Shown here: piece by piece, positions 1 through 64,000 of the stretch
How the letters are laid out: each line of letters opens with the position of its first letter
Position numbering within the stretch: the stretch's first letter is position 1
Assembly: GCA_017649635.1 (NCBI GenBank)
Contig: JAGCGM010000027.1
Span: forward strand, 989-64,988
From: Paludibacteraceae bacterium
Lineage (GTDB): Bacteria; Bacteroidota; Bacteroidia; Bacteroidales; Paludibacteraceae
Reading direction: 5' to 3'
DNA: 64,000 nucleotides
Program-made: the position numbers and the translations under genes
Notes under the pieces: model-generated
Databases searched by the model: none
Told to the model about the DNA's origin: nothing
What the model saw: only the letters and a program-made list of their open reading frames with translations

Positions 1-610
1 CTGGTTTGCTGAGCTTATACTTGCCTGGCTGATGGTATTGGAAGTAAGCGGCGAGGTCGCGCGCCACACCGTAATGGGAGGTCGCGTCGATACGGTTAGG
101 GGTGATGTCCACCTCGATCACATAATCGGTCTCAACACCGTAATAGGTCTTGGCCAATGTGCCCACTGGCACGTCCGCCGGCAACTCGATGATGCCCGCA
201 TGGCTGGTACCGACACCAATCTCGTCCTCCGCGCAGAGCATTCCGTAGGAATCCACGCCACGTAGCTTGAATTTGGTGATGGTGGAACATTTGTCGCCTT
301 CGTACAACTTCGTGCCGAGGGTGGCGACGATGGTTTTGATTCCTGTACGGCAGTTGGCGGCGCCGCACACGATCTGCAGGGGCTCGCCCTGACCTATGTT
401 GACTTTCGTGACATGAAGATGGTCGGAGTCTGGATGCGCCACGCATTCCAATACCTCACCCACTACTAATCCTTCCAATCCTCCTTTGATGGATTGTATC
501 TCTTCAACTCCACCGACCTCAAGGCCTATCGAGGTTAAAACCTTTGATACTTCTTCCGGCTCTATATCAAGATTGATATACTTTTTTAACCAATTGTACG
601 AAATGTTCAT
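1..610 (-). CDS. pheT: Phenylalanine--tRNA ligase beta subunit, N-terminal part (gene continues past the left edge)
   Basis: Absent from the ORF track because it has no stop inside the window. The reverse strand from ATG (plus-strand cat 608-610) stays open to position 1. It reads MNISYNWLKKYINLDIEPEEVSKVLTSIGLEVGGVEE...VAHPDSDHLHVTKVNIGQGEPLQIVCGAANC, matching the conserved PheT N-terminus plus its OB-fold tRNA-binding domain. Confidence 0.85.
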   Translation of the reverse strand, partial: MNISYNWLKKYINLDIEPEEVSKVLTSIGLEVGGVEEIQSIKGGLEGLVVGEVLECVAHPDSDHLHVTKVNIGQGEPLQIVCGAANCRTGIKTIVATLGTKLYEGDKCSTITKFKLRGVDSYGMLCAEDEIGVGTSHAGIIELPADVPVGTLAKTYYGVETDYVIEVDITPNRIDATSHYGVARDLAAYFQYHQPGKYKLSKP

Positions 611-833
611 TACTAACAATATTTTTTCGGGTGGCTAATGCGCCTCCCTTTATTCCTGAACCGCGAATTTATAAAAATATTCTCTATTCTAAAAAGCCGA
701 TATTAAGAAATGGGGGTGGATTAAAAAAAATAAACGGACTCTTTCCCCTACGGGAGAGTGGCGTGCCGTTTCTGCAGACGAAATGCTTGGAATAAAATGC
801 GTTCGCTTCTTTTCTTGTTAAGATATTATGTTC

Positions 834-841
834 TATCTTTG
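834..841 (+). promoter_or_regulatory. Bacteroidetes-type -7 promoter box TATCTTTG (TAnnTTTG)
   Basis: Exact match to the TAnnTTTG consensus, upstream of the acyltransferase. It ends 3 nt before the ORF-track ATG at 844, so that ATG is probably untranscribed or untranslated. Confidence 0.4.
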
Positions 842-915
842 TAATGCGGAAAGAGGATAAATCCGCTTTCATTTCTATTAATTGCGAATATTCGCGAAAA
901 CTCACATTTTGTGTA

Positions 916-2082
916 ATGTCTGTTGAATCTCAAAACCACGACGCTCTTCAGTCTAAAGTCATTGATTGGATTAAATTCCCGTTGATAGTGGGGGTCGTAT
1001 TTGTCCATTTCAAAGGGATGAACGTCTCTGGAGGCGATGTGCCGATCGATCAGTTGCCTCTGTTTGAGAATGGTTTGTCGGCTTCGGTCTACAATTCTCT
1101 GAGAGTCCTTTTCTCGTACACCTTCGGTAATGTCAGTGTTCCGCTCTTCTTTTTGATTTCCGGGTTCCTCTTTTTCAAGAGCCTGAAGTCTGCGGACAAT
1201 ACATTCTCCTTTGAAACATATTTGTACAAACTGAAGAGCCGATCTAAGACGCTTCTGACACCTTATGTGTTGTGGATATCTATTAGCTTGTGCGTTTCTG
1301 TCATTATTGGCGTATTCCTTAAACACGAATACTCGTTGGCTGATTTCCTTGAGAAGAACAACTACTTCCATGTGTTTTGGGACAGTCAAAAGGGAAGTGG
1401 CCACGGCGTGAATATCCTGGGGATGGAACGTTTGCCTAATATCTATCCATTCTTGAACCCTTTTTGGTATGTCCGGGATTTGATCGTATGTGTTCTCTTT
1501 TCTCCCCTGATTTATTGGTTTGTGAGGAAGTTGAAGTTTCTTGCTGTGGTTATTCTTTGGCTTGTTGCGGAGATAAATCTATGGCCTCAAATTCCAGGAT
1601 TCCACATGGGAGGTTTCTTTTGGTTCCCTCTTGGTGCCTATTTCTCGATATTCGGGAAAAACCTTGTCGACGTATTCCGGAAGGTGAAGATCCCGAGCTA
1701 CATCCTGTCGGTCATCGTTATTTTCTTAAGACTCTATTTTTGGAATGAAACCCTTTTGCCCTTGGGTAGCGTCACAGGGTACCTAATCTTGGGAATCGCC
1801 TTTTTTAACCTTTCCGCCGATGTGGTGGAAAAAGGATTGGTTAAAATACCGAAACTCTTTTTGGAAAGCCAATTCTTCGTTTATGCGTTGCATACGATTC
1901 TCATCCAAACAAACACAAAAAAACTGTTGGATTTCATCTTGCCGTTTGATCAGTCGGTTTTATGTCTGGGAGTCAAATATTTCATGACAAACTTGCTAAC
2001 GGTGGCATTTTGTGTCTTGGCGTATTGGTTGTGTAGGTCTCTCTTCCCAAGGATTTGTTCACTTTTGACGGGTGGACGATAA
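916..2082 (+). CDS. Membrane acyltransferase family 3 (OafA/YrhL-like O-acyltransferase)
   Basis: Polytopic membrane ORF (track 844..2082). N-terminal motif DWIKFPLIVGVVFVHF and overall hydrophobic pattern fit the acyltransferase_3 family. Start moved to ATG 916 (MSVESQ...) because of the -7 box at 834-841. Confidence 0.75.
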   Translation: MSVESQNHDALQSKVIDWIKFPLIVGVVFVHFKGMNVSGGDVPIDQLPLFENGLSASVYNSLRVLFSYTFGNVSVPLFFLISGFLFFKSLKSADNTFSFETYLYKLKSRSKTLLTPYVLWISISLCVSVIIGVFLKHEYSLADFLEKNNYFHVFWDSQKGSGHGVNILGMERLPNIYPFLNPFWYVRDLIVCVLFSPLIYWFVRKLKFLAVVILWLVAEINLWPQIPGFHMGGFFWFPLGAYFSIFGKNLVDVFRKVKIPSYILSVIVIFLRLYFWNETLLPLGSVTGYLILGIAFFNLSADVVEKGLVKIPKLFLESQFFVYALHTILIQTNTKKLLDFILPFDQSVLCLGVKYFMTNLLTVAFCVLAYWLCRSLFPRICSLLTGGR

Positions 2083-2133
2083 TGTTTTTTCCTTTTTTTT
2101 CAACTAAAAAGCCATAAAAAAGCGAGAGTGCAT

Positions 2134-2141
2134 TATCTTTG
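2134..2141 (+). promoter_or_regulatory. Bacteroidetes-type -7 promoter box TATCTTTG
   Basis: Exact TAnnTTTG match. It lies inside the GTG-initiated extension of ORF 2128..2955, which argues for a downstream start. Confidence 0.4.
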
Positions 2142-2151
2142 CGAAATAAGT

Positions 2152-2955
2152 ATGATAAATATGACAAAGTTTCGGTTTTTACTGTTGGGGCTTCTGATGT
2201 CCCTGTTCTATAATGTCCAGGCGGAGGAGAATGAGTATTCCTCAGACTATTTCTATGCGAGGGAGTACCGCTATCAAGGTGACACGCTTCGCTACCGTAT
2301 CTTGTATCCGAAGGGGTATGGCGTCGAGGGACTGAAGTTCCCTCTCTTCATCTATCTTCACGGTGAGGAGGAACGTGGCAATGACAATCTGATGCAGCTG
2401 AAATATGGCGCAAGCCTATACATGAGCGAGGAGGCGCGTAATTACCAGTCGGCGGTGGTCATCATGCCTCAGTGCCCGAAGGATGATTTCTGGGCGAAAT
2501 ATGACAAGTTGGATGACGGTTCCATCGTGTTGCGTGAGAACCCGGAGCAGACGAAGAGCTGCATTATCGTGGAGAAACTGATCCAACATTTCTTGAAGAA
2601 GGAGAATGAGATCGATGCTACCCGCGTCTATTTGGTGGGCAAGGATATGGGTGCGTTCGGGGTGTTGGACCTCGCTGCCCGCAACCCTAAGCTGTATTCG
2701 GCCGTGATTGCCGTGTCGGGGGTGATCGAGCCTTCCCGTATGAAGAAGAAGAAAGTCCCTGTTCGTCTCTACCATGGGGTGGAGGATCCTGTCGTTCCGA
2801 TACAGTATGCGCGTGATTTGGAGACGGTCCTCAAGTCCAATTCCAATGGCTCCGACTTGGTGGAGTTCCAGGACACGAAGCACGACGACGCTTGGGAAAT
2901 GGCCATCAGCGCATCGGACTTCATGGAGTGGCTCTTCGAAAAGAAGAAAAAATGA
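2152..2955 (+). CDS. Secreted alpha/beta-hydrolase fold protein (esterase/peptidase-like)
   Basis: Signal peptide MTKFRFLLLGLLMSLFYNVQA. Motifs YLHGEEERGND, elbow-like LVGKDMGAFG, acid-like YHGVEDPVVP and C-terminal TKHDDAW follow the order of a dienelactone-hydrolase/esterase fold. Alternative start ATG 2161. Confidence 0.65.
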   Translation: MINMTKFRFLLLGLLMSLFYNVQAEENEYSSDYFYAREYRYQGDTLRYRILYPKGYGVEGLKFPLFIYLHGEEERGNDNLMQLKYGASLYMSEEARNYQSAVVIMPQCPKDDFWAKYDKLDDGSIVLRENPEQTKSCIIVEKLIQHFLKKENEIDATRVYLVGKDMGAFGVLDLAARNPKLYSAVIAVSGVIEPSRMKKKKVPVRLYHGVEDPVVPIQYARDLETVLKSNSNGSDLVEFQDTKHDDAWEMAISASDFMEWLFEKKKK

Positions 2956-3037
2956 AACATCCCTGCTGTTTGAGGAAAGAGGTGCTCCGATGCAGGGCCC
3001 ATTTGTATAGTATTAATTTAAAAACGTTATCCCCCGT

Positions 3038-3934
3038 ATGGTTGTATTGGCGGTTTTGCTTTTAATAAGCGCTTTGCTTATGTTTGTTGGCATGGGGATA
3101 TTGTATGTGAGTAGTAAGTATCCACTGGAAGATGATGTGGCGTGTCTGATACGTCTGCTCGTCTCGGTTATCAAGTGCGATGGGAAAGCGGATGCGGAGG
3201 AGATAGCCGCCGCCAAATCGTATATCAATTCATCGCCTCGTTGGGGAACTTATATCATCAAATATTTTGATCAGGAACTGAACGCTTCGAATGTCAAGTT
3301 CTTAGGCTATGAAAGTTCCGGAATTCCGTTGTTCTTGTTGAATAGGAAGGAAAAAGATGGTTCTGTCACCAAATATAGTCTTTCCGACCTCTCTTCCAAA
3401 GCCATTTCAAAGCTCTTCCGCAAATACTCCGAACGGATGGAATTCATGGATGCTTTGTTCCAAATCGCCTATTCCCAAGATGGTGTGAGCGATGTGGAGG
3501 TGGATGTGTTACGTGAGGTGGCGCATTATTTGTGCATCAAATCGTGGGATTTCACCGGCTTCCTGTACAAGTATGAGTACATGATGGACGAGCAACAGAA
3601 AAAGCAGAAAAAACAAGAGGAGGAACGGAAGCGCACAGAAAAGGGGAAAAGGTCGGAAGAGGGGAGAAAAGAACGTCAGAAAGCGCATGAGGCCCGTTTC
3701 AAAAACGTCACCAACACCCGTACGAGGGAGGCTCTCCAACTCTTGGAAATTACGGAGAATGCGGACGAGCAAGAGGTCAAATCCGCCTACCGCAGATTGG
3801 CGAAGAAATACCACCCGGACACGCTCTCCGCTAACGTCTCCGAAGAAGAGAGGGAAGAGGCTGCCGCACGGTTCCGCTCAATCCATGAGGCTTATGAGTT
3901 TCTGTTGTCGACAGAGATGGTCCATGCGAGATAA
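3038..3934 (+). CDS. DjlA-like membrane co-chaperone: N-terminal TM helix, TerB-like domain, K/E/Q-rich linker, C-terminal J domain
   Basis: TM segment MVVLAVLLLISALLMFVGMGILYV. TerB-like motifs VSVIKCDGKADAEEIAAAKSYI and ALFQIAYSQDGVSDVEVDVLREVAHYL. J domain ALQLLEITENADEQEVKSAYRRLAKKYHPD with the HPD tripeptide. Confidence 0.8.
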   Translation: MVVLAVLLLISALLMFVGMGILYVSSKYPLEDDVACLIRLLVSVIKCDGKADAEEIAAAKSYINSSPRWGTYIIKYFDQELNASNVKFLGYESSGIPLFLLNRKEKDGSVTKYSLSDLSSKAISKLFRKYSERMEFMDALFQIAYSQDGVSDVEVDVLREVAHYLCIKSWDFTGFLYKYEYMMDEQQKKQKKQEEERKRTEKGKRSEEGRKERQKAHEARFKNVTNTRTREALQLLEITENADEQEVKSAYRRLAKKYHPDTLSANVSEEEREEAAARFRSIHEAYEFLLSTEMVHAR

Positions 3935-3999
3935 ATAAAGGCTCTGCGTTTAACGAATGGATGGATTTTTGAATAATTGTTGATTTCAAATTAACTGTT

Positions 4000-5004
4000 A
4001 TGGAAATGATTTTATTGGCAGATGTCACTATGGATCCGATGCTCGCCTTGTTTCTTTTCATAATTCTTCCGTTTTATCTTTTCATATTGTTTTTGAGGAT
4101 TTTCGATGACATTAAAAATCTTCCTGAAAAGATTAGATGTTACCGCGATAAGATTAGCGGGTTCATCCACAATCCACGTATTCGCGTTCCCGAAAAGAAC
4201 TTGAAGTTCATCACTCTCTTTGCCGCAGTTGTCAAGTGTGACGGGAGGGTGAGACATAAAGAGATAGAATTCGTAAAAGAACATATTTTTCAGTCACCCC
4301 AATTTAATAAATATAGGGAAGAGTCCATCCGGTTTTTCGACAGCGAGATGGAAGATATCAACGTTCGTTTCATAGGCTATAAAACGACGAAGGTCCCATT
4401 CTTCATATTGGATCGGAAAAATATTAGTGGGGAGAGTATTTCGGAGAGAGTCTCGGATATATCCGCTAATCTCTTCTCGACATACCTGAACAAGTATGCC
4501 GAACGGATGGAATTCATGGATATTTTGTTCCAAATCGCTTATTCTCAGGCTGGTGTGAGCGACGAGGAAGTGAATCTCCTACGCGAGGTGGCCTATTCCC
4601 TTTACATCAGGTCATGGGACTTCACCTCCCTCCTATATAAGTACGAGTACATAAAGGAGGAAGACGAGAAACAACAAAAGAAGGAACAAAAGCGCACGGA
4701 TAACACAGGGAAGAAGAATCGGACTGAGAACGAGAAGAATGAGCAAAAGAAGACTTCCGAGAACCGCTTCAAGAGCGTCGCCAAAACCCGCAAGATGGAG
4801 GCCCTCCAACTCCTGGAGATCACGGAGAAGGCGGACGAGCAGGAGATTAAATCCGCCTACCGCAGATTGGCGAAGATATACCATCCGGACTCGCTCTCTG
4901 TCAATGCCTCCGAAGAAGAAAGGGAAGAGGCTGCCGCACGGTTCCGCTCAATCCATGAAGCTTATGAGTTTCTACTATCTCTGGAAATGGTCCGCGCTAA
5001 TTAA
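4000..5004 (+). CDS. DjlA-like membrane co-chaperone paralog 2 (TM, TerB-like, J domain)
   Basis: TM segment ALFLFIILPFYLFILFL. TerB-like motifs LFAAVVKCDGRVRHKEIEFVKEHI and ILFQIAYSQAGVSDEEVNLLREVAYSL. J domain ALQLLEITEKADEQEIKSAYRRLAKIYHPD. Confidence 0.8.
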   Translation: MEMILLADVTMDPMLALFLFIILPFYLFILFLRIFDDIKNLPEKIRCYRDKISGFIHNPRIRVPEKNLKFITLFAAVVKCDGRVRHKEIEFVKEHIFQSPQFNKYREESIRFFDSEMEDINVRFIGYKTTKVPFFILDRKNISGESISERVSDISANLFSTYLNKYAERMEFMDILFQIAYSQAGVSDEEVNLLREVAYSLYIRSWDFTSLLYKYEYIKEEDEKQQKKEQKRTDNTGKKNRTENEKNEQKKTSENRFKSVAKTRKMEALQLLEITEKADEQEIKSAYRRLAKIYHPDSLSVNASEEEREEAAARFRSIHEAYEFLLSLEMVRAN

Positions 5005-5032
5005 TCGTTGATGTTTGTAATTTATTGATTTT

Positions 5033-5950
5033 ATGTTTTTTACATTTTTGTTCGCTGCTATATTAATTGCCATTGTGGGTTACATCATCGGGTTCCCCCA
5101 AGATTCCCGTGCGTCTTTGTCGCGTATGGAGACGAAGTTCGTGGATTTGTTTGTGACTATTGCCAAATGTGATGGGAAAAATGATCCGCTGAAGATTTTG
5201 CCTATTAAATCATATATCAGCTCGTGCATTCTTTTGAAAACAAATCGGGAGAGGATTATAAAGTGTTTGAATGCAGAACTGAAAAACACGCAGGTACATT
5301 TTCTTGGGTACGAATATGAAGGACTGCCCATTTTCATCAAAAAAAGGAAAAAGTCTGATGGACAACAGGCTACAGAAAAAGTGTCGGATCTTGTGGCCTA
5401 TCTTGCGGAGAAATATATCAAAAGTTACCATGACCGGATGGACTTCCTGGATGTTTTGTTCCAAATCGCTTATTCACAGGATGGTGTGAGCGATATGGAG
5501 GTGGATTTGTTGCGTGAGGTGGCACATTATCTGCACATCAGTTCTTGGAACTTCACCACCTTCCTGTACAAGTACGAGTATCTAAAGAGGGAGCAAAGAG
5601 AGCAAGAACAACAATATCAACAATATCAACAAAAAGAGGAACAGAAGCGCTCAAGGAAGAAAAGAAAGAAGGAGAAGAGGGGAGGAAAAGGTCAGAAAGC
5701 GCATGAGACCCGTTTCGAGAATGTCACGAACACCCGCACGAAGGAGGCTCTCCAACTCCTGGAAATTACGGAGAATGCGGACGAGCAGGAGATTAAATCC
5801 GCCTACCGCAGATTGGTGAAGAGGTACCACCCAGACACGCTTCCCGCTAACGTCTCCGAAAAGGAGAGGGAGGAGGCTACCGAACGCTTCCGCTCAATCC
5901 ATGAGGCTTATGAATTTCTGTTAGAACAAGTTGTGCTCTTAAAAAAATAA
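5033..5950 (+). CDS. DjlA-like membrane co-chaperone paralog 3 (TM, TerB-like, J domain)
   Basis: TM segment MFFTFLFAAILIAIVGYIIGF. TerB-like motifs LFVTIAKCDGKNDPLKILPIKSYI and VLFQIAYSQDGVSDMEVDLLREVAHYL. J domain ALQLLEITENADEQEIKSAYRRLVKRYHPD. Confidence 0.8.
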   Translation: MFFTFLFAAILIAIVGYIIGFPQDSRASLSRMETKFVDLFVTIAKCDGKNDPLKILPIKSYISSCILLKTNRERIIKCLNAELKNTQVHFLGYEYEGLPIFIKKRKKSDGQQATEKVSDLVAYLAEKYIKSYHDRMDFLDVLFQIAYSQDGVSDMEVDLLREVAHYLHISSWNFTTFLYKYEYLKREQREQEQQYQQYQQKEEQKRSRKKRKKEKRGGKGQKAHETRFENVTNTRTKEALQLLEITENADEQEIKSAYRRLVKRYHPDTLPANVSEKEREEATERFRSIHEAYEFLLEQVVLLKK

Positions 5951-5960
5951 GGGCTTGTAA

Positions 5961-7100
5961 TTATGCGAAGAAAACATAGATGACGCTGATTAGGTATAGC
6001 AAATCCGCATAAAAATATCCTTTTACAAAATACGAGTATTCTTTGCGTGTAATAGCAACGTTATATGTGTCCGAAATGGGTTTATTGTAGTAATGGAAGG
6101 CCGTAATGAATAATATCACTATACATATGGATAGGAAGATGGCTATACCATTCGTTTTTAAGGCTATGAGCTCAACAATCGACATCAAGGCTTGAAAAGA
6201 AAGAAAAATCAATGTGAATTCAGTGTTTGATGTGCTGTTTTTGATGATGAACTTAGTATTAGTATCTGTATGGGTCTCCGTATTTTGATGGAAGATGTTG
6301 AAAACGGCCTCTGGATCGGAATAGAGTTCCGGATTTTTCTCTTTCAGATTCCTATAGAACCATTTATCTTCGGATTTCGATTCAAATGAATCTTTCAGCG
6401 TGTAAAATTCCTCCGTTGTCAGGAAATGATTCACGCAGATTCTTTTCAAATCAGTCTCTTCGCCTTTATTGATGTTGCCATCCATGTAGGCTAGTTGGAA
6501 AAGCAGGTACGAAAGGTATTTCTTTTGCTCTTCATTGAGGTAATCCACTAATGATAGGGCAATTTCATTGACATGTTCGTCGGGCAAGCTGAAGTAACCA
6601 TTGCGATTGTGTATTTCTCCATATACGGAATAATCCTTGCTCCTTTTCAAATCACGTAGCCATCCTTGGGGGTTGATGAAGGCTCGTCTTATTTTTTTTA
6701 TGTATATGTATACCTTTTCGTTGAGGTAAACAGAATGTGATGTGGTGTGCCTGAACACGAGCTTGTCTATGAGTTCGTCGGTGTTTTTGTCGAATGATGT
6801 ACGGATGTAATTGATGACAAACGCTAATTTGTTGGCGTACATCTCTTGTTTATCGCTCTGCAAAAGTTTGCACATGAGTAGGACGACCGTCCTGTTCAGT
6901 AGATTTTTATCCATTCGTGTGGCTTCGTAGAGCTTCTTTTCATCCCGTCGCTCAAACACGAATATGTTTCCTTTCACTAGAAAATACAATGCTAGTAAAG
7001 CGTATGCGACAAAAAAAAACACTTTAACACCATCGGTGTCTTTCCCGATTATGGATAAAATATTCATGTATGATAGTTGAAATAACATTGTGATATCCAT
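5961..7100 (-). CDS. Membrane protein with TerB-like repeats and no J domain
   Basis: Track ORF 5961..7250 overlaps the upstream FAD gene, so it is trimmed to ATG 7100 (MDITMLFQL...). Contains TerB-like LLMCKLLQSDKQEMYANKLAFVINYI and YLLFQLAYMDGNINKGEETDLKRICVNHF. N- and C-terminal hydrophobic helices. Noticeably AT-rich. Confidence 0.55.
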   Translation of the reverse strand: MDITMLFQLSYMNILSIIGKDTDGVKVFFFVAYALLALYFLVKGNIFVFERRDEKKLYEATRMDKNLLNRTVVLLMCKLLQSDKQEMYANKLAFVINYIRTSFDKNTDELIDKLVFRHTTSHSVYLNEKVYIYIKKIRRAFINPQGWLRDLKRSKDYSVYGEIHNRNGYFSLPDEHVNEIALSLVDYLNEEQKKYLSYLLFQLAYMDGNINKGEETDLKRICVNHFLTTEEFYTLKDSFESKSEDKWFYRNLKEKNPELYSDPEAVFNIFHQNTETHTDTNTKFIIKNSTSNTEFTLIFLSFQALMSIVELIALKTNGIAIFLSICIVILFITAFHYYNKPISDTYNVAITRKEYSYFVKGYFYADLLYLISVIYVFFA

Positions 7101-7110
7101 CTCTTCCCTG

Positions 7111-8676
7111 TTATTTTTTTTGTTCGCCGATTCTTTCCGCACACAATATTCCGTCCATGGCGGAGGAGGTGATTCCTCCCGCATAGCCGGCTCCCTCGCC
7201 GCAAGGGTAGAGCCCCTTGATCTGCACATGCTGCATCGTCTCCGGGTCACGCGGAATGCGGACGGGTGAGGAGGTGCGTGACTCCACCCCGATGATGACG
7301 GCGTCGTTCGTGAGATATCCTCTCATCTTTTTGTCGAAATCCTTGAAGCCTAGTTGCAGGCGCTCCCTGATGAATTTAGGCATCCATTTGTGCATGTCGG
7401 ATAGTACGATGCCTGGGAGATAGGAGGTCTCCGGCAGTGAAGCGGAAGGCCTTCCGTTCACGAAATCGAGCAGCCTCTGTGCGGGCGCCACCGCCATCCC
7501 GCCACCGTTCTGGTAGGAGAGCCTTTCGTACTCTTCTTGGAACTTCAAGCCAGCCAACGCTCCGAACTGCTCGTAGTCTTTGAGGTCCTCCGGCCTGATT
7601 TCCACCACGATGGCTGCGTTCGCGAAGGGTGAGTTACGGTGGGAAGGGGACATGCCGTTGACGACACATTCGCCCTCACCTGTGGAGGCGGGTACGATGA
7701 AACCTCCCGGACACATGCAGAAGGAGTATACGCCTCGTTCCTTCACTTGCGTGACGACGTTGTAGGCGGCTGAGGGAAGGTATTTTCCCCGCTCCTTGCG
7801 ATGGTATTGTATGCTGTCGATAAGCGCTTGCTTGTGCTCCACGCGGACGCCCATGGCGAACCCTTTGCACTCCATGAGGATGCCCTCTTGGTGGAGTAGG
7901 GTATAGATGTCACGTGACGAATGACCGGTGGCCAAGATGATGTTGTCGGCGAAGAATCGCTCTCCATCAGCTGTCTCCACGCCTTCCACATGGTCTCCCT
8001 TCGTCAGGATCTTGGTCATTTTTTTCTCGAAATGGATCTCCCCGCCATGTTGGAGGATGGTATCCCGCATGTTCTTGATGACGACCGGCAGACGATCCGT
8101 CCCGATGTGCGGATGCGCCTCGTAGAGTATCTCGTCCTGCGCTCCATGCTGGTGGAAGGTGAGCAGGATGCGGCTGCAATCCCCCTTCTTCTTGGAGCGG
8201 GTGAAGAGCTTGCCGTCGGAGAAGGTGCCGGCGCCGCCCTCCCCGAAACAGTAGTTGGATTCCAGGTTCAGTCCGTTGTTACGGTTGAGCTGGGCGATGT
8301 CTTTCTTACGTTCGCTCACCTCCTTGCCTCGCTCGATGATAACCGGTTTGAGCCCAAGCTCGATGAGACGAAGGGCTGCGAAAAGGCCAGCTGGCCCCGC
8401 ACCGATGATGAGTACGGGTTCACCCTTCGAGACGTCCCGGTAGTGGAACGGGTAGGTGATAGGCTCCGGTTGCGTCCCTTGGGTATAGACATTCACGCAG
8501 AGGTTGATCTTCACCTGCGTGCGGGAACGCGCGTCGATCGATTTGCGGACAATCCGCACGGTAGTCACTTGGCTGGGAGCGACGTGGATCTTCTGGGCCA
8601 CCTGCTCCTTCAGCCGAGCCTCGTCTCCCGCCTGTTCAGGCAATACGGTGAGTTGTATGTTGGGTAAAAAAGCCAT
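7111..8676 (-). CDS. FAD/NAD(P)-binding oxidoreductase (uncharacterised FAD-dependent dehydrogenase, COG2509-like)
   Basis: Dinucleotide-binding motif VLIIGAGPAGLFAALRL, then ERG....DGKL and C-terminal CGEGAGYAGGI motifs typical of this family. Confidence 0.75.
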   Translation of the reverse strand: MAFLPNIQLTVLPEQAGDEARLKEQVAQKIHVAPSQVTTVRIVRKSIDARSRTQVKINLCVNVYTQGTQPEPITYPFHYRDVSKGEPVLIIGAGPAGLFAALRLIELGLKPVIIERGKEVSERKKDIAQLNRNNGLNLESNYCFGEGGAGTFSDGKLFTRSKKKGDCSRILLTFHQHGAQDEILYEAHPHIGTDRLPVVIKNMRDTILQHGGEIHFEKKMTKILTKGDHVEGVETADGERFFADNIILATGHSSRDIYTLLHQEGILMECKGFAMGVRVEHKQALIDSIQYHRKERGKYLPSAAYNVVTQVKERGVYSFCMCPGGFIVPASTGEGECVVNGMSPSHRNSPFANAAIVVEIRPEDLKDYEQFGALAGLKFQEEYERLSYQNGGGMAVAPAQRLLDFVNGRPSASLPETSYLPGIVLSDMHKWMPKFIRERLQLGFKDFDKKMRGYLTNDAVIIGVESRTSSPVRIPRDPETMQHVQIKGLYPCGEGAGYAGGITSSAMDGILCAERIGEQKK

Positions 8677-8691
8677 TTCGATTCTACTTGT

Positions 8692-9426
8692 TTAGTTGGC
8701 TAACATCCTCTTGTCGATGAACTCCTGGAATACGTTTTTGTAGGAGTCGGAGACTGGGATGTAGGTCTTCCCGAAGATAATCCTGTTGCGCTCCACTTCC
8801 TTGATTTTGCTTGCGTTCACGATGTAGGAGCGGTGGACGCGCAGGAACTGGCTGGCTGGGAGCGTGGTCTCCAGCGACTTCATGCTCATCAGCGAGAGGA
8901 TAGGGTATTGCTGGTCTTCCAGGAATATCTTCACGTAATCCTTCATGCCTTCGATGTAGAGGATCTTGTCGAACTGCACCTGCACGAGTTTGTAATCCGT
9001 CTTCACGAAGATCGACCTTTCCGTCTCGGGTTGCTCCGTGACGGCTGGTTTATTCGCGTTAGCGGCCATCTCGAACCAACTCAGCGCCTTGTTGGCGGCT
9101 TGCAGGAAATCATCGTAGCTGATGGGTTTCAACAGATAGTCCAAGGCATTCACCTTGAATCCGTCCAAGGCATATTGCTGGAAAGCGGTGGTGAAGATCA
9201 CCTTTGTCTTGTCACCGATGAGCTTCGAGAACTCCAAACCGTTCATTTCGGGCATTTGGATGTCTAGAAACATCAGGTCAGGCGTGTTCTCAGCAAAGGC
9301 TTTCGCGGCTTCCACCGCGCTCGAGTAGCTCCCAATCAGGTTCAGGAAAGGGGTTTTCTTCACGTAAGATTCGATGAGTCCCAAAGCCAATGGCTCGTCG
9401 TCTACTACGATACAATTGAGTGTCAT
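8692..9426 (-). CDS. LytTR-family two-component response regulator
   Basis: Receiver domain (IVVDDEPLAL...LDIQMPEMNGLEF) followed by a LytTR DNA-binding domain (FLRVHRSYIVN). ATGA overlap with the upstream kinase. Confidence 0.9.
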   Translation of the reverse strand: MTLNCIVVDDEPLALGLIESYVKKTPFLNLIGSYSSAVEAAKAFAENTPDLMFLDIQMPEMNGLEFSKLIGDKTKVIFTTAFQQYALDGFKVNALDYLLKPISYDDFLQAANKALSWFEMAANANKPAVTEQPETERSIFVKTDYKLVQVQFDKILYIEGMKDYVKIFLEDQQYPILSLMSMKSLETTLPASQFLRVHRSYIVNASKIKEVERNRIIFGKTYIPVSDSYKNVFQEFIDKRMLAN

Positions 9427-10622
9427 GCGTTCTCCTCCTTTTTCGTGTTAATGATTAATAATGAGTGATATACATCACCCTCCACACCATATTCGAAGAC
9501 GTGCGAATTCGGGTATATGAGTTCCAGCCTCCTTTTCGTGTTCTCCATGCCGATGCCCGAACCGCTCTTGTCGTGCTCTGCGGATTTCGGGAAATAGCTG
9601 TTCCGCAGCTCGCATCGTACGGTGTTCGTCTCGGTTTCCTTGATGGAGAACTCGATGAATGACGACTGGTTGTTGGATATTCCATGCTTGAAAGCGTTCT
9701 CTATCAAGGATATGAAGAGAAGCGGGGCGATCGGCATCGTCGGGTCGAGGGAGACATCCGTCGTGACATCCACCCTGACGGAACTGCTCAACCGGAGTCT
9801 CATCAGTTTGACGTAGTTATTGATAAAATCGATCTCTTTTTGAATCGGCACATACTGCTGTCCGTCATCGTAAAGGACATAGCGCAACATCTTGCTGAGG
9901 TCCATGACCGCCTCCTGCGACTTCTCCGGACTGATGGCGATCAGCGCATAGATGTTGTTCAGCGTATTGAACAGGAAGTGCGGGTTGATTTGGCTCTTCA
10001 GGTTCTTCAGCTCCGCCTCCACCTTTTGTTTCTCCTCCTCTTGACGTTTCTCTTCGGTTTGGAACCACCTTGAAGTTGTCTTGATGGCGACTGCGATGCC
10101 AGCCATGCAGATGAAAGAGAAGATATCAGTGATGATATGCCACCATCTGAACCGTTTGCGGTCCCTCTGGATATTTTTGGAGATGTCCGTTTGGGTGACA
10201 GGCACTTCCGCCTGCTCGATCACCGTGATGGTGGATTCGCTCTGTTTTAAGTCCTTGATTTCCTTCTCCAACAGTTCGATTTTCTCTTGTAGACGGACGC
10301 TTCGGGGTTGAATTTCCGGCGTCAGATAATTCTGCCAGCAGTAACTCAATCCGCAAAGCAAGGCAATAAGCACCACGTTATGCGTGATATAGTTTTTTAA
10401 CCGGTTGGCGAACAAGTATTTTTCTATCAGCCAACAATAGTTGACGTAAAAGATAATCATGAAGGAGAGCGGCGTGCAGACATTCTTCCACCAATAGACG
10501 ACCCATTGAGTATCGTCACTTCTGCTAAAAAAGAAGATGGGGATGACGAAGATTAGGAGCCACGCTATCACATGGATCGAAATGATGAACTCTTTTTTGT
10601 GTGGAAATATGGATTTACTCAT
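9423..10622 (-). CDS. LytS/YehU-type sensor histidine kinase
   Basis: Four N-terminal TM helices, a coiled-coil segment, His_kinase motif NPHFLFNTLNNI and an HATPase-like C-terminus (GSGIGMENTKRRL). Confidence 0.85.
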   Translation of the reverse strand: MSKSIFPHKKEFIISIHVIAWLLIFVIPIFFFSRSDDTQWVVYWWKNVCTPLSFMIIFYVNYCWLIEKYLFANRLKNYITHNVVLIALLCGLSYCWQNYLTPEIQPRSVRLQEKIELLEKEIKDLKQSESTITVIEQAEVPVTQTDISKNIQRDRKRFRWWHIITDIFSFICMAGIAVAIKTTSRWFQTEEKRQEEEKQKVEAELKNLKSQINPHFLFNTLNNIYALIAISPEKSQEAVMDLSKMLRYVLYDDGQQYVPIQKEIDFINNYVKLMRLRLSSSVRVDVTTDVSLDPTMPIAPLLFISLIENAFKHGISNNQSSFIEFSIKETETNTVRCELRNSYFPKSAEHDKSGSGIGMENTKRRLELIYPNSHVFEYGVEGDVYHSLLIINTKKEENA

Positions 10623-11664
10623 GGTTGATAATGTCTAAGTCTAAAAAAATGGGTAAATGATCACTATATCCGTAGGCGTAGAAGGCACCCATAAATGCTC
10701 TTTTAGGAGCCTTGCCCGTTTTGTCCTCCTTTAGCAGGAAATCCTCTTGGCAAATATGAATATCATAGACGGAGGTGTGGATGGAATGCTTGGGGTCCAA
10801 TAGAGGACCCGAGACGATCAGATGGTCAAGCATGCCCCATTCCCCACCGAACTTGTGGCTTCCCACATCCCCTCTCTCCGCGAATTGTTCGCAGAGGTTG
10901 TACAGCTTTTGCTCAGCGGGATGAGACGTTGGCTTTTCCGCTCCGAGCACCTCCTTGATGCTAGCGTTGTAGGGGTAGTCGTTGAAGTCGCCCATGATGA
11001 TGATATTGCATCGAGGATGGGCGTTCTGTAGGCTATCCGTCACTTTACGGAGCGTCTTCGCCGCTGTGAAGCGTTTATGCTCCGACTCAAGCTCCCCTCC
11101 ATATCGGGATGGCCAGTGGTTCACGAAGACGTGGAGCGTGTCTCCATTGAAGAGAATGCCGGTGGCATGGAGAATGTCGCGAGTCGGGCGACCCTCTTCG
11201 ATGGGCACAGGGATGAAATCCTCACTAACGATGCGGAAGCGGTCCGGCAAATAGGCGAGGGCGACATCCACGCCACGCTGGTCGGGAGAGTCCTTGTGGA
11301 CGAACTGGTAGCCACACACCTTCAGTTGGGTGCGCTGCGTCAAATCCGTCAGCACTTTTTTGTTCTCCACTTCGCAAAGTCCGATGATCACAGGTTTTGC
11401 CCATCCACCAGCGGCGGTGATGGCTCTCGATATGTTATTCAGTTTGTTTTTATATTTTCCTTCCGTCCATTGATATTCCCCTTCGGGAGTGAAGGCGTTG
11501 TCGTCCGTCAAAGGATCATCCTCGCAGTCGAAAAGGTTCTCGACGTTGTAGCTGACGATGCGGATGGTTTCATGGTCTGTCTTCTCGGCGAAGCACGGGA
11601 AAGCAACCACTATTTGGAAATAGAGGAATACCCGAAAAAAACTTGCCGACAACCATCCCTTCAT
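10615..11664 (-). CDS. Secreted endonuclease/exonuclease/phosphatase (EEP) family protein
   Basis: Signal peptide. EEP motifs IVSYNVENLF, GLCEVEN, GDFND and SDHLP in canonical order. Confidence 0.8.
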   Translation of the reverse strand: MKGWLSASFFRVFLYFQIVVAFPCFAEKTDHETIRIVSYNVENLFDCEDDPLTDDNAFTPEGEYQWTEGKYKNKLNNISRAITAAGGWAKPVIIGLCEVENKKVLTDLTQRTQLKVCGYQFVHKDSPDQRGVDVALAYLPDRFRIVSEDFIPVPIEEGRPTRDILHATGILFNGDTLHVFVNHWPSRYGGELESEHKRFTAAKTLRKVTDSLQNAHPRCNIIIMGDFNDYPYNASIKEVLGAEKPTSHPAEQKLYNLCEQFAERGDVGSHKFGGEWGMLDHLIVSGPLLDPKHSIHTSVYDIHICQEDFLLKEDKTGKAPKRAFMGAFYAYGYSDHLPIFLDLDIINHE

Positions 11665-11675
11665 ATTACAGCCAA

Positions 11676-13190
11676 TTATTGATTTTCAGTTTTTTGTTCC
11701 TCTTCGGAGTCCGTTTTCACGACAATCTGGTAGGCGCCCATGTCCGGAGCGGCGATCACATCCCTGACCACACCGTCCTTGTCCGTTTTATAAGCCTCGT
11801 TGTGAAGTATTAGTCCGAGGTCACCTTTCTCCTTGCAAGGGGAATCCTCCTGTAGGTGGAAATCATATATCCGTTGAGTGTTATCTATGCTTTGGAAACG
11901 AGGAGACTCGTTCGTGATGACGACGTTGAAACGCTCCGTGTCATTCTCTATTTCCTCAGAAGATATATCTGTGAATAATAGGGAATGGTCAAATTTGTAG
12001 TCCATGGAATCCTCCGGGAAGTGAGGCACAAAATAGATTTGTTTTCTCGGAACCCCAATTCTAGACGTGTCACCGGAGACGATGCAGTTATTGAACCTCG
12101 CCTTGAAAGATAGTCCTACCAACGGATCCGCATCCTTAGAGGTGTCCTGATCGGAAAGCGTGAGCGCATAGCTGGAGGAAGCGTGAGAGGAGATGGTGCA
12201 ATGGTCGAACTGGTGATTGCCGCCCCATAGGATGACGCATCCTCTGTTTCCGTTCGTGAACAAGGAATTATAGGCAAACACGTTTGTCCTATAGGCCACA
12301 AGGCAAGCACCATAAGTGTTGTGTATTTGGCTGTTCGAGACAATCAGGCTATAGTCCTCGCTGTTAGACATGGCCGAATCCACCTCTATACCGAATGCGC
12401 CACCCTTGATGAGGGCGTGGTTGATCCGGTTGTTCGTGCTTTTGTTGGAAATGTATATGCCACCCCATTGGTTGTTTTCCTGATCGTATAGGATGTCTTT
12501 TTTGTAGTAGTCTTTCCTGTCGGTGCGGAAGACCACCTCTTTGTCGGCGGATCCGTCGATGATGAGGGAACCGTCCACTTGCATGGTACCTTTCTTTTTC
12601 ATGTAAAGAATTGTGCCTTCTTTGATGGTGAGTGTCACGGCTGAATCCACGACGATGGAGTCGTAGATGAGGAATGGTTTTTCGTCCGTCCAAGTGGTGT
12701 CGTGGCTGATGTGCAGGCTATTCCTTATATGGCAGGCATCCTGTCCATAGGCGGATATCACGATGTCTTGGCAGTTGCCGTTGTATAAGAGCTTGATTTT
12801 ATCCTCAATGAGTAGGGGAGCGTTGTCGCCAATCTCTTCGACGACGATCTGCACGAAGACGTAGAGGCTGTCACCTGAAAGTATCTCAACGTTTGAGAAG
12901 GAAGTGCCGGATTTTCCGTTAACGTTGATTTTGAAGAAATTATTCTTTGACTCCAAAATGATGGACTCAATTTTGATGTCTTCTTTTGTCCTGTTGTATA
13001 TTTTGAATTCCGCAGTCGGACTGATGGTTTGGGAAATAACCGTGTCAAATAGGAGTGAGTCTGGGATTGAAAGTTTGAAATCCGGGTTGTTGGTGAAATC
13101 GTCCTTGCACCCACTATTGGAGAAAAATATGCCAAGTAGAAGCAGTCCAATGAAAACGCTGTTCGATAAATATAGTAATTTCTTTGCCAT
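11676..13190 (-). CDS. Lipoprotein with right-handed beta-helix repeats
   Basis: Lipobox (FFSNSGC). The central region (VTLTIKEGTILYMKKKGTMQVDGSLIIDGSADKEVVF ... IVSNSQIHNTYGACL ...) shows the periodicity of parallel beta-helix proteins. Confidence 0.5.
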   Translation of the reverse strand: MAKKLLYLSNSVFIGLLLLGIFFSNSGCKDDFTNNPDFKLSIPDSLLFDTVISQTISPTAEFKIYNRTKEDIKIESIILESKNNFFKINVNGKSGTSFSNVEILSGDSLYVFVQIVVEEIGDNAPLLIEDKIKLLYNGNCQDIVISAYGQDACHIRNSLHISHDTTWTDEKPFLIYDSIVVDSAVTLTIKEGTILYMKKKGTMQVDGSLIIDGSADKEVVFRTDRKDYYKKDILYDQENNQWGGIYISNKSTNNRINHALIKGGAFGIEVDSAMSNSEDYSLIVSNSQIHNTYGACLVAYRTNVFAYNSLFTNGNRGCVILWGGNHQFDHCTISSHASSSYALTLSDQDTSKDADPLVGLSFKARFNNCIVSGDTSRIGVPRKQIYFVPHFPEDSMDYKFDHSLLFTDISSEEIENDTERFNVVITNESPRFQSIDNTQRIYDFHLQEDSPCKEKGDLGLILHNEAYKTDKDGVVRDVIAAPDMGAYQIVVKTDSEEEQKTENQ

Positions 13191-13212
13191 CTGATGTTAC
13201 ATTCTTAGGCTT

Positions 13213-13220
13213 CAAAGGTA
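13213..13220 (-). promoter_or_regulatory. Candidate -7 box TACCTTTG for the minus-strand operon
   Basis: The reverse complement of caaaggta matches TAnnTTTG. It lies 22 nt upstream of the ATG at 13190. Confidence 0.35.
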
Positions 13221-13430
13221 ATCATTAAAACAATATGAATCGATTGATTCGGATAAAAAAGCATTTTGAGGCTTTATTTTGTCTTATTTCGCCCCTTCTC
13301 GGACACGGAATGTGAAATTGTTGAAAATTTAACGCTCTATAAATCAATTTTTTATTAAATTGGTCATTGATATCTGACATAATTGCATTTATTTTTTCGA
13401 TTATATTTGTTTTTATTGAAATATTCATGC

Positions 13431-13438
13431 TAAATTTG
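13431..13438 (+). promoter_or_regulatory. Candidate -7 box TAAATTTG upstream of capsule locus 1 (second candidate TATATTTG at 13402-13409)
   Basis: Exact TAnnTTTG matches. Either one would give a leader of about 350 nt before the first gene at 13785. Confidence 0.3.
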
Positions 13439-13784
13439 TAGTCGGTATTTAGATTGTGTATGTCTTTACAACAGTCTCAAGGTTACGGTTATTTTTAAGG
13501 GTGTGCGTTGTCGTGCACCAGCCGAGTTTCGGGATTTTTGCTTTCGGGTAAATATTAGCGAACAACCTTGGAATGCTCGCATTTTCATTTTTGCGGGGAG
13601 AGATTGGTATGTGCAATTTAGTTTGTTTATTGTATTTTAAATCGGTTTGGACGGCGTAGTTCTTATGAATTTGATGTGGTCAATCCCTTTTTTTTCGTAT
13701 GAATTGTTGAATCCAAGCAGGATAAGGTTGTTTTAAGGTCGCACGAACCAGGCGGCGCATGTTTGATCAATTATTCTTTATCAA

Positions 13785-14942
13785 ATGTCTGATTTTTTTG
13801 TAACAATGTCTGATACCGCCTTTTGGCGGTTCATGATGGGTTCGGCTCTAATTATTTCGATTGTAGCTGCTGGTGTTTTGATTCCGCAGATTCTATTGAT
13901 CGCTTTTAGGAAGAAACTTTTTGACGAGCCTGACGAGCGGAAAATACACCACAGTACGGTGCCAAGACTAGGAGGTATTGCGTTTGAACCTGTCATTTTG
14001 TTCACCATGTTCATCTTGTTGGTTTTTGATGTCCATGCGCTTCGGTTCCAATTGATGACGGAGCTGGGTGAAAATGTCCTGTGTTTGTCCATCTGTGTGT
14101 GTTCGTTGATTCTCCTTTATCTGGTGGGAATCGCGGATGACTTGATCGGTGTGAAGTACAGTGCGAAGTTCGTCGTGCAGATAGGGTGCGGCTTGTTGTT
14201 CCTTTTTGGAGGTTTGTACATCTCCGACCTGCACGGCCTCTTTTTCATCAACGATAGATTGCCATGGTTCCTTTTTTGGCCGCTGACGGTTTTCCTGGTG
14301 GTTTTCATCATCAATGCGTTGAACTTGATTGATGGAATCGACGGATTGGCTTCCGGTCTGAGCGGCGTAGCATTGGGTTACTACGGCGTCGTCTTTTTCG
14401 AGATAGGGGAGTATGCCTTCGCCATGATCGCTTTCTCCACGTTAGGAACAGTGATCCCGTTCTTTTACTACAACGTCTTCGGGAAAGCGGAAAAACAGCA
14501 GAAGATATTCATGGGTGATACTGGTTCGTTGACCATCGGCCTAATCCTTTCTTTCCTGAGCTTTAGGATGGCTAATGTCTATATCGAGCCTTCCCACACT
14601 TGCCTATCGAGGGTTCATCCGTTCTTCTTGGCGTTCGGACCGTTGCTGGTGCCTTGTATGGATGTGGTGAGGGTATTTATCCATCGTATCAGAATGGGTA
14701 ACAGCCCGTTCTTGCCGGACAAGAGCCATATTCACCATAAACTGCTTAGCCTAGGCATGTCGCAGCATAAGACCATGGTGGTGATTTTGTTGTTCTCCGC
14801 CTTTTTCATCGTTTCATGTCTGATTCTGTCCAAAAGGATGGAACCGACATTGTTGCTCTTGTGTTGCATAGCGCTCTATACGTTCTTGAATATCTGGTTG
14901 TCCAAACGGATTGCGAAAAAAGAATCTTCGGAAAATAAATGA
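13785..14942 (+). CDS. WecA/MraY-family polyprenyl-phosphate HexNAc-1-phosphate transferase (initiating transferase, locus 1)
   Basis: About 11 TM helices. Motifs IADDLIGV, NLIDGIDGLASG and FMGDTGSL are characteristic of glycosyltransferase family 4 (MraY/WecA). Confidence 0.85.
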   Translation: MSDFFVTMSDTAFWRFMMGSALIISIVAAGVLIPQILLIAFRKKLFDEPDERKIHHSTVPRLGGIAFEPVILFTMFILLVFDVHALRFQLMTELGENVLCLSICVCSLILLYLVGIADDLIGVKYSAKFVVQIGCGLLFLFGGLYISDLHGLFFINDRLPWFLFWPLTVFLVVFIINALNLIDGIDGLASGLSGVALGYYGVVFFEIGEYAFAMIAFSTLGTVIPFFYYNVFGKAEKQQKIFMGDTGSLTIGLILSFLSFRMANVYIEPSHTCLSRVHPFFLAFGPLLVPCMDVVRVFIHRIRMGNSPFLPDKSHIHHKLLSLGMSQHKTMVVILLFSAFFIVSCLILSKRMEPTLLLLCCIALYTFLNIWLSKRIAKKESSENK

Positions 14943-15040
14943 CGGTGTTCCTGCCTTTCTGTTTGGAATAGATTGTCATGCCCGTTGTTTCGCGTTGTAA
15001 TATTGATTTTACTGATTTTATATAAACTCTATTGATAAAG

Positions 15041-15874
15041 ATGAAAGCCAAATCTATTTTAATGACAGCCTTCGTCGGCTTATTATTGTGTTCATGTTCG
15101 TCTTACGAGAAAATTCCGTATTTTCAGGATGCGGACCGTGTTAAAGGCATCAATATCTCAGCGGTGCAGGAGATTACGCTTCGCCCGAAGGATAGGATTT
15201 CCATCGTGGTGAACTGTAAGGATCCTCAACTCTCCGCTTTGTTCAACCTCCCGTATGTCACGCAGCGTGTGGTTGCCACAGGTGCCCGTAACACATTGTT
15301 TGGAGAGGAGACGGGCGCAGTTTCGGGATATACTGTGGACAATGAGGGAAACATCGACTTCCCAACCATCGGTAAACTGAACGTGGCGGGTCTGACGAGA
15401 AGCGAATTAAGCACTTTGATTAAGGATGAGATCGAATCGAGGAACCAAGCGAAAGATCCGGTCATAACGGTCGACTTCCTCAATCTGAGTTTTACGGTTA
15501 TGGGTGAGGTGGCCAACCCGGGCATATACCGGATCTACAAGGATAACATTACCTTGATTGAGGCCATCAGTAGCGCGGGAGACCTGACCATACAAGGAAA
15601 ACGTGACAATGTGCTTGTCATGCGTATGGAAGAGGGTAAGCAGAAGTCCTACCGTATCAATCTCACCTCATTGCAGAACGTGGTGCAATCTCCTGTCTTC
15701 TACCTGCAGCAAGACGACATCGTCTACGTGGAGCCAAACAAGATGAAGGTTAAACAGTCCACCGTTAATGGAAACAATGTCACATCGGCCTCGTTTTGGA
15801 TTTCAATATCTTCATTGGCCACAACGGTTGTTGCCCTTGTGTTGAACAACAATAAGAAGAAAAATAAGGATTAA
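15041..15874 (+). CDS. wza: Wza-type outer-membrane polysaccharide export lipoprotein (locus 1)
   Basis: Lipoprotein signal MKAKSILMTAFVGLLLCSCSS. Poly_export motif (LRPKDRISIVV...PYV) followed by an SLBB-like segment. The track start 15032 is TTG; the ATG at 15041 is preferred. Confidence 0.85.
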   Translation: MKAKSILMTAFVGLLLCSCSSYEKIPYFQDADRVKGINISAVQEITLRPKDRISIVVNCKDPQLSALFNLPYVTQRVVATGARNTLFGEETGAVSGYTVDNEGNIDFPTIGKLNVAGLTRSELSTLIKDEIESRNQAKDPVITVDFLNLSFTVMGEVANPGIYRIYKDNITLIEAISSAGDLTIQGKRDNVLVMRMEEGKQKSYRINLTSLQNVVQSPVFYLQQDDIVYVEPNKMKVKQSTVNGNNVTSASFWISISSLATTVVALVLNNNKKKNKD

Positions 15875-15918
15875 TAGAGTTTCGAATATAAATAGTAACA
15901 AAGAATATTAAAAATTTT

Positions 15919-18315
15919 ATGGAAGAGAACAAGAAAAACGGAGGTCAGACAGAGGATTTCATCGAACTCGGTGAGTTGATCCTTTTGTGTGCCCGGAAGT
16001 GGCATTGGTTCGCCGCATCCTTTGCCATTGTATTGGCTTTGGCCATTCTTTACATCTTGAAGACCCCGGAGTCCTACACTCGGACAGCGGAGGTGCAGAT
16101 TAAGTCGGAAGCGAAGAACGGACCAAGTATGAACATTCAAAATGCGTTCAACGACATGGGTGGCATGTTTGCCATGAACACGAATGTCAACAACGAGTTG
16201 CGCGCATTGCTCTCCTCGGACGTTATGTTCGAGGTGGTTAGACGTTTGAATCTGGACGTGAACTACACGATCGACGGCAATTTCCACGATGTGGTGTTGT
16301 ATGGCTCGAATCTTCCTGTCACAGTCTCATTTGTCGATTTGACGGATTACGACAATGTGTTCTGCGATGTTTCCTTGGGCGATTCCGTCGCATCAAAGGA
16401 CTACGTGAAGATCGACAACATCGCATATACTCAGAATGGCGAGATTATAGAAGTGCACGAGCCTGCGATGGCTTCCCTAGGCGACACCATCAACACGGCC
16501 CTCGGACGTTTGGTTGTTCAACGTAATATGCGATACACGGGCAATGGAATCAACTACTTGCACGTTACCCGTACCAATATGTTCACTTCTCAGGAGAACT
16601 GGTCTGGTGCATTGAACGTGACGCAGGATGACGACAAGGCGGACATCATCACCCTGGAGGTGAAGGATGTTTCCATCCAACGCGCCGACGACATCTTGGA
16701 TATGTTAATCAAGGTGTATAACGAGAACTGGATCAAGGACAAGAACCAAATCGCTGATGGTACGTCCATGTTCATCAACGAACGTCTGAACATCATCGAG
16801 AATGAGCTTTCTTCCGTGGATAATGATATCTCTTCCTATAAGAGTAAGAACCTCTTGCCTGATGTGAAGGCTGTGGCTGAAATGTATATGCAGGAGAACG
16901 CCAACATCTCCAACCAACTGCGTGATTTGAATGCGCAATTGTACATGACCAACTACATCAGGGATTACCTCTCCGTACAGAAGAACCAAACGAAGGTGTT
17001 GCCTGTGAGCTCCGGTTTGCAGAACGCCAACATCGAGTCGCAGATTTCCGAATACAACGACAAATTGTTGCAAAGGAACCGTTTGGAGTCGAACAGTAGT
17101 TCCGAGAATGACCTCGTGAAACAGATGGATATCGATTTGGGGTCTATGCGTAGTGCCATCTTGGTATCCATCGACAACCAGATCGCTGCCATCGACAACC
17201 AGATCCGTAACTTGAAGCACAGTGAGAGACAGGCATTGTCCCGCATCTCATCCAACCCTAAACAAGCTGAGATGTTGCTCTCCGCCGAGCGTCAGCAAGC
17301 GGTTAAGGAGGCCCTCTACCTCTTCTTGCTCCAAAAACGTGAGGAAAACGAGTTGTCTCAGTCGTTTACTGCTTACAACACTCGTGTGATCAAACGTCCA
17401 GGCGGTAGTATGCGTCCTGATGCCCCTAAGAAACGTAACATCCTTCTGGTGGCTTTCGCCATCGGTCTGATTGTGCCTCTCTCACTCATCTACATCAAGG
17501 AGACGTTGAACACGACCCTCCGAGGGAAAAAAGACTTGGAGCAAGTGCCTGTACCGTTGTTGGGCGAGATTCCTTTGTCCAAACAGCCTAAGAAATGGTG
17601 GCAGTTCTGGCGGAAGGAACAGAAAGTACAGGATGCCGTGGTTGAACACGGTAATAGGAACGCTATCAATGAGGCTTTCCGTATCTTGCGTACCAACTTG
17701 GAGTTCATGGTGAAGAAAGACAGCAATGTGATGCTCTTCACGTCTTATAACGCTGGTAGCGGTAAGAGTTTCCTCTGTGTGAATACTGCTTTGAGTTTGG
17801 CGATCAAGGAGAAGAAAGTGCTCGTGATCGATGGTGATATGCGACACGCCTCTCTCTCCAAATGGGCGAACAGTCCGAACATCGGTCTAAGCACCTACCT
17901 CAGCGGAAAGGTGAATAGCATCGAAGAGGTGATGGTGAAGAATGTGGACGGTAATGTCGGGTTGGATATGGTTCCGGTCGGCACCATCCCACCGAATCCA
18001 TCCGAGTTGATCGGTAATGGCTTGTTGGGTGAGTCGATTAACAGACTGAAGACGCAATACGACTATGTCTTCATTGATTGTCCGCCTATTGATATCGTGG
18101 CGGATGCCCAGATCGTAGAGAACTATGCGGACAGAACGCTGTTCGTCGTACGTACAGGATTGTTGGAGCGTTCAATGCTTGAAGACCTCACCGCATTATA
18201 CAACGAAAACAGATTCAAGAACATGACACTGATCCTGAACGGTACGCCAATGGAAAAAGGCAAGTACAGCTACCGTCACGGATATTACAACAGTGATTAT
18301 TATTCCTATAGTTGA
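15919..18315 (+). CDS. wzc: Wzc-type chain-length regulator / BY tyrosine autokinase (locus 1)
   Basis: Wzz/GumC-like N-terminal half with two TM segments. Walker A SYNAGSGKSF, A' VLVIDGDMRHAS, Walker B VFIDCPPI. Tyr-rich tail YSYRHGYYNSDYYSYS. Confidence 0.9.
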   Translation: MEENKKNGGQTEDFIELGELILLCARKWHWFAASFAIVLALAILYILKTPESYTRTAEVQIKSEAKNGPSMNIQNAFNDMGGMFAMNTNVNNELRALLSSDVMFEVVRRLNLDVNYTIDGNFHDVVLYGSNLPVTVSFVDLTDYDNVFCDVSLGDSVASKDYVKIDNIAYTQNGEIIEVHEPAMASLGDTINTALGRLVVQRNMRYTGNGINYLHVTRTNMFTSQENWSGALNVTQDDDKADIITLEVKDVSIQRADDILDMLIKVYNENWIKDKNQIADGTSMFINERLNIIENELSSVDNDISSYKSKNLLPDVKAVAEMYMQENANISNQLRDLNAQLYMTNYIRDYLSVQKNQTKVLPVSSGLQNANIESQISEYNDKLLQRNRLESNSSSENDLVKQMDIDLGSMRSAILVSIDNQIAAIDNQIRNLKHSERQALSRISSNPKQAEMLLSAERQQAVKEALYLFLLQKREENELSQSFTAYNTRVIKRPGGSMRPDAPKKRNILLVAFAIGLIVPLSLIYIKETLNTTLRGKKDLEQVPVPLLGEIPLSKQPKKWWQFWRKEQKVQDAVVEHGNRNAINEAFRILRTNLEFMVKKDSNVMLFTSYNAGSGKSFLCVNTALSLAIKEKKVLVIDGDMRHASLSKWANSPNIGLSTYLSGKVNSIEEVMVKNVDGNVGLDMVPVGTIPPNPSELIGNGLLGESINRLKTQYDYVFIDCPPIDIVADAQIVENYADRTLFVVRTGLLERSMLEDLTALYNENRFKNMTLILNGTPMEKGKYSYRHGYYNSDYYSYS

Positions 18316-18374
18316 TAGGGTAGGATAAGGGATAGGCTCATCCCCTACGACGATGGAAGGTGAGCCTTTATTAA

Positions 18375-19097
18375 ATGAATAATGTCAAAATGTCTTTGTT
18401 CGGATTTTTATCTAAAAGTGTGACATTGGCGGATTCCCACGTGTGCAAGGGAATGGTCGACTGCCATTCGCACATCATTCCTGGCGTAGACGATGGAATC
18501 CAAAAGATGGAGGATTCACTCGCAGTGCTCGACTTGTACGAGAAACTGGGAATGAGAGAGTTATATTGCACCCCACACATCATGGAGGATTTCCCGAATT
18601 CCTCGGAGAAATTAAAAGACCGTTTCGCTCAGTTGTGCGATGCCTACAAGGGTAGCATCAAACTACACCTTTCGGCGGAGTATATGATAGATAATCTTTT
18701 GCTCCAACGTTTGTCGGAGAAGGATTTGTTGCCTCATGGTGTGAATGGAGACCATTTGTTGATCGAAACCTCCTACTATTCTTCTCCCGGCTATTTCGAC
18801 GAGGTGGTGGAGAAGGTCAGGTCAATGGGACTTTGGCCCATGCTGGCTCATCCGGAACGCTACAACTACATGGAGAAGGATCGTTACGAGGAGCTGAAAT
18901 CCCAGGGAGTCAAGTTCCAGTTGAACCTACCCGCATTGCTGGGCCGATATGGCGACGATGTTCGGAAAAAAGCCAGTATGCTTTTGAGTAAGGGCATGTA
19001 TGACTTCATTGGTACGGACGTCCATCGTTTCGAGCCGGAATTGGGTCAACGGAATATCAAGAAGAGTGATGTGGAGTTGTTGATGAAGATGAAATGA
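18375..19097 (+). CDS. CpsB/YwqE-type PHP-family protein-tyrosine phosphatase
   Basis: The N-terminal metal-binding motif DCHSHIIPGVDDG plus later AHPERY and GTDVH motifs match Mn-dependent CpsB phosphatases. Confidence 0.8.
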   Translation: MNNVKMSLFGFLSKSVTLADSHVCKGMVDCHSHIIPGVDDGIQKMEDSLAVLDLYEKLGMRELYCTPHIMEDFPNSSEKLKDRFAQLCDAYKGSIKLHLSAEYMIDNLLLQRLSEKDLLPHGVNGDHLLIETSYYSSPGYFDEVVEKVRSMGLWPMLAHPERYNYMEKDRYEELKSQGVKFQLNLPALLGRYGDDVRKKASMLLSKGMYDFIGTDVHRFEPELGQRNIKKSDVELLMKMK

Positions 19098-19144
19098 CGT
19101 GACATTGTGTTTGCCCACATTATAGAATCATTTGAAAATAGAGT

Positions 19145-20254
19145 ATGGATAATAGTTTGATTACCGTCACATCACCGTTGCTCCCTGACTTGGACGAGTT
19201 CTACGGTATGTTGAAGGAAATATGGAATTCCAAGTATATCACCAATAACGGATCTTTCCATAAACAATTAGAGAAAGAGCTGGCCTCCTACCTGAAGGTG
19301 CCTTATGTAAGTCTGTTCACGAACGGCACATTGCCGCTCATCACTGCGTTGCAAGCTCTTCGGGTGACTGGCGAGGTGATTACGACGCCCTATAGCTTTG
19401 TCGCCACCACGCATGCCTTATGGTGGAACGGCATAAAGCCGGTTTTTGTGGATGTGGACCTCAGTACGGGTAATTTGGACCCTGATAAGATCGAAGCAGC
19501 CATTACGCCGAAGACTACCGCCATCATGCCGGTTCATGTCTACGGTAAACCATGCGACACAAAGAAGATCCAGGAAATCGCGGACCGTTACGGTCTGAAA
19601 GTCATCTACGACGCCGCACATGCTTTTGGCGTCGAGGTGAACGGAGAGAGTGTGCTCAATGCGGGAGACATGTCCACGCTTTCGTTCCATGCCACGAAGG
19701 TATACAATACCATTGAGGGTGGTGCGATGATAATGCATGACGAAAAGACAAAGCAACGCATCGACTACTTGAAGAACTTCGGTTTCGCTGGCGAGACGAC
19801 CGTCGTAGGACCGGGCATCAATTCCAAGATGGATGAGGTACGCGCAGCCTACGGTATCCTTAACCTCCGTCAGGTAGACGAGTCGATCGCAGCAAGAAGG
19901 GAAGTGGCGGTCGCATACCGCAAGGCTTTGCGTTCGGTCGAGGGTGTCTCTTTCTTCGATGATATGCCGGGAGTCAAGCATAACTACTCCTATTTCCCTA
20001 TTTTCATCGATGAGAGGAAATACGGAATGAGTCGAGATGACTTGTACATGAAGATGCGAGAAGCGAAAGTTTTGGGTAGGCGCTACTTCTATCCATTGAT
20101 TTCAGAATTCTCCACTTACCGTGGATTAGAGTCCGCCGACCCTAAGAACTTACCGAATGCGCACAAAATGGCCAATACAGTCATTTGCCTGCCGATGCAC
20201 CACACCCTTTCGAAGGAAGACATAAATCGAATCATAGATCAAATCATCAAGTGA
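19145..20254 (+). CDS. DegT/DnrJ/EryC1/StrS-family sugar aminotransferase (WecE-like)
   Basis: PLP-enzyme motifs TTPYSFVATTHAL, DAAHAFG and the Schiff-base lysine in SFHATKVYN. Confidence 0.85.
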   Translation: MDNSLITVTSPLLPDLDEFYGMLKEIWNSKYITNNGSFHKQLEKELASYLKVPYVSLFTNGTLPLITALQALRVTGEVITTPYSFVATTHALWWNGIKPVFVDVDLSTGNLDPDKIEAAITPKTTAIMPVHVYGKPCDTKKIQEIADRYGLKVIYDAAHAFGVEVNGESVLNAGDMSTLSFHATKVYNTIEGGAMIMHDEKTKQRIDYLKNFGFAGETTVVGPGINSKMDEVRAAYGILNLRQVDESIAARREVAVAYRKALRSVEGVSFFDDMPGVKHNYSYFPIFIDERKYGMSRDDLYMKMREAKVLGRRYFYPLISEFSTYRGLESADPKNLPNAHKMANTVICLPMHHTLSKEDINRIIDQIIK

Positions 20255-20302
20255 AAAAGGGACATTACAATGTTCTGATGATATAAATATAAAAGACAAG
20301 AC

Positions 20303-21028
20303 ATGATACTAGCATGCAATCAACCGTATTTTATTCCCTACATCGGATATTGGCAATTGATCAATTGCGCTGACGTTTTTGTGATAGGGGATGATTACGC
20401 TTACATCAATCGGGGATGGGTGAACAGGAACCGCATCTTGAACCAGAATGAACCCATGTATTTCGGGCTGCCGCTGGTTAAGGCTAGCCAAAACAAATAC
20501 ATAAATGAAATTACTCTTGCGGACATGAATTTCGACAAATTGTTGAAGACCATATCCTACAATTATTGCAAAAGCCCGAATTTCCATGAAGGGTTTGACC
20601 TGCTGAAGCGAATATTCGAATGTAAGAATTCTAACTTGGCATACTTCCTCGGCAATTCAATGGAGGTGGTTTGTGATTATTTGAATATAAAGACTCGTTT
20701 ATGTTACTCCTCATCGTTCCCTGAGAACAATCTGTTGAAGAGGGAGTTCCGCATCTACGATTTCTGCGAGAAGACTGGGGCGGACACCTACATCAATTCA
20801 ATAGGCGGCACCGCCTTGTATGATTTCGACGAGTTCAGGAAACGGAACTTGACGCTGAAGTTCATCAAATCCAACGAAGTAACCTATAAACAATTCAACA
20901 ACGAATTCGTGCCTTGGCTTTCTATTCTGGATGTCATCATGTTTAATTCAAGGGATGAGGTGATCCGTATGTTGAATGAATATAAATTGATTGATAATAA
21001 AAACGATATACCGGCCGCCCACGTGTGA
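20303..21028 (+). CDS. WbqC-family protein
   Basis: The N-terminus NQPYFIPYIGYWQLINCADVFVIGDDYAYINRGWVNRNRI is the hallmark of the WbqC family seen in O-antigen/capsule clusters. Confidence 0.75.
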   Translation: MILACNQPYFIPYIGYWQLINCADVFVIGDDYAYINRGWVNRNRILNQNEPMYFGLPLVKASQNKYINEITLADMNFDKLLKTISYNYCKSPNFHEGFDLLKRIFECKNSNLAYFLGNSMEVVCDYLNIKTRLCYSSSFPENNLLKREFRIYDFCEKTGADTYINSIGGTALYDFDEFRKRNLTLKFIKSNEVTYKQFNNEFVPWLSILDVIMFNSRDEVIRMLNEYKLIDNKNDIPAAHV

Positions 21029-21089
21029 AACGGACAATGACTCATCAACTCGTTGTCTGACTGCAACAAGGTTCCGTTTTTAAGGATTT

Positions 21090-22154
21090 ATGGAGAACAA
21101 TAAAGACATCTACTTCGCACCAGTGTTGATTCCGACGTTGTGTCGGTCGAAACACTTCATCAGATTGATGGAGAGCCTGAAAAGCAACACATGGGCTAAA
21201 TATACGGATGTGTATGTCGGTCTGGACTATCCTCCGTCAGAGAAGTATCGACAGGGATGGCAGGAGATATGCGACTATGTGGATAATGGCGATTTCTCAT
21301 GTTTCGCCAAGTTTGTAGTGTTCAAACGTACAGAGAACTACGGTAGCGCAAGGAACGCCTCCCATTTGATAGAATATGCCTATGAACACTATCCATGTTG
21401 GATCCGTACGGATGATGACGTGGAGTTCTCTCCGAACTTTTTGGAGTTTGAGGATAAATGTCTGTGGGAATATCGGAATGATCCGGACGTGATGTTCGTG
21501 TCGGGTTACTCCTATCCAATCAAATGGAAGGCCAACGAGGGGGCGACATGCTTCAAGCAGAACTTCACGTTGTCCGCTTGGGGATTAGGCTTTTGGGCGT
21601 CAAAAAAGGAGATATATTCCTCTTATATCAAGTCCGGTAAGATGTTGAGGGATGCGGGAAACATCGTGAAGAAGAAATATTACGAGCGGATGATCGACTC
21701 ATGTTTCCGTGACTATTTCTCGTCAGCCCTCTCTTATGGCAGCCAGACCTCATTGCTCTTGATTTGTTCCGATGTGGCGCTCAGGGCATATCTTGCCTGC
21801 CAAAACAAATATTGCATCACACCGGTCATCTCTAAAGCCAGGAATTACGGTTTCGACGGCTCAGGTGAGTATTGCACTGCGATAGAGGGGAATGGAGAGC
21901 ATGCGCTCGACTACAATTATTCCTCCCAAGAGATCGACACATCCACGGAATTCAGGTTCGAACCGGACGATTCGCTCCGTTATATGGAGGAGAATAAACA
22001 AGCCTTGAATGCGTTCGATTATCGCTCGCCGGAAGAAATGAAACTTGCGAATAATAATTTTCGGTTAATCAAACGTTATGGGTTGACATTGGCCAAAGTA
22101 ATCCATGGACTGGAGACTTTCTTGGAAAATAAACTACACCTATTTAAGTCATGA
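21090..22154 (+). CDS. Putative GT-A fold glycosyltransferase
   Basis: APVLIPTLCRSKHF...VGLDYPP...TDDDVEF resembles a GT2-like nucleotide-sugar binding region with a DxD. Lies between sugar-modification and GT genes. Confidence 0.5.
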   Translation: MENNKDIYFAPVLIPTLCRSKHFIRLMESLKSNTWAKYTDVYVGLDYPPSEKYRQGWQEICDYVDNGDFSCFAKFVVFKRTENYGSARNASHLIEYAYEHYPCWIRTDDDVEFSPNFLEFEDKCLWEYRNDPDVMFVSGYSYPIKWKANEGATCFKQNFTLSAWGLGFWASKKEIYSSYIKSGKMLRDAGNIVKKKYYERMIDSCFRDYFSSALSYGSQTSLLLICSDVALRAYLACQNKYCITPVISKARNYGFDGSGEYCTAIEGNGEHALDYNYSSQEIDTSTEFRFEPDDSLRYMEENKQALNAFDYRSPEEMKLANNNFRLIKRYGLTLAKVIHGLETFLENKLHLFKS

Positions 22155-22951
22155 TTCCCAAGATCATACATTACTGTTGGTTTGGTCATAATCCATTGCC
22201 TGAATTGGCGGTTCGTTGCATCGAATCATGGCGGAAATTCCTTCCGGACTATGAAATCAAGGTTTGGAACGAAGATAATTTTGACGTGAATATGGTCTCT
22301 TATACCAAGGAAGCCTATGCACAGAAAAAGTATGCCTTCGTGAGCGATTATGCACGTTTTTGGATTCTGTATAACTTCGGAGGATTGTATTTTGACACGG
22401 ATGTCGAGATAATCAAGCCCATGGATGCAGTTATCGACAGAGGTCCTTTTATGGGGTGCGAACAAGATTATATGCCGACACCTAATGGCACTATCGCACG
22501 GGGGAACGGTGTCGCGGTCAACCCGGGATTAGGTATTGGAGCGGAAGCTGGATTGCCACTCTACAAGGAGATTTTGGACAATTACACCAAAATTCAATTC
22601 CTGCATGCGGATGGTAGCCTGAATCTGAAAACTGTTGTTGCATACACCACGGAACTTTTGATTTCGAAAGGACTGGAAGTGAAAAGTGACACACAATGTG
22701 TGGAGGGAATATACATCTATCCGAAAGAATATTTCGGCCCGAAGGATTATCTGACCAACGAGGTGAATGTCACGGAAAACACACTGACCATACACCACTA
22801 CAACGCAAGTTGGAGGGATCAATCGATATGGAGTCGTATGTATGAGGGTTTCAAAAACGGATTTCTTCTACGTTGCATGCCAGCCGGAGTGGTGAACAAA
22901 ATCCTGCAATTGAAGGAACGAAAAAGAGAAACCGGTTCATATTTTAATTGA
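22151..22951 (+). CDS. GT32-like glycosyltransferase (DXD sugar-binding region)
   Basis: IPKIIHYCWFG...AFVSDYARFWILYNFGGLYFDTDVE is the Gly_transf_sug/GT32 signature. ATGA overlap with the preceding gene. Confidence 0.8.
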   Translation: MIPKIIHYCWFGHNPLPELAVRCIESWRKFLPDYEIKVWNEDNFDVNMVSYTKEAYAQKKYAFVSDYARFWILYNFGGLYFDTDVEIIKPMDAVIDRGPFMGCEQDYMPTPNGTIARGNGVAVNPGLGIGAEAGLPLYKEILDNYTKIQFLHADGSLNLKTVVAYTTELLISKGLEVKSDTQCVEGIYIYPKEYFGPKDYLTNEVNVTENTLTIHHYNASWRDQSIWSRMYEGFKNGFLLRCMPAGVVNKILQLKERKRETGSYFN

Positions 22952-22961
22952 TAAGCGAAAT

Positions 22962-24077
22962 ATGTTTCTTGCCTATTACGTCTATAATGTATTGCTGGTT
23001 GTCCTGATTTTTCTGGCCTACCAGTATGCGATGACAAACAAAAGGGGATATGCATACATGATTATCGCCATCTTCACACTGGTGATTGGACTGCGATACC
23101 ATGTGGGCGACGACTACCTTTCCTACAAGGCGTTTTTCTCCAACCCTAAACTCTTTCCAAAGATGGAGTACGGGTTCACTAATGTCTGTAAGTTCTTCCA
23201 CTACTTGGAGTTCCATTACAGCACGATATTCTTGTTGGTGGCATGTCTGGAGATTTATTTCTTTGTCAGGACATTCCAGAAATTCAAGTTCACATTGCCG
23301 TGGGCTTTCTTTTTCCTGTTCACCACATTGGAACTCTTCATTTGGAACAATGCCTTGAGGCAAAGTGTAGCCTTTTGCATATTCATGTACTCCATACGAT
23401 TTATCCAGGAACGAAGACTGATACCCTTTGCGATACTCATCGTTTTGGCCGGATCCGTCCATAAAACCGCCTATCCGCTTGGCGTCTTCTATTTCTTGCT
23501 GAATTATAAGGTGAAGGATGGCAAGGTGTTACAATATTCGCTCTTCTTCGCCTCGTTCATCATGGGTGCGCTCCTGAAGGACTTCATATTCGCCAACATA
23601 GGCACTTTGGCTGGCGCCATTGGTTTCGGTGAGACAACGAACAACATGGATTACCTGAAAACATTGGACTGGTCCAACAGCAAGAATTCCATGGGTATCG
23701 CCACCTTGATTTGGCTCACACTCGACATCATGGTTATATGGATGTACGACAAATTGAAGAATTTGTATAGTCATGTGGGGTTCGAACTCTATTATAAACT
23801 CTACTTCATTGGAATCCTCCTGCAAAACTGTATCGGAGGAACATATCTGGACCGTGTGAACATGTACTTCCTGCCGTTCCGTATCGTCATTTATTCGTTC
23901 TTCATGTATGAATTGGCGAAGAAAAAGGATGTGTTGTATAGAGCTCCAATCATCGTGTTTTGCACCCTTACCTATGCGCTATGCATGTGGGCGGTCTACA
24001 ACCATGCGGCGACATGTTCCCCGTATGAGTTCGTTGATTTGAACACAATTCCGGAACAGCAAACATTCTTTGACTAA
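22962..24077 (+). CDS. wzy: EpsG-family polysaccharide polymerase (Wzy-like)
   Basis: About 10 TM helices. The early LRYHVGDDYLSYKAFF motif resembles the EpsG family. Confidence 0.7.
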   Translation: MFLAYYVYNVLLVVLIFLAYQYAMTNKRGYAYMIIAIFTLVIGLRYHVGDDYLSYKAFFSNPKLFPKMEYGFTNVCKFFHYLEFHYSTIFLLVACLEIYFFVRTFQKFKFTLPWAFFFLFTTLELFIWNNALRQSVAFCIFMYSIRFIQERRLIPFAILIVLAGSVHKTAYPLGVFYFLLNYKVKDGKVLQYSLFFASFIMGALLKDFIFANIGTLAGAIGFGETTNNMDYLKTLDWSNSKNSMGIATLIWLTLDIMVIWMYDKLKNLYSHVGFELYYKLYFIGILLQNCIGGTYLDRVNMYFLPFRIVIYSFFMYELAKKKDVLYRAPIIVFCTLTYALCMWAVYNHAATCSPYEFVDLNTIPEQQTFFD

Positions 24078-24089
24078 CATCTATTCGCT

Positions 24090-25034
24090 ATGTTTCTTTC
24101 AATCATAATGCCATCATATAATGTCGAACAATACATCGAGGATTGTTTGACAAGTTGTCTTCGACAGGAAATAGACAAGACTGAATATGAGGTGATTGTA
24201 ATCAATGACGGATCTAAGGATTCGACGTTGGATGTGGTGAACTCATTCATCGAGAAACATCCGACAGCTCCTATTCGTGTGGTCAGCCAAGAAAACAGTG
24301 GTTTGAGCGCCACCCGAAACAGAGGCGTCACGCTTGCCCAAGGGGATTATGTTTGGTTTGTGGACAGCGACGACTGGATCACGGAGAATTGCCTTAAGGA
24401 ACTCCACAACAATATCACCAAACATAACCAACCAGATATTGTGGTCTTGAATACTATCCTGAGGAAAGGAGGAGAGGACACAGTGATTGATAGGAAATTG
24501 TCTTCCGACAAAGAAGGGAGCGGCAAATATATTTACGACAATTCCTATATCTTTCCTTATAGTGGTGCCCCTTTTTACTTATTCAAACGTAGCTTCTTGA
24601 AAGATAACGATCTGTCGTTCAAAGAGGGCATATACTTTGAGGATTGCCTATTCACGCCATCGGCATTGAGCATGGCAAAACATTGTAGCTACTATTCCCA
24701 ACCAGTCTATATCTATAGATTAAGGGAAAATTCCATTACGACCTCCTCCATTTCGGAGAAGAAACTCTATGACTCCATCACCGTGGCGGAGGAGCTGATC
24801 AAGAGGCTAGGGGATGGGCGTGTCTTATACAAGGATGTGATCAAAGATGCGGCTTGCAGAACCTATGAGGTTTTGTTTCGTTACTATATATTGAAGTCGG
24901 ACAAACCCACACAGAAGAAATTCCTTAAACTCGTCAACTCCAACGACAATTGGAAGTCATTGTTGGGGGATGTTCGCTTAAAGCATGTGATCTACTATCT
25001 CATCGCCAGGGTCTATTCTGTTTTCATGGGGTAA
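24090..25034 (+). CDS. Glycosyltransferase family 2
   Basis: LSIIMPSYNVEQYIEDCLTSCLRQ...VIVINDGSKDST...VDSDDW. Confidence 0.85.
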   Translation: MFLSIIMPSYNVEQYIEDCLTSCLRQEIDKTEYEVIVINDGSKDSTLDVVNSFIEKHPTAPIRVVSQENSGLSATRNRGVTLAQGDYVWFVDSDDWITENCLKELHNNITKHNQPDIVVLNTILRKGGEDTVIDRKLSSDKEGSGKYIYDNSYIFPYSGAPFYLFKRSFLKDNDLSFKEGIYFEDCLFTPSALSMAKHCSYYSQPVYIYRLRENSITTSSISEKKLYDSITVAEELIKRLGDGRVLYKDVIKDAACRTYEVLFRYYILKSDKPTQKKFLKLVNSNDNWKSLLGDVRLKHVIYYLIARVYSVFMG

Positions 25035-25052
25035 ATAAAGTGATTTTATCGA

Positions 25053-26141
25053 ATGAAGATCGCCGCATTTCATTTGTTCAACGATTATTCGGGCAGTCCA
25101 AAAGTACTGAAACTGGTTTTGTCCGGTCTCATCCGTAAAGGGTGTCCGATAGATCTACTCACCTCGAGGGGAGGGGTTTTGGACGAACTACGGGGCGAAC
25201 AGTTACGCCAATATCGGTACAGTTACCATTTCTCCACTAATCCTATGGTCACTACGCTACGGTACACGTATGCGCAAATCTATATGTTCTTCTTCTCGTT
25301 GCGCTACCTTTTCAAGAAGGATGTTGTTTTTTACATCAATACCATACTTCCTATAGGAGCTGCATTGTCGGGACGAATGATGGGGAAACGGGTCATATAC
25401 CATTACCATGAGAACTCTTTTGCAAAAAGCGGATTTTACCGTAAGTTAGCAGGAGCTATGGTTCGGCTCGCTTCCGACATAATATGTGTTTCGGAGTTTC
25501 AAAAGTCCCATCTGAACAGGAAAGAGAACGTTTATGTCGTTCCCAACGCATTGTCGGACGCATTTGTGGAGCAATTCAAATTCGATTCCGAGAAAGCATT
25601 CTCCAAACAATGTGTGTTGATGGTCGCATCGTTAAAGAAATACAAAGGAGTTCTCCAATTCTGTGAGTTGGCCAACCGGCTCCCCCAATTCAACTTCTCA
25701 ATGGTGTTGAATGACTCTCAGGAAACGATAGATCTCTTCGTGAAAGAAAATAACATCACAATGGGGACGAACCTCAAACTCTTCCCTAGGCAGGACAATG
25801 TAGCTCCGTTTTACGCGAACGCCTCCATGGTCTTGAATCTGACGGATGCGAACATGGCGGTGGAGACATTCGGCCTAACCGCATTGGAGGCGATGTCCGC
25901 CGGACTCCCGGTTATCGTACCGACCCGCGGAGGTGTCGCCGAATTGGTGGAGGATGGAGTCAACGGCTATAAGATAGACGTAAGTGAATTGGATAAAATA
26001 GAAAGGAAGATAGCAGAGATATTGACAGATTACACGATGTACGAATCTCTGTCAAAATCCGCATTTGAGAAATCGAAAAATTACTCGGAAGAATCAATCA
26101 ATGAGATGATCTCAACGATTGTTTGGATTGAAAATAATTAG
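25053..26141 (+). CDS. Glycosyltransferase family 4 (GT-B)
   Basis: C-terminal ETFGLTALEAMSAGLPVIVPTRGGVAELVEDGVNGY (E-x7-E region). Confidence 0.85.
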   Translation: MKIAAFHLFNDYSGSPKVLKLVLSGLIRKGCPIDLLTSRGGVLDELRGEQLRQYRYSYHFSTNPMVTTLRYTYAQIYMFFFSLRYLFKKDVVFYINTILPIGAALSGRMMGKRVIYHYHENSFAKSGFYRKLAGAMVRLASDIICVSEFQKSHLNRKENVYVVPNALSDAFVEQFKFDSEKAFSKQCVLMVASLKKYKGVLQFCELANRLPQFNFSMVLNDSQETIDLFVKENNITMGTNLKLFPRQDNVAPFYANASMVLNLTDANMAVETFGLTALEAMSAGLPVIVPTRGGVAELVEDGVNGYKIDVSELDKIERKIAEILTDYTMYESLSKSAFEKSKNYSEESINEMISTIVWIENN

Positions 26142-26150
26142 TATTACACA

Positions 26151-27215
26151 ATGAAACAAGTTGCGATAGTGGGATGTCAGGGTATTCCTGCCAATTATGG
26201 CGGATTCGAGTCCATGGTGGAGAACATCGTGGGGGAGAATGCGTCATCGGATGTCCATTATACCGTATTCTGTAGCGGGGTAGACATGCCAGGAAGGCTG
26301 CATGAGTACAAAGGTTGCACATTGAAGTACATAAATGTGAAGGCCAATGGTATGTTGAGTGTGGTGTATGACATATTCTGTATGATGCATACATTTAGAG
26401 GGTATGACACGGTTCTGGTGTTAGGAGTGTCCGGGTGTATGTTCCTCCCGGTTCTTAAGATGTTCAGCAAGAACCGTTTGGTTGTGAACATTGACGGATT
26501 AGAGCATAAAAGGGCCAAATGGGGTTGGTTCGCTCGTTGGATCCTCCGTTCTTCCGAAAAATTGGCGGTGAAATGCGCTGATGTGATCATCGCCGACAAT
26601 AAGGGCATCCAAGACTATGTGAGTGAAGTGTATGCCAAACCATCCACGTTGATCGCCTATGGTGGTGATCATGTGATTCGGGAAATAGAGGAGGAGAAAA
26701 AAGAAAAGATACTATCCGACTATGGGTTGAAGAAACAGGATTATGCGGTGTGTGTCTGCAGAATCGAACCCGAGAACAATTGCCACATCTCATTGGAGGC
26801 ATTCTCCAAAAGCGACAAAAAGATTGTGTTCATCGGCAACTGGAACCACAGCGAATACTCCAAGAGGCTAAAGAAACAATACGCTTCGTACCCTAATATC
26901 CATTTGTTGGATGCGATATATGATTTGGATATCCTCTATGTCATCCGTTCCAATGCATCCATCTATGTACATGGACATAGCGCAGGAGGCACAAATCCGT
27001 CCCTGGTGGAAGCGATGTTCTTCGGAATGCCGATTGTGGCTTATGATTGCGTCTACAACCGCGCCACGACGCATGACAAGGCATATTACTTCAAAGACAC
27101 GGCGGATTTGATGGGGTTGTTAAGCAACGATCTGGATGGCTCTTCTATGCGTTCCATCGCGGAAAAGAACTATATGTGGAAGGATATCGCCCTACAATAC
27201 GAACAGACATACTGA
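26151..27215 (+). CDS. DUF1972-type GT-B glycosyltransferase (WchF-like)
   Basis: The N-terminus VAIVGCQGIPANYGGFESMVENIVG is typical of the DUF1972 N-terminal domain fused to a GT1/GT4 C-terminal domain. Confidence 0.75.
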   Translation: MKQVAIVGCQGIPANYGGFESMVENIVGENASSDVHYTVFCSGVDMPGRLHEYKGCTLKYINVKANGMLSVVYDIFCMMHTFRGYDTVLVLGVSGCMFLPVLKMFSKNRLVVNIDGLEHKRAKWGWFARWILRSSEKLAVKCADVIIADNKGIQDYVSEVYAKPSTLIAYGGDHVIREIEEEKKEKILSDYGLKKQDYAVCVCRIEPENNCHISLEAFSKSDKKIVFIGNWNHSEYSKRLKKQYASYPNIHLLDAIYDLDILYVIRSNASIYVHGHSAGGTNPSLVEAMFFGMPIVAYDCVYNRATTHDKAYYFKDTADLMGLLSNDLDGSSMRSIAEKNYMWKDIALQYEQTY

Positions 27216-27340
27216 TTCGATAACAGAATGAGACATCCCTGTTTTACGATAGATAAATTTTTAGAATATAGATTATAGTTTGACTAATATTTATTATTCT
27301 TTTTTTGTTCCTGACTCATTTTGAATAAAGTTTTTTTGCT

Positions 27341-27348
27341 TAATTTTG
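27341..27348 (+). promoter_or_regulatory. Candidate -7 box TAATTTTG for capsule locus 2
   Basis: Exact TAnnTTTG match 98 nt upstream of the UpxY start, leaving a leader of about 90 nt. Confidence 0.4.
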
Positions 27349-27446
27349 TGGGATAATGGCTGTACAAGCAGAAAATGACATTGAATTTTCTCATAGGAAG
27401 TCATTACGCAAGTTGTAAGTAGAGATGGATAAATGAGCAGAGAGGA

Positions 27447-27980
27447 ATGAGTAATACGAGAGAGTTCGGATGGTTTGCCGTGAACGTTTTTTTTAACCGG
27501 GTCACGAGAATGTCGGCTGTATTGGATGAGGATGAAGTCCAATATTACGTGCCGATGAAGACGGTTGAATTGTTCAGGGACGGCCAAAAGATTTATCAAC
27601 AGAAGCAGCTAGTCACCTCCCTCTTGTTCCTGAAATGCGATAAAATGTACCTCACCCAATTGAAGGAGAAGTTTGGGGATGCGTTTTATGTATATTCTGA
27701 TGTGGAGACGAAACAACCAAGGGTCATCCCTGACAAAGAGATGGATTCGTTCATATTGGTGACGTCAGTCGGAGATATGGGGCTTGAGCTTCTTCCGAAA
27801 GGTGATGTGGAATGTAAGATCGGGGACCACGTGAGGGTCATCGATGGGGTTTTCAAAGGTGCGGAAGGCTACGTGAAGAGGATTCAAGGAAGAAAACGTC
27901 TGATAGTTTCCATAGAAGGGATTGCGGTAGTTGCCACCTCCTATATTCCTCGGTCTTTTTTGGAAAAACTGGATGATTGA
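27447..27980 (+). CDS. upxY: UpxY-family (NusG-like) capsule-locus transcription antiterminator
   Basis: NGN-like N-terminus (WFAVNVFFNR) and KOW motif (GDHVRVIDGVFKGAEGYVKRI). It is the first gene of a capsule locus, as in Bacteroides. Confidence 0.85.
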   Translation: MSNTREFGWFAVNVFFNRVTRMSAVLDEDEVQYYVPMKTVELFRDGQKIYQQKQLVTSLLFLKCDKMYLTQLKEKFGDAFYVYSDVETKQPRVIPDKEMDSFILVTSVGDMGLELLPKGDVECKIGDHVRVIDGVFKGAEGYVKRIQGRKRLIVSIEGIAVVATSYIPRSFLEKLDD

Positions 27981-28010
27981 ATTAGAACATAGATTATAAA
28001 ACATAGTTGC

Positions 28011-29165
28011 ATGACGGATTTTTTTGTCACATTGTCGGATGACGCCTTTTGGATATTCGTGATGGCTTCCGCCCTCGTGATGTCAATTGTGGCGGCGGGT
28101 GTTTTGATACCTCAAATACTTTTGATAGCCTTTCGAAAAAAACTTTTCGATGAGTTGGACGAAAGGAAAATTCATCACAGCACAGTGCCGAGATTGGGAG
28201 GTCTGGCATTCGAGCCGGTCATACTCTTCACTATATTCTCCTTGTTGATGTTCGATGTACATGCAGGTAGGTTACAGCTGATGGAGGAATTGGGAGATAA
28301 CATTCTAAGCATGTCCATCTGCGTATGTTCACTGATTCTTCTATATTTGGTTGGCATCGCGGACGATTTGATTGGTGTGAAATACAGCGCGAAATTCGTC
28401 GTCCAAGTTGGTTGCGGATTGTTGTTCCTTTTCGGAGGATTGTATATCTCCAACTTGCATGGCTTGTTTTTCTTCAGCGAGAGGTTGCCTTGGTTCCTTT
28501 TTTGGCCACTGACGGTCTTCCTGGTAGTCTTCGTCATCAATGCGATGAACTTAATCGACGGAATTGACGGATTGGCTTCCGGACTAAGCGGCGTCGCCTT
28601 GGGATACTATGGGGCCGTATTCTTTGAAATAGAGGAGTACGCCTTCTCGTTGGTCGCTTTCGCCACATTGGGTACGGTGATACCGTTCTTCTTCTACAAC
28701 GTGTTCGGCAAGGCTGAAAAACAGAAGAAGATATTCATGGGAGATACGGGGTCGCTCACCATTGGTTTGATACTCTGTTTCCTGAGTTTCCGTATGGCCA
28801 ACGTCGAGATCGCGCCGACACACACATGCCTGTCGAAAGTTCATCCGATGTTCCTCGCGTTCTCTCCGTTGATGGTGCCATGTATGGATGTGGTTCGCGT
28901 CTTCATCTACAGGTTGAAGTGTCGGAAAAATCCATTCATGCCTGACAAGAGTCATATCCACCATAAACTTTTAAAATTGGGGATGTCGCAACATGTGGCG
29001 ATGATCAGCATTCTGTTCTTCTCCGCATTTATCATCGTTGTGAGTCTGATTCTCTCTAAAGAGGTTGACCCGACACTGCTTTTCATGGGAATCGTCGCAT
29101 TCTTCGCCATCATAAACATTTGGATGCACACCAAAATAGAGAAGATTTCAAAAGATAAAGATTAA
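28011..29165 (+). CDS. WecA/MraY-family initiating transferase (locus 2; close paralog of 13785..14942)
   Basis: Same motifs as the locus 1 copy. Roughly four of five residues are identical to that copy by eye. Confidence 0.85.
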   Translation: MTDFFVTLSDDAFWIFVMASALVMSIVAAGVLIPQILLIAFRKKLFDELDERKIHHSTVPRLGGLAFEPVILFTIFSLLMFDVHAGRLQLMEELGDNILSMSICVCSLILLYLVGIADDLIGVKYSAKFVVQVGCGLLFLFGGLYISNLHGLFFFSERLPWFLFWPLTVFLVVFVINAMNLIDGIDGLASGLSGVALGYYGAVFFEIEEYAFSLVAFATLGTVIPFFFYNVFGKAEKQKKIFMGDTGSLTIGLILCFLSFRMANVEIAPTHTCLSKVHPMFLAFSPLMVPCMDVVRVFIYRLKCRKNPFMPDKSHIHHKLLKLGMSQHVAMISILFFSAFIIVVSLILSKEVDPTLLFMGIVAFFAIINIWMHTKIEKISKDKD

Positions 29166-29279
29166 CACTCCTGGTCATGGAGGTATGCGGTAGCATATTC
29201 TTCCAGGATGTCCATTTGGGTGACATTTTGCTATAAATATAAATTACAAGTTGTAAAAACATAAAAAAACATATTGTCA

Positions 29280-30095
29280 ATGAAAGCTAATTGGTTGATT
29301 TTAAACGTACTTGTTGTGCTGATTTTGAGTTCTTGCTCGTCACACACCAAAATACCTTATTTCCAAGATGCGGATCGTGTCAAAGGTATCAACACCTCTG
29401 CGGTGCAAGAGATAACGCTTCGTCCGAAGGATAGGATTTCCATTGTGGTGAACTGTAAGGATCCTCAACTCTCCGCCTTGTTCAATCTGCCATATGTGAC
29501 ACAGCGTGTGGTCAGCACGGGCGCTCGTAGCACTTTGTATGGAGAGGAGACCGGTGCTGTTTCCGGATACACTGTGGATAGTGAAGGAAACATAGATTTC
29601 CCAACGATTGGTAAGATCAATGTGGCAGGCTTGACAAGGAACGAATTGTCCACGTTGATTAAGGACGAGATCGAATCGAGAAATCAAGCGAAGGATCCGG
29701 TCATTACAGTCGACTTCCTTAACCTAAGCATATCCGTCCTTGGTGAGGTCGCTCATCCGGGCATCTATAGGATATACAAGGACAACATGACGATTTTGGA
29801 GGCGTTAAGCGGTGCGGGCGACGTGACCATTCAAGGGAAGAGGGAAGACGTGCTCGTCTTGAGAATGGAGGAGGGGAAACAGAAGACCTTCCGTGTCAAT
29901 CTGAACTCACTGCAGAACGTCGTACAGTCGCCAGTCTTTTATCTGCAGCAGGACGACGTCATATACGTGACACCGAACAAGATGAAGGTTAAGCAGTCTA
30001 CGGTCAATGGAAACACCGTACGCTCCACTTCATTCTGGATATCCATTTCATCGTTGGCGGCGACGGTGGTTGCGCTGGTGTTAAACAACAAATAA
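29280..30095 (+). CDS. wza: Wza-type polysaccharide export lipoprotein (locus 2)
   Basis: Lipoprotein signal MKANWLILNVLVVLILSSCSS. Near-collinear with the locus 1 Wza. The track start 29274 is TTG; the ATG at 29280 is preferred. Confidence 0.85.
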   Translation: MKANWLILNVLVVLILSSCSSHTKIPYFQDADRVKGINTSAVQEITLRPKDRISIVVNCKDPQLSALFNLPYVTQRVVSTGARSTLYGEETGAVSGYTVDSEGNIDFPTIGKINVAGLTRNELSTLIKDEIESRNQAKDPVITVDFLNLSISVLGEVAHPGIYRIYKDNMTILEALSGAGDVTIQGKREDVLVLRMEEGKQKTFRVNLNSLQNVVQSPVFYLQQDDVIYVTPNKMKVKQSTVNGNTVRSTSFWISISSLAATVVALVLNNK

Positions 30096-30179
30096 AAACA
30101 TAGAAAACATTTCGACAGATTCTAAAACGAGGTCCTGGATTTGATTAAAGTGGGATATAGTTGACCTGAGAATAGGAAC

Positions 30180-32570
30180 ATGGATCAGAACTGGAACATA
30201 AATGAAAATATTATAGTAGAGGACTCTTTGGATTTCGAGGAGTTGTACTCACAAGTTAAGATGCACTGGCATTGGTTCGCCATATCCATACTAGTGTTCT
30301 TGGCATTGGCTGTCCTATATATTCTCATGACTCCAAGTTCCTACACAAGAAGCGCCGAGGTTCAAATCAAGACGGAGGATCCTGGAGGGCCGGGGCTAAA
30401 AATGCAAAATTCGTTCAACGACATGGGTTTCGGCTCTTCCGGAGCGAAAGTGAACAATGAGTTGCGGGCATTGATTTCCCCTGATTTGATGTGTGAGGTC
30501 ATCCAACGTTATCATTTGGATATCCAGTACGAAGATGTAGGAGGATTGAAAGGTCAAGTGCTCTATGGGTCTAAACTTCCGGTTATGGTCGATTTCCTGG
30601 ACATAACGGACTATGTGGATGTGTCGTGCGTGATGAACTTGGACCGCAATGATTTTGTCGTGCTATCCGATTTCACATTCCATGATTTAGAGGAGGGTAA
30701 CAAGATGACGAGCGGCGACAAATGTAGGATACACATCGGTGACACGACAAACACGCCTATTGGACGGGTGTTGGTGACCCGTGTGCCGGATTTCCATAGC
30801 CGCAGACCTATCACGACCATTAATATCAAGCGTACCAACTTGTTTAAGTCCCAGGAAAACTGGACGTCGAAGTTATCCGTCACACAGGAAGATATCAAGG
30901 CTCAGATCATCACCTTGATGGTGAAGGATGTCTCCCCACAACGGGGTGACGCATTTCTGGGAGGAATCATTTCGATATATAATGAGAATTGGGTGAAGGA
31001 CAAGAACCAGATTGCGGATGGCACTTCCAGATTCATCAACGAGCGTTTGAAGATTATCGAGGAGGAGTTGTCCAGTGTCGACAATAACATCTCCTCCTAC
31101 AAGAGCCGGAACTTGTTGCCGGACGTGAAAGCGGTGGCGGAAATGTATATGCAGGAGAACGCCAACATCTCCAACCAATTGCGAGAACTGAATTCGCAAT
31201 TATACATGACGCAATATATTCGGGATTACTTGGCGAGCGAGTCGAATCAGACAAAGGTGTTGCCTGTGAGCTCGGGAATCCAGAACGCCAATATAGAAAG
31301 ACAGATTTCCGAATACAACGAAAAGTTGCTGAAGAGGAATCGATTGGAGGCGAACAGTAGTTCGGAAAACGATTTAGTGAAGGGTATGGACGCAGATTTG
31401 GCATCCTTGCGAAGCGCCATAATAGTCTCCATTGATAATCAGGTAGCCGCCATCAACAATCGAATCAACGCATTAAAACATAGTGAGAGGAACGCATTGT
31501 CGCGGATATCCTCCAACCCTATTCAAGCTGAGATGTTGCTCTCCGCCGAGCGTCAACAGGCGGTCAAAGAGGCTTTGTATCTCTTCCTGTTGCAGAAACG
31601 AGAGGAAAACGAGCTATCCCAAGCATATACGGCCTACAACACGAGGCTCATCAAACGACCTGGCGGTAGTATATTCCCAAGCGCGCCAAGGAAACGTAAC
31701 ATATTGTTCGTCGCCTTTTTATTCGGAATCCTCATTCCTTTGGGAATCTTGTACGCGAGGTTGACAACAGACAACACATTACGTGGAAAGAAGGATTTGG
31801 AACTAGTACCTATTCCTCTATTAGGGGAAATACCATTGGTGCAACGACAAAGGAAGTGGTGGTGTTTCTGGAAGAAACCTCGACGTATCCACACCGCCGT
31901 TGTGCAACCTGGCAATAGGAATGCGGTCAACGAGGCATTCCGTGTCATGCGTACGAATCTGGAGTTCATGGCGAGCAAGGGACCTCAGGTTGTCATGCTC
32001 ACATCCTTCAATGCAGGTAGCGGAAAGAGTTTTATTTGCGTGAATACCGCTTTGAGTTTGGCGATCAAGAATAAAAAGGTTTTGATGATCGATTGCGACA
32101 TGAGGCACGCCTCCTTGTCGAAGTGGGCAAAAAATCCGACGACAGGTCTCAGTGCGTGCCTTAACGGCAAAGTGAAGGACGTGGAAGAGGTGTTGGTGAA
32201 GTCTGTCGGTGGATACGTAGGGTTGGATGTGTTGGCTGTAGGCGGTATCCCTCCCAATCCTACAGAACTGATTGGCAACGGGTTGTTGCCTCAAATCGTC
32301 GAAAACATGAGGAACAAGTATGATTATATCTTGTTAGACTGTCCTCCAATAGATATCGTCGCGGATGCACAGATTATAGAGTCGTTCGTAGACCGCACAC
32401 TATTTGTCGTCCGTGCCGGATTGCTGGAACGTTCAATGTTGGATGAACTGACGAATATATATGATGAAAAGAGATTCAAGAATATGTCATTAATACTAAA
32501 TGGCACCTCCATGGAAAAGGGCAAATTCTCTTATCGATATGGCTACCATTCGGATTATTATGTCAAATAG
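30180..32570 (+). CDS. wzc: Wzc-type chain-length regulator / BY tyrosine autokinase (locus 2)
   Basis: Walker A SFNAGSGKSF, A' VLMIDCDMRHAS, Walker B ILLDCPPI, Tyr-rich tail FSYRYGYHSDYYVK. Confidence 0.9.
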   Translation: MDQNWNINENIIVEDSLDFEELYSQVKMHWHWFAISILVFLALAVLYILMTPSSYTRSAEVQIKTEDPGGPGLKMQNSFNDMGFGSSGAKVNNELRALISPDLMCEVIQRYHLDIQYEDVGGLKGQVLYGSKLPVMVDFLDITDYVDVSCVMNLDRNDFVVLSDFTFHDLEEGNKMTSGDKCRIHIGDTTNTPIGRVLVTRVPDFHSRRPITTINIKRTNLFKSQENWTSKLSVTQEDIKAQIITLMVKDVSPQRGDAFLGGIISIYNENWVKDKNQIADGTSRFINERLKIIEEELSSVDNNISSYKSRNLLPDVKAVAEMYMQENANISNQLRELNSQLYMTQYIRDYLASESNQTKVLPVSSGIQNANIERQISEYNEKLLKRNRLEANSSSENDLVKGMDADLASLRSAIIVSIDNQVAAINNRINALKHSERNALSRISSNPIQAEMLLSAERQQAVKEALYLFLLQKREENELSQAYTAYNTRLIKRPGGSIFPSAPRKRNILFVAFLFGILIPLGILYARLTTDNTLRGKKDLELVPIPLLGEIPLVQRQRKWWCFWKKPRRIHTAVVQPGNRNAVNEAFRVMRTNLEFMASKGPQVVMLTSFNAGSGKSFICVNTALSLAIKNKKVLMIDCDMRHASLSKWAKNPTTGLSACLNGKVKDVEEVLVKSVGGYVGLDVLAVGGIPPNPTELIGNGLLPQIVENMRNKYDYILLDCPPIDIVADAQIIESFVDRTLFVVRAGLLERSMLDELTNIYDEKRFKNMSLILNGTSMEKGKFSYRYGYHSDYYVK

Positions 32571-32626
32571 ATGCACAATGAATAATCCTACAAGTATATG
32601 TTGTTGAATGATAAACAGGGATATTA

Positions 32627-33262
32627 ATGAAGCAGATCGTAATTATAGGCGCAAGGGGTTTCGGAAGGGAATGCTATGAACTTTTTAAAAACAAGAAAGG
32701 GTTTAAGTGGCATTTTAAAATCAAAGGCTTTTTGGACGACAAAGCGGATGCATTGGATGGAATGACGGGATATCCGCCGATTTTAGGACCGGCCGAGACG
32801 TATCAGATACAAAAAGATGATGTGTTTTTTTGTGCTTTGGGAGATCCTCTCCAGCGGAAAAAATATATAGATTGTATTTTGAAAAATGGAGGGAATTTCA
32901 TATCTTGCATTAGCGACTACGCTTTGATTAATTCCACGGCAAAAATAGGCAATGGAGTTTTCATTGGCGCATACGCGATCATTTCGTCAGATGTGGCCAT
33001 AGGAGACTTCACCGTGATTCATCCGTTCTGCAATTTGGGACATGACGCCAAGGTAGGCAAATACGGAGAAATCGAGCCATACACCGCCTTGGGAGGGTAT
33101 TCCGAAATTGGGGAATACGTGACAATCCACCCACATTCGACGATATTGCCGAAGATTCATGTGGGTGACTATTCGTCGATTGGTTCAGGTAGCGTCGTAC
33201 TGAAGGACGTGAAAGAGCGAACGACCGTATTTGGAGTACCTGCAAAGGTATTAGATATTTAA
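32627..33262 (+). CDS. NeuD/PglD/VioB-family sugar acyltransferase (Rossmann-like N-domain plus left-handed beta-helix)
   Basis: N-terminus IVIIGARGFGRECYELF followed by hexapeptide repeats (IGNGVFIGAYAIISSDVAIGDFTVIHP...). Confidence 0.8.
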   Translation: MKQIVIIGARGFGRECYELFKNKKGFKWHFKIKGFLDDKADALDGMTGYPPILGPAETYQIQKDDVFFCALGDPLQRKKYIDCILKNGGNFISCISDYALINSTAKIGNGVFIGAYAIISSDVAIGDFTVIHPFCNLGHDAKVGKYGEIEPYTALGGYSEIGEYVTIHPHSTILPKIHVGDYSSIGSGSVVLKDVKERTTVFGVPAKVLDI

Positions 33263-33292
33263 ATTTACTTACTTTAATTAAACGATTACGAA

Positions 33293-33526
33293 ATGAAAAG
33301 TTTGGATGAATTTGTTGTTTTATTTGCAGAACAATTGGACGAAACAGATCCATCAAGTGTAACTGCTCAGACAAAATTCCGTGAATTGGACGAATGGTCT
33401 TCTCTTTTGGCGCTCTCATTGATTTCCATGATTGACGAGGAATTTGACGTGGCATTGAAAGGGGATGACGTGAAGAACTCCGAAACGATAGAGGATGTGT
33501 ATAACATAGTTGTTTCTAAGATATAA
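33293..33526 (+). CDS. Acyl carrier protein
   Basis: 77 aa and acidic, with a helix II-like motif ELDEWSSLLALSLISMIDEEF containing a candidate phosphopantetheinyl serine. TAATG overlap with the next gene. Confidence 0.7.
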   Translation: MKSLDEFVVLFAEQLDETDPSSVTAQTKFRELDEWSSLLALSLISMIDEEFDVALKGDDVKNSETIEDVYNIVVSKI

Positions 33527-34596
33527 TGGCTTTCTTGGAATTTAAAAACGTGAATTTAGTAGGTATGGCGGCAGGTGTTCCCAGTTTTGTGGCGAACAAC
33601 CTGCGGCCTTTGCCTGACGACGACGTGTCGTCCGACTATTCTCCCGAGGACTTTGTGAAGAATACGGGCGTGTTGGAACGTCGCATAACCTATACGCAGA
33701 CCACCTCTGACCTATGCTACCATGCGGCGGAACGTCTTATTGCCGACCTGGGTTGGAAAAAAGAGGAAATTGATGCGCTTATATTTGTTTCCCAGACACG
33801 AGATTATGCCACACCGGCCACTTCAGGTTTGCTTCAAGACCGTTTAGGCTTGAGCAAGAACACATATTGCATCGATTTGACGTTAGGATGTTCGGGGTGG
33901 GTATATGGTTTGAACACAGTCACCTCTCTGCTCTCCACAGGATGCATGAAGAAGGCCCTTTTGATGGCAGGAGACTCTAAGGCAGTCCGCCCGATGAAAC
34001 TCTCTCCTTTGTTTGGTCATGCGGGCACAGTGACAGCTTTGGAATACAAACCGGGAGCGCAAGGGTTCCGGTTCCATTGCGGAACGGACGGCAGCGGATA
34101 CGATGCGATCATCATACCTGACAGCGGATGCCGCAATCTGATCACTCCTCGCTCGTTTCAATACGAGGAATGTGAGGGTGGAAAGAAGACCAGAATGCAG
34201 TCCCGCATGAAGGGAATGGATGTGTTCTCCTTCGGAATCACGACCGCACCGAAGTCCGTGAAGAAATTGTCGGAGAATTATGGCTTCGATTACCAAGAAT
34301 GTGATTATTTGGTGCTACATCAGGCGAATATGGCGATGAATAGCATGATCGCCAAGAAACTGAAACTCCCTGTAGAAAAGGTTCCTTCCTGCATGCATCA
34401 TTTCGGCAATACATCCTCCGCCTCCATTCCGTTGACAATCGTGACGGAACTGAAAGACAAGGCGACAACAGGGAAGCGGAATTTCCTGTGTTGTGGGTTT
34501 GGCGTAGGACTATCATGGGCTACAGTCTCTTTCACGACGGAAAATCTTCTTATATCCGACCTTGTGGAAGTCGATGAGGATGGTATTGCTTCATAA
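33526..34596 (+). CDS. 3-oxoacyl-ACP synthase III (FabH-like) 1
   Basis: Cys-His-Asn triad contexts are present: LTLGCSGWVYGL, LVLHQANMAMN, HFGNTSSASIP. Confidence 0.85.
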   Translation: MAFLEFKNVNLVGMAAGVPSFVANNLRPLPDDDVSSDYSPEDFVKNTGVLERRITYTQTTSDLCYHAAERLIADLGWKKEEIDALIFVSQTRDYATPATSGLLQDRLGLSKNTYCIDLTLGCSGWVYGLNTVTSLLSTGCMKKALLMAGDSKAVRPMKLSPLFGHAGTVTALEYKPGAQGFRFHCGTDGSGYDAIIIPDSGCRNLITPRSFQYEECEGGKKTRMQSRMKGMDVFSFGITTAPKSVKKLSENYGFDYQECDYLVLHQANMAMNSMIAKKLKLPVEKVPSCMHHFGNTSSASIPLTIVTELKDKATTGKRNFLCCGFGVGLSWATVSFTTENLLISDLVEVDEDGIAS

Positions 34597-34620
34597 CAAA
34601 TAATCAATAAGAAAGAAAAC

Positions 34621-35694
34621 ATGGCGTTTCTAGATATAAAAAATGTTCGGATTGCCGGTATGTCTACCGCTGTGCCTAAAAAGGTTGTCCATAACGATGA
34701 TGCTCTGAAGGGAAGCGACGAGAACATCAGCAAATATATTGAACAGATTGGTATCATTGAGAGAAGGGAAAGCCTCAAACTCACGGTCTCCGATCTTCAA
34801 GTCATGTCGGCTGAACGTATGTTGGCGGATTTGGCTTGGGAGAAAGATAGTGTGGATGCCATACTTTGTGTGAGCCTCACTCCTGACTATCCGTTGCCTG
34901 TCAATGCTTGCCTCATTCAGGACCGTTTAGGTTTAAGCAAAGAATGCTATGCGCAAGACATCTGTTTGGGATGTTCCGGTTGGGTATACGGATTAAGTGT
35001 ACTCTCCGCTTTTATGCGTGACGGTAACGTCAAACGGGGCTTGTTGTTAACGGGAGATGGACGAATGACATGGGGGAAAGGCAGGAATGCGCTTCAGTTT
35101 GGTCATGCCGGTTGTGTGACAGCCTTGGAGTATGCCCCTGGCAATGAGGGCTTCAAATTTAATTTCGGCACAGACGGCAGTGGATTCGAGGCTGTGATAA
35201 TGCCACAAAGCGGTATGCGTAAGATGGAGTATGATGAGGAGCTCATCAAGCGTTTCGACGATCCGTTCATGCAGCATTCCATGGAGGCTGAGATGAATGA
35301 AAAGGAGTTCTTGTCATTCTGTGTTAACGCTGTGCCGAAGTCCATTAACGAATTGTGCGAACATTACGGCATCGACTATAAAAAGTGTGACTATTTGGTT
35401 CTCCATCAAGCCAATAAGATCATCAACCAACATATCGCCGAGAAAATGAATGTGGCTCCAGAGAAGGCTATCTCCTCCTATGAGCATTTCGGTAACACAT
35501 TGTCCGCAAGTATTCCTATCACCATCACAACGCAACTCAAGGGTGAGATTGAAGGGAAAAACACCAACTTTATCTGTTGCGGATTCGGTGTGGGTCTCTC
35601 ATGGGGATCCGTTTCCTTCTCGACAAAGGACATTGTGATTTCGGATTTGGTGGAAGTGGACGATAATCAATTTGAAGATTTAACATGGGTATGA
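34621..35694 (+). CDS. 3-oxoacyl-ACP synthase III (FabH-like) 2
   Basis: ICLGCSGWVYGL, LVLHQANKIIN, HFGNTLSASIP. A paralog of the preceding gene. Confidence 0.85.
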   Translation: MAFLDIKNVRIAGMSTAVPKKVVHNDDALKGSDENISKYIEQIGIIERRESLKLTVSDLQVMSAERMLADLAWEKDSVDAILCVSLTPDYPLPVNACLIQDRLGLSKECYAQDICLGCSGWVYGLSVLSAFMRDGNVKRGLLLTGDGRMTWGKGRNALQFGHAGCVTALEYAPGNEGFKFNFGTDGSGFEAVIMPQSGMRKMEYDEELIKRFDDPFMQHSMEAEMNEKEFLSFCVNAVPKSINELCEHYGIDYKKCDYLVLHQANKIINQHIAEKMNVAPEKAISSYEHFGNTLSASIPITITTQLKGEIEGKNTNFICCGFGVGLSWGSVSFSTKDIVISDLVEVDDNQFEDLTWV

Positions 35695-36446
35695 CAAATA
35701 ATCCTTTTTCCTTAGAGGGAAAAACAATATTGATGACAGGTGCCTCTTCCGGCATCGGTCAGGGATGCGCATTGATGGCTGCGCAAATGGGAGCGAAGGT
35801 CATCGTGTGTGGCAGGAATGAGGAGAGGCTGAAGGAAACCATCAGCCAATTGCCAGGGGAGGGGCATTCAACCTTCGTCGGCGAATTGACGGACCAGTCG
35901 ATCATAGAGAAACTTGTGGCGGAAACACCTTCGTTGGATGGTGTAGTCTTTTCCGCAGGCATCTCCATGACAGCGCCTTTCACCTTCTCCACTAGAGAGA
36001 AATTCGACAAAGTGTTCGACGTGAACTTCTTTTCCCCGATTGAAATACTGCGTCTTCTGGTGAAGAAGAAAAAGTTGGTCAACGGGGCATCTGTGGTGTT
36101 CATATCGTCAGTGGGTGGTAATTTCGGTTTCTCCGTGGGCAATGGAATCTACGGAGCGTCGAAAGCCGCACTGAACTCCATGTCCCGCTTGTGTAGCCTC
36201 GAATTGGCTCCGAAGAAGATACGCGTCAACTCGGTATGTCCTGGTATGGTGGTGACGCCTTTGGTGGAGGGATTTTCCGAAAACATCACCCAAGAGGCGA
36301 TTCAAAAAGATATGGACTTTTATCCTTTGAAACGTTACGGCAAACCGGAAGACATCGCAGGCGGTGTCGTATACCTCTTGTCCGACGCGGCATCTTGGGT
36401 GACAGGACAGGCTATTTGCATCGATGGCGGCATCACGGCATATTAG
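35685..36446 (+). CDS. Short-chain dehydrogenase/reductase (FabG-like ketoreductase)
   Basis: TGASSGIG cofactor motif and the YGASKAAL catalytic Tyr-x3-Lys. Overlaps the end of KASIII-2 (alternative start 35691). Confidence 0.85.
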   Translation: MGMTNNPFSLEGKTILMTGASSGIGQGCALMAAQMGAKVIVCGRNEERLKETISQLPGEGHSTFVGELTDQSIIEKLVAETPSLDGVVFSAGISMTAPFTFSTREKFDKVFDVNFFSPIEILRLLVKKKKLVNGASVVFISSVGGNFGFSVGNGIYGASKAALNSMSRLCSLELAPKKIRVNSVCPGMVVTPLVEGFSENITQEAIQKDMDFYPLKRYGKPEDIAGGVVYLLSDAASWVTGQAICIDGGITAY

Positions 36447-36507
36447 ACTTTAGATTTCAGACGTTAAACGATAGACTTTAGATGATTTGAGCGGTTGTTG
36501 ATAAATC

Positions 36508-37998
36508 ATGGCTGAAGAAGAATCACTGAGAAACAAGACGAAGAAGGGACTTTTCTGGAGTGCGTTGGAGCGTTTCGGAACGCAGGGTATATCCGCTGTG
36601 TTCGCTATTTTCCTTGCGAGACTGCTTTCTCCTGACGATTACGGATTAGTGGCAATGCCGATGGTGTTCCTCTCCTTGGCGTTATGCTTTGTAGATAGCG
36701 GATTCGCTTCCGCACTGATTCGTAAACCGGATCTGAAAGAAGAGGACATCACAACAGCCTTCTATTTCAACATTATAGCGGGCATTGTTTGTTATGGGCT
36801 CCTCTTCTTCGCATCCCCGTTTGTCGCAGACTTCTACAAGGCACCGATTTTGACCTCATTGCTGAAGGTTTCCGCATTGGGAATGCTCATCGGCTCGTTC
36901 TGCACGGTGCAGCAGGCGTTGCTGACCAAGCAGATCGACTTCAAGCGACAAGCGAAAATCTCTTTGTGCGCCTCCATCGTAGGAGGATGCATCGGTGTGG
37001 GTTTGGCACTGAGTGGTTTCGGAGTCTGGTCATTGGTGTTCCAGGCCATCTTCGCCCAAACGGTTCGTGCGATTTTACTATGGCGTACAAGTACTTGGAG
37101 ACCGCACGGGAAGTGGTCGAACGAGTCTTTCCACTACCTATGGAACTTTGGAAGCAAAATGTTGGCTTCCTCCATTCTTGATACGCTCTATGTCAACATC
37201 TATCCGATTGTGATCGGTAAATTGTTCAAGCCAGCGGATTTAGGTAATTATACGACGGCGAATCACTTCGCCTCGTTGCCTTCAAGCAACCTGACGGGTG
37301 TGCTACAACGCGTAACCTTCCCTGTATTGAGCACCATCCAAAACGATGATGAGCGTTTAGCCCGCAATTATAGGAAAATACTTCGGCTATCAGCCTTTAT
37401 CGTATTCCCCTTAATGATGGGATTGTCCTCCGCAGGCGAACCGTTCGTGCTTGTTTTCTTGGGAGAGAAATGGCAAGGATGTATCATCCTGTTGCAATTA
37501 GCCTGCTTCTACATGATGTTCTACCCTATACACGCCATCAATCTGGATCTACTGCAGGTAAAAGGGCGTTCCGACCTCTTCCTCAAGTTGGAGATCATCA
37601 AGAAACTGATGGGTGTGGCCATCATGGTCATCGCGATACCGCACGGAATCGTCGTCATGGTGGCGAGCGGCATCGTGACCTCCATACTTGCGTTAGCCAT
37701 CAACACATACTATACGGGTAAACTGATCAATGTGGGCTTCTTCAAACAGATGAGGGATATCTCCCCAATATTCCTGATCGGCATGGTCATGTGGAGCATC
37801 ATCATGATATTCAACCATTATGTCCATAACGTCTACATCGCTTTGCCATGCGACATCGTCATCGGTGTATTTATCTATTTATGCTGCGCAAAGTTGTTCT
37901 TGAAGGATGACCTGAAAGAAATCATCTCCATGATGCCCGCATCTATCAGGGGAAAGTTGTCAGGTTTAATCAACGTTGATGAAATAGAGGAGAAGTAA
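36508..37998 (+). CDS. wzx: Wzx-type polysaccharide flippase (MOP superfamily)
   Basis: About 12-14 TM helices. The N-terminus KKGLFWSALERFGTQGISAVFAIFLARLLSPDDYGLVAM is typical of the Polysacc_synt family. Confidence 0.8.
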   Translation: MAEEESLRNKTKKGLFWSALERFGTQGISAVFAIFLARLLSPDDYGLVAMPMVFLSLALCFVDSGFASALIRKPDLKEEDITTAFYFNIIAGIVCYGLLFFASPFVADFYKAPILTSLLKVSALGMLIGSFCTVQQALLTKQIDFKRQAKISLCASIVGGCIGVGLALSGFGVWSLVFQAIFAQTVRAILLWRTSTWRPHGKWSNESFHYLWNFGSKMLASSILDTLYVNIYPIVIGKLFKPADLGNYTTANHFASLPSSNLTGVLQRVTFPVLSTIQNDDERLARNYRKILRLSAFIVFPLMMGLSSAGEPFVLVFLGEKWQGCIILLQLACFYMMFYPIHAINLDLLQVKGRSDLFLKLEIIKKLMGVAIMVIAIPHGIVVMVASGIVTSILALAINTYYTGKLINVGFFKQMRDISPIFLIGMVMWSIIMIFNHYVHNVYIALPCDIVIGVFIYLCCAKLFLKDDLKEIISMMPASIRGKLSGLINVDEIEEK

Positions 37999-38002
37999 GG
38001 AA

Positions 38003-39526
38003 ATGTCTAATTCAACCCGCATAGCTAAGAACACGTTGTTCCTATACGTGAGGATGTTTTTCATTATGGTGGTCACTCTATTCACGAGTAGGGTGATTCT
38101 AGAGGTTCTTGGCGTAAGTGATTTCGGAATTTACAATGTAGTGGGGGGAGTCTCCAGTTCGTTCGTATTCTTCTCAAGCGCATTGTCCAATTCCACCCAA
38201 CGTTTCTTGAACTTCAAGATGGGTGAGAACGACATGGCGGGTGCGAAGGCTGTATTCAACAATAGTTTAATCATCTATTCGGCGATCTCGGCTGCAGTTT
38301 TACTGATAGGCACACCAATCGGTTACTGGTTTGTCACACATAAACTTGTGATTCCAGAGGATCGGATGGACGCGGCGATAGGCGTCTTCTTCGTGACCGT
38401 GTTCATGTTCGTCGCGACGATGATGCTCTCCGTCTACAATTCCGTATTGATCGCAAGGGAAAACATGAAGTGTTATGCTTTCGTCGGTGTGTTCGATGCG
38501 GTATCCAAGTTGGTGATTGTCTATGCGTTGATGTTAACGGATGGCGACCGGCTATTGCTCTACGCAGTGTTGCTCTGTGTGGTGCACCTCATCTCGAAGA
38601 TGATACCGGTGATCATCTGTATACACAAATACGAAGAGTGTAAGTTCGCCTTACACTACGACAAGGTATTGGTTCGTCAATTATTCAGTTTCATCGGCTG
38701 GAACGGATTCGGTTGTGCGGTTTGGATGATCAACGGGCAAGGAATCAACATCTTGATCAATACCTTCTTCGGAACGGTGGTCAATGCGGCGAACGGAATC
38801 GCCACGCAAGTGACGCAAGCAGTCAACAATTTCAGCGTCAATTTCTTCACGGCGGTGAGGCCACAGATCGTCAAATCGTTTGCGGCCAAGGACTACGACT
38901 ACTTCAACAAATTGGTCTATGCGAGTTGTCGTTTCTCATTCTACATGACGTGGATGATTTGTTTGCCTATCATGGCTAAATCAGATTACATACTTTATCT
39001 CTGGTTGAAAAATCCACCAGAGTATGCCTCCGAGTTCGTGGTATGGACGTTATTGTTCAGTGCGATCAATGTGCTGACAAACCCAGTTTGGTGTGCGGCG
39101 CAGGCCTCGGGGAAGATCGCCAAATTCATCATGATAGGAAGTTCGGTCTTCCTGATGGTCTTCCCGATTAGTTGGGTGATGCTTTCGTTCGGACATGAGC
39201 CAACCATCGTCTTTCAGGTGATGTGTGTGATGCGTGTGGCCTATCTGTTTACGATCAGAAAGGTGCTAGGTAGTTACATCGACTTCCCATTGAAACGTTT
39301 CTTGAAAAATGTGGCAGTGCCCGTCCTAAAGGTAGGCGTAATCAGTGCGTTGTTGATTTTTTACCTTGCAGGATTCTTCTCCGACAACATACAATCGCTC
39401 ATTCTATTCGTTCTAACCACTATTCTCTTCACAGGAACACTTTCCTACATGATCGGAATGAACAGTAAAGAACGACAGATGATAAAAGAGAAAGCGGGGA
39501 GTATCATGCGAAAGTTTAAACGGTAG
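38003..39526 (+). CDS. Second MOP-superfamily oligosaccharide flippase
   Basis: About 12-14 TM helices. The N-terminus IAKNTLFLYVRMFFIMVVTLFTSRVILEVLGVSDFGIYNVVGG is typical of O-antigen/capsule translocases. Confidence 0.7.
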   Translation: MSNSTRIAKNTLFLYVRMFFIMVVTLFTSRVILEVLGVSDFGIYNVVGGVSSSFVFFSSALSNSTQRFLNFKMGENDMAGAKAVFNNSLIIYSAISAAVLLIGTPIGYWFVTHKLVIPEDRMDAAIGVFFVTVFMFVATMMLSVYNSVLIARENMKCYAFVGVFDAVSKLVIVYALMLTDGDRLLLYAVLLCVVHLISKMIPVIICIHKYEECKFALHYDKVLVRQLFSFIGWNGFGCAVWMINGQGINILINTFFGTVVNAANGIATQVTQAVNNFSVNFFTAVRPQIVKSFAAKDYDYFNKLVYASCRFSFYMTWMICLPIMAKSDYILYLWLKNPPEYASEFVVWTLLFSAINVLTNPVWCAAQASGKIAKFIMIGSSVFLMVFPISWVMLSFGHEPTIVFQVMCVMRVAYLFTIRKVLGSYIDFPLKRFLKNVAVPVLKVGVISALLIFYLAGFFSDNIQSLILFVLTTILFTGTLSYMIGMNSKERQMIKEKAGSIMRKFKR

Positions 39527-39599
39527 TCCTACGCTTTTGAAACACAACAGATCGCATAAAGAAGCAAATAAATAGTAAATATAATTACTTTGTATATCG

Positions 39600-40748
39600 A
39601 TGAAAAAAGTGATGTTGGTCTTCGGTACACGTCCGGAGGCAATTAAGATGTGTCCATTGGTTAAAGAGTTTCAAAAATATCCGAACGATTTTGAAACCAT
39701 AGTCTGTGTGACGGGACAGCACAGGGAGATGTTGGATCAGGTGTTGAAGATTTTCGAAGTGAAGCCTGATTATGATTTGAACATCATGAAGCAAGGTCAG
39801 GACTTGTATGATGTGACGGCCCGTGTCCTGACAGGTATGCGGGATGTCTTCAAACAGTGTAAACCTGATGTCGTGTTGGTTCACGGTGACACGACCACTT
39901 CCACCGCTGCGGCTTTGGCTGCGTTCTATCAGCAAATTCCGGTAGGTCATGTCGAAGCGGGGCTCCGCACACATAACATCTACAGTCCATGGCCGGAGGA
40001 GATGAACCGACAGATCACGGGACGTATCTCAACCTACAACTTCTCGCCGACACCGCTCTCCGAGAAGAACCTCAAGGACGAGAAGGCTCATGGCCAAATC
40101 TTCGTGACGGGTAATACTGTGATCGACGCCCTACACATGGTGGTCGATAAACTAAAGGGAGACAAGAAACTCGCCGACGAGCAGATCCAAGTGTTGAAAA
40201 ACGCCGGCTACGATGTGTCTCGCCTAGACAACGGCAAGAAGCTCGTGCTCATCACGGGCCACAGACGTGAGAACTTCGGTGACGGGTTTATCAGCATGGT
40301 GACCGCCATGAAAGACCTTTCGGAGAAGTATCCCGAGGTCGATTTCGTCTATCCGATGCACCTCAATCCGAACGTCCGCAAGCCTATCCACCAAGTATTC
40401 GGCGAAGACCTCACGGTATACGAGAACTTCTTCTTCATCGAACCGCTCCAATATCTGGAGTTCGTCTATCTGATGGAGAAATCCACTTTGGTCCTCACGG
40501 ATTCGGGAGGTATCCAAGAGGAGGCGCCGGGACTCGGCAAGCCTGTGCTCGTCATGCGCGACACGACCGAACGTCCGGAGGCCCTCTCTGCAGGTACGGT
40601 GAAGCTGGTCGGCACGGACTACAACGCTATCTTCGGCAATGTGTCCGAATTGCTGGACTCTCCGGCAGCCTACGAAAAGATGTCCAAGGCAGTGAACCCT
40701 TACGGCGACGGACTGGCCTGCGGAAGAATCGTGAAGGCTTTAAAATAG
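39600..40748 (+). CDS. wecB: UDP-N-acetylglucosamine 2-epimerase (non-hydrolysing)
   Basis: FGTRPEAIKMCPL, VHGDTTT, HVEAGLRT and DSGGIQEEAP motifs. Confidence 0.92.
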   Translation: MKKVMLVFGTRPEAIKMCPLVKEFQKYPNDFETIVCVTGQHREMLDQVLKIFEVKPDYDLNIMKQGQDLYDVTARVLTGMRDVFKQCKPDVVLVHGDTTTSTAAALAAFYQQIPVGHVEAGLRTHNIYSPWPEEMNRQITGRISTYNFSPTPLSEKNLKDEKAHGQIFVTGNTVIDALHMVVDKLKGDKKLADEQIQVLKNAGYDVSRLDNGKKLVLITGHRRENFGDGFISMVTAMKDLSEKYPEVDFVYPMHLNPNVRKPIHQVFGEDLTVYENFFFIEPLQYLEFVYLMEKSTLVLTDSGGIQEEAPGLGKPVLVMRDTTERPEALSAGTVKLVGTDYNAIFGNVSELLDSPAAYEKMSKAVNPYGDGLACGRIVKALK

Positions 40749-40834
40749 AATTTCAAAAAATAATATAATTAATAACACATACGAAAACAATTGGTTAACA
40801 ACCGATTCGCTCGTTTTTAAGATTCTTTATCTCT

Positions 40835-42055
40835 ATGATTAACGTAATTGGATTGGGTTACATCGGACTTCCAACCGCCCTGATGATGGCATCCCATGGT
40901 GTGGAAGTGATTGGAACAGACTACAATAAGGAACTTGTAGCCACTTTGAACGAAGGTAAGACGACCTTTAAGGAAGATGGTCTTGACGAACTCTTCAACG
41001 CAGCTGTAAAGGCAGGCATCAAGTTTACCACTGAATACCAGAAGACGGACATGTACATCGTATCCGTGCCAACCCCTTACAACAAGTTCTCCAAGAAGGT
41101 GGACGCTTGCTACGTGGTGGCTGCGGTCAAAGAGGTGATGAAGGTTTGTCCGAAGGGGGCTACCGTCGTTGTGGAGTCCACCGTCAGCCCCGGAACAATG
41201 GATAAGTTCGTACGTCCGGTTGTCGAGGCGAACGGATTTGTCATCGGCAAGGACATCAACCTCGTGCATGCGCCTGAGCGTATCATCCCAGGCAACATGG
41301 TCTACGAGTTGCTCCACAACAACCGCACGATCGGTGCCGACGACAAGGCGATAGGGGAGAAAGTGAAAAAATATTACGCATCCTTCTGCCAAGGCGAAAT
41401 CGTCGTGACGGACATCCGTACGGCCGAGATGACCAAAGTGGTGGAAAACACCTTCCGCGCGGTCAACATTGCCTTCGCAAACGAGCTTGCCAGGATCTGC
41501 CGCCACGACAACATGGATGTCTATGAGATCATCAAAATCTGTAACATGCACCCTCGCGTGAACATCCTGCAGCCTGGCCCAGGCGTCGGCGGACACTGCA
41601 TCTCCGTGGATCCTTGGTTCCTCGTGGGCGACTATCCTCAATTGGCGAAGGTGATCGACGAGTCCATGAAGACGAACGATAGCCAGCCGACCTTCGTGCT
41701 GAACCGTATCTACGAAATCATGCAGGAGAACAATATCACAGACAACCGTAAAGTGGGTCTGTACGGTATCACCTACAAGGAAAACGTGGATGACTTCCGC
41801 GAGTCACCAACCTTGCAGATGCTCGAAGCGCAAGAACGTCATTTGGCTCGTCCACTGAAGTGCTACGACCCGTTCCTGAAACAAGACATCGTGAAGAACC
41901 AATTCCACGACTTCGACGAGTTCCTCAACGACGTGGACATGGTGGTCATCATGGTGAAACACGACCAAATCAAGCAAAATTGGGACAAGTTGAAGGGCAA
42001 GGTCATCTTGGATTGCCATAACATCTGTCCGTTGGAGGGTGTATATCACATCTAA
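40835..42055 (+). CDS. wecC: UDP-N-acetyl-D-mannosamine dehydrogenase
   Basis: INVIGLGYIGLPTA NAD motif and the GPGVGGHCI catalytic cysteine motif. Directly follows wecB. Confidence 0.9.
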   Translation: MINVIGLGYIGLPTALMMASHGVEVIGTDYNKELVATLNEGKTTFKEDGLDELFNAAVKAGIKFTTEYQKTDMYIVSVPTPYNKFSKKVDACYVVAAVKEVMKVCPKGATVVVESTVSPGTMDKFVRPVVEANGFVIGKDINLVHAPERIIPGNMVYELLHNNRTIGADDKAIGEKVKKYYASFCQGEIVVTDIRTAEMTKVVENTFRAVNIAFANELARICRHDNMDVYEIIKICNMHPRVNILQPGPGVGGHCISVDPWFLVGDYPQLAKVIDESMKTNDSQPTFVLNRIYEIMQENNITDNRKVGLYGITYKENVDDFRESPTLQMLEAQERHLARPLKCYDPFLKQDIVKNQFHDFDEFLNDVDMVVIMVKHDQIKQNWDKLKGKVILDCHNICPLEGVYHI

Positions 42056-42078
42056 GACAAAACATTTAGACAAAGGGA

Positions 42079-42129
42079 AGCAGCCACACAGGTGGAACGC
42101 AGGTTCGTGGTTCGATACCACTGGCTGCT
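42079..42129 (+). other. tRNA-like minihelix element (8-bp stem stacked on a 4-bp stem with a TTCGATA T-loop); not a full tRNA
   Basis: AGCAGCCA (42079-86) pairs with TGGCTGCT (42122-29). GTGG (42107-10) / CCAC (42118-21) close the loop TTCGATA. GAAC-GCAG-GTTC forms a hairpin at 42095-42106. Located in the wecC-wzy intergenic gap. Confidence 0.25.
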
Positions 42130-42161
42130 ACGATGAATAGAAACAGAAAGTAGTTCGGGTC

Positions 42162-43583
42162 ATGATTGAGAGAATGATTTATAACACAGTATGGGACAAG
42201 ATAAACGCATATCTTGTATTCCTGATTCCCATACTGATAATAGGGGTACTTCTGAACATAATCAAGTTCCCCATTGTCGCCATACTGATATTCCTCTCCT
42301 TCATCTTCCTATGCAACAACCATGAGAAAAGCGTGGTCTGCGCTTTGGTTTTCTGTAAGATGATCGGAACGTTCGGTCCCGCATTGGGTATTCATGTGCC
42401 GGGTACAGTGGTCGCCTTCTTCCTGATCATAGTATTCATGAGGAAGGATCTCATGAAGCTCTTCAACAAGCATACGACGAAGCCTATCGTCTTCATCCTA
42501 TCCGTCTTCTTCATCTTCATGGTCTATTACCTGCTGACCGGCGAGACGAGGAATTCGGGTTCGAAGTTCAACACCATGGTCATCGCCCTCTGCGTGGATA
42601 CCATCGCGTTCCTCATTCTCGTGACGTTCGACGACATCAGGATGGAGCGGCTGACGGTTCCACTGCTTCTCTTCGCGCTGATGCAGCTCGGGTATGTGGA
42701 GTCGTTCTCCGGGCATAGACCCGCAGGCATTCTGGATTTCTCCTTCTTCCGTAACGCCTGCGTCGATATGATGAGGAAGGGCCTCCCGGTGCTCTCGTAC
42801 CACAATATGGGTATCGCCGCCTTCCTTGGGGCAGCCTTCATGATGAGCCAGCGCAAAAAGATCAACAACTATTTCGACATCGTATTCCTCTTCAGCGCAT
42901 TTTGGTTGATTCTCTTGTCGGGTGCCCGGCAAACTATCTTCGGATTTGTATTCCTGGTATTTGTCTGGATGGTCTTCCGTACGGAAAGATTCAAACTGAC
43001 CACAGTCATCTTGGCGGCGACCGTCATCGTAGGTATTTACCTATGCTTGAAAATGTTGGAGGTGCCGATTCTACAAGACTCCTCCGTACGTGGCGCACAC
43101 TTGGGTAGTGACTTGAACCGTAACTACGATTATCCGCTAATGATCATTTCGTATCATTTCTTGGACGGTATCGGTTTCGGCAACTACCACAACCCATACA
43201 CAAATGAAATCTATCCTCACAACATATTCCTCGAAATCCTATGCGAAATGGGTTTCGTCGGATTGATTTTCGTCGGCATGGTGGTCTTCGCCTTCGTACG
43301 TTCACACCACTTCCTCTTGCGTAATGAGTTGCCGAGCGGAGGCATCTGCCTTCTCCTATGGATACCATACCTCATACGCTCCATGATTAGCGGAGACCTC
43401 AGCGAGAATATTTCGCTATTCATATCCATGTTCCTATTGTTCCACTATAGGGGCATCGTGGTGAGCCGGAAACGGTTGGAGCAGCTGATGAGATTGAGGC
43501 GGACCCCAAAGTCTGTATATTGGAAGAAAACAAATGAAGAGGTGCAAGCCTCCAACAGTGAAATTATAGAGGTTAATAAATGA
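42162..43583 (+). CDS. wzy: O-antigen ligase/polymerase-family membrane protein (Wzy-like, locus 2)
   Basis: About 11 TM helices with a large loop region. Fits the Wzy_C-like pattern. Confidence 0.65.
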   Translation: MIERMIYNTVWDKINAYLVFLIPILIIGVLLNIIKFPIVAILIFLSFIFLCNNHEKSVVCALVFCKMIGTFGPALGIHVPGTVVAFFLIIVFMRKDLMKLFNKHTTKPIVFILSVFFIFMVYYLLTGETRNSGSKFNTMVIALCVDTIAFLILVTFDDIRMERLTVPLLLFALMQLGYVESFSGHRPAGILDFSFFRNACVDMMRKGLPVLSYHNMGIAAFLGAAFMMSQRKKINNYFDIVFLFSAFWLILLSGARQTIFGFVFLVFVWMVFRTERFKLTTVILAATVIVGIYLCLKMLEVPILQDSSVRGAHLGSDLNRNYDYPLMIISYHFLDGIGFGNYHNPYTNEIYPHNIFLEILCEMGFVGLIFVGMVVFAFVRSHHFLLRNELPSGGICLLLWIPYLIRSMISGDLSENISLFISMFLLFHYRGIVVSRKRLEQLMRLRRTPKSVYWKKTNEEVQASNSEIIEVNK

Positions 43584-44734
43584 AGCATGTAATCTATGTA
43601 TGCGTCGGTGACGTTTCCGTATATGAATCGCAAGTTTTAGAGTTATTGAACTACCTTCAGAGCAGAGAGATAAAAGTCACCTTATTACAAGGATATAAAT
43701 CTGACGAAGAGAAAAAAAAACTAGAGAAGAAACTCTCTAATCACCCTCCGATTCCGACAGTATGGATGAAAAGTTTCTCGGCCTATCCATTCTTTAAAAA
43801 GAAGATGGTCGACTCCCTTTACCAAGGAATCTCCTCCATCGAAGGATACCACGAGGCCATGTTCCACGTACGTAGCGAATATGTCGGATACGTCATGAAG
43901 CACACATTCCAGGAGTATGGATTGAACCTGCCCATGCTGATTGACATACGCGGAATTATCTGCGAGGAACTGAAATACAAGCAGAAACAATTGAAAGGGA
44001 AACGCAAATTGCTCTCTTTCATTCAGAGTCTCTATCTGAAGTCCTGTTACAAGAAACTCTTCTCACCTGATAACATGAGAATCGCCATCTCGTCCGTATC
44101 TTCCGCAATCAACGACTATATCGGTACGAATTACCCCTCCTGCAAATACCAGAAGGTTGTCCATTCAAACATAGCGGGCAGGCAATTTGTCTTCGACGAG
44201 GGGAAAAGAGGGGAGATACGTCAACGTTACGGCATAGCGGACAACGAGGTGCTTGCGGTCTGCTCGACAGGAGGGAACGCGGTGTGGCAAAAAGACCATC
44301 TGGTGGTGAAACGTCTGGTGGAGATGGGCATACGTGTGATCAACCTTTCCAAAAATGAAATTGGCATAGACGGATGTGTCACGACGACGGTCCCTTTCAC
44401 TGAGATGCCAGCCATGCTCTCCGCCGCGGATGTGGCGGTCCTCTGGCGAGACGACACCTTCATGAACAACTCCGCTTCCCCTTCCAAGTTCAGTGAATTC
44501 GCCGCAATGGGACTCTACGTGATCCATAACAAAACCGTACAAGTGGCGGTGGAACATATCCAATCAACTGGTGCGGGATGCCTCGTGAACAACGTGGAGG
44601 AGATCAACGCACTGCCGTCCTACGAAGAACTGCAACGCCAACGCCAACAATGGATCGATGCTGGTCTCTCTTCTTTCGGCGTTGATGGCTTAGGAGATTC
44701 ATACATCCGCAAATACGACGAGATAATGAATTAG
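43580..44734 (+). CDS. Putative GT-B fold glycosyltransferase
   Basis: Two-Rossmann-domain layout suggested by the N-terminus HVIYVCVGDVSVYESQVL and C-terminus SPSKFSEFAAMGLYVI. ATGA overlap with the upstream gene. Contains an A9 tract at 43712-43720. Confidence 0.45.
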   Translation: MKHVIYVCVGDVSVYESQVLELLNYLQSREIKVTLLQGYKSDEEKKKLEKKLSNHPPIPTVWMKSFSAYPFFKKKMVDSLYQGISSIEGYHEAMFHVRSEYVGYVMKHTFQEYGLNLPMLIDIRGIICEELKYKQKQLKGKRKLLSFIQSLYLKSCYKKLFSPDNMRIAISSVSSAINDYIGTNYPSCKYQKVVHSNIAGRQFVFDEGKRGEIRQRYGIADNEVLAVCSTGGNAVWQKDHLVVKRLVEMGIRVINLSKNEIGIDGCVTTTVPFTEMPAMLSAADVAVLWRDDTFMNNSASPSKFSEFAAMGLYVIHNKTVQVAVEHIQSTGAGCLVNNVEEINALPSYEELQRQRQQWIDAGLSSFGVDGLGDSYIRKYDEIMN

Positions 44735-44781
44735 AATCAAACAAATAACGCATAAGAACTACAATTGACATTTCCTAGAAT

Positions 44782-45825
44782 ATGAAAATATTCATCAATA
44801 CACCTAGTCTCAGGTTCTGTGGCGGGGTCGCAAACCACTTCATGGGATTAAAAAATTTCTGGACGGAGCAGGTGAAATATAATTGCGTAGGTAAGCGTAT
44901 CCGTAACACGCCATGGCTAACCTATCTTATCCTACCTTATGACATCCTGAAATTCATCATCCGTCTGTTGATTTTCCGACCTGACATAGTGATGGTGAAT
45001 CCATCCATGGCCCCGAAGGCGCTCAAACGGGACTTCACATACTTGAAAATCTCCCGTTTCTTCGGATTTAAGGTCTCTTTTATGTTCCACGGATTCCACA
45101 CGGAGTCGGTGATGGATATGAAACCCTATATCGTCGAACAACTCAACAAGGCTTGCCTGATCTTCGTCTTGGCGAAGGAGTTCAAGACGACACTGGAAGA
45201 GTGGGGGGTCACCGTCCCGATCGAACTGACCACGACAAAGGTGGACGACCGCATGTTACAGAGTTTCTCGATAGATCAACGGCAAGGGAAGGTAGAGAAT
45301 ATACTCTTCCTCGCAAGGGTGACAAAACCCAAGGGAATAATGGTCACCTTAGGCGTTTTCAATGAATTGTACCATCAATATCCGAATCTGAAGTATACCG
45401 TAGTAGGGGACGGCGTGGATCTGGACGAGGCGAAGGCGTATGTGAGGGACAACGGTATCCCGAACGTCACATTCACAGGCGCATTGTCGGGGGAAAGGCT
45501 GGTGGAGGAGTTCAAACGGGCGGACCTCTATCTTTTCACTTCCTACCATGAGGGAATGCCTACCTCCGTACTGGAGGCGATGGCCTTCGGATTGCCAGTC
45601 GTTACGCATCCTGTGGGTGGCATGATCGATTTCTTCGACGAAAACATGGGCATTGCGGTCGACACATTCGAACCTGCCGATTTCGTTCCTCCGATTGTGG
45701 AATTGATCGAGAACCAAGAGAAGACAAAACGAATCTCCGAATATAACCACCAATACGCACATGACCATTTCTTGGCATCCATGGTGGCAAAACGGATGGA
45801 AAACATTTTCCGCAGATATATTTAA
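44782..45825 (+). CDS. Glycosyltransferase family 4
   Basis: SYHEGMPTSVLEAMAFGLPVVTHPVGG signature. Confidence 0.85.
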   Translation: MKIFINTPSLRFCGGVANHFMGLKNFWTEQVKYNCVGKRIRNTPWLTYLILPYDILKFIIRLLIFRPDIVMVNPSMAPKALKRDFTYLKISRFFGFKVSFMFHGFHTESVMDMKPYIVEQLNKACLIFVLAKEFKTTLEEWGVTVPIELTTTKVDDRMLQSFSIDQRQGKVENILFLARVTKPKGIMVTLGVFNELYHQYPNLKYTVVGDGVDLDEAKAYVRDNGIPNVTFTGALSGERLVEEFKRADLYLFTSYHEGMPTSVLEAMAFGLPVVTHPVGGMIDFFDENMGIAVDTFEPADFVPPIVELIENQEKTKRISEYNHQYAHDHFLASMVAKRMENIFRRYI

Positions 45826-45834
45826 TCTTATGAT

Positions 45835-46272
45835 ATGAAACTTAGCCGTATACGTAAACTGATATTCCTCCATCTGCAGCATCTGCCGATGAAGTCGAGG
45901 GGTTGGCGAGCCACTTGCTGCAAATGGGGCGGCGTCAATGTCTTGTGCCCGCAACGCACCTTCGTGGGCGAGAATGTCACCTTTGACACCAATTTTCCTG
46001 AGGACATCACCTTGGAAGAGGGCGTCCGCCTCACCACGGGCGTATGTATCGTGACGCATTTCATGAACCCGAAAACCGGCAAATATGATCGGGGGAAGGT
46101 GCTCATCAAGAAGAAAGCATACCTGGGTATGCACACACTCGTCGTCAAACCGGTCACCATCGGAGAAGGAGCCATCGTGGGGGCGGGGAGTGTCGTGACC
46201 AAGGATATACCGGATTACGAGGTTTGGGCTGGTAACCCCGCACGTTTCATTAAGAAAAGGGAACTAGAATGA
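45835..46272 (+). CDS. Hexapeptide-repeat O-acetyltransferase (WcaF/maltose-acetyltransferase-like)
   Basis: LbH repeats ending in IGEGAIVGAGSVVTKDIPDYEVWAGNPARFI. Confidence 0.8.
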   Translation: MKLSRIRKLIFLHLQHLPMKSRGWRATCCKWGGVNVLCPQRTFVGENVTFDTNFPEDITLEEGVRLTTGVCIVTHFMNPKTGKYDRGKVLIKKKAYLGMHTLVVKPVTIGEGAIVGAGSVVTKDIPDYEVWAGNPARFIKKRELE

Positions 46273-47516
46273 GTGCGGCATTAGACGCTTTCAAGAAGCT
46301 TAAGACATATTGTGAGAAGGAACAATTCAAGGGATGGGATCCCTATGACGGACTGAATTCCAAGCTCTTCAATGCGGTGTTGCCCCTGAAGCACTCCGCC
46401 TTGCTGCGACTATCCATCATACAAGGATTCAAGCGTTGTCCGTTCAACCTAAGACGGATCGCCCTCGTCCCGAAACAACATAACGCGAAGGGCATCGGCC
46501 TCTTCCTGCAAGGTTACTGCAACCTGGTGAAGGCGGTGGAACGGAACCCTGAATTAGAATCGGAATTGGGCACGAAAAACGCCTTGACGGAACGAGTGAA
46601 CGAGTTGGCGAAACTCCTGCTCTCCATGCGTTCCCAAGGCAACTACCATGGTGCCTGCTGGGGATACAACTTCGATTGGCAAGCCCGCCGGCTCTTTTTG
46701 TTCCCCGCTTATACGCCTACGGTGGTCGCCACGAACTTCTGCGCCTCCGCACTCTTCGACGCCTACGAAGTGACGGGCGTGGAGGAATACAAGCAGGTGG
46801 CGCTCTCCTCGGCGGAGTTCGTCATAAAAGACCTGCACCGCCATACGATCACGGAAGCGAAAGAGGGTCGGGGAGAGTCCTTCCTCTTCTCCTATAGCCC
46901 CCTACAGGGCAACGACACGGTCTACAACGCCTCCCTGTTAGGCAGCAAACTGTTGAGCCTCTGCTATAAGTACACGGGCAATGAGGAGTACAAAAATCTG
47001 GCAGCCGCCTCAGTGCGCGCCGCATTGGACGGACAAAAAGAGGATGGATCATGGGTCTACGGACTACTTCCCGTACAACAGTGGGTGGACTCTTTCCACA
47101 CAGGTTATAACCTCGACGGACTCATCGCCTTCTATGAGAACTGCGTGAAAGGCATCGATTCGGACGAAGTGGCGAAACCCATCCTCGACGGTATAGAGAA
47201 GGGCTTCGATTTCTACGTCAAGAACCTGTTCGACGAGAATTGCACCCCTAAATACTACTCCAACAGGATGTACCCGATCGACATCCACTGCCCCGGACAA
47301 CTCTTCGTGACATTGCACCGCCTGCACAAGACGGAGGGGTTCCATGACATGGAAGACAAGGTTTTGGACTGGACCATCCAAAACATGCAGGATCCTGAAG
47401 GTTATTTCTACTATCAGTTGAAACAGGGTATCAGCAGCAAAATCAGCTACATGAGGTGGAGCAACGCCTTCATGTTCAACGCCTTGTCCTATTTCATCCT
47501 TGACAGACTAGCCTGA
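46269..47516 (+). CDS. Uncharacterised soluble 415-aa protein, possibly an alpha/alpha-toroid-type sugar-modifying enzyme
   Basis: ATGA overlap with the acetyltransferase. No motif I can assign. Repeated helix-rich segments with W/Y/G-D (GWDPYDGLNS, GACWGYNFDW, DGSWVYG, EGYFYYQ) hint at an (alpha/alpha)6-like fold. Confidence 0.3.
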   Translation: MSAALDAFKKLKTYCEKEQFKGWDPYDGLNSKLFNAVLPLKHSALLRLSIIQGFKRCPFNLRRIALVPKQHNAKGIGLFLQGYCNLVKAVERNPELESELGTKNALTERVNELAKLLLSMRSQGNYHGACWGYNFDWQARRLFLFPAYTPTVVATNFCASALFDAYEVTGVEEYKQVALSSAEFVIKDLHRHTITEAKEGRGESFLFSYSPLQGNDTVYNASLLGSKLLSLCYKYTGNEEYKNLAAASVRAALDGQKEDGSWVYGLLPVQQWVDSFHTGYNLDGLIAFYENCVKGIDSDEVAKPILDGIEKGFDFYVKNLFDENCTPKYYSNRMYPIDIHCPGQLFVTLHRLHKTEGFHDMEDKVLDWTIQNMQDPEGYFYYQLKQGISSKISYMRWSNAFMFNALSYFILDRLA

Positions 47517-47633
47517 GGCCTACAGTCGACCTGATTCAAGCTGTTTTTAGACCTTATTACGGTGAATCATATGTATTACCACACTATAAGCATAATTTAA
47601 TTGATTTCAATTCAATATTTATCAGATATAAAG

Positions 47634-48341
47634 ATGCAAAAAGAAGCATGTGTTGAGGTGAACGGCCTTAATATCTACCCGTTCACCACTTTCGAGCAAT
47701 TGTTGACTCATGTGGACGAAAACAAGGGTATCCTCGTCGCCATCAATGCGGAGAAGATCCTTCACGCCACAGACCAGACCCGTGATATTATCAACCGTAA
47801 CATCGGCTACTGTGACGGGGCCGGGGCCGTGATGGTTCTCCACAAGAAGGGTTACTATGATGTGACCAAGATACCTGGTTGTGTGCTTTGGCTACGTATC
47901 ATCGCCAATACATACAAAGACAAGTCCTTCTACCTCGTGGGTGGCAAACAGGAGGTCATCGACGAAACCATCGAAAAGTTGAAGAAGGAATATCCGGGTA
48001 TCAACATCGTGGGTTACCGTAATGGCTATATCAAGACGGACGAGGAGCGCCAAGCACTCATAGATGATGTGGCGGAGAAGAAGCCGGACGTCGTTTTCGT
48101 CGCCATGGGCTCTCCGAAACAGGAACTGCTGATGATGGACATGGCCAAGCAACATCCTGCCATCTACCAAGGATTGGGTGGCTCGTACGACGTCTATACC
48201 GGTCATGTGAAACGCGCGCCGGCTTGGTGGCAGAACCACAACCTGGAATGGCTCTACCGCTTAATCAACCAGCCTTCCCGCATCAAAAGGCAAATCTGCC
48301 TCTTGAAGTTCGTGTTGAACGTGAAGATGGGAAGATACTAG
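47634..48341 (+). CDS. wecG: WecG/TagA/CpsF-family (GT26) N-acetylmannosaminuronosyl/ManNAc transferase
   Basis: Family motifs INAEKI, DGAGVV-like (CDGAGAVMV), GVGSPKQE-like (AMGSPKQELLM) and EWLYRL. The track start 47601 is TTG; the ATG at 47634 is preferred. Confidence 0.85.
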   Translation: MQKEACVEVNGLNIYPFTTFEQLLTHVDENKGILVAINAEKILHATDQTRDIINRNIGYCDGAGAVMVLHKKGYYDVTKIPGCVLWLRIIANTYKDKSFYLVGGKQEVIDETIEKLKKEYPGINIVGYRNGYIKTDEERQALIDDVAEKKPDVVFVAMGSPKQELLMMDMAKQHPAIYQGLGGSYDVYTGHVKRAPAWWQNHNLEWLYRLINQPSRIKRQICLLKFVLNVKMGRY

Positions 48342-48342
48342 A

Positions 48343-48362
48343 GAATTTTGAATTAAGAATTA
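48343..48362 (+). repeat. Left arm of a perfect 20-bp inverted repeat GAATTTTGAATTAAGAATTA
   Basis: Its exact reverse complement occurs at 51856-51875. Embedded in an AT-rich GAATT(A/T)(A/T)(A/G) periodic tract, immediately after the wecG stop. Confidence 0.8.
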
Positions 48363-48562
48363 AGAATTATGAGTTAAGAAACGTCAGTTCGACGAAGTCT
48401 ATTCGGGAACAATGTTTGACGTTAACAATTTTATTTATAAATAATAACAAAAAATTTTTTGTAATTTCGCGCCGTAAGCAGATGTGGATAGGGGGATCTT
48501 CATGGAAGTTTCCCCCCGTTGGTTGAAAGAAATGCAATTAGATTATTAATTTTTAGAATTTT

Positions 48563-49411
48563 ATGGTTAGATTGTTTAAGGCTTTGCCGATTCTCCTGTT
48601 GGGTGTCATGCTCTTTTCATCCTGCAATCCGCAAAAGAATGTGACCTATATCCAAGACACGGAAAACATGATGAAATTGCGCGCGTCGTATGAACAGAAC
48701 ATTGTGTTGAAGCCCGAAGATCAAGTATTCATCATCGTGAGTTGCCGGGATCCGCAGATCTCCGCCATGTTCAACCTCCCTTACTATACGAACCGTATCG
48801 GCGGGGTGGAGTCATTCAGCTCCTCCAACTTCACGATCAACAGCTACTCTTCCGCCAACAGCGTCGTCGGCTACACGGTCGACAACGAGGGGAACATCGA
48901 CTTCCCGATCCTCGGCAAAATCCCTGTGGCCGGACTCAGACGCCAAGAGGTCGCCGAGCTGGTGAAACAAAAACTGATCGAGAGCAATCAAATCAAGGAC
49001 CCGGTGGTGACGGTCGAATACATGAACTTAGGCGTCGCTGTCTTGGGCGAGGTGGCTCGTCCGGGACGTTTCCGCATCGACCGTGACCACTTCTCCATCT
49101 TCGATGCGTTGAGCATGGCAGGTGACTTGAACATCAATGGTAAACGACAGAATATCACCGTTTTACGCCACACCTTGGATGGAGACCAGGTCTATAAGGT
49201 TGACCTGACGAGCGGAAAGGAGATTTACAAATCCCCTGCGTTCTATATCCAACAGGGAGACGTCGTCTATGTGGCGCCGACCTCGAAACGTGCACGTGAA
49301 TCTTCCGTCAACGGTAACACGATACGGTCAGCCTCTTTCTGGGTCTCCATCGCATCCTTGGCCACATCCGTGACATCCGTCGTGGTGTTAGTTCAATCCA
49401 AAAACAAATAA
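48563..49411 (+). CDS. wza: Wza-type polysaccharide export lipoprotein (locus 3)
   Basis: Lipoprotein signal LLLGVMLFSSCNP plus Poly_export/SLBB motifs. More divergent and more GC-rich than copies 1 and 2. Confidence 0.85.
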   Translation: MVRLFKALPILLLGVMLFSSCNPQKNVTYIQDTENMMKLRASYEQNIVLKPEDQVFIIVSCRDPQISAMFNLPYYTNRIGGVESFSSSNFTINSYSSANSVVGYTVDNEGNIDFPILGKIPVAGLRRQEVAELVKQKLIESNQIKDPVVTVEYMNLGVAVLGEVARPGRFRIDRDHFSIFDALSMAGDLNINGKRQNITVLRHTLDGDQVYKVDLTSGKEIYKSPAFYIQQGDVVYVAPTSKRARESSVNGNTIRSASFWVSIASLATSVTSVVVLVQSKNK

Positions 49412-49473
49412 ACAGCGAGACCTCCCTCTCGTCAATGACTTGGTACTTTAATAGACTAATTATCTAAACTTTT

Positions 49474-51858
49474 ATGGCTAATAACGTTCCACAGAAAGCT
49501 CCCGTCAAAAGGGACGAAGTTCTTTTGCAGGACATCTTCAGCATATATCTCTCTAACTGGAAGTGGATTCTCCTTTCGCTCTTCATTTGCTTGGCGATTG
49601 GCACCTACCACATCTTGACCACTCCTCCGTCCTATAAATGCACCTCCTCCCTCCTGATCAAACAGGACAAGGACGGGCAATCGCTTTTGGGCGACGTGGC
49701 GATGTCCATGACGGATATTGGTCTCTCCCAGTTCAAAATCAACACCTCGAACGTGATCATGACGTTCCAGACGCCTGATATCATCCACACGGTGATTCAG
49801 CGCCTGCACCTGAACGACAGCTATACGGTGAAGGGTACATTCCGTGACGAGATCCTCTATGGATCCTCCCTTCCTTTCACCCTCTCCTTCATCGATATGC
49901 CGAACCATGGCGAGGGCAACCTGGTCGCTTGCCTCAAGTCGGACAGTTTGGTACATCTCACCAACTTCGCCATAGGGGATTCGCTCTTCAAGGAGGAGTA
50001 CACCGTCCACATGGGCGACACGATCCTCTCTCCGCTGGGACGCATCTCCGTGCAACGCAACAACTATTACACGGGGGACAGCTTCACCCGACCTATCCAA
50101 ATTGCTCACATCAGCGCCTACGACGCTATCGGAGAGTTCAAGGAGAAGCTCTCGGTCTCCCTCCGTGACAAGATGGGCACGGTCTTCGACCTCTCCTTCA
50201 CCGACCAGAGCCGTGAGCGTGCGATCGACGTGCTGAAGATGGTGACGAACGTCTACGACGAGTTCTGGATGCAGGACAAGAACAAGGTGACACTGAGCAC
50301 CGTGAACTTCATCACGCAAAGGCTTCGCATCCTGGAGGACGACCTGAACTCCGTGGATGGTGAGATCGCCACCTACAAGAGTAGCCAGCGCATCCCCGAC
50401 ATCCAAGCCACCGCATCCTACGACCTGAGCTTGGCGGGCGAGAACGAACGTAACCTGCAGCAACACGCCAACGAACTCACCGTAGCGCAATACCTCCTGA
50501 ATTTCCTCAAGGAGAACAAGGATAAACTCATGCCGGCCAACGTGGGCGTCACGGAACAGAGCATTCAGTCCCAAATCGCCGAATACAATAAGCTGACCCT
50601 CCAACGAAGCCGCTTCGTGGAGAGCAGTAGCGAGGAGAACCTCCTCGTGAAGGACATCGACAACCAACTCGTCGCATTGCGTGGGGCGATCATCTCCTCC
50701 GTCGAGAACTACATCACCGCCCTGCAGCTCCAGTTGAACTCCTACGAGACGAACCGACACGAGATCAACTCACGCATCAGCTCCAACCCGAGACAAGCGG
50801 GCCACCTCCTTTCGGCAGAACGCCAACAGAAGGTGAAGGAAGGGCTCTACCTCTTCCTGCTGCAGAAGAAGGAGGAATTCGAGATCTCCCAGGCCTTCAC
50901 CGCCTACGACACGCGCGTCATCATGGAGCCTGAGTACGGGGGAGGCGACAAGCCTTTCTCCCCGAACAAGAAGAACGTGCTCGCCCTGGCATTGCTGTTG
51001 GGCTTGGCCATTCCATTCGTCATTCTCTACGTGAGGGAGTTGTTGAACACACGGGTAAGAGGGCGCAAGGACTTGGAGTCGCTCACCATCCCATACGTAG
51101 GTGAGATACCGCTCGTCTCCCAGAAGAACCATATCAGCCCCTTCTCCTTCCTGCGTAAGGAAGAGACGGATGAGGAGGTGGAGTTGGTGGTCAAACCGCA
51201 GAGCCGCGACATCATCAACGAGGCCTTCCGCGTCATCCGTACCAACACGGAGTTCATGTGCAAGGAGGATGGCGCCGCGACCATCATGATCACATCCGCC
51301 AACATCAACAGTGGAAAGACATTCATATCCAGCAACTTGGCACTCTCCTTCGCCATCAACGGCAAGCGGGTGATCGCCCTCGACCTGGACCTCCGCAAGG
51401 CGACGCTCTCCAAAACGTTCGACTGTCCGAGACACCATGGCGTGGTCGACTACCTCAGCGGCAACGAGAAGGATTTCCACGGACTCATCGTGCATCAGAC
51501 CCTGGACATCCTGCCTGCGGGCAAACTGCCACCGAACCCTGCCGAATTGCTCACCTCCAGCCACTTGGGCGATCTGATCACCGAGTTGCGGAAGGAGTAT
51601 GACTATATCTTCATCGACTGTCCGCCGGTTGAGATCGTCACCGACGCCGATATCATCAAGCAATGGGCGGATATGACCCTCTTCGTCGTCCGCGCCAACC
51701 TCCTCGAAAAGGCTATTCTGCCGGATATCGAGAAGTACTATACGGACAAACGTTTCAACAAGCTGGCCATCGTCCTCAACGGTACCGAATCCATCGGCCA
51801 CTACGGCTATAAATACGGGTACTACAAAGGCAAATACGGCTACTACGGCCACGAGTAA
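49474..51858 (+). CDS. wzc: Wzc-type chain-length regulator / BY tyrosine autokinase (locus 3)
   Basis: Walker A SANINSGKTF, A' VIALDLDLRKAT, Walker B IFIDCPPV, Tyr-rich tail GHYGYKYGYYKGKYGYYGHE. Confidence 0.9.
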   Translation: MANNVPQKAPVKRDEVLLQDIFSIYLSNWKWILLSLFICLAIGTYHILTTPPSYKCTSSLLIKQDKDGQSLLGDVAMSMTDIGLSQFKINTSNVIMTFQTPDIIHTVIQRLHLNDSYTVKGTFRDEILYGSSLPFTLSFIDMPNHGEGNLVACLKSDSLVHLTNFAIGDSLFKEEYTVHMGDTILSPLGRISVQRNNYYTGDSFTRPIQIAHISAYDAIGEFKEKLSVSLRDKMGTVFDLSFTDQSRERAIDVLKMVTNVYDEFWMQDKNKVTLSTVNFITQRLRILEDDLNSVDGEIATYKSSQRIPDIQATASYDLSLAGENERNLQQHANELTVAQYLLNFLKENKDKLMPANVGVTEQSIQSQIAEYNKLTLQRSRFVESSSEENLLVKDIDNQLVALRGAIISSVENYITALQLQLNSYETNRHEINSRISSNPRQAGHLLSAERQQKVKEGLYLFLLQKKEEFEISQAFTAYDTRVIMEPEYGGGDKPFSPNKKNVLALALLLGLAIPFVILYVRELLNTRVRGRKDLESLTIPYVGEIPLVSQKNHISPFSFLRKEETDEEVELVVKPQSRDIINEAFRVIRTNTEFMCKEDGAATIMITSANINSGKTFISSNLALSFAINGKRVIALDLDLRKATLSKTFDCPRHHGVVDYLSGNEKDFHGLIVHQTLDILPAGKLPPNPAELLTSSHLGDLITELRKEYDYIFIDCPPVEIVTDADIIKQWADMTLFVVRANLLEKAILPDIEKYYTDKRFNKLAIVLNGTESIGHYGYKYGYYKGKYGYYGHE

Positions 51859-51875
51859 TTCTTAATTCAAAATTC
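51856..51875 (-). repeat. Right arm of the 20-bp inverted repeat (plus strand TAATTCTTAATTCAAAATTC)
   Basis: Exact reverse complement of 48343-48362. It starts on the wzc3 stop codon. Confidence 0.8.
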
Positions 51876-51891
51876 AAAATTCATAATTCCC

Positions 51892-52866
51892 ATGCCCTCC
51901 ATCTCCATCATCTGCCCAGTCTACCAAGCCGAAGCATACCTGGACAGATGCGTGCAATCCATTCTGGCGCAGACCTTCACCGACTTCGAGCTGGTGCTGG
52001 TCGACGATGGCAGCCGTGACCGTAGCGGGGAGATGTGCGACGAATATGCCCGTAAGGACAGCCGCATACATGCCTATCACAAGCCCAACGGCGGACTATG
52101 CAGCGCGCGGAACATGGGACTTGACCATATCTCGGGCGAATACTCCGTCCATGTGGACCCCGACGACTGGCTGGAGCCCACCATGCTGGAGGAACTCTAT
52201 GCGAAGGCGAAGGAAGACGACGCCGACATGGTGATCTGCGATATCTTCATCAACCGTAACGGCAAGCAATACTACTCCAAACAGGAGCCAGAGGCGCTGG
52301 ACCACGAAACGGTCATGAAGGGTTTCTTCCATGACCTCCACTCCGCATGCTGGAACAAGCTGGTGCGCCGTTCCTGCTACACGAGCCGAGGCCTCCGCTT
52401 CCCCGACAAGCTCTACATCTGGGAAGACATGTACTTCAACGCCTCCCTCTGCATGGAGGATATCAAAATCGTCTATTTGAACAAAGCATTCTATCACTAC
52501 GACTGCTCTTCGAACCCTAATTCCTTGGTGCGGACCTGCCGCCCGGAAACCGTCGAATCGCAGAAGTGGGTGATCAGTCATTTCGAACATATTCTGTCGG
52601 ATCCTTCATGGTTGGACAACCTCAAGATGGGCACGAAAGAGCGCCTCTTCTATTCCAGGTTGGGCAACGGGAAGGATCTGTACGACCTCTATCCGGAGGT
52701 GAATGAAACATTCCTATCGGGAAGCCGCTCCTCATCCATTGTGGGACGGTGGACGACCCATGCGCTCAGGCATCCGTCGCTTTGTGGCGCATACCGCCTG
52801 ATGCTCTCCGCGGAAGAGTCCGCGAGAACGCTGGCCGGAAAAGTGAAGAGATTCTTTATCGGCTAA
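51892..52866 (+). CDS. Glycosyltransferase family 2
   Basis: ISIICPVYQAEAYLDRCVQSILAQTFTDFELVLVDDGSRD...VDPDDW. Confidence 0.85.
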   Translation: MPSISIICPVYQAEAYLDRCVQSILAQTFTDFELVLVDDGSRDRSGEMCDEYARKDSRIHAYHKPNGGLCSARNMGLDHISGEYSVHVDPDDWLEPTMLEELYAKAKEDDADMVICDIFINRNGKQYYSKQEPEALDHETVMKGFFHDLHSACWNKLVRRSCYTSRGLRFPDKLYIWEDMYFNASLCMEDIKIVYLNKAFYHYDCSSNPNSLVRTCRPETVESQKWVISHFEHILSDPSWLDNLKMGTKERLFYSRLGNGKDLYDLYPEVNETFLSGSRSSSIVGRWTTHALRHPSLCGAYRLMLSAEESARTLAGKVKRFFIG

Positions 52867-52905
52867 CGATGAGGGGAAACCTTCCTCGTTTCAAACGCTA
52901 TTTGA

Positions 52906-53862
52906 ATGGATAAACGAATTGAAATGGACAGTAAAACTGTTCCCTCGCCGAAGGTGTCGGTCATCGTGCCGATCTATGGTGTGGAACACTACATCGAACG
53001 TTGCGCACGCTCTCTGTTCTCGCAGACTTTCAAGAGCGTGGAGTTCATCTTCGTCAACGACTGCACGAAGGATGGCTCCATGGATGTGCTCTCCGACGTG
53101 AGAAAGGAGTACCCGGAGGCGGACGTCAAGGTCATCAACCTAGAACACAACACGGGTCTGCCGCAGGCCCGACGAGCCGGAGTGGGGCAGGCCACAGGGG
53201 ATTACATCCTGCATGTGGACTCCGACGACTGGGTCGAGCCCGACATGGTGGAGCGGCTCTACCAACGGGCGGTGGAGACGGGTGCGGATATGGTATGTTG
53301 CGACTGGTCGGAGGAATACGAGGACCGCGACGAGGTCTTCAGCCACTACGAGGCATCCCGCGACATCTATTACGAGACCATCCTCGCACTGGAGACGGAC
53401 GCTTATGTATGGAGCCGTCTGACGAAACGTGAGGCCTACAACGGACTGGAGTTCCCGACCTGCAATATGTTCGAGGACTTCGTGATCACCTCGCAGTTGG
53501 TGGCCAACTGCAGCACCATCGAGTTCGTCCACGCCCCGCTGTACCACTACCGACGGAGCAACGCCTCCTCGATCCGCTCCTCGGCGGACACAAGGATGAT
53601 ACTCACACAGGAGGTAGAGAACATCTTCAACGTATACAAACGGGTGACGGAAAGAGAACCCGGTCAACATAAACGGGCGGTCGGACGAATGCTCTTCGCC
53701 ATGGGTTACCACCTCATGAGGCACAATCTGCACAGCTGCCTTTCGAAGGAGCAACGACGCGCCATCTCAAGCGGCATCCGCACCCATCTGCCTAACAGAT
53801 CCTTGGGGTTCTCCATGACCAAACAGATTGTGTTGTGGATGAAGGTATGGATCATGAGGTAA
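52906..53862 (+). CDS. Glycosyltransferase family 2
   Basis: VSVIVPIYGVEHYIERCARSLFSQTF...FVNDCTKDGS...VDSDDW. Confidence 0.85.
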   Translation: MDKRIEMDSKTVPSPKVSVIVPIYGVEHYIERCARSLFSQTFKSVEFIFVNDCTKDGSMDVLSDVRKEYPEADVKVINLEHNTGLPQARRAGVGQATGDYILHVDSDDWVEPDMVERLYQRAVETGADMVCCDWSEEYEDRDEVFSHYEASRDIYYETILALETDAYVWSRLTKREAYNGLEFPTCNMFEDFVITSQLVANCSTIEFVHAPLYHYRRSNASSIRSSADTRMILTQEVENIFNVYKRVTEREPGQHKRAVGRMLFAMGYHLMRHNLHSCLSKEQRRAISSGIRTHLPNRSLGFSMTKQIVLWMKVWIMR

Positions 53863-53885
53863 CCGCCATGAATGCAGGTTCCGGT

Positions 53886-54008
53886 CCGTACAGACGCAAT
53901 GCCCGATCCGTACAGACGCAAAATTTTGCGTCTCTACAATGCCCAACCGCACAATGTAGCATATTGCACCATGCGATACCGCATAGATGCATGAATAATG
54001 CGTCCCAT
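53886..54008. repeat. Palindrome-containing repeat unit (truncated half copy 53886-53902, then a full unit with palindrome AGACGCAAAATTTTGCGTCT at 53914-53933)
   Basis: Perfect 20-bp palindrome. The unit tail (caatgcccaaccgcac...aataatgcgtcccat) recurs at 55205-55278. Confidence 0.85.
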
Positions 54009-54044
54009 ATACGGGTAAATATTTGCCCACACCGAAAAGATTGT

Positions 54045-54052
54045 TATCTTTG
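54045..54052 (+). promoter_or_regulatory. Candidate -7 box TATCTTTG for the Rpn-like gene
   Basis: Exact TAnnTTTG match 27 nt upstream of ATG 54079. Confidence 0.4.
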
Positions 54053-54078
54053 TGTCGGAAAATTGAAGAAGAGCGACT

Positions 54079-55044
54079 ATGTCAAAATATCTGAGCCCCA
54101 AGGCGGACATAACCTTCAAGAAGGTATTCGGTGAGCACAAGAACCTGACCATCAGTTTCTTGAATGCCCTGCTGGACTTCGAGGACAAGGCGAAGATTGT
54201 CTCCATCGAGTACCAGACACCGGAGATGTTCCCCGAGACGCCCACGAGGAAGTACTCCATCGTGGACGTGCGCTGCAAGGATGACCGCGGGCGCTCCTTC
54301 ATCGTGGAGATGCAGATGGTCTGGAACTCGGACTTCAAGCAACGCATCCTCCACAACACGACACGGGCCTACAGCAACCAGCTGGGGCAGGGGAAACCCT
54401 TCGCGGACGCCATGCCCGTCTATGCGCTCTGTCTTATCGACGACACCTTCGAACCGACGCTCAAGAGCCAGCCGGACGACATGTTGGTCAGGGAGTGCAG
54501 CCCCTACTACGGGCAGGACTTCTACCACCACTACATGCTGACGGAGGACGGACACCCCGACCGCATCATCGAGGGGCTCAACATCATACTGGTGGAGCTG
54601 CCGAAGTTCACACCCATGTCGGGTTCCGACAAACGGATGATGGCGCTTTGGCTACGCTTCCTGACAGAGATTGACGAACAGACGACCGTCGTGCCGAAGG
54701 AGATGCTCAACTCCGAGGAGATCAAGGAGGCGCTCGGCATCGTGGAACGCTCCGTCTACACGGACGCCCAGATCCTCGCCTACGACAAGTTCTGGCAGGA
54801 CGTCGACTACTCCAACCACTTCGACCCTGACTACCACTACGGGCTGGGCAGGTCCAAGGGTAGAGAGGAAGGCCTTCAGGAAGGTCTAATAGAGGGGAGA
54901 GCGAAAGGTTTAAAAGAAGGTCTGAAGGAGGGTGAGCGAAAGGGAAAGATGTCGATCGCCAAGAGGTTGAAGGAAAAGGGCATCCCCCCCGAGGAGATCG
55001 CAGAGATCACAGGGTTATCCATCAGCGAAATAGCGCACCTGTAA
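54079..55044 (+). CDS. Rpn/YhgA-like PD-(D/E)XK recombination-promoting nuclease ('putative transposase' family)
   Basis: Family N-terminus YLSPKADITFKKVFGEHKNLTISFLNALL and nuclease core IVDVRCKDDRGRSFIVEMQ. The C-terminus has EG-rich repeats and an HTH-like ending (EIAEITGLSISEIAHL). Confidence 0.8.
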   Translation: MSKYLSPKADITFKKVFGEHKNLTISFLNALLDFEDKAKIVSIEYQTPEMFPETPTRKYSIVDVRCKDDRGRSFIVEMQMVWNSDFKQRILHNTTRAYSNQLGQGKPFADAMPVYALCLIDDTFEPTLKSQPDDMLVRECSPYYGQDFYHHYMLTEDGHPDRIIEGLNIILVELPKFTPMSGSDKRMMALWLRFLTEIDEQTTVVPKEMLNSEEIKEALGIVERSVYTDAQILAYDKFWQDVDYSNHFDPDYHYGLGRSKGREEGLQEGLIEGRAKGLKEGLKEGERKGKMSIAKRLKEKGIPPEEIAEITGLSISEIAHL

Positions 55045-55046
55045 AA

Positions 55047-55478
55047 TCGCACAGGCGAATAATAGCGCCCATCATGTGATGCAGGTCCCGGTCCGTACAG
55101 ACGCAATGCATTGCGTCTCTACCATGCCTAACCGCACAGATGCACGATAATGCACCAACATGCGAGGCGAGGCGACCTCCGTACAGACGCAAAATTTTGC
55201 GTCTCTACATTGCCTAACCGCACTGATGTAGCATATTGCGCCATGCGATACCGCACAGGCGAATAATAGCGCCCATCATGCGAGGCGGGTTCCGGTCCGT
55301 ACAGACGCAATGCATTGCGTCTCTACCATGCCAATCGCACGGATGCACGATAATGCGCCTACAGACGAGGCGAGGCGATCTCCGTAGAGACGCAAGATTT
55401 TGCGTCTCTACATTGCACCGAAATATGCAGAATTTGTAAGTCATTTACAAAAATTACATATTTTTCACCATATACTAT
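55047..55478. repeat. Tandem array of palindrome-containing repeat units (two alternating unit types forming a super-unit of about 204 bp, present about twice)
   Basis: 20-bp palindromes at 55099-55118 and 55303-55322 (AGACGCAATGCATTGCGTCT), 55185-55204 (AGACGCAAAATTTTGCGTCT) and 55388-55407 (one mismatch). The flanking unit sequence is conserved. Confidence 0.85.
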
Positions 55479-55481
55479 CAT

Positions 55482-55489
55482 TATATTTG
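55482..55489 (+). promoter_or_regulatory. Candidate -7 box TATATTTG for the ATPase/RloB pair
   Basis: Exact TAnnTTTG match 35 nt upstream of ATG 55524, directly after the end of the repeat module. Confidence 0.4.
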
Positions 55490-55523
55490 CTAAATTCGCG
55501 TGTAACAGGAAATTTATAGCATT

Positions 55524-56852
55524 ATGTTGGTAGATTTTTCAGTCGAAAATTTTCTTTCCTTCAACAGCAGGCAAACAATAACGTTTGAACCTGACACGAA
55601 AGTGAAGGGGTTGGAGGATCATTATTTCATATCCGTCCAAGATAAACAGAAAGGGCGCACGCTCAATTTGTTGAAGATTGGGATGATATATGGCGCCAAC
55701 GCATCAGGGAAAACCAATCTCCTGAAAGCGCTGAATTATCTGAAAAAGATTGCGTTAAGGACAAAGACAGAAAAGAATACCCCTTTGTCATTCGTTCCAT
55801 TCGAACTTGATTATTCGAAAAACACGTCAATGGAGGTGAACTTCATTTCCAATGACACCAAGTACAATTATAAGATTGAATTCAACAAATATTCCGTTGT
55901 ATACGAAGAACTTAACGAGTATCCCTATTTGACGGCCGGGAAAAGCAAGAACATCTATAAACGGACAACGGATGTAAACAAGCAGTTGTCGGACATTGAA
56001 TTCGGGAAAGGACAGAATGTGGACCCGATGATAGCAAAAATGCTAAACATCAGCACATTGTGGAACGAGACTGTGCTTGCCGGTTTTTCTAAAATAAGTG
56101 CGGACATAGAAGCCTTAAGAATTGTAAGTGAATGGTTCAATGACTATTTGGAAGAGTTGATGCCCTGGCAAACGTCTTTGGACATGTTATTGGCGGAGGA
56201 TATAAACGACCACAGGGTAAACGAGGCGGATGTGATAAGCGCGTTAAAAAGGGCAGATTTTAATATCTCGGGAATATCAATCGAAAAAAGGGCTCCCTTG
56301 ACGAGTTATTTGCAGGATGTGGTTGAATCGTACAACGGAGAGTGTAATATAAAAGAGGCATTCGATGTGTTGGATGACATAGACAGCAATACGGTTCCGC
56401 AGATAAAGCTAAAGCACCGGACAGGGCAGAAAGAGTATGAACTGCCATATACGCTTGAGTCGGAAGGGACAAAGCGTTATTTCGGGCTGATGGGGATACT
56501 CTTGAAATTGACGGAATCAGAGAAGTTCATGATGATCGACGAATTGGATACGTCATTGCATCCCGAATTATATGAAGCGTTTATCGTCTCGTTCCTGAAG
56601 AATGTCAGAGGGTCGCAGTTGCTCTTCACGACCCACAACCGCGAATTCCTGCAAAAGAAGCGTATGCTACGGAAAGATGCGTTGTGGATAACGGACAAGC
56701 GGGAAGATGGCTCCACCGAGGTATATTCGTTCGCGGACTTCGACAGTTCTGTGATTCGGGACACGACAAGCATATACAATGCGTATAGCATCGGCAAACT
56801 GGGTGGTGTCCCGAACAACGCTAGTGATTTGATATTCAAAACCGAAGGATAA
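55524..56852 (+). CDS. ABC/AAA_21-like ATPase (abortive-infection AbiLi-like / OLD-ATPase-like)
   Basis: N-terminus MLVDFSVENFLSFNS, Walker A YGANASGKTNLLKAL, Walker B/D-loop MMIDELDTSLHP and H-loop LLFTTHN. This is the usual layout of SMC/ABC-like defence ATPases. Confidence 0.75.
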   Translation: MLVDFSVENFLSFNSRQTITFEPDTKVKGLEDHYFISVQDKQKGRTLNLLKIGMIYGANASGKTNLLKALNYLKKIALRTKTEKNTPLSFVPFELDYSKNTSMEVNFISNDTKYNYKIEFNKYSVVYEELNEYPYLTAGKSKNIYKRTTDVNKQLSDIEFGKGQNVDPMIAKMLNISTLWNETVLAGFSKISADIEALRIVSEWFNDYLEELMPWQTSLDMLLAEDINDHRVNEADVISALKRADFNISGISIEKRAPLTSYLQDVVESYNGECNIKEAFDVLDDIDSNTVPQIKLKHRTGQKEYELPYTLESEGTKRYFGLMGILLKLTESEKFMMIDELDTSLHPELYEAFIVSFLKNVRGSQLLFTTHNREFLQKKRMLRKDALWITDKREDGSTEVYSFADFDSSVIRDTTSIYNAYSIGKLGGVPNNASDLIFKTEG

Positions 56853-57520
56853 TGGCCCGCAGGAAAAACAGGAAAGATGCGCATCCCGTTGGTTATGTCC
56901 TGATTGCCGATGGCGACACCGAAAAATGGTACGTTGAGTTGGTTAAGGATTATTATGGACTAAAGGTAAAGATACAGCCGGAGTTGTCATGCGGTTCGAT
57001 AACGGATCAATACGAATTGGTGAAAGAATCGATCGCGAAGGGATATGAGCATGTTTTTTGGATGATTGATTTCGATTGTGTCCTGAAGGAAAACAAGGAA
57101 ACCAAGAGTGCCAATAGCGTTTTGCAAAGTTTCAAGAGTTGTTACCAGAAGGCCAAAAGCAGGAAGGAATGGAAAGATAAGCTGACCATCATAGTGAATA
57201 ATCCATGTCTTGAATATTGGTTTTATCTGCACATGAACCCGCTCTCGACGAAATATTTCGGGACATACAAGGAACTGTTGCCTGAATTGCGGAAGTTTAA
57301 GATTGACGACAACTTGTTTGGGAAGTACAATAAAAGCAAGAAGGACTTCTACAGCAGTCCGAAGAATCTGTTCGAGAAGCTACTGCCATACAAGCGAATG
57401 ATCGATTCAGAGCCATTAAAATCCTTTGACATCGAGGCATGCCAGCAAGAAAGCGTCTCGGAAATGCCTAAATTGTTCGAAACGTTAGAAAAGGGGATGC
57501 ATAGCGGGCAGAAAGAATAA
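56852..57520 (+). CDS. RloB-like protein (AbiLii-like, TOPRIM-related partner of the ATPase)
   Basis: Motif order VLIADGDTEKWY ... VFWMIDFD ... IVNNPCLEYWFYLHM matches RloB-family signatures (CEGxxTE / VxDxD / NPCFELW). TAATG 1-nt overlap with the ATPase gene. Confidence 0.65.
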   Translation: MARRKNRKDAHPVGYVLIADGDTEKWYVELVKDYYGLKVKIQPELSCGSITDQYELVKESIAKGYEHVFWMIDFDCVLKENKETKSANSVLQSFKSCYQKAKSRKEWKDKLTIIVNNPCLEYWFYLHMNPLSTKYFGTYKELLPELRKFKIDDNLFGKYNKSKKDFYSSPKNLFEKLLPYKRMIDSEPLKSFDIEACQQESVSEMPKLFETLEKGMHSGQKE

Positions 57521-57523
57521 AGA

Positions 57524-57653
57524 AATGCGCCTACATGCGAGGCGAGGCGACCTCCGTACAGACGCAAAATTTTGCGTCTCTACAATGCCTAACCAAAATA
57601 TGCAAAATTTGTAAGTCATTTACAAAAATTACATATTTTTCACCATATACTAT
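57524..57653. repeat. Repeat module: palindrome unit plus a 58-bp AT-rich tail, a direct repeat of 55352-55478
   Basis: About 90% identical by hand alignment to 55352-55478. Contains palindrome AGACGCAAAATTTTGCGTCT at 57560-57579. The last 58 bp differ at a single base. Confidence 0.85.
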
Positions 57654-57794
57654 TTCTAGAATAGAGAATAAAAAATGCTTTGACAAGGTCAGAGAAAATA
57701 TTATAGAGCTCCTGATCATAAATATAGTTTTTTTGTATTCACAATGTAATACAATAGGGTAATTTGTATAAAAACGATAAAGCCTTGGAAATAA

Positions 57795-60071
57795 ATGTTG
57801 AATTATGATTTTCATAATTTGTTAAGTGCATATGAGTTCGAATGCTTTTCTCGTGACTTAATAAACGCACATGAAAAACTTAATTTGGGCAATTTTGCGG
57901 AAGGGAAAGATGGCGGAATTGACCTTCGTTGTACTTATGGGGAAGAGACTGTGATTGTTCAAGTCAAACGATACATGAACTATAATGAACTAAAAAGCAC
58001 ATTGAAGAAAGAGGTTGATAAAGTACGAAAACTTAACCCCACGCGATATCTGCTAACAACATCTGTAGACCTAACTCCAGATAACAAAAAAGAGATAGCA
58101 AAATTGTTCCATCCGTATATAAAAAGGGAAGAAGATATTTGGGCAAAACAAGATTTAAACAAAATTTTAGAAGGATACCCTAACGTTGAGCGGCAATATT
58201 ATAAGCTGTGGTTAAGTAGCACTAATGTGCTCAATACTATACTCCACAAAAATATTGTTAATTGGACGAATTTTGAAAAAAAAGAGATTGAAAATGCGGT
58301 CCGTACATATGTGATGAACGATAGCTTTAATGATGCACTAAATAAACTAATTGAAAATCGATATGTTATAATCTCAGGTGAACCTGGCATTGGAAAAACT
58401 ACATTGGCACGTGTACTAGTGATGCATCTTTTATCTCAAAAATTTGCAGACAAAAAGGATTCTACTTGCTATGAAGATTTCCAATATACAAATTACAATA
58501 TTGATGATTTGGCCAAAATGATGCAAGATAACAAGCGCCAAATATTTCTTTTTGATGATTTCCTAGGTCAGATTGCTTTTGAAAAAGGAGAAAAGAATTT
58601 TGATAGTCGAATAATACAGTTCATAAAAGCATGTCAGAGAAACCAGAATAAATTGTTTATTCTTACAACAAGAGAATACATACTTCAACAAGGACTTGCT
58701 TACTATAGTCGGTTTAATGATGGTAAAGGCATTGAATTATCAAAGTGTATCGTAGATTTGGGCAAATATACTCGGTTTGTTAGAGCACAGATTCTATATA
58801 ATCATTTGGTCGCAAATAAAATTCCACAAGCATATATAAATTCAATACTTGAAAGTAAAAACTATTTGAAAATTATTGATCACCGTAATTTTAGTCCTCG
58901 AATTATAGAGACTTTCATCAGTAATGGCACACACGAGCTATGCACTCCCATAGAATATTTTAAAAAAATAATAGGATTCTTTGACCATCCAAATAGCGTA
59001 TGGTTGGATGCTTTTCTTCGCCTTTCAACAATTGAGCAAGAAGCATTGTTGGTATTGTCAACGATGGAGACACCGGTTTTGTATAACAATTGGGAAATAG
59101 CCTATCAACATTTTTTTAAAAAAGTTCATAAAGAGGAAAACTATTTGAGTGACTCAAAATGGAAAAGTACGGTTAAAGTTTTGCAGAACAATTTTATAAA
59201 GACGGAGAAATGTCCAAATGGCATATGCGTAGAATTCCACAATCCAGGAATTAAAGATGTATTGATTGAATATATCAAAAAAGACAATATAATTAGAGAA
59301 CTATTAATCGATAATATCTATTACATTGATCAGCTTTTTGGACTATTTTGTGATTTTTACAATGCAGATATTCCGGATCGTTATCATAAAATTATAGTCA
59401 ATGCATTTGATAAATGTTGGAAGGATTTTAAATGTTGTGATAAGGTTATTTATCGGGAATTCAATAACATAACAACTTATAGCCGATTTCCAATGTCAAA
59501 AATTAGAACACTAAATAGGTTTATTTATAGGTTTAACACAGTGTTAAATGATAACCCTAATTATGTGGGGGAAAAAGTGACCCAAGAACTAATGTCAGAT
59601 GAATCATTTTATATGTCAGAACAACTAGACCTTTTGGGGAAAATTCAGATAACAGGATCTAATCTAGATATGGATTTACTATTTGAAACCTATAAAGAAA
59701 GACTATATAGTAGTGATGATTGTTTGAATTTTGCGAAATCAATAGAGCGTCTTTTCCCCAATCATCTTAATTATTTGGAAACGGATGAATTTTGTGACAT
59801 TACAGAAAAGTATTTGAGAGAAGAATTAGAGATTACTAATAATTCAGACTTAGAAGAATTAGAATCTACAGCAAAAAAATTATGTGATTATCTTCCTTCT
59901 CTTAAGAATAAGTCCGTAATCAATCTTATCGAAGATGCAAATAACGAATATTATGAATATTTAGACTCAAAATACGAATCATATCAAGATGATTATCGTT
60001 ATGAAGGCTACAATCATCGTGAAAAAGAAGATTTTGAAATAGACAGGTTATTTGCGACAATAAAAGAATAA
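57795..60071 (+). CDS. Mrr-like restriction endonuclease domain fused to a STAND-type P-loop NTPase and a helical C-terminal region (Avs-like single-gene defence candidate)
   Basis: N-terminal PD-(D/E)XK context FECFSRDLI...GKDGGIDL...IVQVKRY. Walker A ISGEPGIGKTTLARVL and Walker B IFLFDDFLG, then LFILTTRE. A winged-helix-like stretch EQEALLVLS...VEFHNPGIKDVLIEY. About 250 aa of helical C-terminus with an acidic, Tyr-rich tail. Confidence 0.65.
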   Translation: MLNYDFHNLLSAYEFECFSRDLINAHEKLNLGNFAEGKDGGIDLRCTYGEETVIVQVKRYMNYNELKSTLKKEVDKVRKLNPTRYLLTTSVDLTPDNKKEIAKLFHPYIKREEDIWAKQDLNKILEGYPNVERQYYKLWLSSTNVLNTILHKNIVNWTNFEKKEIENAVRTYVMNDSFNDALNKLIENRYVIISGEPGIGKTTLARVLVMHLLSQKFADKKDSTCYEDFQYTNYNIDDLAKMMQDNKRQIFLFDDFLGQIAFEKGEKNFDSRIIQFIKACQRNQNKLFILTTREYILQQGLAYYSRFNDGKGIELSKCIVDLGKYTRFVRAQILYNHLVANKIPQAYINSILESKNYLKIIDHRNFSPRIIETFISNGTHELCTPIEYFKKIIGFFDHPNSVWLDAFLRLSTIEQEALLVLSTMETPVLYNNWEIAYQHFFKKVHKEENYLSDSKWKSTVKVLQNNFIKTEKCPNGICVEFHNPGIKDVLIEYIKKDNIIRELLIDNIYYIDQLFGLFCDFYNADIPDRYHKIIVNAFDKCWKDFKCCDKVIYREFNNITTYSRFPMSKIRTLNRFIYRFNTVLNDNPNYVGEKVTQELMSDESFYMSEQLDLLGKIQITGSNLDMDLLFETYKERLYSSDDCLNFAKSIERLFPNHLNYLETDEFCDITEKYLREELEITNNSDLEELESTAKKLCDYLPSLKNKSVINLIEDANNEYYEYLDSKYESYQDDYRYEGYNHREKEDFEIDRLFATIKE

Positions 60072-60345
60072 TGTATTAATGTAAAAAAATACACTTAGAA
60101 ATCCATGACATCCCCCCTATATCAAATAACAAACGTATAGAAAAACTGGGAAGCGTACTCTTTCTCAAATCGCACAATTCAAACGGATCTACATATAGGA
60201 ACTATGTTTTTGATTATATGTCATTATAAAAAGTTTCGCTCCTCACAAAAAAACAAAGTTCGGTTAAATCTTCCAAAATAATGATTTGAACCCATGCAAT
60301 CGGATGGATGGAGCAGGAATCGCCTCATGATAATATCTTATATAT

Positions 60346-61218
60346 ATGCAATCGATAAAAAACACATTCAAAAACCATACAATAAGTGAATTATTTCACA
60401 TATTTGACCACAAATTCGGATTAGGAAGATTAGAATTAGCACTTGCCTCTAATTGGTTCAATCCGCTAAAAACAATATGGCTGAATTTTAGAAGTTTCCC
60501 ATTATGTCAAGCTTGGAAACTCCCGGTTTGGGTATACGGGAGACCTCGATTATATTGTTTGACTGGTTCAATGAAAGTAGAAGGTTCGGTTTCCTCTGGA
60601 ATGATTAAATTTAATAAAGACAAACATGCTGGACCTTCACTTACATCTGCACAATCCGTAATATGTAACTATGGAACAATTATTTTTCGAGGGAAAGGTT
60701 TGATTGGAACTGGCACTAAAATTGTTGTATATCACAAGTGCACCCTAGATTTAGGTAAAAACTTTAAAATAACCGATTTCTGTAATATTGGATGTCTAAA
60801 AGGAATCACAATAGGCGAACAATGCCGCATTGCCCATAGATGCCAGATTTTAGATTCCAACTATCACTATGTGGCGAACTTTACAAAACGTAATGTAAAA
60901 CGACACGGAGCCCCCATCCACTTAGGAAAAGGTTGTTGGATATGTAATTCAAGTACCATAACAGGAGGGAGTCAATTGCCAGATTTCACAATTGTTGCTA
61001 GTAATAGTTTGGTTAATAAAGATTTCTCTAACATAGAAGATTCTTCATTAATTGGAGGTATACCAGCAAAATATATTGCGACAGGTTTTAGAAAGATTGA
61101 AAACTCTAAAATAGAAAAAGAAATAAATGAGTTTTTCTCGGACTCTCAGAAAGAAGAATTTCCACTTGATGAGACTATAAGTAGAGATTTATACTCATAC
61201 GTAGATATATTCAAATAA
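60346..61218 (+). CDS. Hexapeptide-repeat (LbH) acyltransferase
   Basis: LbH repeats IGTGTKIVVYHKCTLDLGKNFKITDFCNIG...IGEQCRIAHRCQILD...LGKGCWICNSSTITGGSQLPDFTIVASNSLV. Confidence 0.7.
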   Translation: MQSIKNTFKNHTISELFHIFDHKFGLGRLELALASNWFNPLKTIWLNFRSFPLCQAWKLPVWVYGRPRLYCLTGSMKVEGSVSSGMIKFNKDKHAGPSLTSAQSVICNYGTIIFRGKGLIGTGTKIVVYHKCTLDLGKNFKITDFCNIGCLKGITIGEQCRIAHRCQILDSNYHYVANFTKRNVKRHGAPIHLGKGCWICNSSTITGGSQLPDFTIVASNSLVNKDFSNIEDSSLIGGIPAKYIATGFRKIENSKIEKEINEFFSDSQKEEFPLDETISRDLYSYVDIFK

Positions 61219-61235
61219 GAACAATCAATACGCAG

Positions 61236-62021
61236 ATGATACCAAAGATTATTCACTATTGCTGGTTCGGGGGAAACCCATTACCTGAACTTGCAATGAA
61301 ATGTATTGAAAGTTGGAGAACGTATTTCCCTGATTATGAGATAAAAGAATGGAATGAAGACAACTTTGACGTGAACATTATTCCATACACCAAAGAAGCA
61401 TATGAAAACAAAAAGTATGCATTTGTAAGTGACTACGCAAGATTTTGGATTTTATACAACCACGGAGGCATCTATTTTGACACAGACGTTGAGGTCATAA
61501 AAAAAATGGATGACATAATAGAGAAAGGCTCATTCATGGGATGTGAAAAAAAAGTAACTAAAGATTCTAGTCCAAGAGATTTAGGCATCAATCCCGGATT
61601 GGGCTTGGGATCTTCAGCAGGGCATCCTTTACTAAAAGAATTAATTGATGCTTACGCTAATATACATTTTTGTATAAATGGGGTTTTAAACCAAAAGACT
61701 ATTGTTGAATATACTACAGAGTTACTTTGCAGACATGGTCTAAAGGTAACAAACGATATTCAGGAATGTGCAGGTATATATATATATCCAAAAGATTTCT
61801 TTTGTCCTTTAAGTCTCGATAAAAACAAAGAAGATTTTACCGACAATACATGTTCCATACATCACTATATGGCTTCATGGGCTAACAAAAATATAATTGT
61901 TAGATTATATAAATTTATAAAATACAAGATCCTATTTAAATTAATACCTTCCGCTGTTATAAAAAAAATAGTAGAAAAGAAAAGGACAAGGCGGGAGTCT
62001 CATTTAGGAATAGATGATTGA
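61236..62021 (+). CDS. GT32-like glycosyltransferase (paralog of 22151..22951)
   Basis: IPKIIHYCWFGGNPLPELAMKCIESWRTYFPDYEIKEWNEDNFDVN...AFVSDYARFWILYNHGGIYFDTDVE. The N-terminal half is nearly collinear with the locus 1 copy. Confidence 0.8.
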   Translation: MIPKIIHYCWFGGNPLPELAMKCIESWRTYFPDYEIKEWNEDNFDVNIIPYTKEAYENKKYAFVSDYARFWILYNHGGIYFDTDVEVIKKMDDIIEKGSFMGCEKKVTKDSSPRDLGINPGLGLGSSAGHPLLKELIDAYANIHFCINGVLNQKTIVEYTTELLCRHGLKVTNDIQECAGIYIYPKDFFCPLSLDKNKEDFTDNTCSIHHYMASWANKNIIVRLYKFIKYKILFKLIPSAVIKKIVEKKRTRRESHLGIDD

Positions 62022-63261
62022 TAATATAGCAGAAGACGGACTTTCAAGGCAGCAATTTATTAGCGAATTTGCTATAATTGGTGTTGTTGCTCTCATATCT
62101 CCATGCGTGGCGGTATTCATAGCATTATTCTTATGCTTTGCTCAGAAAAAGAATGAGAATATTATACTTCTAATATTTTTCTTAGCGCTTTATTTAAGCG
62201 CTATTAATGCGACAAAACTGCCAGAAGGAGACCAAGAAGCATATATGTATGAATACCTGAGTATTCCCGCATACTCAATAGGGCAAACACTCACTGGCAC
62301 GAATCTAAACATGTCAGTTTTTGTGGAAAAACATGAATATGGATGGGTTATATTAAATATCGTTGGCTACTATGCAAGTTTTGGTTATTATTCACTATTT
62401 GTTGTAGAGTTTAGCCTTATAATTTATCTCCTTTTGTTCATTTCAATATATCGATTCTATAAAAAAATAAACATAGAGAATCAATACATCTCAATTATTA
62501 CAGGCATTTTAATTGTGGGGTTTTTCCCTCAACTATTTAGTCAGACCATGCATTTGGAACGACAATGTATTGCTTCTTCCATTTTTATATTTGCTTTAGT
62601 GGATTACATAAATAGAGAGAAGCCACGGTTGTGGCTATTACTACTTCCTGCATTTTTCCACACATCGCAAATACTTCTAATACTAATTGTACTAACACAT
62701 TATCTGCATTACATTTACAACAGATACAACGAATATTCTGCTAGTAGATTTTTCGTTTCATTACTAGTCTTCAGCGTAGCTATAGGATTCACTAGTGTCT
62801 TCGCAACTTTTCTAATTACGCAAGGACCTTCTTTATATGGTGTTGAAAGACTATCACACATGGGAAATTCCACAGAAGAAACACTGGATGTGTTCTTTGC
62901 TTTGAAATTAATCATTCCAATGTGTGGTATTATATTATTAAGACTAATAAAAAGCAAAGATGTTCTAGTCCCCTATGAAACCAAGTTTTATTTAGTTTAC
63001 GGATGTTTAATAATCTTTGCCATGTTAAATCCTGACAATACGATGAAATATCGATTTTTTAACATGAGTTACATGTATATGCCTTTTATTGTTCCTTTAA
63101 TGTTTAGTAGATCTCAAAACCTACATAAAGTGTATTTATTAGCAGTCTCTATTTTCTTTCCAATATTTTTCTTTACAACTTTCCATAAACATCCATTTAA
63201 TTTTGCATCTACATCAGAAATTATATTGGATAGTCTCTATTCTTTAATAACTTATAGATAA
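62014..63261 (+). CDS. Polytopic membrane protein, EpsG/Wzy-like polymerase candidate
   Basis: About 10-11 TM helices. Its position directly after (and overlapping) a GT32 gene mirrors the GT32-EpsG pair of locus 1. Confidence 0.55.
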   Translation: MIDNIAEDGLSRQQFISEFAIIGVVALISPCVAVFIALFLCFAQKKNENIILLIFFLALYLSAINATKLPEGDQEAYMYEYLSIPAYSIGQTLTGTNLNMSVFVEKHEYGWVILNIVGYYASFGYYSLFVVEFSLIIYLLLFISIYRFYKKINIENQYISIITGILIVGFFPQLFSQTMHLERQCIASSIFIFALVDYINREKPRLWLLLLPAFFHTSQILLILIVLTHYLHYIYNRYNEYSASRFFVSLLVFSVAIGFTSVFATFLITQGPSLYGVERLSHMGNSTEETLDVFFALKLIIPMCGIILLRLIKSKDVLVPYETKFYLVYGCLIIFAMLNPDNTMKYRFFNMSYMYMPFIVPLMFSRSQNLHKVYLLAVSIFFPIFFFTTFHKHPFNFASTSEIILDSLYSLITYR

Positions 63262-63266
63262 TAATA

Positions 63267-64000
63267 ATGAAAGGGAAAAAAATATTATGGGTTTCTCCAT
63301 GGTTTGGCAATTATAGAGTTCCAGTATATGATCAAATAAATAAATTGTCAGATAATAGGTTTTATTTAATTTGTGCAGAAGATGCAACATCAGAATTAGT
63401 ACGAAATAAATTAAAAACTGTTCTGAGAGAAAATGTTAGTATTCTACAAAATTGCAAACATTTTTTCATAGGAAATAAATCTACAACGTTTGCCAATATG
63501 TGTATTGAAATTAAATGGCAACCTGGATTGTATCGTGAAATTAAAAAAATAAATCCAGACGTGATAATTGTAGAGGGTTTTGGCAGTTGGTCTCCCGCAG
63601 GTGTTTTATATTCCATTCTTCATAGAAAAAAACTATGTATGTTTTATGAAAGGACATCTTATGTGGAACGAAATGCAAAATGGATTTCCATAATTTATCG
63701 TAAAATAATAGGAAAGTTTGTAGATTGTTTTTTAGTTAATGGGAAACTTACGGAAGAATATTTACAAAAAGGGCTAGGATTTTCAAAAACAGCCATAAGG
63801 AAAGGATGCATGGCTGCAGATAGCAAAGGATTATATGATGCAGTATCTTCCGTCACTAAAGAACAAATAATAAATTATAAAGAAAAGATGCACCTAAAAG
63901 AAGGTCTAACATACTTGTTTGTTGGACAATTAGTTAAGCGTAAAGGTGTAGTTGAACTATTGAATGCATGGAACACACATATAAGCACATATCCATATGA
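63267..64000 (+). CDS. GT-B (GT4-like) glycosyltransferase, N-terminal part (runs off the right edge)
   Basis: Absent from the ORF track (no stop in the window). From ATG 63267 it reads MKGKKILWVSPWFGNYRVPVYDQ...DVIIVEGFGSWSPAGV...YLFVGQLVKRKGVVELL and stays open to 64000. Confidence 0.6.
   Translation, partial: MKGKKILWVSPWFGNYRVPVYDQINKLSDNRFYLICAEDATSELVRNKLKTVLRENVSILQNCKHFFIGNKSTTFANMCIEIKWQPGLYREIKKINPDVIIVEGFGSWSPAGVLYSILHRKKLCMFYERTSYVERNAKWISIIYRKIIGKFVDCFLVNGKLTEEYLQKGLGFSKTAIRKGCMAADSKGLYDAVSSVTKEQIINYKEKMHLKEGLTYLFVGQLVKRKGVVELLNAWNTHISTYPY

Follow-up and report, generated by a model that had tools for sequence, protein, structure and literature searches.

A Wzy-type capsule locus in the genome of an uncultured rumen bacterium (Paludibacteraceae; GCA_017649635.1) probably holds an integrase-less slot whose defense cargo turns over by homologous recombination, a reading to which we assign a probability of roughly 0.7. 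We analyzed 64,000 nucleotides of this genome (JAGCGM010000027.1, positions 989 to 64988; this whole stretch is referred to here as the window), which lie on a 71-kb contig (C297), 1 of 308 in the assembly. The slot would sit at the boundary between a conserved left module and a low-GC, serotype-specific right module and would carry independent genes of the abortive-infection type (i.e., an Rpn nuclease, an AbiL pair, and an Avs-like Mrr-STAND protein). Rpn would be a toxin with a possible internal antitoxin, and AbiL would be an ATPase paired with a TOPRIM-like nuclease. REP-like palindromic repeats and duplicated 5′ stubs of a flippase gene would serve as homology arms, and the slot would travel along whenever the capsule module is exchanged. 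The features are as follows (window coordinates).

47601 to 48341, plus strand: WecG/TagA-family (GT26) glycosyltransferase (Pfam Glyco_tran_WecG, 2e-51)
48563 to 51858, plus strand: Wza and Wzc export pair of capsule locus 3 (Wza, 48563 to 49411; Wzc, 49474 to 51858; Poly_export/SLBB and GNVR/AAA_31)
51892 to 52866 and 52906 to 53862, plus strand: glycosyltransferases GT2a and GT2b (Pfam Glycos_transf_2, 1e-35 and 3e-32)
53863 to 54078, unstranded: left junction, with a palindromic repeat (53910 to 53937) and a promoter motif (54022 to 54052), 5′ of the Rpn gene
54079 to 55044, plus strand: Rpn-family PD-(D/E)XK nuclease (PDDEXK_2; Pfam, 2e-36; TIGR01784)
55045 to 55523, unstranded: repeat array, with palindromes at 55095, 55181, 55299, and 55384 and units of approximately 204 nt
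55524 to 57520, plus strand: AbiL-type two-gene module (AbiLi ATPase, 55524 to 56852; AbiLii, RloB/TOPRIM-like, 56852 to 57520)
57524 to 57653, unstranded: right-hand repeat of the AbiL cassette, with a palindrome (57556 to 57583) and copy 2 of segment D5 (57592 to 57653)
57795 to 60071, plus strand: single gene for a predicted Mrr-nuclease/nSTAND3 NTPase/helical C-terminal protein (PADLOC candidate PDC-S73)
60069 to 60187, plus strand: 5′ remnant of a flippase (Wzx) gene and its preceding sequence (blastn, tblastn)
60264/60265, unstranded: right breakpoint of the cargo slot (comparison with metagenome contigs L044 and L045)
60346 to 64000, plus strand: low-GC serotype-specific module (LbH acetyltransferase, GT32, EpsG-family polymerase, and GT4)
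60346 to 61218, plus strand: hexapeptide/WbbJ-like (LbH) acetyltransferase
61236 to 62021, plus strand: GT32 (Gly_transf_sug/Caps_synth)
62014 to 63261, plus strand: EpsG-family polymerase
63267 onward, plus strand: GT4

Pfam annotation bore out the first-pass annotation in placing capsule genes up to 53862 and again from 60346. Between them, according to the open reading frames and to the Pfam and PADLOC matches, lie only the four named genes (Rpn, AbiLi, AbiLii, and STAND) plus REP-like palindromic repeats. The content of the island first delimited as 53863 to 60345 thus stood, but its right edge is better set at 60264/60265 on the basis of the L044/L045 comparison.

The Rpn protein matched PDDEXK_2 (126 bits; cut-off, 27.4) and NCBIfam TIGR01784, "Rpn family" (113.6 bits; cut-off, 52.1). 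Its gene is present in one copy in the genome, and its C-terminal tail is repetitive and charged. In Escherichia coli, Rpn family members are anti-phage toxin-antitoxin proteins whose C-terminal antitoxin (RpnS) is translated separately (bioRxiv 10.1101/2023.05.02.539157). AbiLi and AbiLii are adjacent, co-oriented, and overlapping by 1 base (PADLOC, 1.3e-73 and 1.1e-13, respectively). AbiLi is an ABC/AAA_21 ATPase (AAA_21, 106.8 bits; AAA_15, 42.9 bits; both above the cut-off) with the Walker A motif GANASGKT at residues 57 to 64 and a Walker-B-like IDELD motif, while AbiLii is a predicted TOPRIM-like nuclease, given its match to Pfam RloB (59.3 bits; cut-off, 31.5). The mechanism of AbiL itself is still open in the literature (PMC13064643). 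The STAND protein matched PDC-S73, which is a computational PADLOC candidate only, over positions 1 to 749 of 752 (2.5e-131); it has a marginal Mrr_cat match at residues 10 to 100 (21.9 bits; cut-off, 21) and an nSTAND3 match at residues 172 to 338 (164.9 bits), with the Walker A motif GEPGIGKT at residues 195 to 202. A literature search returned no published test of PDC-S73. The defense-like character first proposed for the island was upheld by PADLOC, which called AbiL and PDC-S73. Together with the Pfam and NCBIfam matches and the Rpn and AbiL literature, these calls suggest that all four genes are of the phage defense type, and we infer that they may have anti-phage activity.

Every gene of the island runs in the same direction as the capsule genes, and the two groups may be co-expressed to some extent. 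The shared orientation speaks for regulatory coupling, in which read-through from the capsule promoter would tie defense expression to capsule type, as do the gaps ahead of the STAND and LbH genes, where no Bacteroidetes-type promoter motif or plus-strand terminator-like site was found, and the lack of U tracts in the repeat hairpins (−13.5 to −15.5 kcal/mol). However, Rpn and AbiLi are each preceded by a promoter-like element (a Bacteroidetes-type motif, TTTG-N19-TATCTTTG, at 54022 to 54052 and a −7-type box, TATATTTG, at 55482, respectively), motif scans being weak evidence. We regard read-through coupling as possible but rather unlikely.

The synteny set comprised the window's own genome and those of six sister species (G001, G008, G013, G015, G020, and G021), every genome in the comparison being a MAG. 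A WecG-Wza-Wzc-GT2-GT2 block is common to the six sister species at 86 to 91% DNA identity. It starts at the WecG gene (82 to 91% identical to the six species) and is closed by the GT2 pair, homology with the relatives ending at approximately 53840 to 53845; the dS of GT2a was unusually low (0.16 to 0.20). At this junction, the states diverge. G001 has an epimerase, a flippase, and glycosyltransferases directly after the 5′ block and no island; G015 and G013 have repeats only; G020 has AbiL between repeats; and G021 and G008 have Rpn and a KAP NTPase. At least five distinct slot states were thus present among seven species, plus one strain-level swap. L044 and L045 (2 to 3 kb) match the window at 99.8% identity from 60265 on, LbH and GT32 included; upstream of the breakpoint, they carry a partial copy of an SpbK-like TIR gene (PADLOC spbK, 7e-63; Pfam TIR_2) where the window has the STAND gene. 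The alignments show that the cargo varies between species and between strains. Because the junction cargo differs among species, the island genes are variable and therefore not core, contrary to a possibility that the first-pass annotation had raised. The Rpn gene, common to G008 and G021, is an older resident of the slot, judging from its dS versus G021 (0.32), which is near the flank values.

The same comparison bears on the proposal that these genes are mainly selfish addiction (toxin-antitoxin-like) modules, which would stabilize neighboring DNA because their loss is toxic. Rpn and PARIS/AbiL-type systems do act as toxin-antitoxin pairs (10.1101/2023.05.02.539157; PMC13064643), and more TA-type genes occur at the 3′ end of locus 3. 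Nevertheless, relatives swap or omit the cargo readily, which fits strong addiction poorly, and an anti-phage role has been documented or predicted for these families. Addiction as the main role is, in our assessment, improbable.

The shared 5′ block, the contiguous locus of G001, the varied cargo, and the complementary content of the two halves confirm, at the level of sequence, the earlier suspicion that the island splits one capsule locus. The left half holds the export genes (the genome has four Wza-Wzc pairs, this one included), and the right half holds the polymerase, glycosyltransferases, and acetyltransferases. Of the components of a Wzx/Wzy-dependent capsule locus, the Wza/Wzc pair and a Wzy-type polymerase are both present in locus 3. 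Its part 5′ of the island consists of WecG, Wza, Wzc, and two GT2 genes only, in agreement with the first-pass statement that no initiating transferase, flippase, or polymerase lies upstream. Past the window, the right module continues with two LbH genes, a GT4 gene, and a WecG-like gene, and a truncated remnant of the conserved right-flank GT2 was found there. SocA/Panacea and MNT-HEPN genes were observed at the 3′ end of the locus. The empty site expected from the split was recovered in part: capsule genes are contiguous after GT2-GT2 in G001, but an exact join of 53862 to 60346 was not found in the relatives compared. The closest state was that of G020, with LbH and GT32 homologs (66% DNA identity) directly after GT2b.

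Could two separate polysaccharide loci simply abut here, with the island as ordinary intergenic accessory DNA? The GC content falls sharply across the island from approximately 55% to 31% (the latter from about 57524 onward), and the downstream part lacks a flippase and an initiating transferase of its own. However, an equal GC step occurs inside the contiguous capsule locus of G001 and in other relatives, the downstream part lacks export genes just as the upstream part lacks a polymerase, and the whole variable region is bracketed by conserved left and right flanks. We consider abutting loci very unlikely.

Positions 60069 to 60145 were 81 to 82% identical (blastn) to the stop of a 269-aa gene plus the flippase start in G020 and G015, and 60116 to 60187 matched the flippase N terminus (tblastn); the stub spans approximately 25 codons (60106 to 60187). 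No intact Wzx gene was found in locus 3; intact copies in this genome are confined to locus 2 and contig C289. Between 48563 and the end of the contig, no initiating sugar-phosphate transferase was detected; WecA homologs are present only in loci 1 and 2. By these matches, locus 3 has lost its flippase and keeps a remnant only, so that capsule 3 may be inactive or may rely on another Wzx.

The reading of a recombining slot gains further from traces of cassette movement. The AbiL block (approximately 55367 to 57560) is 98 to 100% identical to that of G020, and its ends fall in palindromic repeats. The dS versus G020 was 0.034 for AbiLi and 0.12 for AbiLii, compared with 0.20 to 0.95 for flanking genes. 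These identity and dS values show that the AbiL cassette moved between species recently. At the DNA level, the STAND cassette (57733 to 60079) and its counterpart in a different capsule locus (L046) are 80% identical; Wza/Wzc of the two loci share only 64 to 66% identity. The STAND gene of L046 (73% identical) occupies the same relative position, between Wza-Wzc-epimerase and the flippase, and the alignment shows movement of this cassette between lineages into a matching position. The three closest STAND homologs whose surroundings were inspected (73%, 59%, and 58% identity) lie among polysaccharide/sugar-nucleotide genes, adjoining other defense genes. None of the more distant homologs (seven STAND loci and two AbiL loci) lies near Wza, Wzc, Wzx, or glycosyltransferase genes; the association is therefore lineage-specific and not a property of these families. 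Contig L031 resembles a block transfer but may be a k=141 assembly chimera.

The 28-nt palindrome occurs in six copies in the island region (0 expected in shuffles). Direct repeats of approximately 130 bp bracket AbiL, and the 62-nt D5 segment is present in the repeat array 5′ of AbiLi (copy 1, 55417 to 55478) and, at 97% identity, in copy 2; the KAP gene of G021 is bracketed by direct repeats of approximately 120 bp. Truncated flippase stubs were found in G020, in G015, and in the window's own genome. No tyrosine recombinase (PF00589) was detected on the 71-kb contig, the genome's three matches all being on other contigs, and the island has no open reading frames besides the four named genes; neither an integrase nor a transposase explains the cargo. 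Given the truncated flippase starts and the duplication of junction sequences, homologous recombination is the probable mechanism of cargo turnover. The same palindrome has 24 further copies in the genome, beside core genes (e.g., SSB, RecQ, and CrcB), and the repeats are thus generic and do not represent dedicated cassette sites. An integron-like cassette array was rejected because the contig carries no IntI-type recombinase (PF00589) and the repeats are not boundary specific. A bolder scheme, in which the Rpn nuclease cuts at or near the hairpins and drives recombinase-free cassette exchange, deliberately tying capsule and defense switching like an integron without an integrase, seems to us highly doubtful.

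That repeats in a fragmented MAG produced chimeric junctions can hardly be upheld: although the genome is split into 308 contigs and repeats of approximately 130 nt lie on both sides of AbiL, the same gene order (GT2-GT2-Rpn-AbiLi-AbiLii-STAND-LbH-GT32-EpsG-GT4) recurs, whole or in overlapping parts, in contigs of five other samples, two contigs (19.8 and 55.7 kb) cover the entire order at 99.6 to 99.8% identity, and the order is therefore no assembly artifact.

Given that defense genes fill a slot inside the capsule cluster, capsule type and intracellular defense can be inherited together. The coupling of capsule and defense that was first proposed is borne out as physical linkage and apparent co-transfer. 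Which phages can adsorb to Bacteroidales cells depends mainly on the capsule. If defense genes ride in the capsule locus, a single recombination event of approximately 15 kb could alter both the receptor and the post-entry layers, and such a joint change would shape phage host range in gut and rumen communities. The slot also provides a natural cassette set (Rpn, AbiL, PDC-S73 STAND, SpbK-like TIR, KAP NTPase, and the 269-aa gene) and suggests a mining rule, namely, to search between Wzc and Wzx.

Pneumococcal cps, Klebsiella K loci, and E. coli O-antigen clusters are mosaic Wzx/Wzy loci in which serotypes switch via recombination in the flanks. Like them, locus 3 has a 5′ block of conserved export genes, a variable center of low GC content, a right flank that is likewise conserved, and pieces of truncated genes at the points of crossover; it differs in that non-capsule defense genes open the variable center and the flippase is a remnant only. 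SpbK is a TIR-domain abortive-infection protein of Bacillus subtilis ICEBs1; the alternative cargo of L044/L045 matches the spbK model, and the gene is absent from the window. The AbiL module shares with AbiL of Lactococcus lactis, RloAB, and PARIS an overlapping gene pair, an ABC ATPase with Walker A, and an RloB-type partner; unlike the lactococcal plasmid system, it is chromosomal and lies in a Bacteroidales capsule locus. The STAND protein resembles Avs-type STAND NTPases in its nuclease effector (Mrr_cat), central nSTAND3, and long helical C-terminal region, and it had no match among the experimentally studied Avs families. The Rpn protein has the same PDDEXK_2/TIGR01784 profile as E. coli Rpn, here as a single copy. 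Defense islands between conserved genes with no integrase are part of the E. coli pan-genome repertoire (PMC10121019), and a literature search found no description of such a slot within a capsule operon in Bacteroidales. Like those hotspots, the slot has conserved flanks, variable cargo, several unrelated systems, and no integrase on the contig; unlike them, it falls within a capsule operon, in the same orientation, where the export module gives way to the serotype module, and REP-like palindromes and flippase-gene stubs divide it up. The slot is a real and ordinary defense hotspot, well documented here and of a kind that is broadly known.

The genome under study is a MAG (2.84 Mb; 308 contigs; 49% GC) whose closest named relatives are Paludibacteraceae MAGs from the rumen of yak and water buffalo. 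Three capsule loci lie in tandem on contig C297 (JAGCGM010000027.1), of which the window covers positions 989-64988. The genes of the third locus within the window, with the evidence for each assignment, are as follows.

Capsule locus 3 and its island (window coordinates)
47601-48341, + strand: WecG (Pfam)
48563-49411, + strand: Wza, export (Pfam)
49474-51858, + strand: Wzc, export (Pfam)
51892-52866, + strand: glycosyltransferase GT2a (Pfam)
52906-53862, + strand: glycosyltransferase GT2b (Pfam)
54079-55044, + strand: Rpn-family PD-(D/E)XK nuclease (PDDEXK_2, 126 bits; TIGR01784, 113.6 bits, cut-off 52.1)
55524-56852, + strand: AbiLi ATPase (PADLOC, 1e-73)
56852-57520, + strand: AbiLii/RloB, overlapping AbiLi (PADLOC, 1e-13)
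57795-60071, + strand: Mrr_cat-nSTAND3 protein, 758 aa (PADLOC candidate PDC-S73, full length, 2.5e-131)
from 60346: capsule genes again (LbH acetyltransferase, GT32, EpsG-family polymerase, GT4)

Past the window, locus 3 goes on with two LbH genes, a GT4 gene, and a WecG-like gene. At its right end, a GT2 gene is reduced to its final 81 codons (C297:69128-69372); the same gene closes the locus in two sister species (G001 and G013). Neither an intact flippase (Wzx) nor an initiating transferase was found in locus 3 of this genome. The GC content is approximately 55% at 47.6 to 55 kb, 43% in the AbiL genes, and 31% from 57.5 kb on.

The first-pass annotation had proposed that an island of defense-like genes splits this capsule locus. 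In six sister species (G001, G008, G013, G015, G020, and G021), the 5' block is shared at 86 to 91% DNA identity, and divergence begins after GT2b. There, G001 continues with an epimerase, a flippase, and glycosyltransferases (gaps of 54 and 138 bp), with neither repeats nor cargo, while G015 and G013 have one more biosynthetic gene, the same palindromic repeats as the island, and a flippase-led variable module. GT2b is followed in G020 by LbH and GT32 homologs, repeats, an AbiL pair, and repeats again, and in G021 and G008 by an Rpn gene and a KAP-family NTPase gene (975 aa). Given the shared 5' block and a right end anchored by the GT2 remnant, we conclude that the island lies inside a single locus, between the export and serotype modules, as proposed; the comparison with relatives also yielded a cargo-free arrangement (G001) and variable cargo elsewhere.

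The island arrangement is not an artifact. Exact-protein look-ups retrieved the same gene order, whole or in overlapping parts, from contigs of five other samples, and two of the other-sample contigs cover the entire order at 99.6 to 99.8% identity. Exact look-ups with GT2a and with a STAND homolog from a rumen Bacteroidia MAG (RUG11958; locus L030) returned no match.

The genes between GT2b and LbH are all defense-like, as first described, and the defense-system predictor matched three of them: AbiLi, AbiLii, and the STAND gene, the last as PDC-S73, which is a computational candidate only. All motifs examined were intact (Walker A in AbiLi and the STAND protein; the D...QxK Mrr-type motif). 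Toxin-antitoxin and anti-phage activities have been published for the Rpn family (10.1101/2023.05.02.539157), and AbiL is an abortive-infection system combining an ABC-ATPase with a TOPRIM/OLD-type protein, the mechanism of which is still unsettled (PMC13064643). That the Rpn gene is a multicopy transposase was rejected because it is present as a single copy in the genome. The Rpn gene and AbiLi each have a promoter-like element upstream, whereas the STAND gene and LbH showed no such element, so read-through transcription may occur. A sigma-70/terminator scan performed no better than on shuffled sequences, and an Rfam scan of 53500-60500 gave zero matches.

The slot shows turnover and transfer of cargo between species, between strains, and, as described further below, between lineages. 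AbiLi is 98.8% identical in DNA to that of G020 (dS, 0.034), and AbiLii has a dS of 0.12, versus 0.20 to 0.95 for the flanking capsule genes; the near-identical block extends from about 55367 to 57560, palindrome to palindrome. The Rpn gene compared with that of G021 has a dS of 0.32, similar to the flanks; it has been in the slot for longer. From 60265 on, the window is matched at 99.8% identity by two contigs from other runs; upstream of the equivalent point, a TIR gene (PADLOC SpbK, 7e-63) replaces the STAND gene in both. Immediately 5' of a flippase or epimerase gene, the slot of the STAND gene is occupied in three sister species (G020, L021:12108-12917; G008, L060:4918-5826; and G015) by a gene for a soluble protein (269 to 302 aa) that matches nothing in Pfam, NCBIfam, or PADLOC; this may be an undescribed cargo gene.

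Sequence scars around the cargo suggest how it may turn over. Immediately past the repeats, G020 and G015 both retain a stub (24 codons) of one flippase type, and in the genome under study, a stub of another flippase type directly follows the STAND stop codon (60069-60187). The KAP gene of G021 is flanked by direct repeats of ~120 bp (L022:7830-7940 and 11035-11150) composed of a flippase upstream region and flippase 5' end. In G008 (L060:44-4645), the same KAP gene is broken by a ~1.2-kb insert of higher GC content. The dS of GT2a between species is far lower than that of its neighbors (0.16 to 0.20 versus 0.38 to 0.95), which suggests repeated recombination or homogenization at the left boundary of the variable region. 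We infer that short shared sequences would let homologous or illegitimate recombination add and remove cargo, which would also be carried along during capsule module exchange.

One further metagenome contig (L031; ERZ27256983 k141_3305745), compared with window positions 44782-57078, shows 78 to 93% identity through the end of Wzc; from 52462 on, the identity is 100%. This pattern could stem from the recent transfer of a block into a diverged background or, equally, from a k=141 assembly chimera at the conserved GT2a. Because identical stretches of >141 bp in GT2a permit such a chimera, we do not take the contig as proof of transfer.

A dedicated cassette site, as in integrons, would be another means of turnover. 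The island does contain six copies of a 28-nt palindrome (GTACAGACGCAA-NNNN-TTGCGTCTCTAC; none in shuffled sequences), which form hairpins of -13.5 to -15.5 kcal/mol with no U tract, and the AbiL pair is bracketed by a ~130-nt direct repeat consisting of the palindrome and a 62-nt tail (tail copies 97% identical). Nevertheless, 24 further copies elsewhere in the genome adjoin core genes such as those for SSB, RecQ, and CrcB, which marks the palindrome as a generic REP-like repeat family of very high local density rather than a cassette-specific site. As no tyrosine recombinase was found on the 71-kb contig either, the integron-like reading was rejected. A second short repeat family lies at module boundaries, after WecG (48343-48403), after Wzc (51856-51875), and after the right-flank GT2 remnant (C297:69351-69415 and 69584-69636), at the same positions in the sister species.

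The association of the STAND gene with polysaccharide genes recurs beyond locus 3. In a different capsule locus (L046), in which Wza/Wzc identity is only 64 to 66%, a STAND gene that is 73% identical (80% in DNA, over 57733-60079) occupies the same relative position, between Wza-Wzc-epimerase and a flippase. Two more close homologs lie among sugar-nucleotide/polysaccharide genes and other defense genes, one (58%) adjoining a PDC-M29A-type ATPase gene and the other (59%) near AbiH, TIR, methyltransferase, ATPase, and HNH genes. Distant STAND and AbiL homologs had no capsule genes nearby, indicating that the capsule association is lineage specific. Among 400 genomes across the order, a STAND match turned up in only 6, too few for an enrichment statistic.

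Additional defense-type genes were observed in these surroundings. The 59% homolog belongs to a co-oriented island (L030:2256-10292) running from a UDP-GlcNAc 2-epimerase gene to CapD/DegT-type polysaccharide genes and containing D12 methyltransferase, AAA_21 ATPase, HNH, AbiH, TIR, and STAND genes; the polysaccharide cluster also contains an AAA_15/DUF3696 ATPase pair. The capsule locus with the 73%-identical STAND homolog also contains, together with this homolog and an HTH gene, a gene (L046:5568-6989) for a 473-aa protein that PADLOC matches weakly to pAgo (6e-10) and to an Argonaute-associated SIR2 protein. Just past the window (L027:7784-9159, i.e., C297:67783-69158), a WecG/TagA-family gene and a SocA/Panacea-domain antitoxin-like gene share a 4-bp overlap and are followed by DUF6364 and a nucleotidyltransferase-HEPN pair; the 3' end of capsule locus 3 thus carries toxin-antitoxin-type genes too.

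A literature search found nothing specific on defense genes inside Bacteroidales capsule loci, although a report may still exist. Each part of the island belongs to a known family, and together they form an integrase-less defense hotspot; what stands out is its location within a Bacteroidales capsule operon.

Follow-up and report, generated by a model that had tools for sequence, protein, structure and literature searches.

REP elements are short (20-40 bp), stable palindromes with a terminal GTAG or CGTC tetranucleotide; in the GTAG-ended superfamily the stem measures 12-14 bp, the loop 4 nt, and the GTAG is on one strand. They occur extragenically in tens of copies per genome, often directly after stop codons, and are often clustered with their flanking DNA tandemly reiterated, in copy numbers that vary between species (PMC3733652; PMC2817692). 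Classical BIMEs are composed of regularly spaced REPs in alternating orientation, head-to-tail REP dimers are said to be rare (PMC3733652), and GTAG REPs were not listed for Bacteroidetes in a 2013 survey. The AbiL system combines an ABC ATPase with a Toprim/OLD-type partner in a logic related to that of PARIS (PMC13064643). In defence islands and hotspots, known and candidate defence genes (here AbiL and PADLOC PDC-S73) are clustered, and conserved genes bound a site whose cargo varies from one close species to the next. Integron gene cassettes are likewise variable cargo at a fixed chromosomal site, set head to tail with imperfect palindromic DNA between promoter-poor genes, here defence genes. 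The Bacteroidota sigma-ABfr promoters that Bayley et al. reportedly described in 2000 are said to consist of a -33 TTTG and a -7 TAnnTTTG.

The locus described here, within a 64,000-nt stretch of a Paludibacteraceae genome (the window), resembles each of these systems in part. Two direct repeats of ~128 bp (55352-55478 and 57524-57653) flank an AbiL gene pair and precede a STAND gene, an arrangement that the preliminary description read as a common upstream module of two defence units or as a cassette boundary analogous to attC. The repeats are real and the reported spacings hold. With 55352-55523 as query against the own genome, BLAST aligns 127 nt at 92% identity (E 2e-47), and the last 58 nt of the two copies differ by one mismatch (57/58, 98.3%). 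Between copy 1 and the AbiLi ATG (55524) there are 45 nt; copy 2 follows the AbiLii stop (57520) after 3 nt and leaves 141 nt to the STAND ATG (57795). The repeat is made of two unrelated halves, a REP-like unit of ~65 bp, here called REP-A, and a 58-62-bp piece of the AbiL upstream region, here called the tail; sequence comparison gives each half orthologs of its own. A repeat search of the window aligns the tail copies (55417-55478 and 57592-57653) at 97% over 62 nt, including an identical 48-nt core for which the chance expectation is 0 matches. The features of the region are collected in Table 1.

Table 1. Features of the AbiL-STAND region, in window coordinates.
Feature	Position	Strand	Description
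REP-A units	53870..54008	.	Half palindrome and full palindrome (53914-53933) with spacer; between GT2 and PDDEXK_2 genes
PDDEXK_2 gene (Rpn-like "nuclease family transposase")	54079..55044	+	Pfam PF12784, E 2.4e-36; bracketed by REP-A units
REP-A head-to-tail array, 4 units	55048..55416	.	Palindromes at 55099, 55185, 55303, 55388
Tail copy 1, native distal upstream region of AbiL operon	55417..55478	+	Ortholog in G020, 95%
AbiL -7 box TATATTTG	55482..55489	+	Consensus Bacteroidota -7 box, 42 nt before ATG
AbiLi (ABC/AAA_21 ATPase)	55524..56852	+	PADLOC AbiLi E 1.3e-73; Pfam AAA_21 E 3e-30
AbiLii (RloB-like, Toprim/OLD-type partner)	56852..57520	+	Pfam RloB E 7.7e-16; PADLOC AbiLii E 1.1e-13
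Single REP-A unit, palindrome half of copy 2	57524..57591	.	Palindrome 57556-57583
Tail copy 2, probable lineage-specific partial duplicate of AbiL upstream region	57592..57653	+	Palindrome present, -7 box absent
Remnant of last ~16 codons of 122-aa gene, stop-containing	57654..57706	+	Left edge of STAND unit
STAND gene, Mrr_cat + nSTAND3 single-gene defence candidate (PADLOC PDC-S73)	57795..60071	+	PADLOC E 2.5e-131; Pfam nSTAND3 E 1.5e-48
Right edge of variable region	60069..60145	+	Intergenic, with 12-codon remnant (60105-60140) of wzx flippase 5' end

AbiLi and AbiLii overlap by 1 nt, and the adjacent pair fits the AbiL profiles, as expected of an AbiL system with a predicted role in anti-phage defence. 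The PDDEXK_2 gene on the other side of the array is found at the same site in another genome, G008, with 96.6% identity.

The palindrome half of the repeat belongs to a dispersed family with the consensus GTAS-AGACGCAA-N4-TTGCGTCT-STAC and is not confined to the two repeat sites. The window holds six such palindromes (53914, 55099, 55185, 55303, 55388 and 57560; shuffled sequences give 0), and the own genome has 24 exact or 32 loose copies on 19 contigs, in intergenic DNA beside mostly ordinary genes. The sites lie between ORFs, often directly 3' of stop codons. Five genomes of the genus carry 31-64 copies each (control count 0), and in a sample of 200 genomes from the order Bacteroidales, many other families included, 54 contain REP-A. 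REP-A has the stem of 12-14 bp and the 4-nt loop of REP elements. The 28-nt palindrome GTACAGACGCAAAATTTTGCGTCTCTAC is 93% self-complementary, and REP plus tail folds at -36 to -40 kcal/mol (z -5 to -5.9). The terminal GTAG of REP elements is found as well: the REP-A minus strand reads GTAGAGACGCAA..., and copy 1 has GTAG on the plus strand too. Unlike in classical REPs, this GTAG is base-paired as part of the stem. An Rfam scan of 53700-57900 at E<=1 gave no match.

The palindrome half of copy 1 (55352-55416) is the last unit of the four-unit tandem array upstream of AbiL, in which the loops alternate between TGCA and AATT/GATT. All units of this array and of the array at 8893-9549 of locus L011 in G020, the sister species of the own lineage, are direct copies spaced 85-121 nt apart. 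Neither array shows regularly spaced REPs in alternating orientation; unlike classical BIMEs, REP-A arrays are strictly head-to-tail with an 85-120-bp period. No link between REP-A and a RAYT was found. The own genome, 89.9% complete, has no match to PF01797 (RAYT, Y1 transposase); Y1_Tnp genes occur in 18 of 29 genus genomes, and the four such loci examined in relatives are not flanked by REP-A within ~1.5 kb. The arrays are not general marks of defence genes, since those of G020 adjoin pckA-like, recQ-like and other ordinary genes. Nor is REP-A tied to PDDEXK_2/Rpn genes: the seven PDDEXK_2 matches of G020 are not near REP-A, and the other copies in the own genome are unlinked to such genes.

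The tail, in turn, is the genuine distal half of the AbiL operon's upstream region, and copy 1 is the working upstream region of AbiL. The tail contains a nested palindrome, AAATATG-N5-TTTGTAA-GTCAT-TTACAAA-N5-CATATTT (55421-55463; fold z-score -3.9). Two further species of the genus have it upstream of AbiL, G020 and, in diverged form, G010; diverged homologs also precede AbiL in G126 and G043. In the own genome it occurs only at the two repeat sites. Pattern scans of 185,579 species genomes and a metagenome collection found one other match, upstream of AbiL in G020; in neither collection does the tail precede a different gene. The consensus -7 box of AbiL lies outside the repeat, the tail stopping 3 nt short of it. 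An exact TAnnTTTG is found 34-48 nt before the ATG in 24 of the 25 AbiLi loci of the family, and its genome-wide peak is at -40 to -30. As in sigma-ABfr promoters, AbiL thus has an exact box 42 nt before the ATG, and the tail spans the -33 region and sequence further upstream. Unlike a complete promoter of this class, the repeat excludes the -7 box, and copy 2 has one-mismatch boxes only; therefore the repeat is not a complete promoter. A scan with a sigma-70 promoter and terminator model gave sites no more numerous than in shuffled controls, and this model does not fit Bacteroidota promoters.

A comparison with G020 helps to date copy 2. Positions 55048-57594 are colinear with L011 9110-11726 of G020 (93.5%), and the alignment ends at 57594. 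The REP unit of copy 2 is orthologous to the one that comes first after AbiLii in G020; the tail that follows it here is absent after AbiL there. The REP spacer reads gcctaacc in copy 2, and gc---acc before the tail in both copy 1 and G020. Tail copy 2 shares own-lineage variants with copy 1 against G020, and together with the match at 57 of 58 nt this suggests that copy 2 is young.

The search for related loci returned one locus with STAND as query and one with AbiLi. In the related locus L026, a 122-aa gene precedes a STAND relative that sits behind an HTH_3 "control protein"-like gene, which is missing in the own locus. BLAST aligns L026 7849-10279 with 57646-60079 at 79%, and the homology begins at 57646-57672, inside the 3' end of the 122-aa gene, of which the own copy contains an in-frame stop. 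The end of tail copy 2 lies within ~20 bp of this start, placing a truncated-gene remnant at the junction between tail and STAND. The right edge shows a TAAtatattaag microhomology, and L026 keeps a remnant of a 269-aa ORF. The sequence at 60069-60145 matches G020 (L011 12915-12990) and G015 (L015 5215-5140) at 81-82%.

These rearrangements fall in a hotspot inside a polysaccharide (capsule) locus, between glycosyltransferase genes and wzx and immediately upstream of the latter, with different cargo in every species examined. The site carries none in G013, the 269-aa ORF in G015, AbiL and the 269-aa ORF in G020, AbiL in G010, PDDEXK_2'::KAP NTPase in G008, a Schlafen-type gene with HTH, 122-aa gene and STAND in L026, and PDDEXK_2, AbiL and STAND in the own genome. 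Unlike known defence hotspots, the site lies within a polysaccharide biosynthesis locus and its units are separated by REP arrays.

We consider it probable that copy 2 is a by-product of recombination in this hotspot, combining REP-mediated unequal exchange with an illegitimate join. Copy 2 would have arisen in the own lineage after its split from G020, when the REP unit that follows AbiL and the one that precedes the tail underwent out-of-register homologous exchange, either as a tandem duplication or through re-acquisition of AbiL. Next, an illegitimate join, by deletion or replacement, would have brought a 5'-truncated HTH-122aa-STAND unit directly up to the tail's end. Because no intermediate was found (a tandem AbiL duplication, tail-STAND without AbiL, or HTH-122aa-STAND downstream of AbiL), we infer the order and mechanism of these events from their end points. 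The earlier suggestion that the AbiL unit was inserted or exchanged by recombination between the repeats is borne out in a loose sense, in that AbiL and its tail form an indel inside the REP arrays of the hotspot. The near-identical 58-bp block could also let the 2,175-bp AbiL unit loop out by homologous recombination.

A different question is whether copy 2, whatever its origin, is maintained because its tail gives STAND the distal promoter or operator of AbiL. A single DNA-binding factor would then act on both units, or STAND would use the weak promoter TTTG-N22-TATTTTTC. We regard such control as possible, if rather unlikely. In its favour, the nested palindrome AAATATG-N5-TTTGTAA-N5-TTACAAA-N5-CATATTT is present in both copies, and a GTAR-N4-6-YTAC palindrome is found upstream of AbiL at 11 of 25 loci, against 20 of 2380 control regions (0.8%), although this enrichment overstates independence because the AbiL loci compared are related. 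Eight of the 11 keep a fixed geometry, 46-56 nt before the -7 box. STAND, for its part, has no exact TAnnTTTG in the 203 nt upstream of it (57592-57794), and retention of copy 2 could have been selected because STAND lacks a consensus promoter and no longer has the HTH gene upstream. However, the real -7 box of AbiL is absent from copy 2, TAGAATAG at the corresponding position matches poorly, and the palindrome of copy 2 lies ~185 nt from the STAND ATG, outside the conserved geometry. The near-consensus promoter noted earlier in the tail, TTTG (55433-36) with TATTTTTC (55459-66), and the full box TATATTTG after copy 1 do exist, but the former is not conserved in G010, G126 or G043. The high identity of the two copies is expected anyway of a young duplication. 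Moreover, copy 2 adjoins a pseudogene remnant and so did not originate as a module common to the units. Of the proposed shared promoter or operator there remain a genuine AbiL distal upstream region and a palindrome enriched before AbiL operons; the consensus box that would complete the promoter is outside the repeat and has no counterpart after copy 2. Copy 2 probably shows little or no promoter activity by itself; STAND would then depend on read-through from AbiL or on weak non-consensus sites.

It is quite improbable that the AbiL pair is a mobile cassette, excised as a circle and integrated by site-specific or Campbell-type recombination, with the repeats as attL/attR-like sites. At one and the same site, some close species have AbiL and others lack it. 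Of the 25 family loci, five (own, G020, G010, G043 and G362) have the AbiL pair between direct repeats of 53-218 nt, and none of 230 control units reaches 60 bits. The repeat-to-repeat spacing is near-equal (2175 in the own genome, 2171 in G020, 2175 in G010), and the 53-nt repeat of G010 is found at only these two places in its genome. Such repeats in unrelated contexts (G010, G043, G362) hint at a more specific insertion mechanism than chance recombination. However, flanking repeats from different genomes share no sequence similarity, and the copies of each pair agree at only 86-96%, which does not fit a conserved att or attC site. The flanking repeats of the own genome and G020 are generic, array-derived REP units, the own tail lies inside the cassette as defined by homology to G010, and 20 of the 25 loci lack a flanking repeat. 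Among the 12 distinct contig records listed, from 8 samples and out of 9 and 7 contigs read, none has the unit at 55479-57523 absent or replaced between the repeats, so neither an empty site nor alternative cargo was seen. The attC analogy likewise fails on integrase, core sites and distribution. PF00589 (tyrosine recombinase) matches lie on contigs C278, C163 and C208 of the own genome, and none is on C297, the 71-kb contig of the window. An R''/R' core pair is absent: the tail lacks a GTT triplet and with it the GTTRRRY core, and the GCCTAAC in the REP spacer has no inverted partner. Unlike in integron cassettes, there is no IntI nearby, the palindrome is a genome-wide REP found across the order between ordinary genes, the tail elsewhere precedes AbiL only, the AbiL unit has its own promoter, and the STAND unit is not followed by a REP-plus-tail module. 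That the duplicated tail reflects mis-joined repeat-containing reads in a fragmented metagenome-assembled genome (308 contigs, 89.9% complete, 3.6% contamination), as one Logan contig that breaks inside the tail and inside the REP might suggest, is essentially refuted by longer contigs with identical order and repeat sequences in independent assemblies from different samples, four of which span both repeats (ERZ28019289, ERZ28018909, ERZ28653446 and ERZ28653829; ERZ27256983 covers copy 2 only).

On the recombination origin that we favour, a tidy repeat-gene-repeat-gene layout need not be a cassette system; here it consists of a generic REP and a relic of an operon's upstream region. The locus adds an example of REP-like arrays in Bacteroidales that border changes in gene content, within a defence hotspot immediately upstream of wzx in a polysaccharide locus. 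It also provides two leads, the operator-like palindrome before AbiL operons and the excess of direct repeats flanking AbiL pairs. A wider reading, which we offer as speculative and think unlikely, is that small defence operons of Paludibacteraceae such as AbiL are stacked and swapped at the capsule-locus hotspot through out-of-register recombination between REP-like arrays, the newly joined STAND coming under AbiL's putative palindrome-binding regulator. Short-repeat arrays would act as portable homology or landing pads, and the duplicated operator-bearing tail would place STAND under the same putative regulator as AbiL. This would explain why unrelated direct repeats surround AbiL pairs in four independent contexts, and why a positioned GTAA-N5-TTAC palindrome before AbiL operons is kept down to ~31% protein identity. 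If repeat arrays do drive cassette accretion in this way, they would offer a recombinase-independent route for building defence islands.

The two direct repeats on either side of the AbiL pair (AbiLi, an ABC/AAA_21 ATPase, and AbiLii, an RloB-like protein) fall within known classes of feature. The repeat joins a REP unit to a relic of the region upstream of AbiL, and it most likely arose through recombination at a defence hotspot. When 55352-55523 is searched by BLAST against the genome that contains the window, the second site aligns at 92% identity over 127 nt (E 2e-47). Within the repeat, the tails (55417-55478 and 57592-57653) are 97% identical over 62 nt in a repeat search, with one mismatch in the final 58 nt, and the copies share an identical 48-nt core where 0 is expected by chance. 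The preliminary description was correct on the repeat pair and on every distance, namely 45 nt from copy 1 to the AbiLi ATG, 3 nt from the AbiLii stop to copy 2, and 141 nt from copy 2 to the ATG of the STAND gene. Its interpretation, a shared promoter or operator module or a cassette exchanged by recombination, is supported in part: the promoter or operator idea is half borne out, exchange by recombination holds loosely, and the attC analogy finds no support. Glycosyltransferase genes lie on both sides of the block, and EpsG and acetyltransferase-like genes (the latter a weak hexapeptide-repeat match) lie downstream, so the block sits within a polysaccharide locus. Among named relatives, the nearest is a metagenome-assembled rumen Paludibacteraceae genome.

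Features of the AbiL locus and flanking repeats of AbiL pairs in other genomes (window positions unless a locus, L, is named)
Feature	Position	Match or remark
PDDEXK_2 (Rpn-like)	54079-55044	
Repeat copy 1	55352-55478	tail palindrome 55421-55463
AbiL -7 box	55482-55489	TATATTTG
AbiLi	55524-56852	PADLOC 1.3e-73; Pfam AAA_21
AbiLii	56852-57520	PADLOC 1.1e-13; Pfam RloB
Repeat copy 2	57524-57653	tail palindrome 57596-57638
122-aa gene remnant	57654-57706	last ~16 codons, in-frame stop; flanks STAND
STAND (Mrr_cat + nSTAND3 protein)	57795-60071	PADLOC PDC-S73, 2.5e-131
wzx flippase remnant	60105-60140	12 codons (first 11 codons + stop); flanks STAND
G010 flanking repeats	L012 6439-6491 / 8614-8666	53-mer, only two places in G010 genome
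G043 flanking repeats	L062 5914-5989 / 8414-8489	
G362 flanking repeats	L042	

The palindromic half is a REP-like element, REP-A, that fits the GTAG-ended REP superfamily (PMC3733652). Its pattern, AGACGCAA-N4-TTGCGTCT, has six matches in the window versus 0 in shuffles; the own genome has 24 exact or 32 loose copies spread over 19 contigs, and five genomes of the genus have 31-64 copies each, with 0 for the reversed-pattern control. Of 200 genomes sampled from the order, 54, from about 50 families, carry a 28-nt form, GTAS-AGACGCAA-N4-TTGCGTCT-STAC, in up to 35 copies. Sites in the own genome are intergenic, often directly after a stop codon, and their neighbours are mostly ordinary genes; arrays in the sister species G020 likewise lie beside ordinary genes. 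Copy 1 draws its unit, 55352-55416, from the end of an array of four head-to-tail units (55048-55416). Across the window, REP-A units span 53870-57591 in strictly head-to-tail arrays. REP-A arrays are direct whereas those of the superfamily alternate, and the RAYT association of the superfamily (PMC3733652) was not found for REP-A in the own genome or at the four Y1 transposase loci examined in relatives. The 2013 survey (PMC3733652) did not report GTAG-ended REPs for Bacteroidetes. Because REP-A is a dispersed family, the roughly 90% identity of the palindromic halves reflects similarity within that family and does not point to a specific duplication.

The tail belongs to the AbiL operon itself, as the distal part of its upstream region. 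It occupies only two sites in the own genome. When 185,579 species genomes and a metagenome collection were scanned for its pattern, only a contig of G020 matched; AbiL follows the tail there as well, and REP and tail meet as they do in copy 1. In G010, another genome compared, AbiL is 70% identical to ours at the nucleotide level and occupies the corresponding position before wzx with a different repeat family around it, and homology starts exactly at the tail; a diverged tail is also found in G126 and G043. An exact TAnnTTTG, the Bacteroidota -7 box, lies 34-48 nt before the ATG in 24 of 25 family AbiLi loci, and before ORFs of the own genome the motif peaks at -40 to -30. The AbiL box lies 3 nt past the end of copy 1, and the tail is a nested palindrome, AAATATG-N5-TTTGTAA-GTCAT-TTACAAA-N5-CATATTT. 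The working upstream region of AbiL is thus at copy 1, where the -7 box follows the distal palindrome. A GTAR-N4-6-YTAC palindrome is found in 11 of 25 AbiL upstream regions (L035-L059) versus 20 of 2380 control regions (0.8%), an enrichment that is a lead rather than a test since the compared loci are related. Eight of these palindromes lie 46-56 nt before the box (46-47 nt in the own genome and G020, 53-56 in the others), and three abut it.

The order at the hotspot is conserved GT2 genes, REP arrays, species-specific cargo and wzx, and the defence-type cargo differs in every species examined: PDDEXK_2, AbiL and STAND in our genome, AbiL and a 269-aa ORF in G020, a 269-aa ORF in G015, AbiL in G010, the N-terminus of PDDEXK_2 continuing into a KAP NTPase, together with an rve fragment, in G008, none in G013, and a Schlafen-type gene (Schlafen/HATPase_c_4/Fic_C), HTH, a 122-aa gene and STAND in L026, another Paludibacteraceae locus. 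The variable stretch runs from the last GT2 or epimerase gene to wzx (window 53863-60145; loci L011, L012, L014, L015, L026 and L079). The G008 PDDEXK_2 ortholog matches at 95-97% identity as far as window 54842, beyond which its reading frame runs on into a 933-aa KAP_NTPase ORF; the rve fragment that follows is of IS3 type. Two contigs each hold part of the gene (L079 44-2845, G008:C11; L013 8102-8831, G008:C30). By two conserved housekeeping genes, G008, G013 and G015 are 98-99% identical to our genome, G020 94-99% and G010 81-83%, and the three closest species lack AbiL. Against G020, the AbiL block (55048-57594) is 93.5% identical and the adjacent GT2 genes (50000-53840) 86.5%. Exchange of the AbiL block between lineages, with edges in the REP arrays, is compatible with these data, as is repeated loss of AbiL.

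Copy 2 is specific to this lineage, a relic left where recombination joined two sequences. The AbiL block is colinear with G020 up to the first base of tail copy 2, and therefore the REP of copy 2 is the ortholog of the first REP after AbiLii in G020. Its spacer reads 'gcctaacc', where copy 1 and the G020 unit before the tail have 'gc---acc'. No second tail follows AbiLii in G020, which has more REP there instead, and own-lineage variants are common to both of our tails (57/58 nt). Near the end of tail copy 2, 79% homology to L026, whose STAND gene is 73% identical, begins at 57646 by BLAST and is clear by eye from 57672; it starts in the last codons of the 122-aa gene, which follows an HTH_3 gene. 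On the right-hand side, the STAND stop codon gives way, via a shared TAAtatattaag, to sequence found after the 269-aa ORF in G020 and G015, and 143 nt of that ORF are still present in L026. On public contigs, gene-calling programs annotate a 62-aa minus-strand ORF (57531-57719) over the REP unit and tail of copy 2; it is composed of repeat sequence, lacks a Pfam match and is probably spurious.

The simplest history would have two steps, their order being inferred. First, REP units flanking AbiL would have undergone unequal homologous exchange, which either made a duplication or brought AbiL back in next to a REP-tail-STAND already in place. A single illegitimate join would then have linked the tail end to the 122-aa gene; no intermediate was found among the loci compared. 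Copy 2 lacks a -7 box, only one-mismatch boxes occur in the 203 nt upstream of STAND, and the REP hairpin after AbiLii lacks a T-run, which suggests that STAND would most likely be read through from AbiL or weakly transcribed. The duplicated palindrome in copy 2 might act as a regulatory element, though with fairly low probability.

An attC-type cassette is not supported, with no tyrosine recombinase on the 71-kb contig, no attC-type core in the tail, and no REP-plus-tail module before any other gene in the collections searched. Altered cargo between the repeats was likewise not seen: for contigs that encode the identical STAND protein (9 read) or AbiLii protein (7 read), the 12 distinct records listed, from 8 samples, keep the same gene order as far as each extends, and the repeats are identical in all five contigs sequence-checked. 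By the standard of the preliminary description, in which a module confined to this place and free of presence/absence polymorphism indicates a local duplication, the evidence favours a local event.

This account does not explain one observation. At 5 of the 25 family loci, representing four independent sequence contexts, direct repeats 53-218 nt long flank the AbiL pair, while 0 of 230 control gene units in the own genome reach 60 bits for flanking repeats. Those of G010, G043 and G362 are mutually unrelated and 53-92 nt long, each pair of copies being 86-88% identical. The analysis thus leaves as side leads these flanking repeats around AbiL pairs and the palindrome upstream of AbiL, where GTAR-N4-6-YTAC looks like a candidate operator for a binding protein.

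Follow-up and report, generated by a model that had tools for sequence, protein, structure and literature searches.

The window analysed here, a stretch of 64,000 nucleotides from a Paludibacteraceae bacterium, contains an intact open reading frame on the plus strand (57795..60071) that begins with ATG and encodes a protein of 758 aa. At the local base composition, chance alone would leave 758 codons open with a probability of about 3e-30; the protein is identical to the NCBI entry 'AAA family ATPase [Paludibacteraceae bacterium]' (P0001), and its full-length homologues number in the thousands. The gene is real and encodes a nuclease-ATPase-sensor protein, and every motif quoted in an earlier, sequence-only reading is present in its frame (GKDGGIDL at aa 37-44, IVQVKRY at aa 54-60, GEPGIGKT at aa 195-202, FLFDDF at aa 251-256 and ILTTRE at aa 289-294). 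The genes AbiLi and AbiLii lie immediately upstream, and the features of the locus are as follows.

55524..57520, plus strand: AbiLi (AAA_21 ATPase, 442 aa) and AbiLii (RloB, 222 aa), given as context only (PADLOC; Pfam AAA_21 and RloB)
57505..57653, plus strand: shared repeat module, marking the left boundary of the slot occupied by the STAND gene, with the palindromic hairpin GTACAGACGCAAAATTTTGCGTCTCTAC at 57556-57583
57654..57794, plus strand: upstream region belonging to the gene and moving with it (L006 comparison; MAFFT)
57795..60071, plus strand: whole gene, Mrr nuclease / nSTAND3 NTPase / helical sensor, PDC-S73 (open reading frame; PADLOC)
57795..58124, plus strand: Mrr-type PD-(D/E)xK nuclease domain, putative effector, aa 1-110 (Pfam Mrr_cat; invariant residues)
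58308..58808, plus strand: nSTAND3 P-loop NTPase core, aa 172-338 (PF20720)
58377-58400, plus strand: Walker A, GEPGIGKT
58554-58559, plus strand: Walker B DD, in IFLFDD (aa 250-255)
58809..59240, plus strand: helical arm and winged-helix-like unit of the NOD module, aa 339-482, conserved (AlphaFold2)
59241..59984, plus strand: variable C-terminal region, putative sensor, aa 483-730 (variability; position)
59985..60068, plus strand: acidic/aromatic low-confidence linker, then a conserved terminal helix (alignment; pLDDT)

Pfam and AlphaFold2 agree on the domain order that had been proposed, namely an Mrr nuclease followed by a P-loop NTPase, a winged-helix-like segment and a helical C-terminus, and the protein thus has the effector-switch-sensor architecture claimed for it. 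The Pfam search, suggested at the time as a check, matched both Mrr_cat (PF04471; aa 10-100, E 1.9e-4, 21.9 bits against a cut-off of 21) and nSTAND3 (PF20720; aa 172-338, E 1.5e-48, 164.9 bits against a cut-off of 27.2, profile positions 1-153 of 155). The AlphaFold2 model of the full protein has a mean pLDDT of 81.6. Behind the NTPase it places the helical arm and a helix/beta-hairpin (winged-helix-like) unit at about aa 430-481, then a further helix/hairpin unit (about aa 528-564) and, at aa 569-757, an end made up entirely of helices, and pLDDT falls below 50 in the linker at aa 730-739.

An alignment of 42 homologues sharing 37-74% identity shows where the protein is constrained. Invariant residues comprise E14, E16, D39, D43, Q56 and K58 in the nuclease, G195, P197, G198, G200, K201, T202, D254, D255, T292 and R293 in the NTPase (R293, in LTTR at aa 290-293, being the sensor-1 arginine), and H363, P368 and R369 in the helical-arm region. 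With D39, D43, Q56 and K58 in place, the Mrr-like D ... (E/Q)xK residues are those of a nuclease predicted to be catalytic. Mean identity is 0.57 in the helical arm and 0.39 in the winged-helix unit, and it drops from about 0.6 in the effector and NTPase to 0.24-0.29 at aa 546-730, where conservation is at its lowest (column entropy about 2.5 bits). The terminal helix that follows carries the motif (I)D-x-LF-x-T-(L/I), in which F753 is invariant. Homologues from other phyla, among the matches listed, can be aligned only from aa 1 to about 500.

The NTPase is of the STAND type, as its Pfam assignment and its fold both indicate. Foldseek searches with the full model returned the Avs5 filaments 9nc9 and 9jap as best matches (E about 3e-6), followed by ORC/Cdc6, Apaf-1 (5juy) and the plant NLR resistosomes Sr35 (7xc2) and NRC4 (9cc8), the whole list spanning E 3e-6 to 3e-4 with low whole-chain TM-scores of 0.17-0.29 (0.24-0.29 for Avs5). 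Model and matches together give a nucleotide-binding domain, a helical domain and a winged-helix domain with an Apaf-1/NLR/ORC-related fold, and the best match in a viral fold library is a phage NLR-like protein. At the sequence level, searches of the PDB yielded nothing informative beyond the P-loop, whether run with the whole protein, with the family profile or with the N-terminal 172 aa, the family profile found no Avs chain among PDB sequences at E<=1, the Avs and PD-Lambda-4 models of PADLOC did not match the protein at E<=0.1, and the sole Avs trace in NCBIfam is Avs1b (E 0.053, 10.6 bits against a cut-off of 1500). Since no Avs HMM or sequence match was obtained, the link to Avs5 is carried by the common Pfam family and by a low-TM fold match.

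For the C-terminal region, neither the last 418 nor the last 223 aa matched a Pfam family, and the model of aa 341-758 (pLDDT 85.8) found no PDB fold at E<=1e-3. Given that this region alone has no significant structural relative, we call it a sensor on account of its position and variability. A sensor of the Avs5/SAMD9 kind was considered and dropped, because the C-terminal model gave only generic helical-repeat matches above E 0.02, with Avs5 chains at E 0.14-0.27.

The sequence-only reading had presented the gene as a candidate new antiviral system, and this part of it does not hold. The protein matches the PADLOC model of PDC-S73 (PDLC05079) over its full length, with aa 1-753 aligned to profile positions 1-749 of 752 (E 2.5e-131, 437.9 bits), and its NTPase clade already has a curated family in Pfam. 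PDC-S73 belongs to the 145 phage defence candidates in PADLOC, found computationally through 'guilt by embedding' in BREX, DISARM and type I RM systems (Payne, Hughes, Fineran & Jackson 2024, bioRxiv 10.1101/2024.01.29.577857); a literature search of incomplete coverage found no paper mentioning PDC-S73. Given that a large family is already catalogued under this name, we regard the 758-aa protein as a further member, of the same length and the same Mrr-nSTAND3-helical architecture, with no structural difference. Nor is it unusually compact or minimal: Avs5 chains in solved structures comprise 768-833 aa, and its length is within the usual range of nSTAND3-type receptors like Avs5.

The family is spread over many phyla, plasmids and phages, and its architecture is uniform. 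Mrr_cat and nSTAND3 were both found in 10 of 10 distant members (Mrr_cat at 25.9-37.5 bits), and a profile of the C-terminal module (aa 341-758) matched at least 2637 cluster representatives, clustered at 50% identity. Nearly every full-length protein among the top 150 of these matches is 745-790 aa long and has the module at about aa 331-765. The idea that the same sensor is also mounted on other effectors was rejected, as the architecture varies only by truncated fragments and one methyltransferase fusion.

The gene moves as a one-gene cassette. A scan of genome contigs recovered homologues in at least 13 loci, and between loci nucleotide similarity ends at the gene edges, in keeping with the single-gene unit that had been proposed. 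Compared with L006, the locus of the nearest homologue (73% identical), similarity is limited to 57733-60079, that is, to the gene and 62 nt upstream, with weaker similarity in a MAFFT alignment reaching back to about 57660. The carriers of the family include 35 plasmids, 25 of them conjugative, and three phage records, among them the temperate Clostridium phage HM T. In 15 of 16 loci the G+C content of the STAND gene is lower than that of both flanks. In the window, the claim that the gene is AT-rich is correct as such (31.2% G+C) but not specific to the gene, as the downstream capsule genes (60072-64000) have 32.4%.

Directly in front of the gene, as had been noted, lies a shared repeat module of about 146 nt, which recurs at 55333-55478 ahead of the AbiLi gene. 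In L039, a related genome lacking the STAND gene, the AbiL pair is bounded by the same hairpins; a related genome also has another gene in the slot that holds the STAND gene here. In Bacteroidales, PDC-S73 genes were seen to occupy slots that hairpins delimit within capsule loci. In most Bacteroidales contexts examined, the gene sits on the same strand within a polysaccharide locus. An Rfam scan of 53-61 kb detected no RNA family, so the hairpin repeats do not correspond to a curated RNA. A scan for sigma-70 promoters and terminators, a model that is wrong for Bacteroidota, did not exceed shuffled expectation, and the Bacteroidetes-type promoter TTTG-N(15-25)-TAnnTTTG was not found immediately upstream of the gene, its nearest occurrence being at 54022, before a PDDEXK_2 gene.

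Other defence genes usually accompany the gene and its homologues. In the window these are AbiLi (PADLOC E 1.3e-73) and AbiLii (E 1.1e-13). Elsewhere, homologues lie near PDC-M29 A and B, a GajA/AriA-like ATPase, a PDC-S60-like protein, putAbiC, and AbiGi with a candidate RADAR-like pair, the latter read from protein sizes and a weak A_deaminase match. Further neighbours comprise Helicase with DUF2290, DUF4238, type II methyltransferases with a DpnI-like enzyme, and integrases. These neighbours form a set of examples rather than a statistically controlled enrichment, and they place the gene in a context of defence islands and mobile elements.

We consider it likely that the gene encodes a stand-alone, horizontally mobile STAND (NLR-like) immune receptor of the PDC-S73 family, which would operate in the following way. 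At rest, the protein would be an autoinhibited monomer or small oligomer. A molecule arising in the course of infection, most probably a phage protein, would be recognised by the C-terminal helical region (about aa 483-730), upon which the nSTAND3 NTPase module would bind ATP and oligomerise. Oligomerisation would gather the N-terminal Mrr-type PD-(D/E)xK domains into an active nuclease, and this nuclease would cut dsDNA without sequence specificity, so that phage replication stops and the cell is probably killed or arrested (abortive infection). For the nature of the trigger, oligomerisation, the DNA substrate and the abortive outcome, we reason from Avs3/4, Avs5 and Avs8. Findings that count against such a receptor include the Mrr_cat score of the protein in the window, which lies barely above the Pfam cut-off, and the fusion of one family member to a Dam-class DNA methyltransferase, an arrangement more in line with a restriction-like logic.

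That logic would make the protein an NTP-dependent restriction-type enzyme, sensing foreign or modified DNA directly through its winged-helix-like units in the manner of type IV Mrr/McrBC-like enzymes, with the NTPase driving assembly or translocation. RefSeq records annotate homologues as 'restriction endonuclease', the AlphaFold2 model contains two helix/beta-hairpin units, and the family was defined from genes embedded in BREX, DISARM and type I RM. The fusion protein (P0159, 1060 aa, on three contigs) ends in a D12-class N6-adenine methyltransferase; it is, however, the sole such case and comes from runs whose accession numbers are adjacent, and no methyltransferase adjoins the gene in the window, in 10 metagenome contexts with Pfam matches or in three plasmid and phage records. 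Similarly, the best PDB sequence-profile match is the P-loop region of McrB, yet this match is weak (E 8e-4) and spans only about 47 profile positions round the P-loop, against E 1.5e-48 for nSTAND3. Pfam found no Mrr_N or other DNA-reading domain, and the C-terminus evolves fast, like the sensors of Avs proteins. We therefore judge direct restriction of this kind to be unlikely. Use of the same molecular mechanism for another purpose, such as plasmid or prophage addiction, exclusion of competitors or a non-defence function of the capsule locus, appears less probable still. Carriage on conjugative plasmids and in a temperate phage would suit such a role, but is typical of bona fide defence genes as well; and while the same-strand embedding in polysaccharide loci could point to capsule synthesis, Pfam found nothing in the protein relating to it, and the gene is missing from the closely related capsule locus of L039, so the capsule pathway does not need it.

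It is also conceivable that the STAND gene does not function alone and forms a three-gene system with AbiLi and AbiLii or, more generally, with an ABC-type ATPase pair. An AAA_15/AAA_21 ATPase and a small partner do lie directly upstream on the same strand, both in the window (AbiL) and, as the PDC-M29 A and B pair, in the Bacteroidales loci L010 and L012. These upstream pairs are, however, not homologous to one another (no BLASTP match), and AbiL and the STAND gene show no conserved co-occurrence: the AbiL pair is present in L039 at 93% nucleotide identity with the STAND gene absent, and L006, plasmids and phage HM T carry the STAND gene with no such pair. Together with the confinement of nucleotide similarity to the gene itself, this led us to reject AbiL and STAND as one system, and dependence on any ATPase pair seems very improbable. 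The stand-alone immune receptor remains the reading we prefer.

What the gene itself contributes is modest, an intact and well-documented member added to a large candidate family. For that family, the analysis provides an anatomy and targets for mutation, namely the nuclease and NTPase residues, the variable sensor and the conserved C-terminal tail motif. Given that the family is widespread and combines an nSTAND3 module, as reported for Avs5, with a nuclease effector, one experimental test would be enough to annotate thousands of genes that currently carry the label 'restriction endonuclease' or 'AAA family ATPase'. The capsule-locus context may matter more than the gene. The principal determinant of phage resistance that has been studied in gut Bacteroidales is the capsule, and intracellular defence cassettes located within capsule loci suggest a link between the two layers; a literature search for defence genes within Bacteroidales capsule loci found none, a weak negative given its incomplete coverage. 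Two further ideas are tentative and rather speculative. Since neither a Pfam family nor a significant relative among solved structures was found for the C-terminal region, this region could represent a new sensor fold for a trigger outside those of Avs1-24, for example a component of Bacteroidales phages; and since the gene is cargo of exchangeable slots in capsule-synthesis loci, on the operon strand and beside defence genes, capsule type and intracellular immunity may be inherited, and perhaps expressed, as one package.

Among characterised systems, Avs5 offers the best structural match, with a similar size and a single chain comprising effector, NOD and helical sensor. The NTPase of PaAvs5 has likewise been placed in Pfam nSTAND3 (PMC12931631), and Avs5 is activated by filamentation (PMC11897194). 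The effectors differ: that of Avs5 is a SIR2 NADase, whereas the PDC-S73 protein has an Mrr nuclease and no Pfam match to SIR2 in its N-terminus. Avs8 (PD-lambda-4A) and Avs4 share the N-terminal Mrr-family nuclease, the P-loop STAND NTPase and the same effector-switch logic, but their STAND clade and sensor are not those of the PDC-S73 protein, and their HMMs do not match it. Avs4, in the 2022 account of Gao et al., reportedly has about double the length and a large TPR sensor. Avs8 is encoded by two genes in an operon; Avs8A, an Mrr nuclease with a STAND NTPase, cuts dsDNA once it has bound the major capsid protein and requires Mg2+ and ATP (PMC12236752).

Type IV Mrr/McrBC enzymes also combine a PD-(D/E)xK Mrr_cat nuclease with an NTPase, and databases give PDC-S73 homologues a restriction label; the PDC-S73 protein differs in having no Mrr N-terminal DNA-reading domain and in its NTPase, which is STAND-type and not a McrB AAA+ GTPase. 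The Mrr/REase-(TIR)-APAZ partners of short-pAgo systems are unrelated to most of the PDC-S73 protein, which has no TIR, APAZ or Argonaute partner, and those systems are activated by a nucleic-acid guide. The first ~155 aa of the PDC-S73 protein, nuclease and helical linker, nonetheless match these partners (aa 3-157 against the PADLOC models Aga_TIR-PNTD1-PNTD2 and Aga_REase-TIR-PNTD1-PNTD2, E 4.4e-37 and 1.5e-24), so that one effector module is reused in two kinds of defence system.

The gene at 57795..60071 (+) is an ATG-initiated open reading frame of 758 amino acids (aa); with a G+C content of 31.2%, so long a frame would stay open by chance with a probability of ~3e-30. An identical protein, named 'AAA family ATPase [Paludibacteraceae bacterium]', is recorded from nine contigs, where its neighbours are the same. 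All motifs named in the sequence-only reading were recovered: GKDGGIDL (aa 37-44), IVQVKRY (aa 54-60), GEPGIGKT (aa 195-202), FLFDDF (aa 251-256), and ILTTRE (aa 289-294). In Pfam, nSTAND3 (PF20720) covers aa 172-338 (E 1.5e-48) and Mrr_cat lies barely over the cut-off at aa 10-100. In PADLOC, the phage defence candidate family PDC-S73 is matched end to end (E 2.5e-131; aa 1-753 against profile positions 1-749 of 752) and the first ~155 aa match models of nuclease-bearing short-Argonaute partners (E 4.4e-37); the Avs models of PADLOC and NCBIfam returned no match. The AlphaFold2 model (pLDDT 81.6) places an alpha/beta nuclease, a helical linker, a P-loop core, and a helical arm ahead of two successive helix/beta-hairpin units and an all-helical end. 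Foldseek searches of the PDB ranked the Avs5 filaments 9nc9 and 9jap at the top (E ~3e-6; chains of 768-833 aa), followed by ORC/Cdc6, Apaf-1, and the plant resistosomes Sr35 and NRC4, and the best match in a viral library was a phage NLR-like protein. The nSTAND3 profile and the Avs5, Apaf-1, and resistosome folds therefore bear out the earlier assignment: the NTPase is a STAND NTPase, and the helicase or repair ATPase that had been set against it is not supported. Across 42 aligned homologues (37-74% identity), the Mrr D...QxK set (E14, E16, D39, D43, Q56, and K58), Walker A (G195, P197, G198, G200, K201, and T202), Walker B (D254 and D255), and sensor 1 (T292 and R293) are invariant, as are several residues of the helical arm after the NTPase core.

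An exhaustive search with a profile of the C-terminal region returned 2637 cluster representatives, with E<=1e-30 for 345. Of the full-length proteins in the best 150, nearly all carry this region at ~aa 331-765 of a 745-790-aa chain; Mrr_cat and nSTAND3 were found in 10/10 distant members. The family is thus a large one with a uniform architecture. The one departure from it within the top 150 representatives is the 1060-aa homologue P0159, known from three contigs (L043-L045) of runs with adjacent accession numbers, in which a Dam-class (D12-class N6-adenine) DNA methyltransferase is fused at the C-terminus past the usual protein end. This fusion hints at restriction-modification-like logic.

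Conservation peaks in the N-terminal two-thirds of the protein, and homologues from other phyla can be aligned over aa 1 to ~500 only.

Mean identity to the window protein, by region
Nuclease: 0.62
Linker, NTPase, and helical arm: 0.56-0.58
aa 426-545: 0.35-0.39
aa 546-730: 0.24-0.29 (lowest)

The last 418 aa have no Pfam family; modelled alone (pLDDT 85.8, pTM 0.75), they gave no PDB match at E<=1e-3, Avs5 appearing only at E 0.14. The C-terminal fold is undocumented among solved structures, and its variability together with the lack of a structural match fits a fast-evolving sensor. At the very end (59985-60068, aa 731-758), a low-confidence linker, acidic and rich in tyrosine, precedes a conserved terminal helix that bears the motif (I)D-x-LF-x-T-(L/I). 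Its F753 does not vary among the 42 homologues, although the 200 aa before the tail vary more than any other part of the protein, and the tail may have an autoinhibitory or docking function.

The gene forms part of a cargo run within a polysaccharide locus; the window carries the following features:

15032-18315: first tandem pair of a ~280-aa and a ~795-aa ORF, followed by a same-strand gene run
29274-32570: second such pair, followed by a same-strand gene run
48563-51858: third such pair, followed by a same-strand gene run
53910, 55095, 55181, 55299, 55384, and 57556: six copies of the 28-nt palindromic hairpin GTACAGACGCAA-N4-TTGCGTCTCTAC (range 53910-57583)
54079-55044: PDDEXK_2 gene (Rpn-type 'nuclease family transposase'), hairpin repeats on either side
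55524-57520: AbiLi (AAA_21 ATPase, 442 aa) and AbiLii (RloB, 222 aa), a complete abortive-infection pair, stop and start codons overlapping
57795-60071, forward strand: the STAND gene

Size and order of the tandem pairs suggest three consecutive wza/wzc-led polysaccharide loci, and the third pair carries the Poly_export and GNVR+AAA_31 domains of Wza and Wzc. The STAND gene lies inside this third locus on the operon strand. Copies of the palindrome separate the cargo genes (PDDEXK_2, AbiLi/AbiLii, STAND); all six lie in this run and none elsewhere in the 64 kb, where chance predicts none at all. A module of ~146 nt, up to 97% identical between its two copies, precedes AbiLi (55333-55478) and the STAND gene (57505-57653), and Rfam holds no family for the hairpin repeats. 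The same hairpins bound the AbiL pair of a related genome (L039); the PDDEXK_2 gene is missing from this otherwise collinear locus and so looks like a separate insertion.

The AT-richness stressed in the sequence-only reading is not peculiar to the STAND gene, as the capsule genes downstream (60072-64000) have 32.4% G+C, compared with 55-57% in the upstream half of the same locus and 45.7% in the whole window. The AbiL pair stands at 43%, with 55% upstream and 31% downstream of it. The capsule locus (48563-64000) is itself a composition chimera, with wza/wzc and two GT2 genes at 55-56% G+C and, past the STAND gene, acetyltransferase, glycosyltransferase, and EpsG genes at 32-34%. L039 and a second related genome, L040, have the high-G+C half in common with the window (in L039, 88% nucleotide identity across wzc and the genes for two glycosyltransferases; in L040, 86-98% aa identity), and their gene content differs from it after the hairpins.

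The STAND gene behaves like a mobile unit made up of one gene and set among defence genes. Compared with the locus of the closest homologue (L006, 73% aa identity), nucleotide similarity of 80% is confined to 57733-60079, which comprises the gene with 62 nt before and 8 nt after it. L039 retains the AbiL pair at 93% identity and lacks the STAND gene; an unrelated 269-aa ORF, which matches nothing in Pfam or PADLOC, fills the slot from the right-hand hairpins to a conserved stretch of 77 nt. The G+C content of the gene is below that of both flanks in 15/16 loci (e.g. 0.34 vs 0.57 and 0.36 vs 0.60). Homologues occur on 35 plasmids, 25 of them conjugative, and in three phage records; in the temperate Clostridium phage HM T, the homologue stands alone between the replication region and the late region.

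Within Bacteroidales, the homologue is found inside a polysaccharide locus or at its edge, on the strand of the adjoining polysaccharide genes, in 9/12 contexts (the window, L006, L010, L012, L014, L016, L017, L046, and L047, from Prevotella, Paludibacteraceae, and other Bacteroidales), a small and phylogenetically clustered sample of genomes rich in polysaccharide loci. A tenth context, L049, has a nearby UDP-glucose dehydrogenase gene only. Other defence-like genes usually stand beside the homologue in the capsule contexts, and we found no description of defence genes inside Bacteroidales capsule loci in the literature searched. Capsule loci may serve defence cassettes as landing pads. In the genome of the window, just past the capsule locus and the window end (L001, 17251-19692), there are a SocA_Panacea-domain gene, a DUF6364 gene, and an MNT-HEPN toxin-antitoxin-like pair (NTP_transf_2 and HEPN), and therefore more conflict-system genes at the distal edge of the locus.

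The neighbours listed here are examples rather than a controlled enrichment. PADLOC identifies AbiLi/AbiLii in the window; elsewhere, homologues adjoin PDC-M29 A+B, a GajA/AriA-like ATPase, a PDC-S60-like protein, putAbiC, and a 315-aa Mrr_cat protein. One locus encodes AbiGi and a candidate RADAR-like pair, in which a protein of 896 aa precedes one of 816 aa that matches A_deaminase weakly. Among 82 neighbours at 11 loci from other phyla, we found two GajA/AriA-like ATPases, helicase+DUF2290, DUF4238, two integrases, and type II methyltransferases with a DpnI-like enzyme, as well as ordinary housekeeping genes. On the Prosthecochloris aestuarii plasmid pPAES01 (L031), the homologue adjoins a diversity-generating retroelement (Avd, reverse transcriptase, and FGE-type target proteins), an FxsT TPR protein, and two genes for recombinases. 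A three-gene system of STAND gene and upstream ATPase pair was considered; the pairs are non-homologous between loci and found independently of the STAND gene, and this arrangement was therefore rejected.

What we observe directly is anatomy, conservation pattern, and context; trigger, oligomerisation, substrate, and abortive outcome are modelled on characterised STAND receptors. By this analogy, the sensor would bind a phage-derived trigger, the nSTAND3 module would oligomerise in an ATP-dependent manner, the Mrr domains would be brought close and activated, and non-specific dsDNA cleavage would stop the infection. As the main alternative, we considered a restriction-type enzyme reading DNA directly, which we regard as unlikely: no DNA-reading domain was found, nor any adjacent methyltransferase in the window, 10 metagenome contexts, and three plasmid and phage records, and the protein bears the STAND signature, even if the methyltransferase fusion of P0159, the two winged-helix-like units, and the discovery context of PDC-S73 speak for such an enzyme. 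PDC-S73 is one of 145 'phage defence candidates' added to PADLOC, which were drawn from genes lying within systems of the BREX, DISARM, and type I RM kinds (bioRxiv 10.1101/2024.01.29.577857).

The proposal of a new, minimal system did not hold, as PDC-S73 is an already catalogued candidate, nSTAND3 is a curated Pfam family, and the protein, at 758 aa, is about as long as the Avs5 chains of the solved structures. A 2026 census of prokaryotic STAND proteins included Mrr-effector proteins in its seeds, arrived at 589 clades (198 defence-associated), and put 30 more sensor clusters to the test (PMC13581612). Avs5, Avs6, and Avs9 have a common core structurally similar to SAMD9/9L and different N-terminal effectors, namely SIR2, PNP, and AlbA_2, respectively (PMC12680541). 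The gene is therefore a further member of a known candidate kind. For the NTPase clade and size of the window protein, the closest precedent is Avs5, which is activated through filament formation and specific phage proteins (PMC11897194, PMC12931631). For its effector logic, the closest precedents are Avs4, which forms homotetramers, and Avs8A (PD-lambda-4A), in which an Mrr nuclease joined to a STAND NTPase cuts dsDNA on binding HK97-fold capsid protein with Mg2+ and ATP (PMC12236752).
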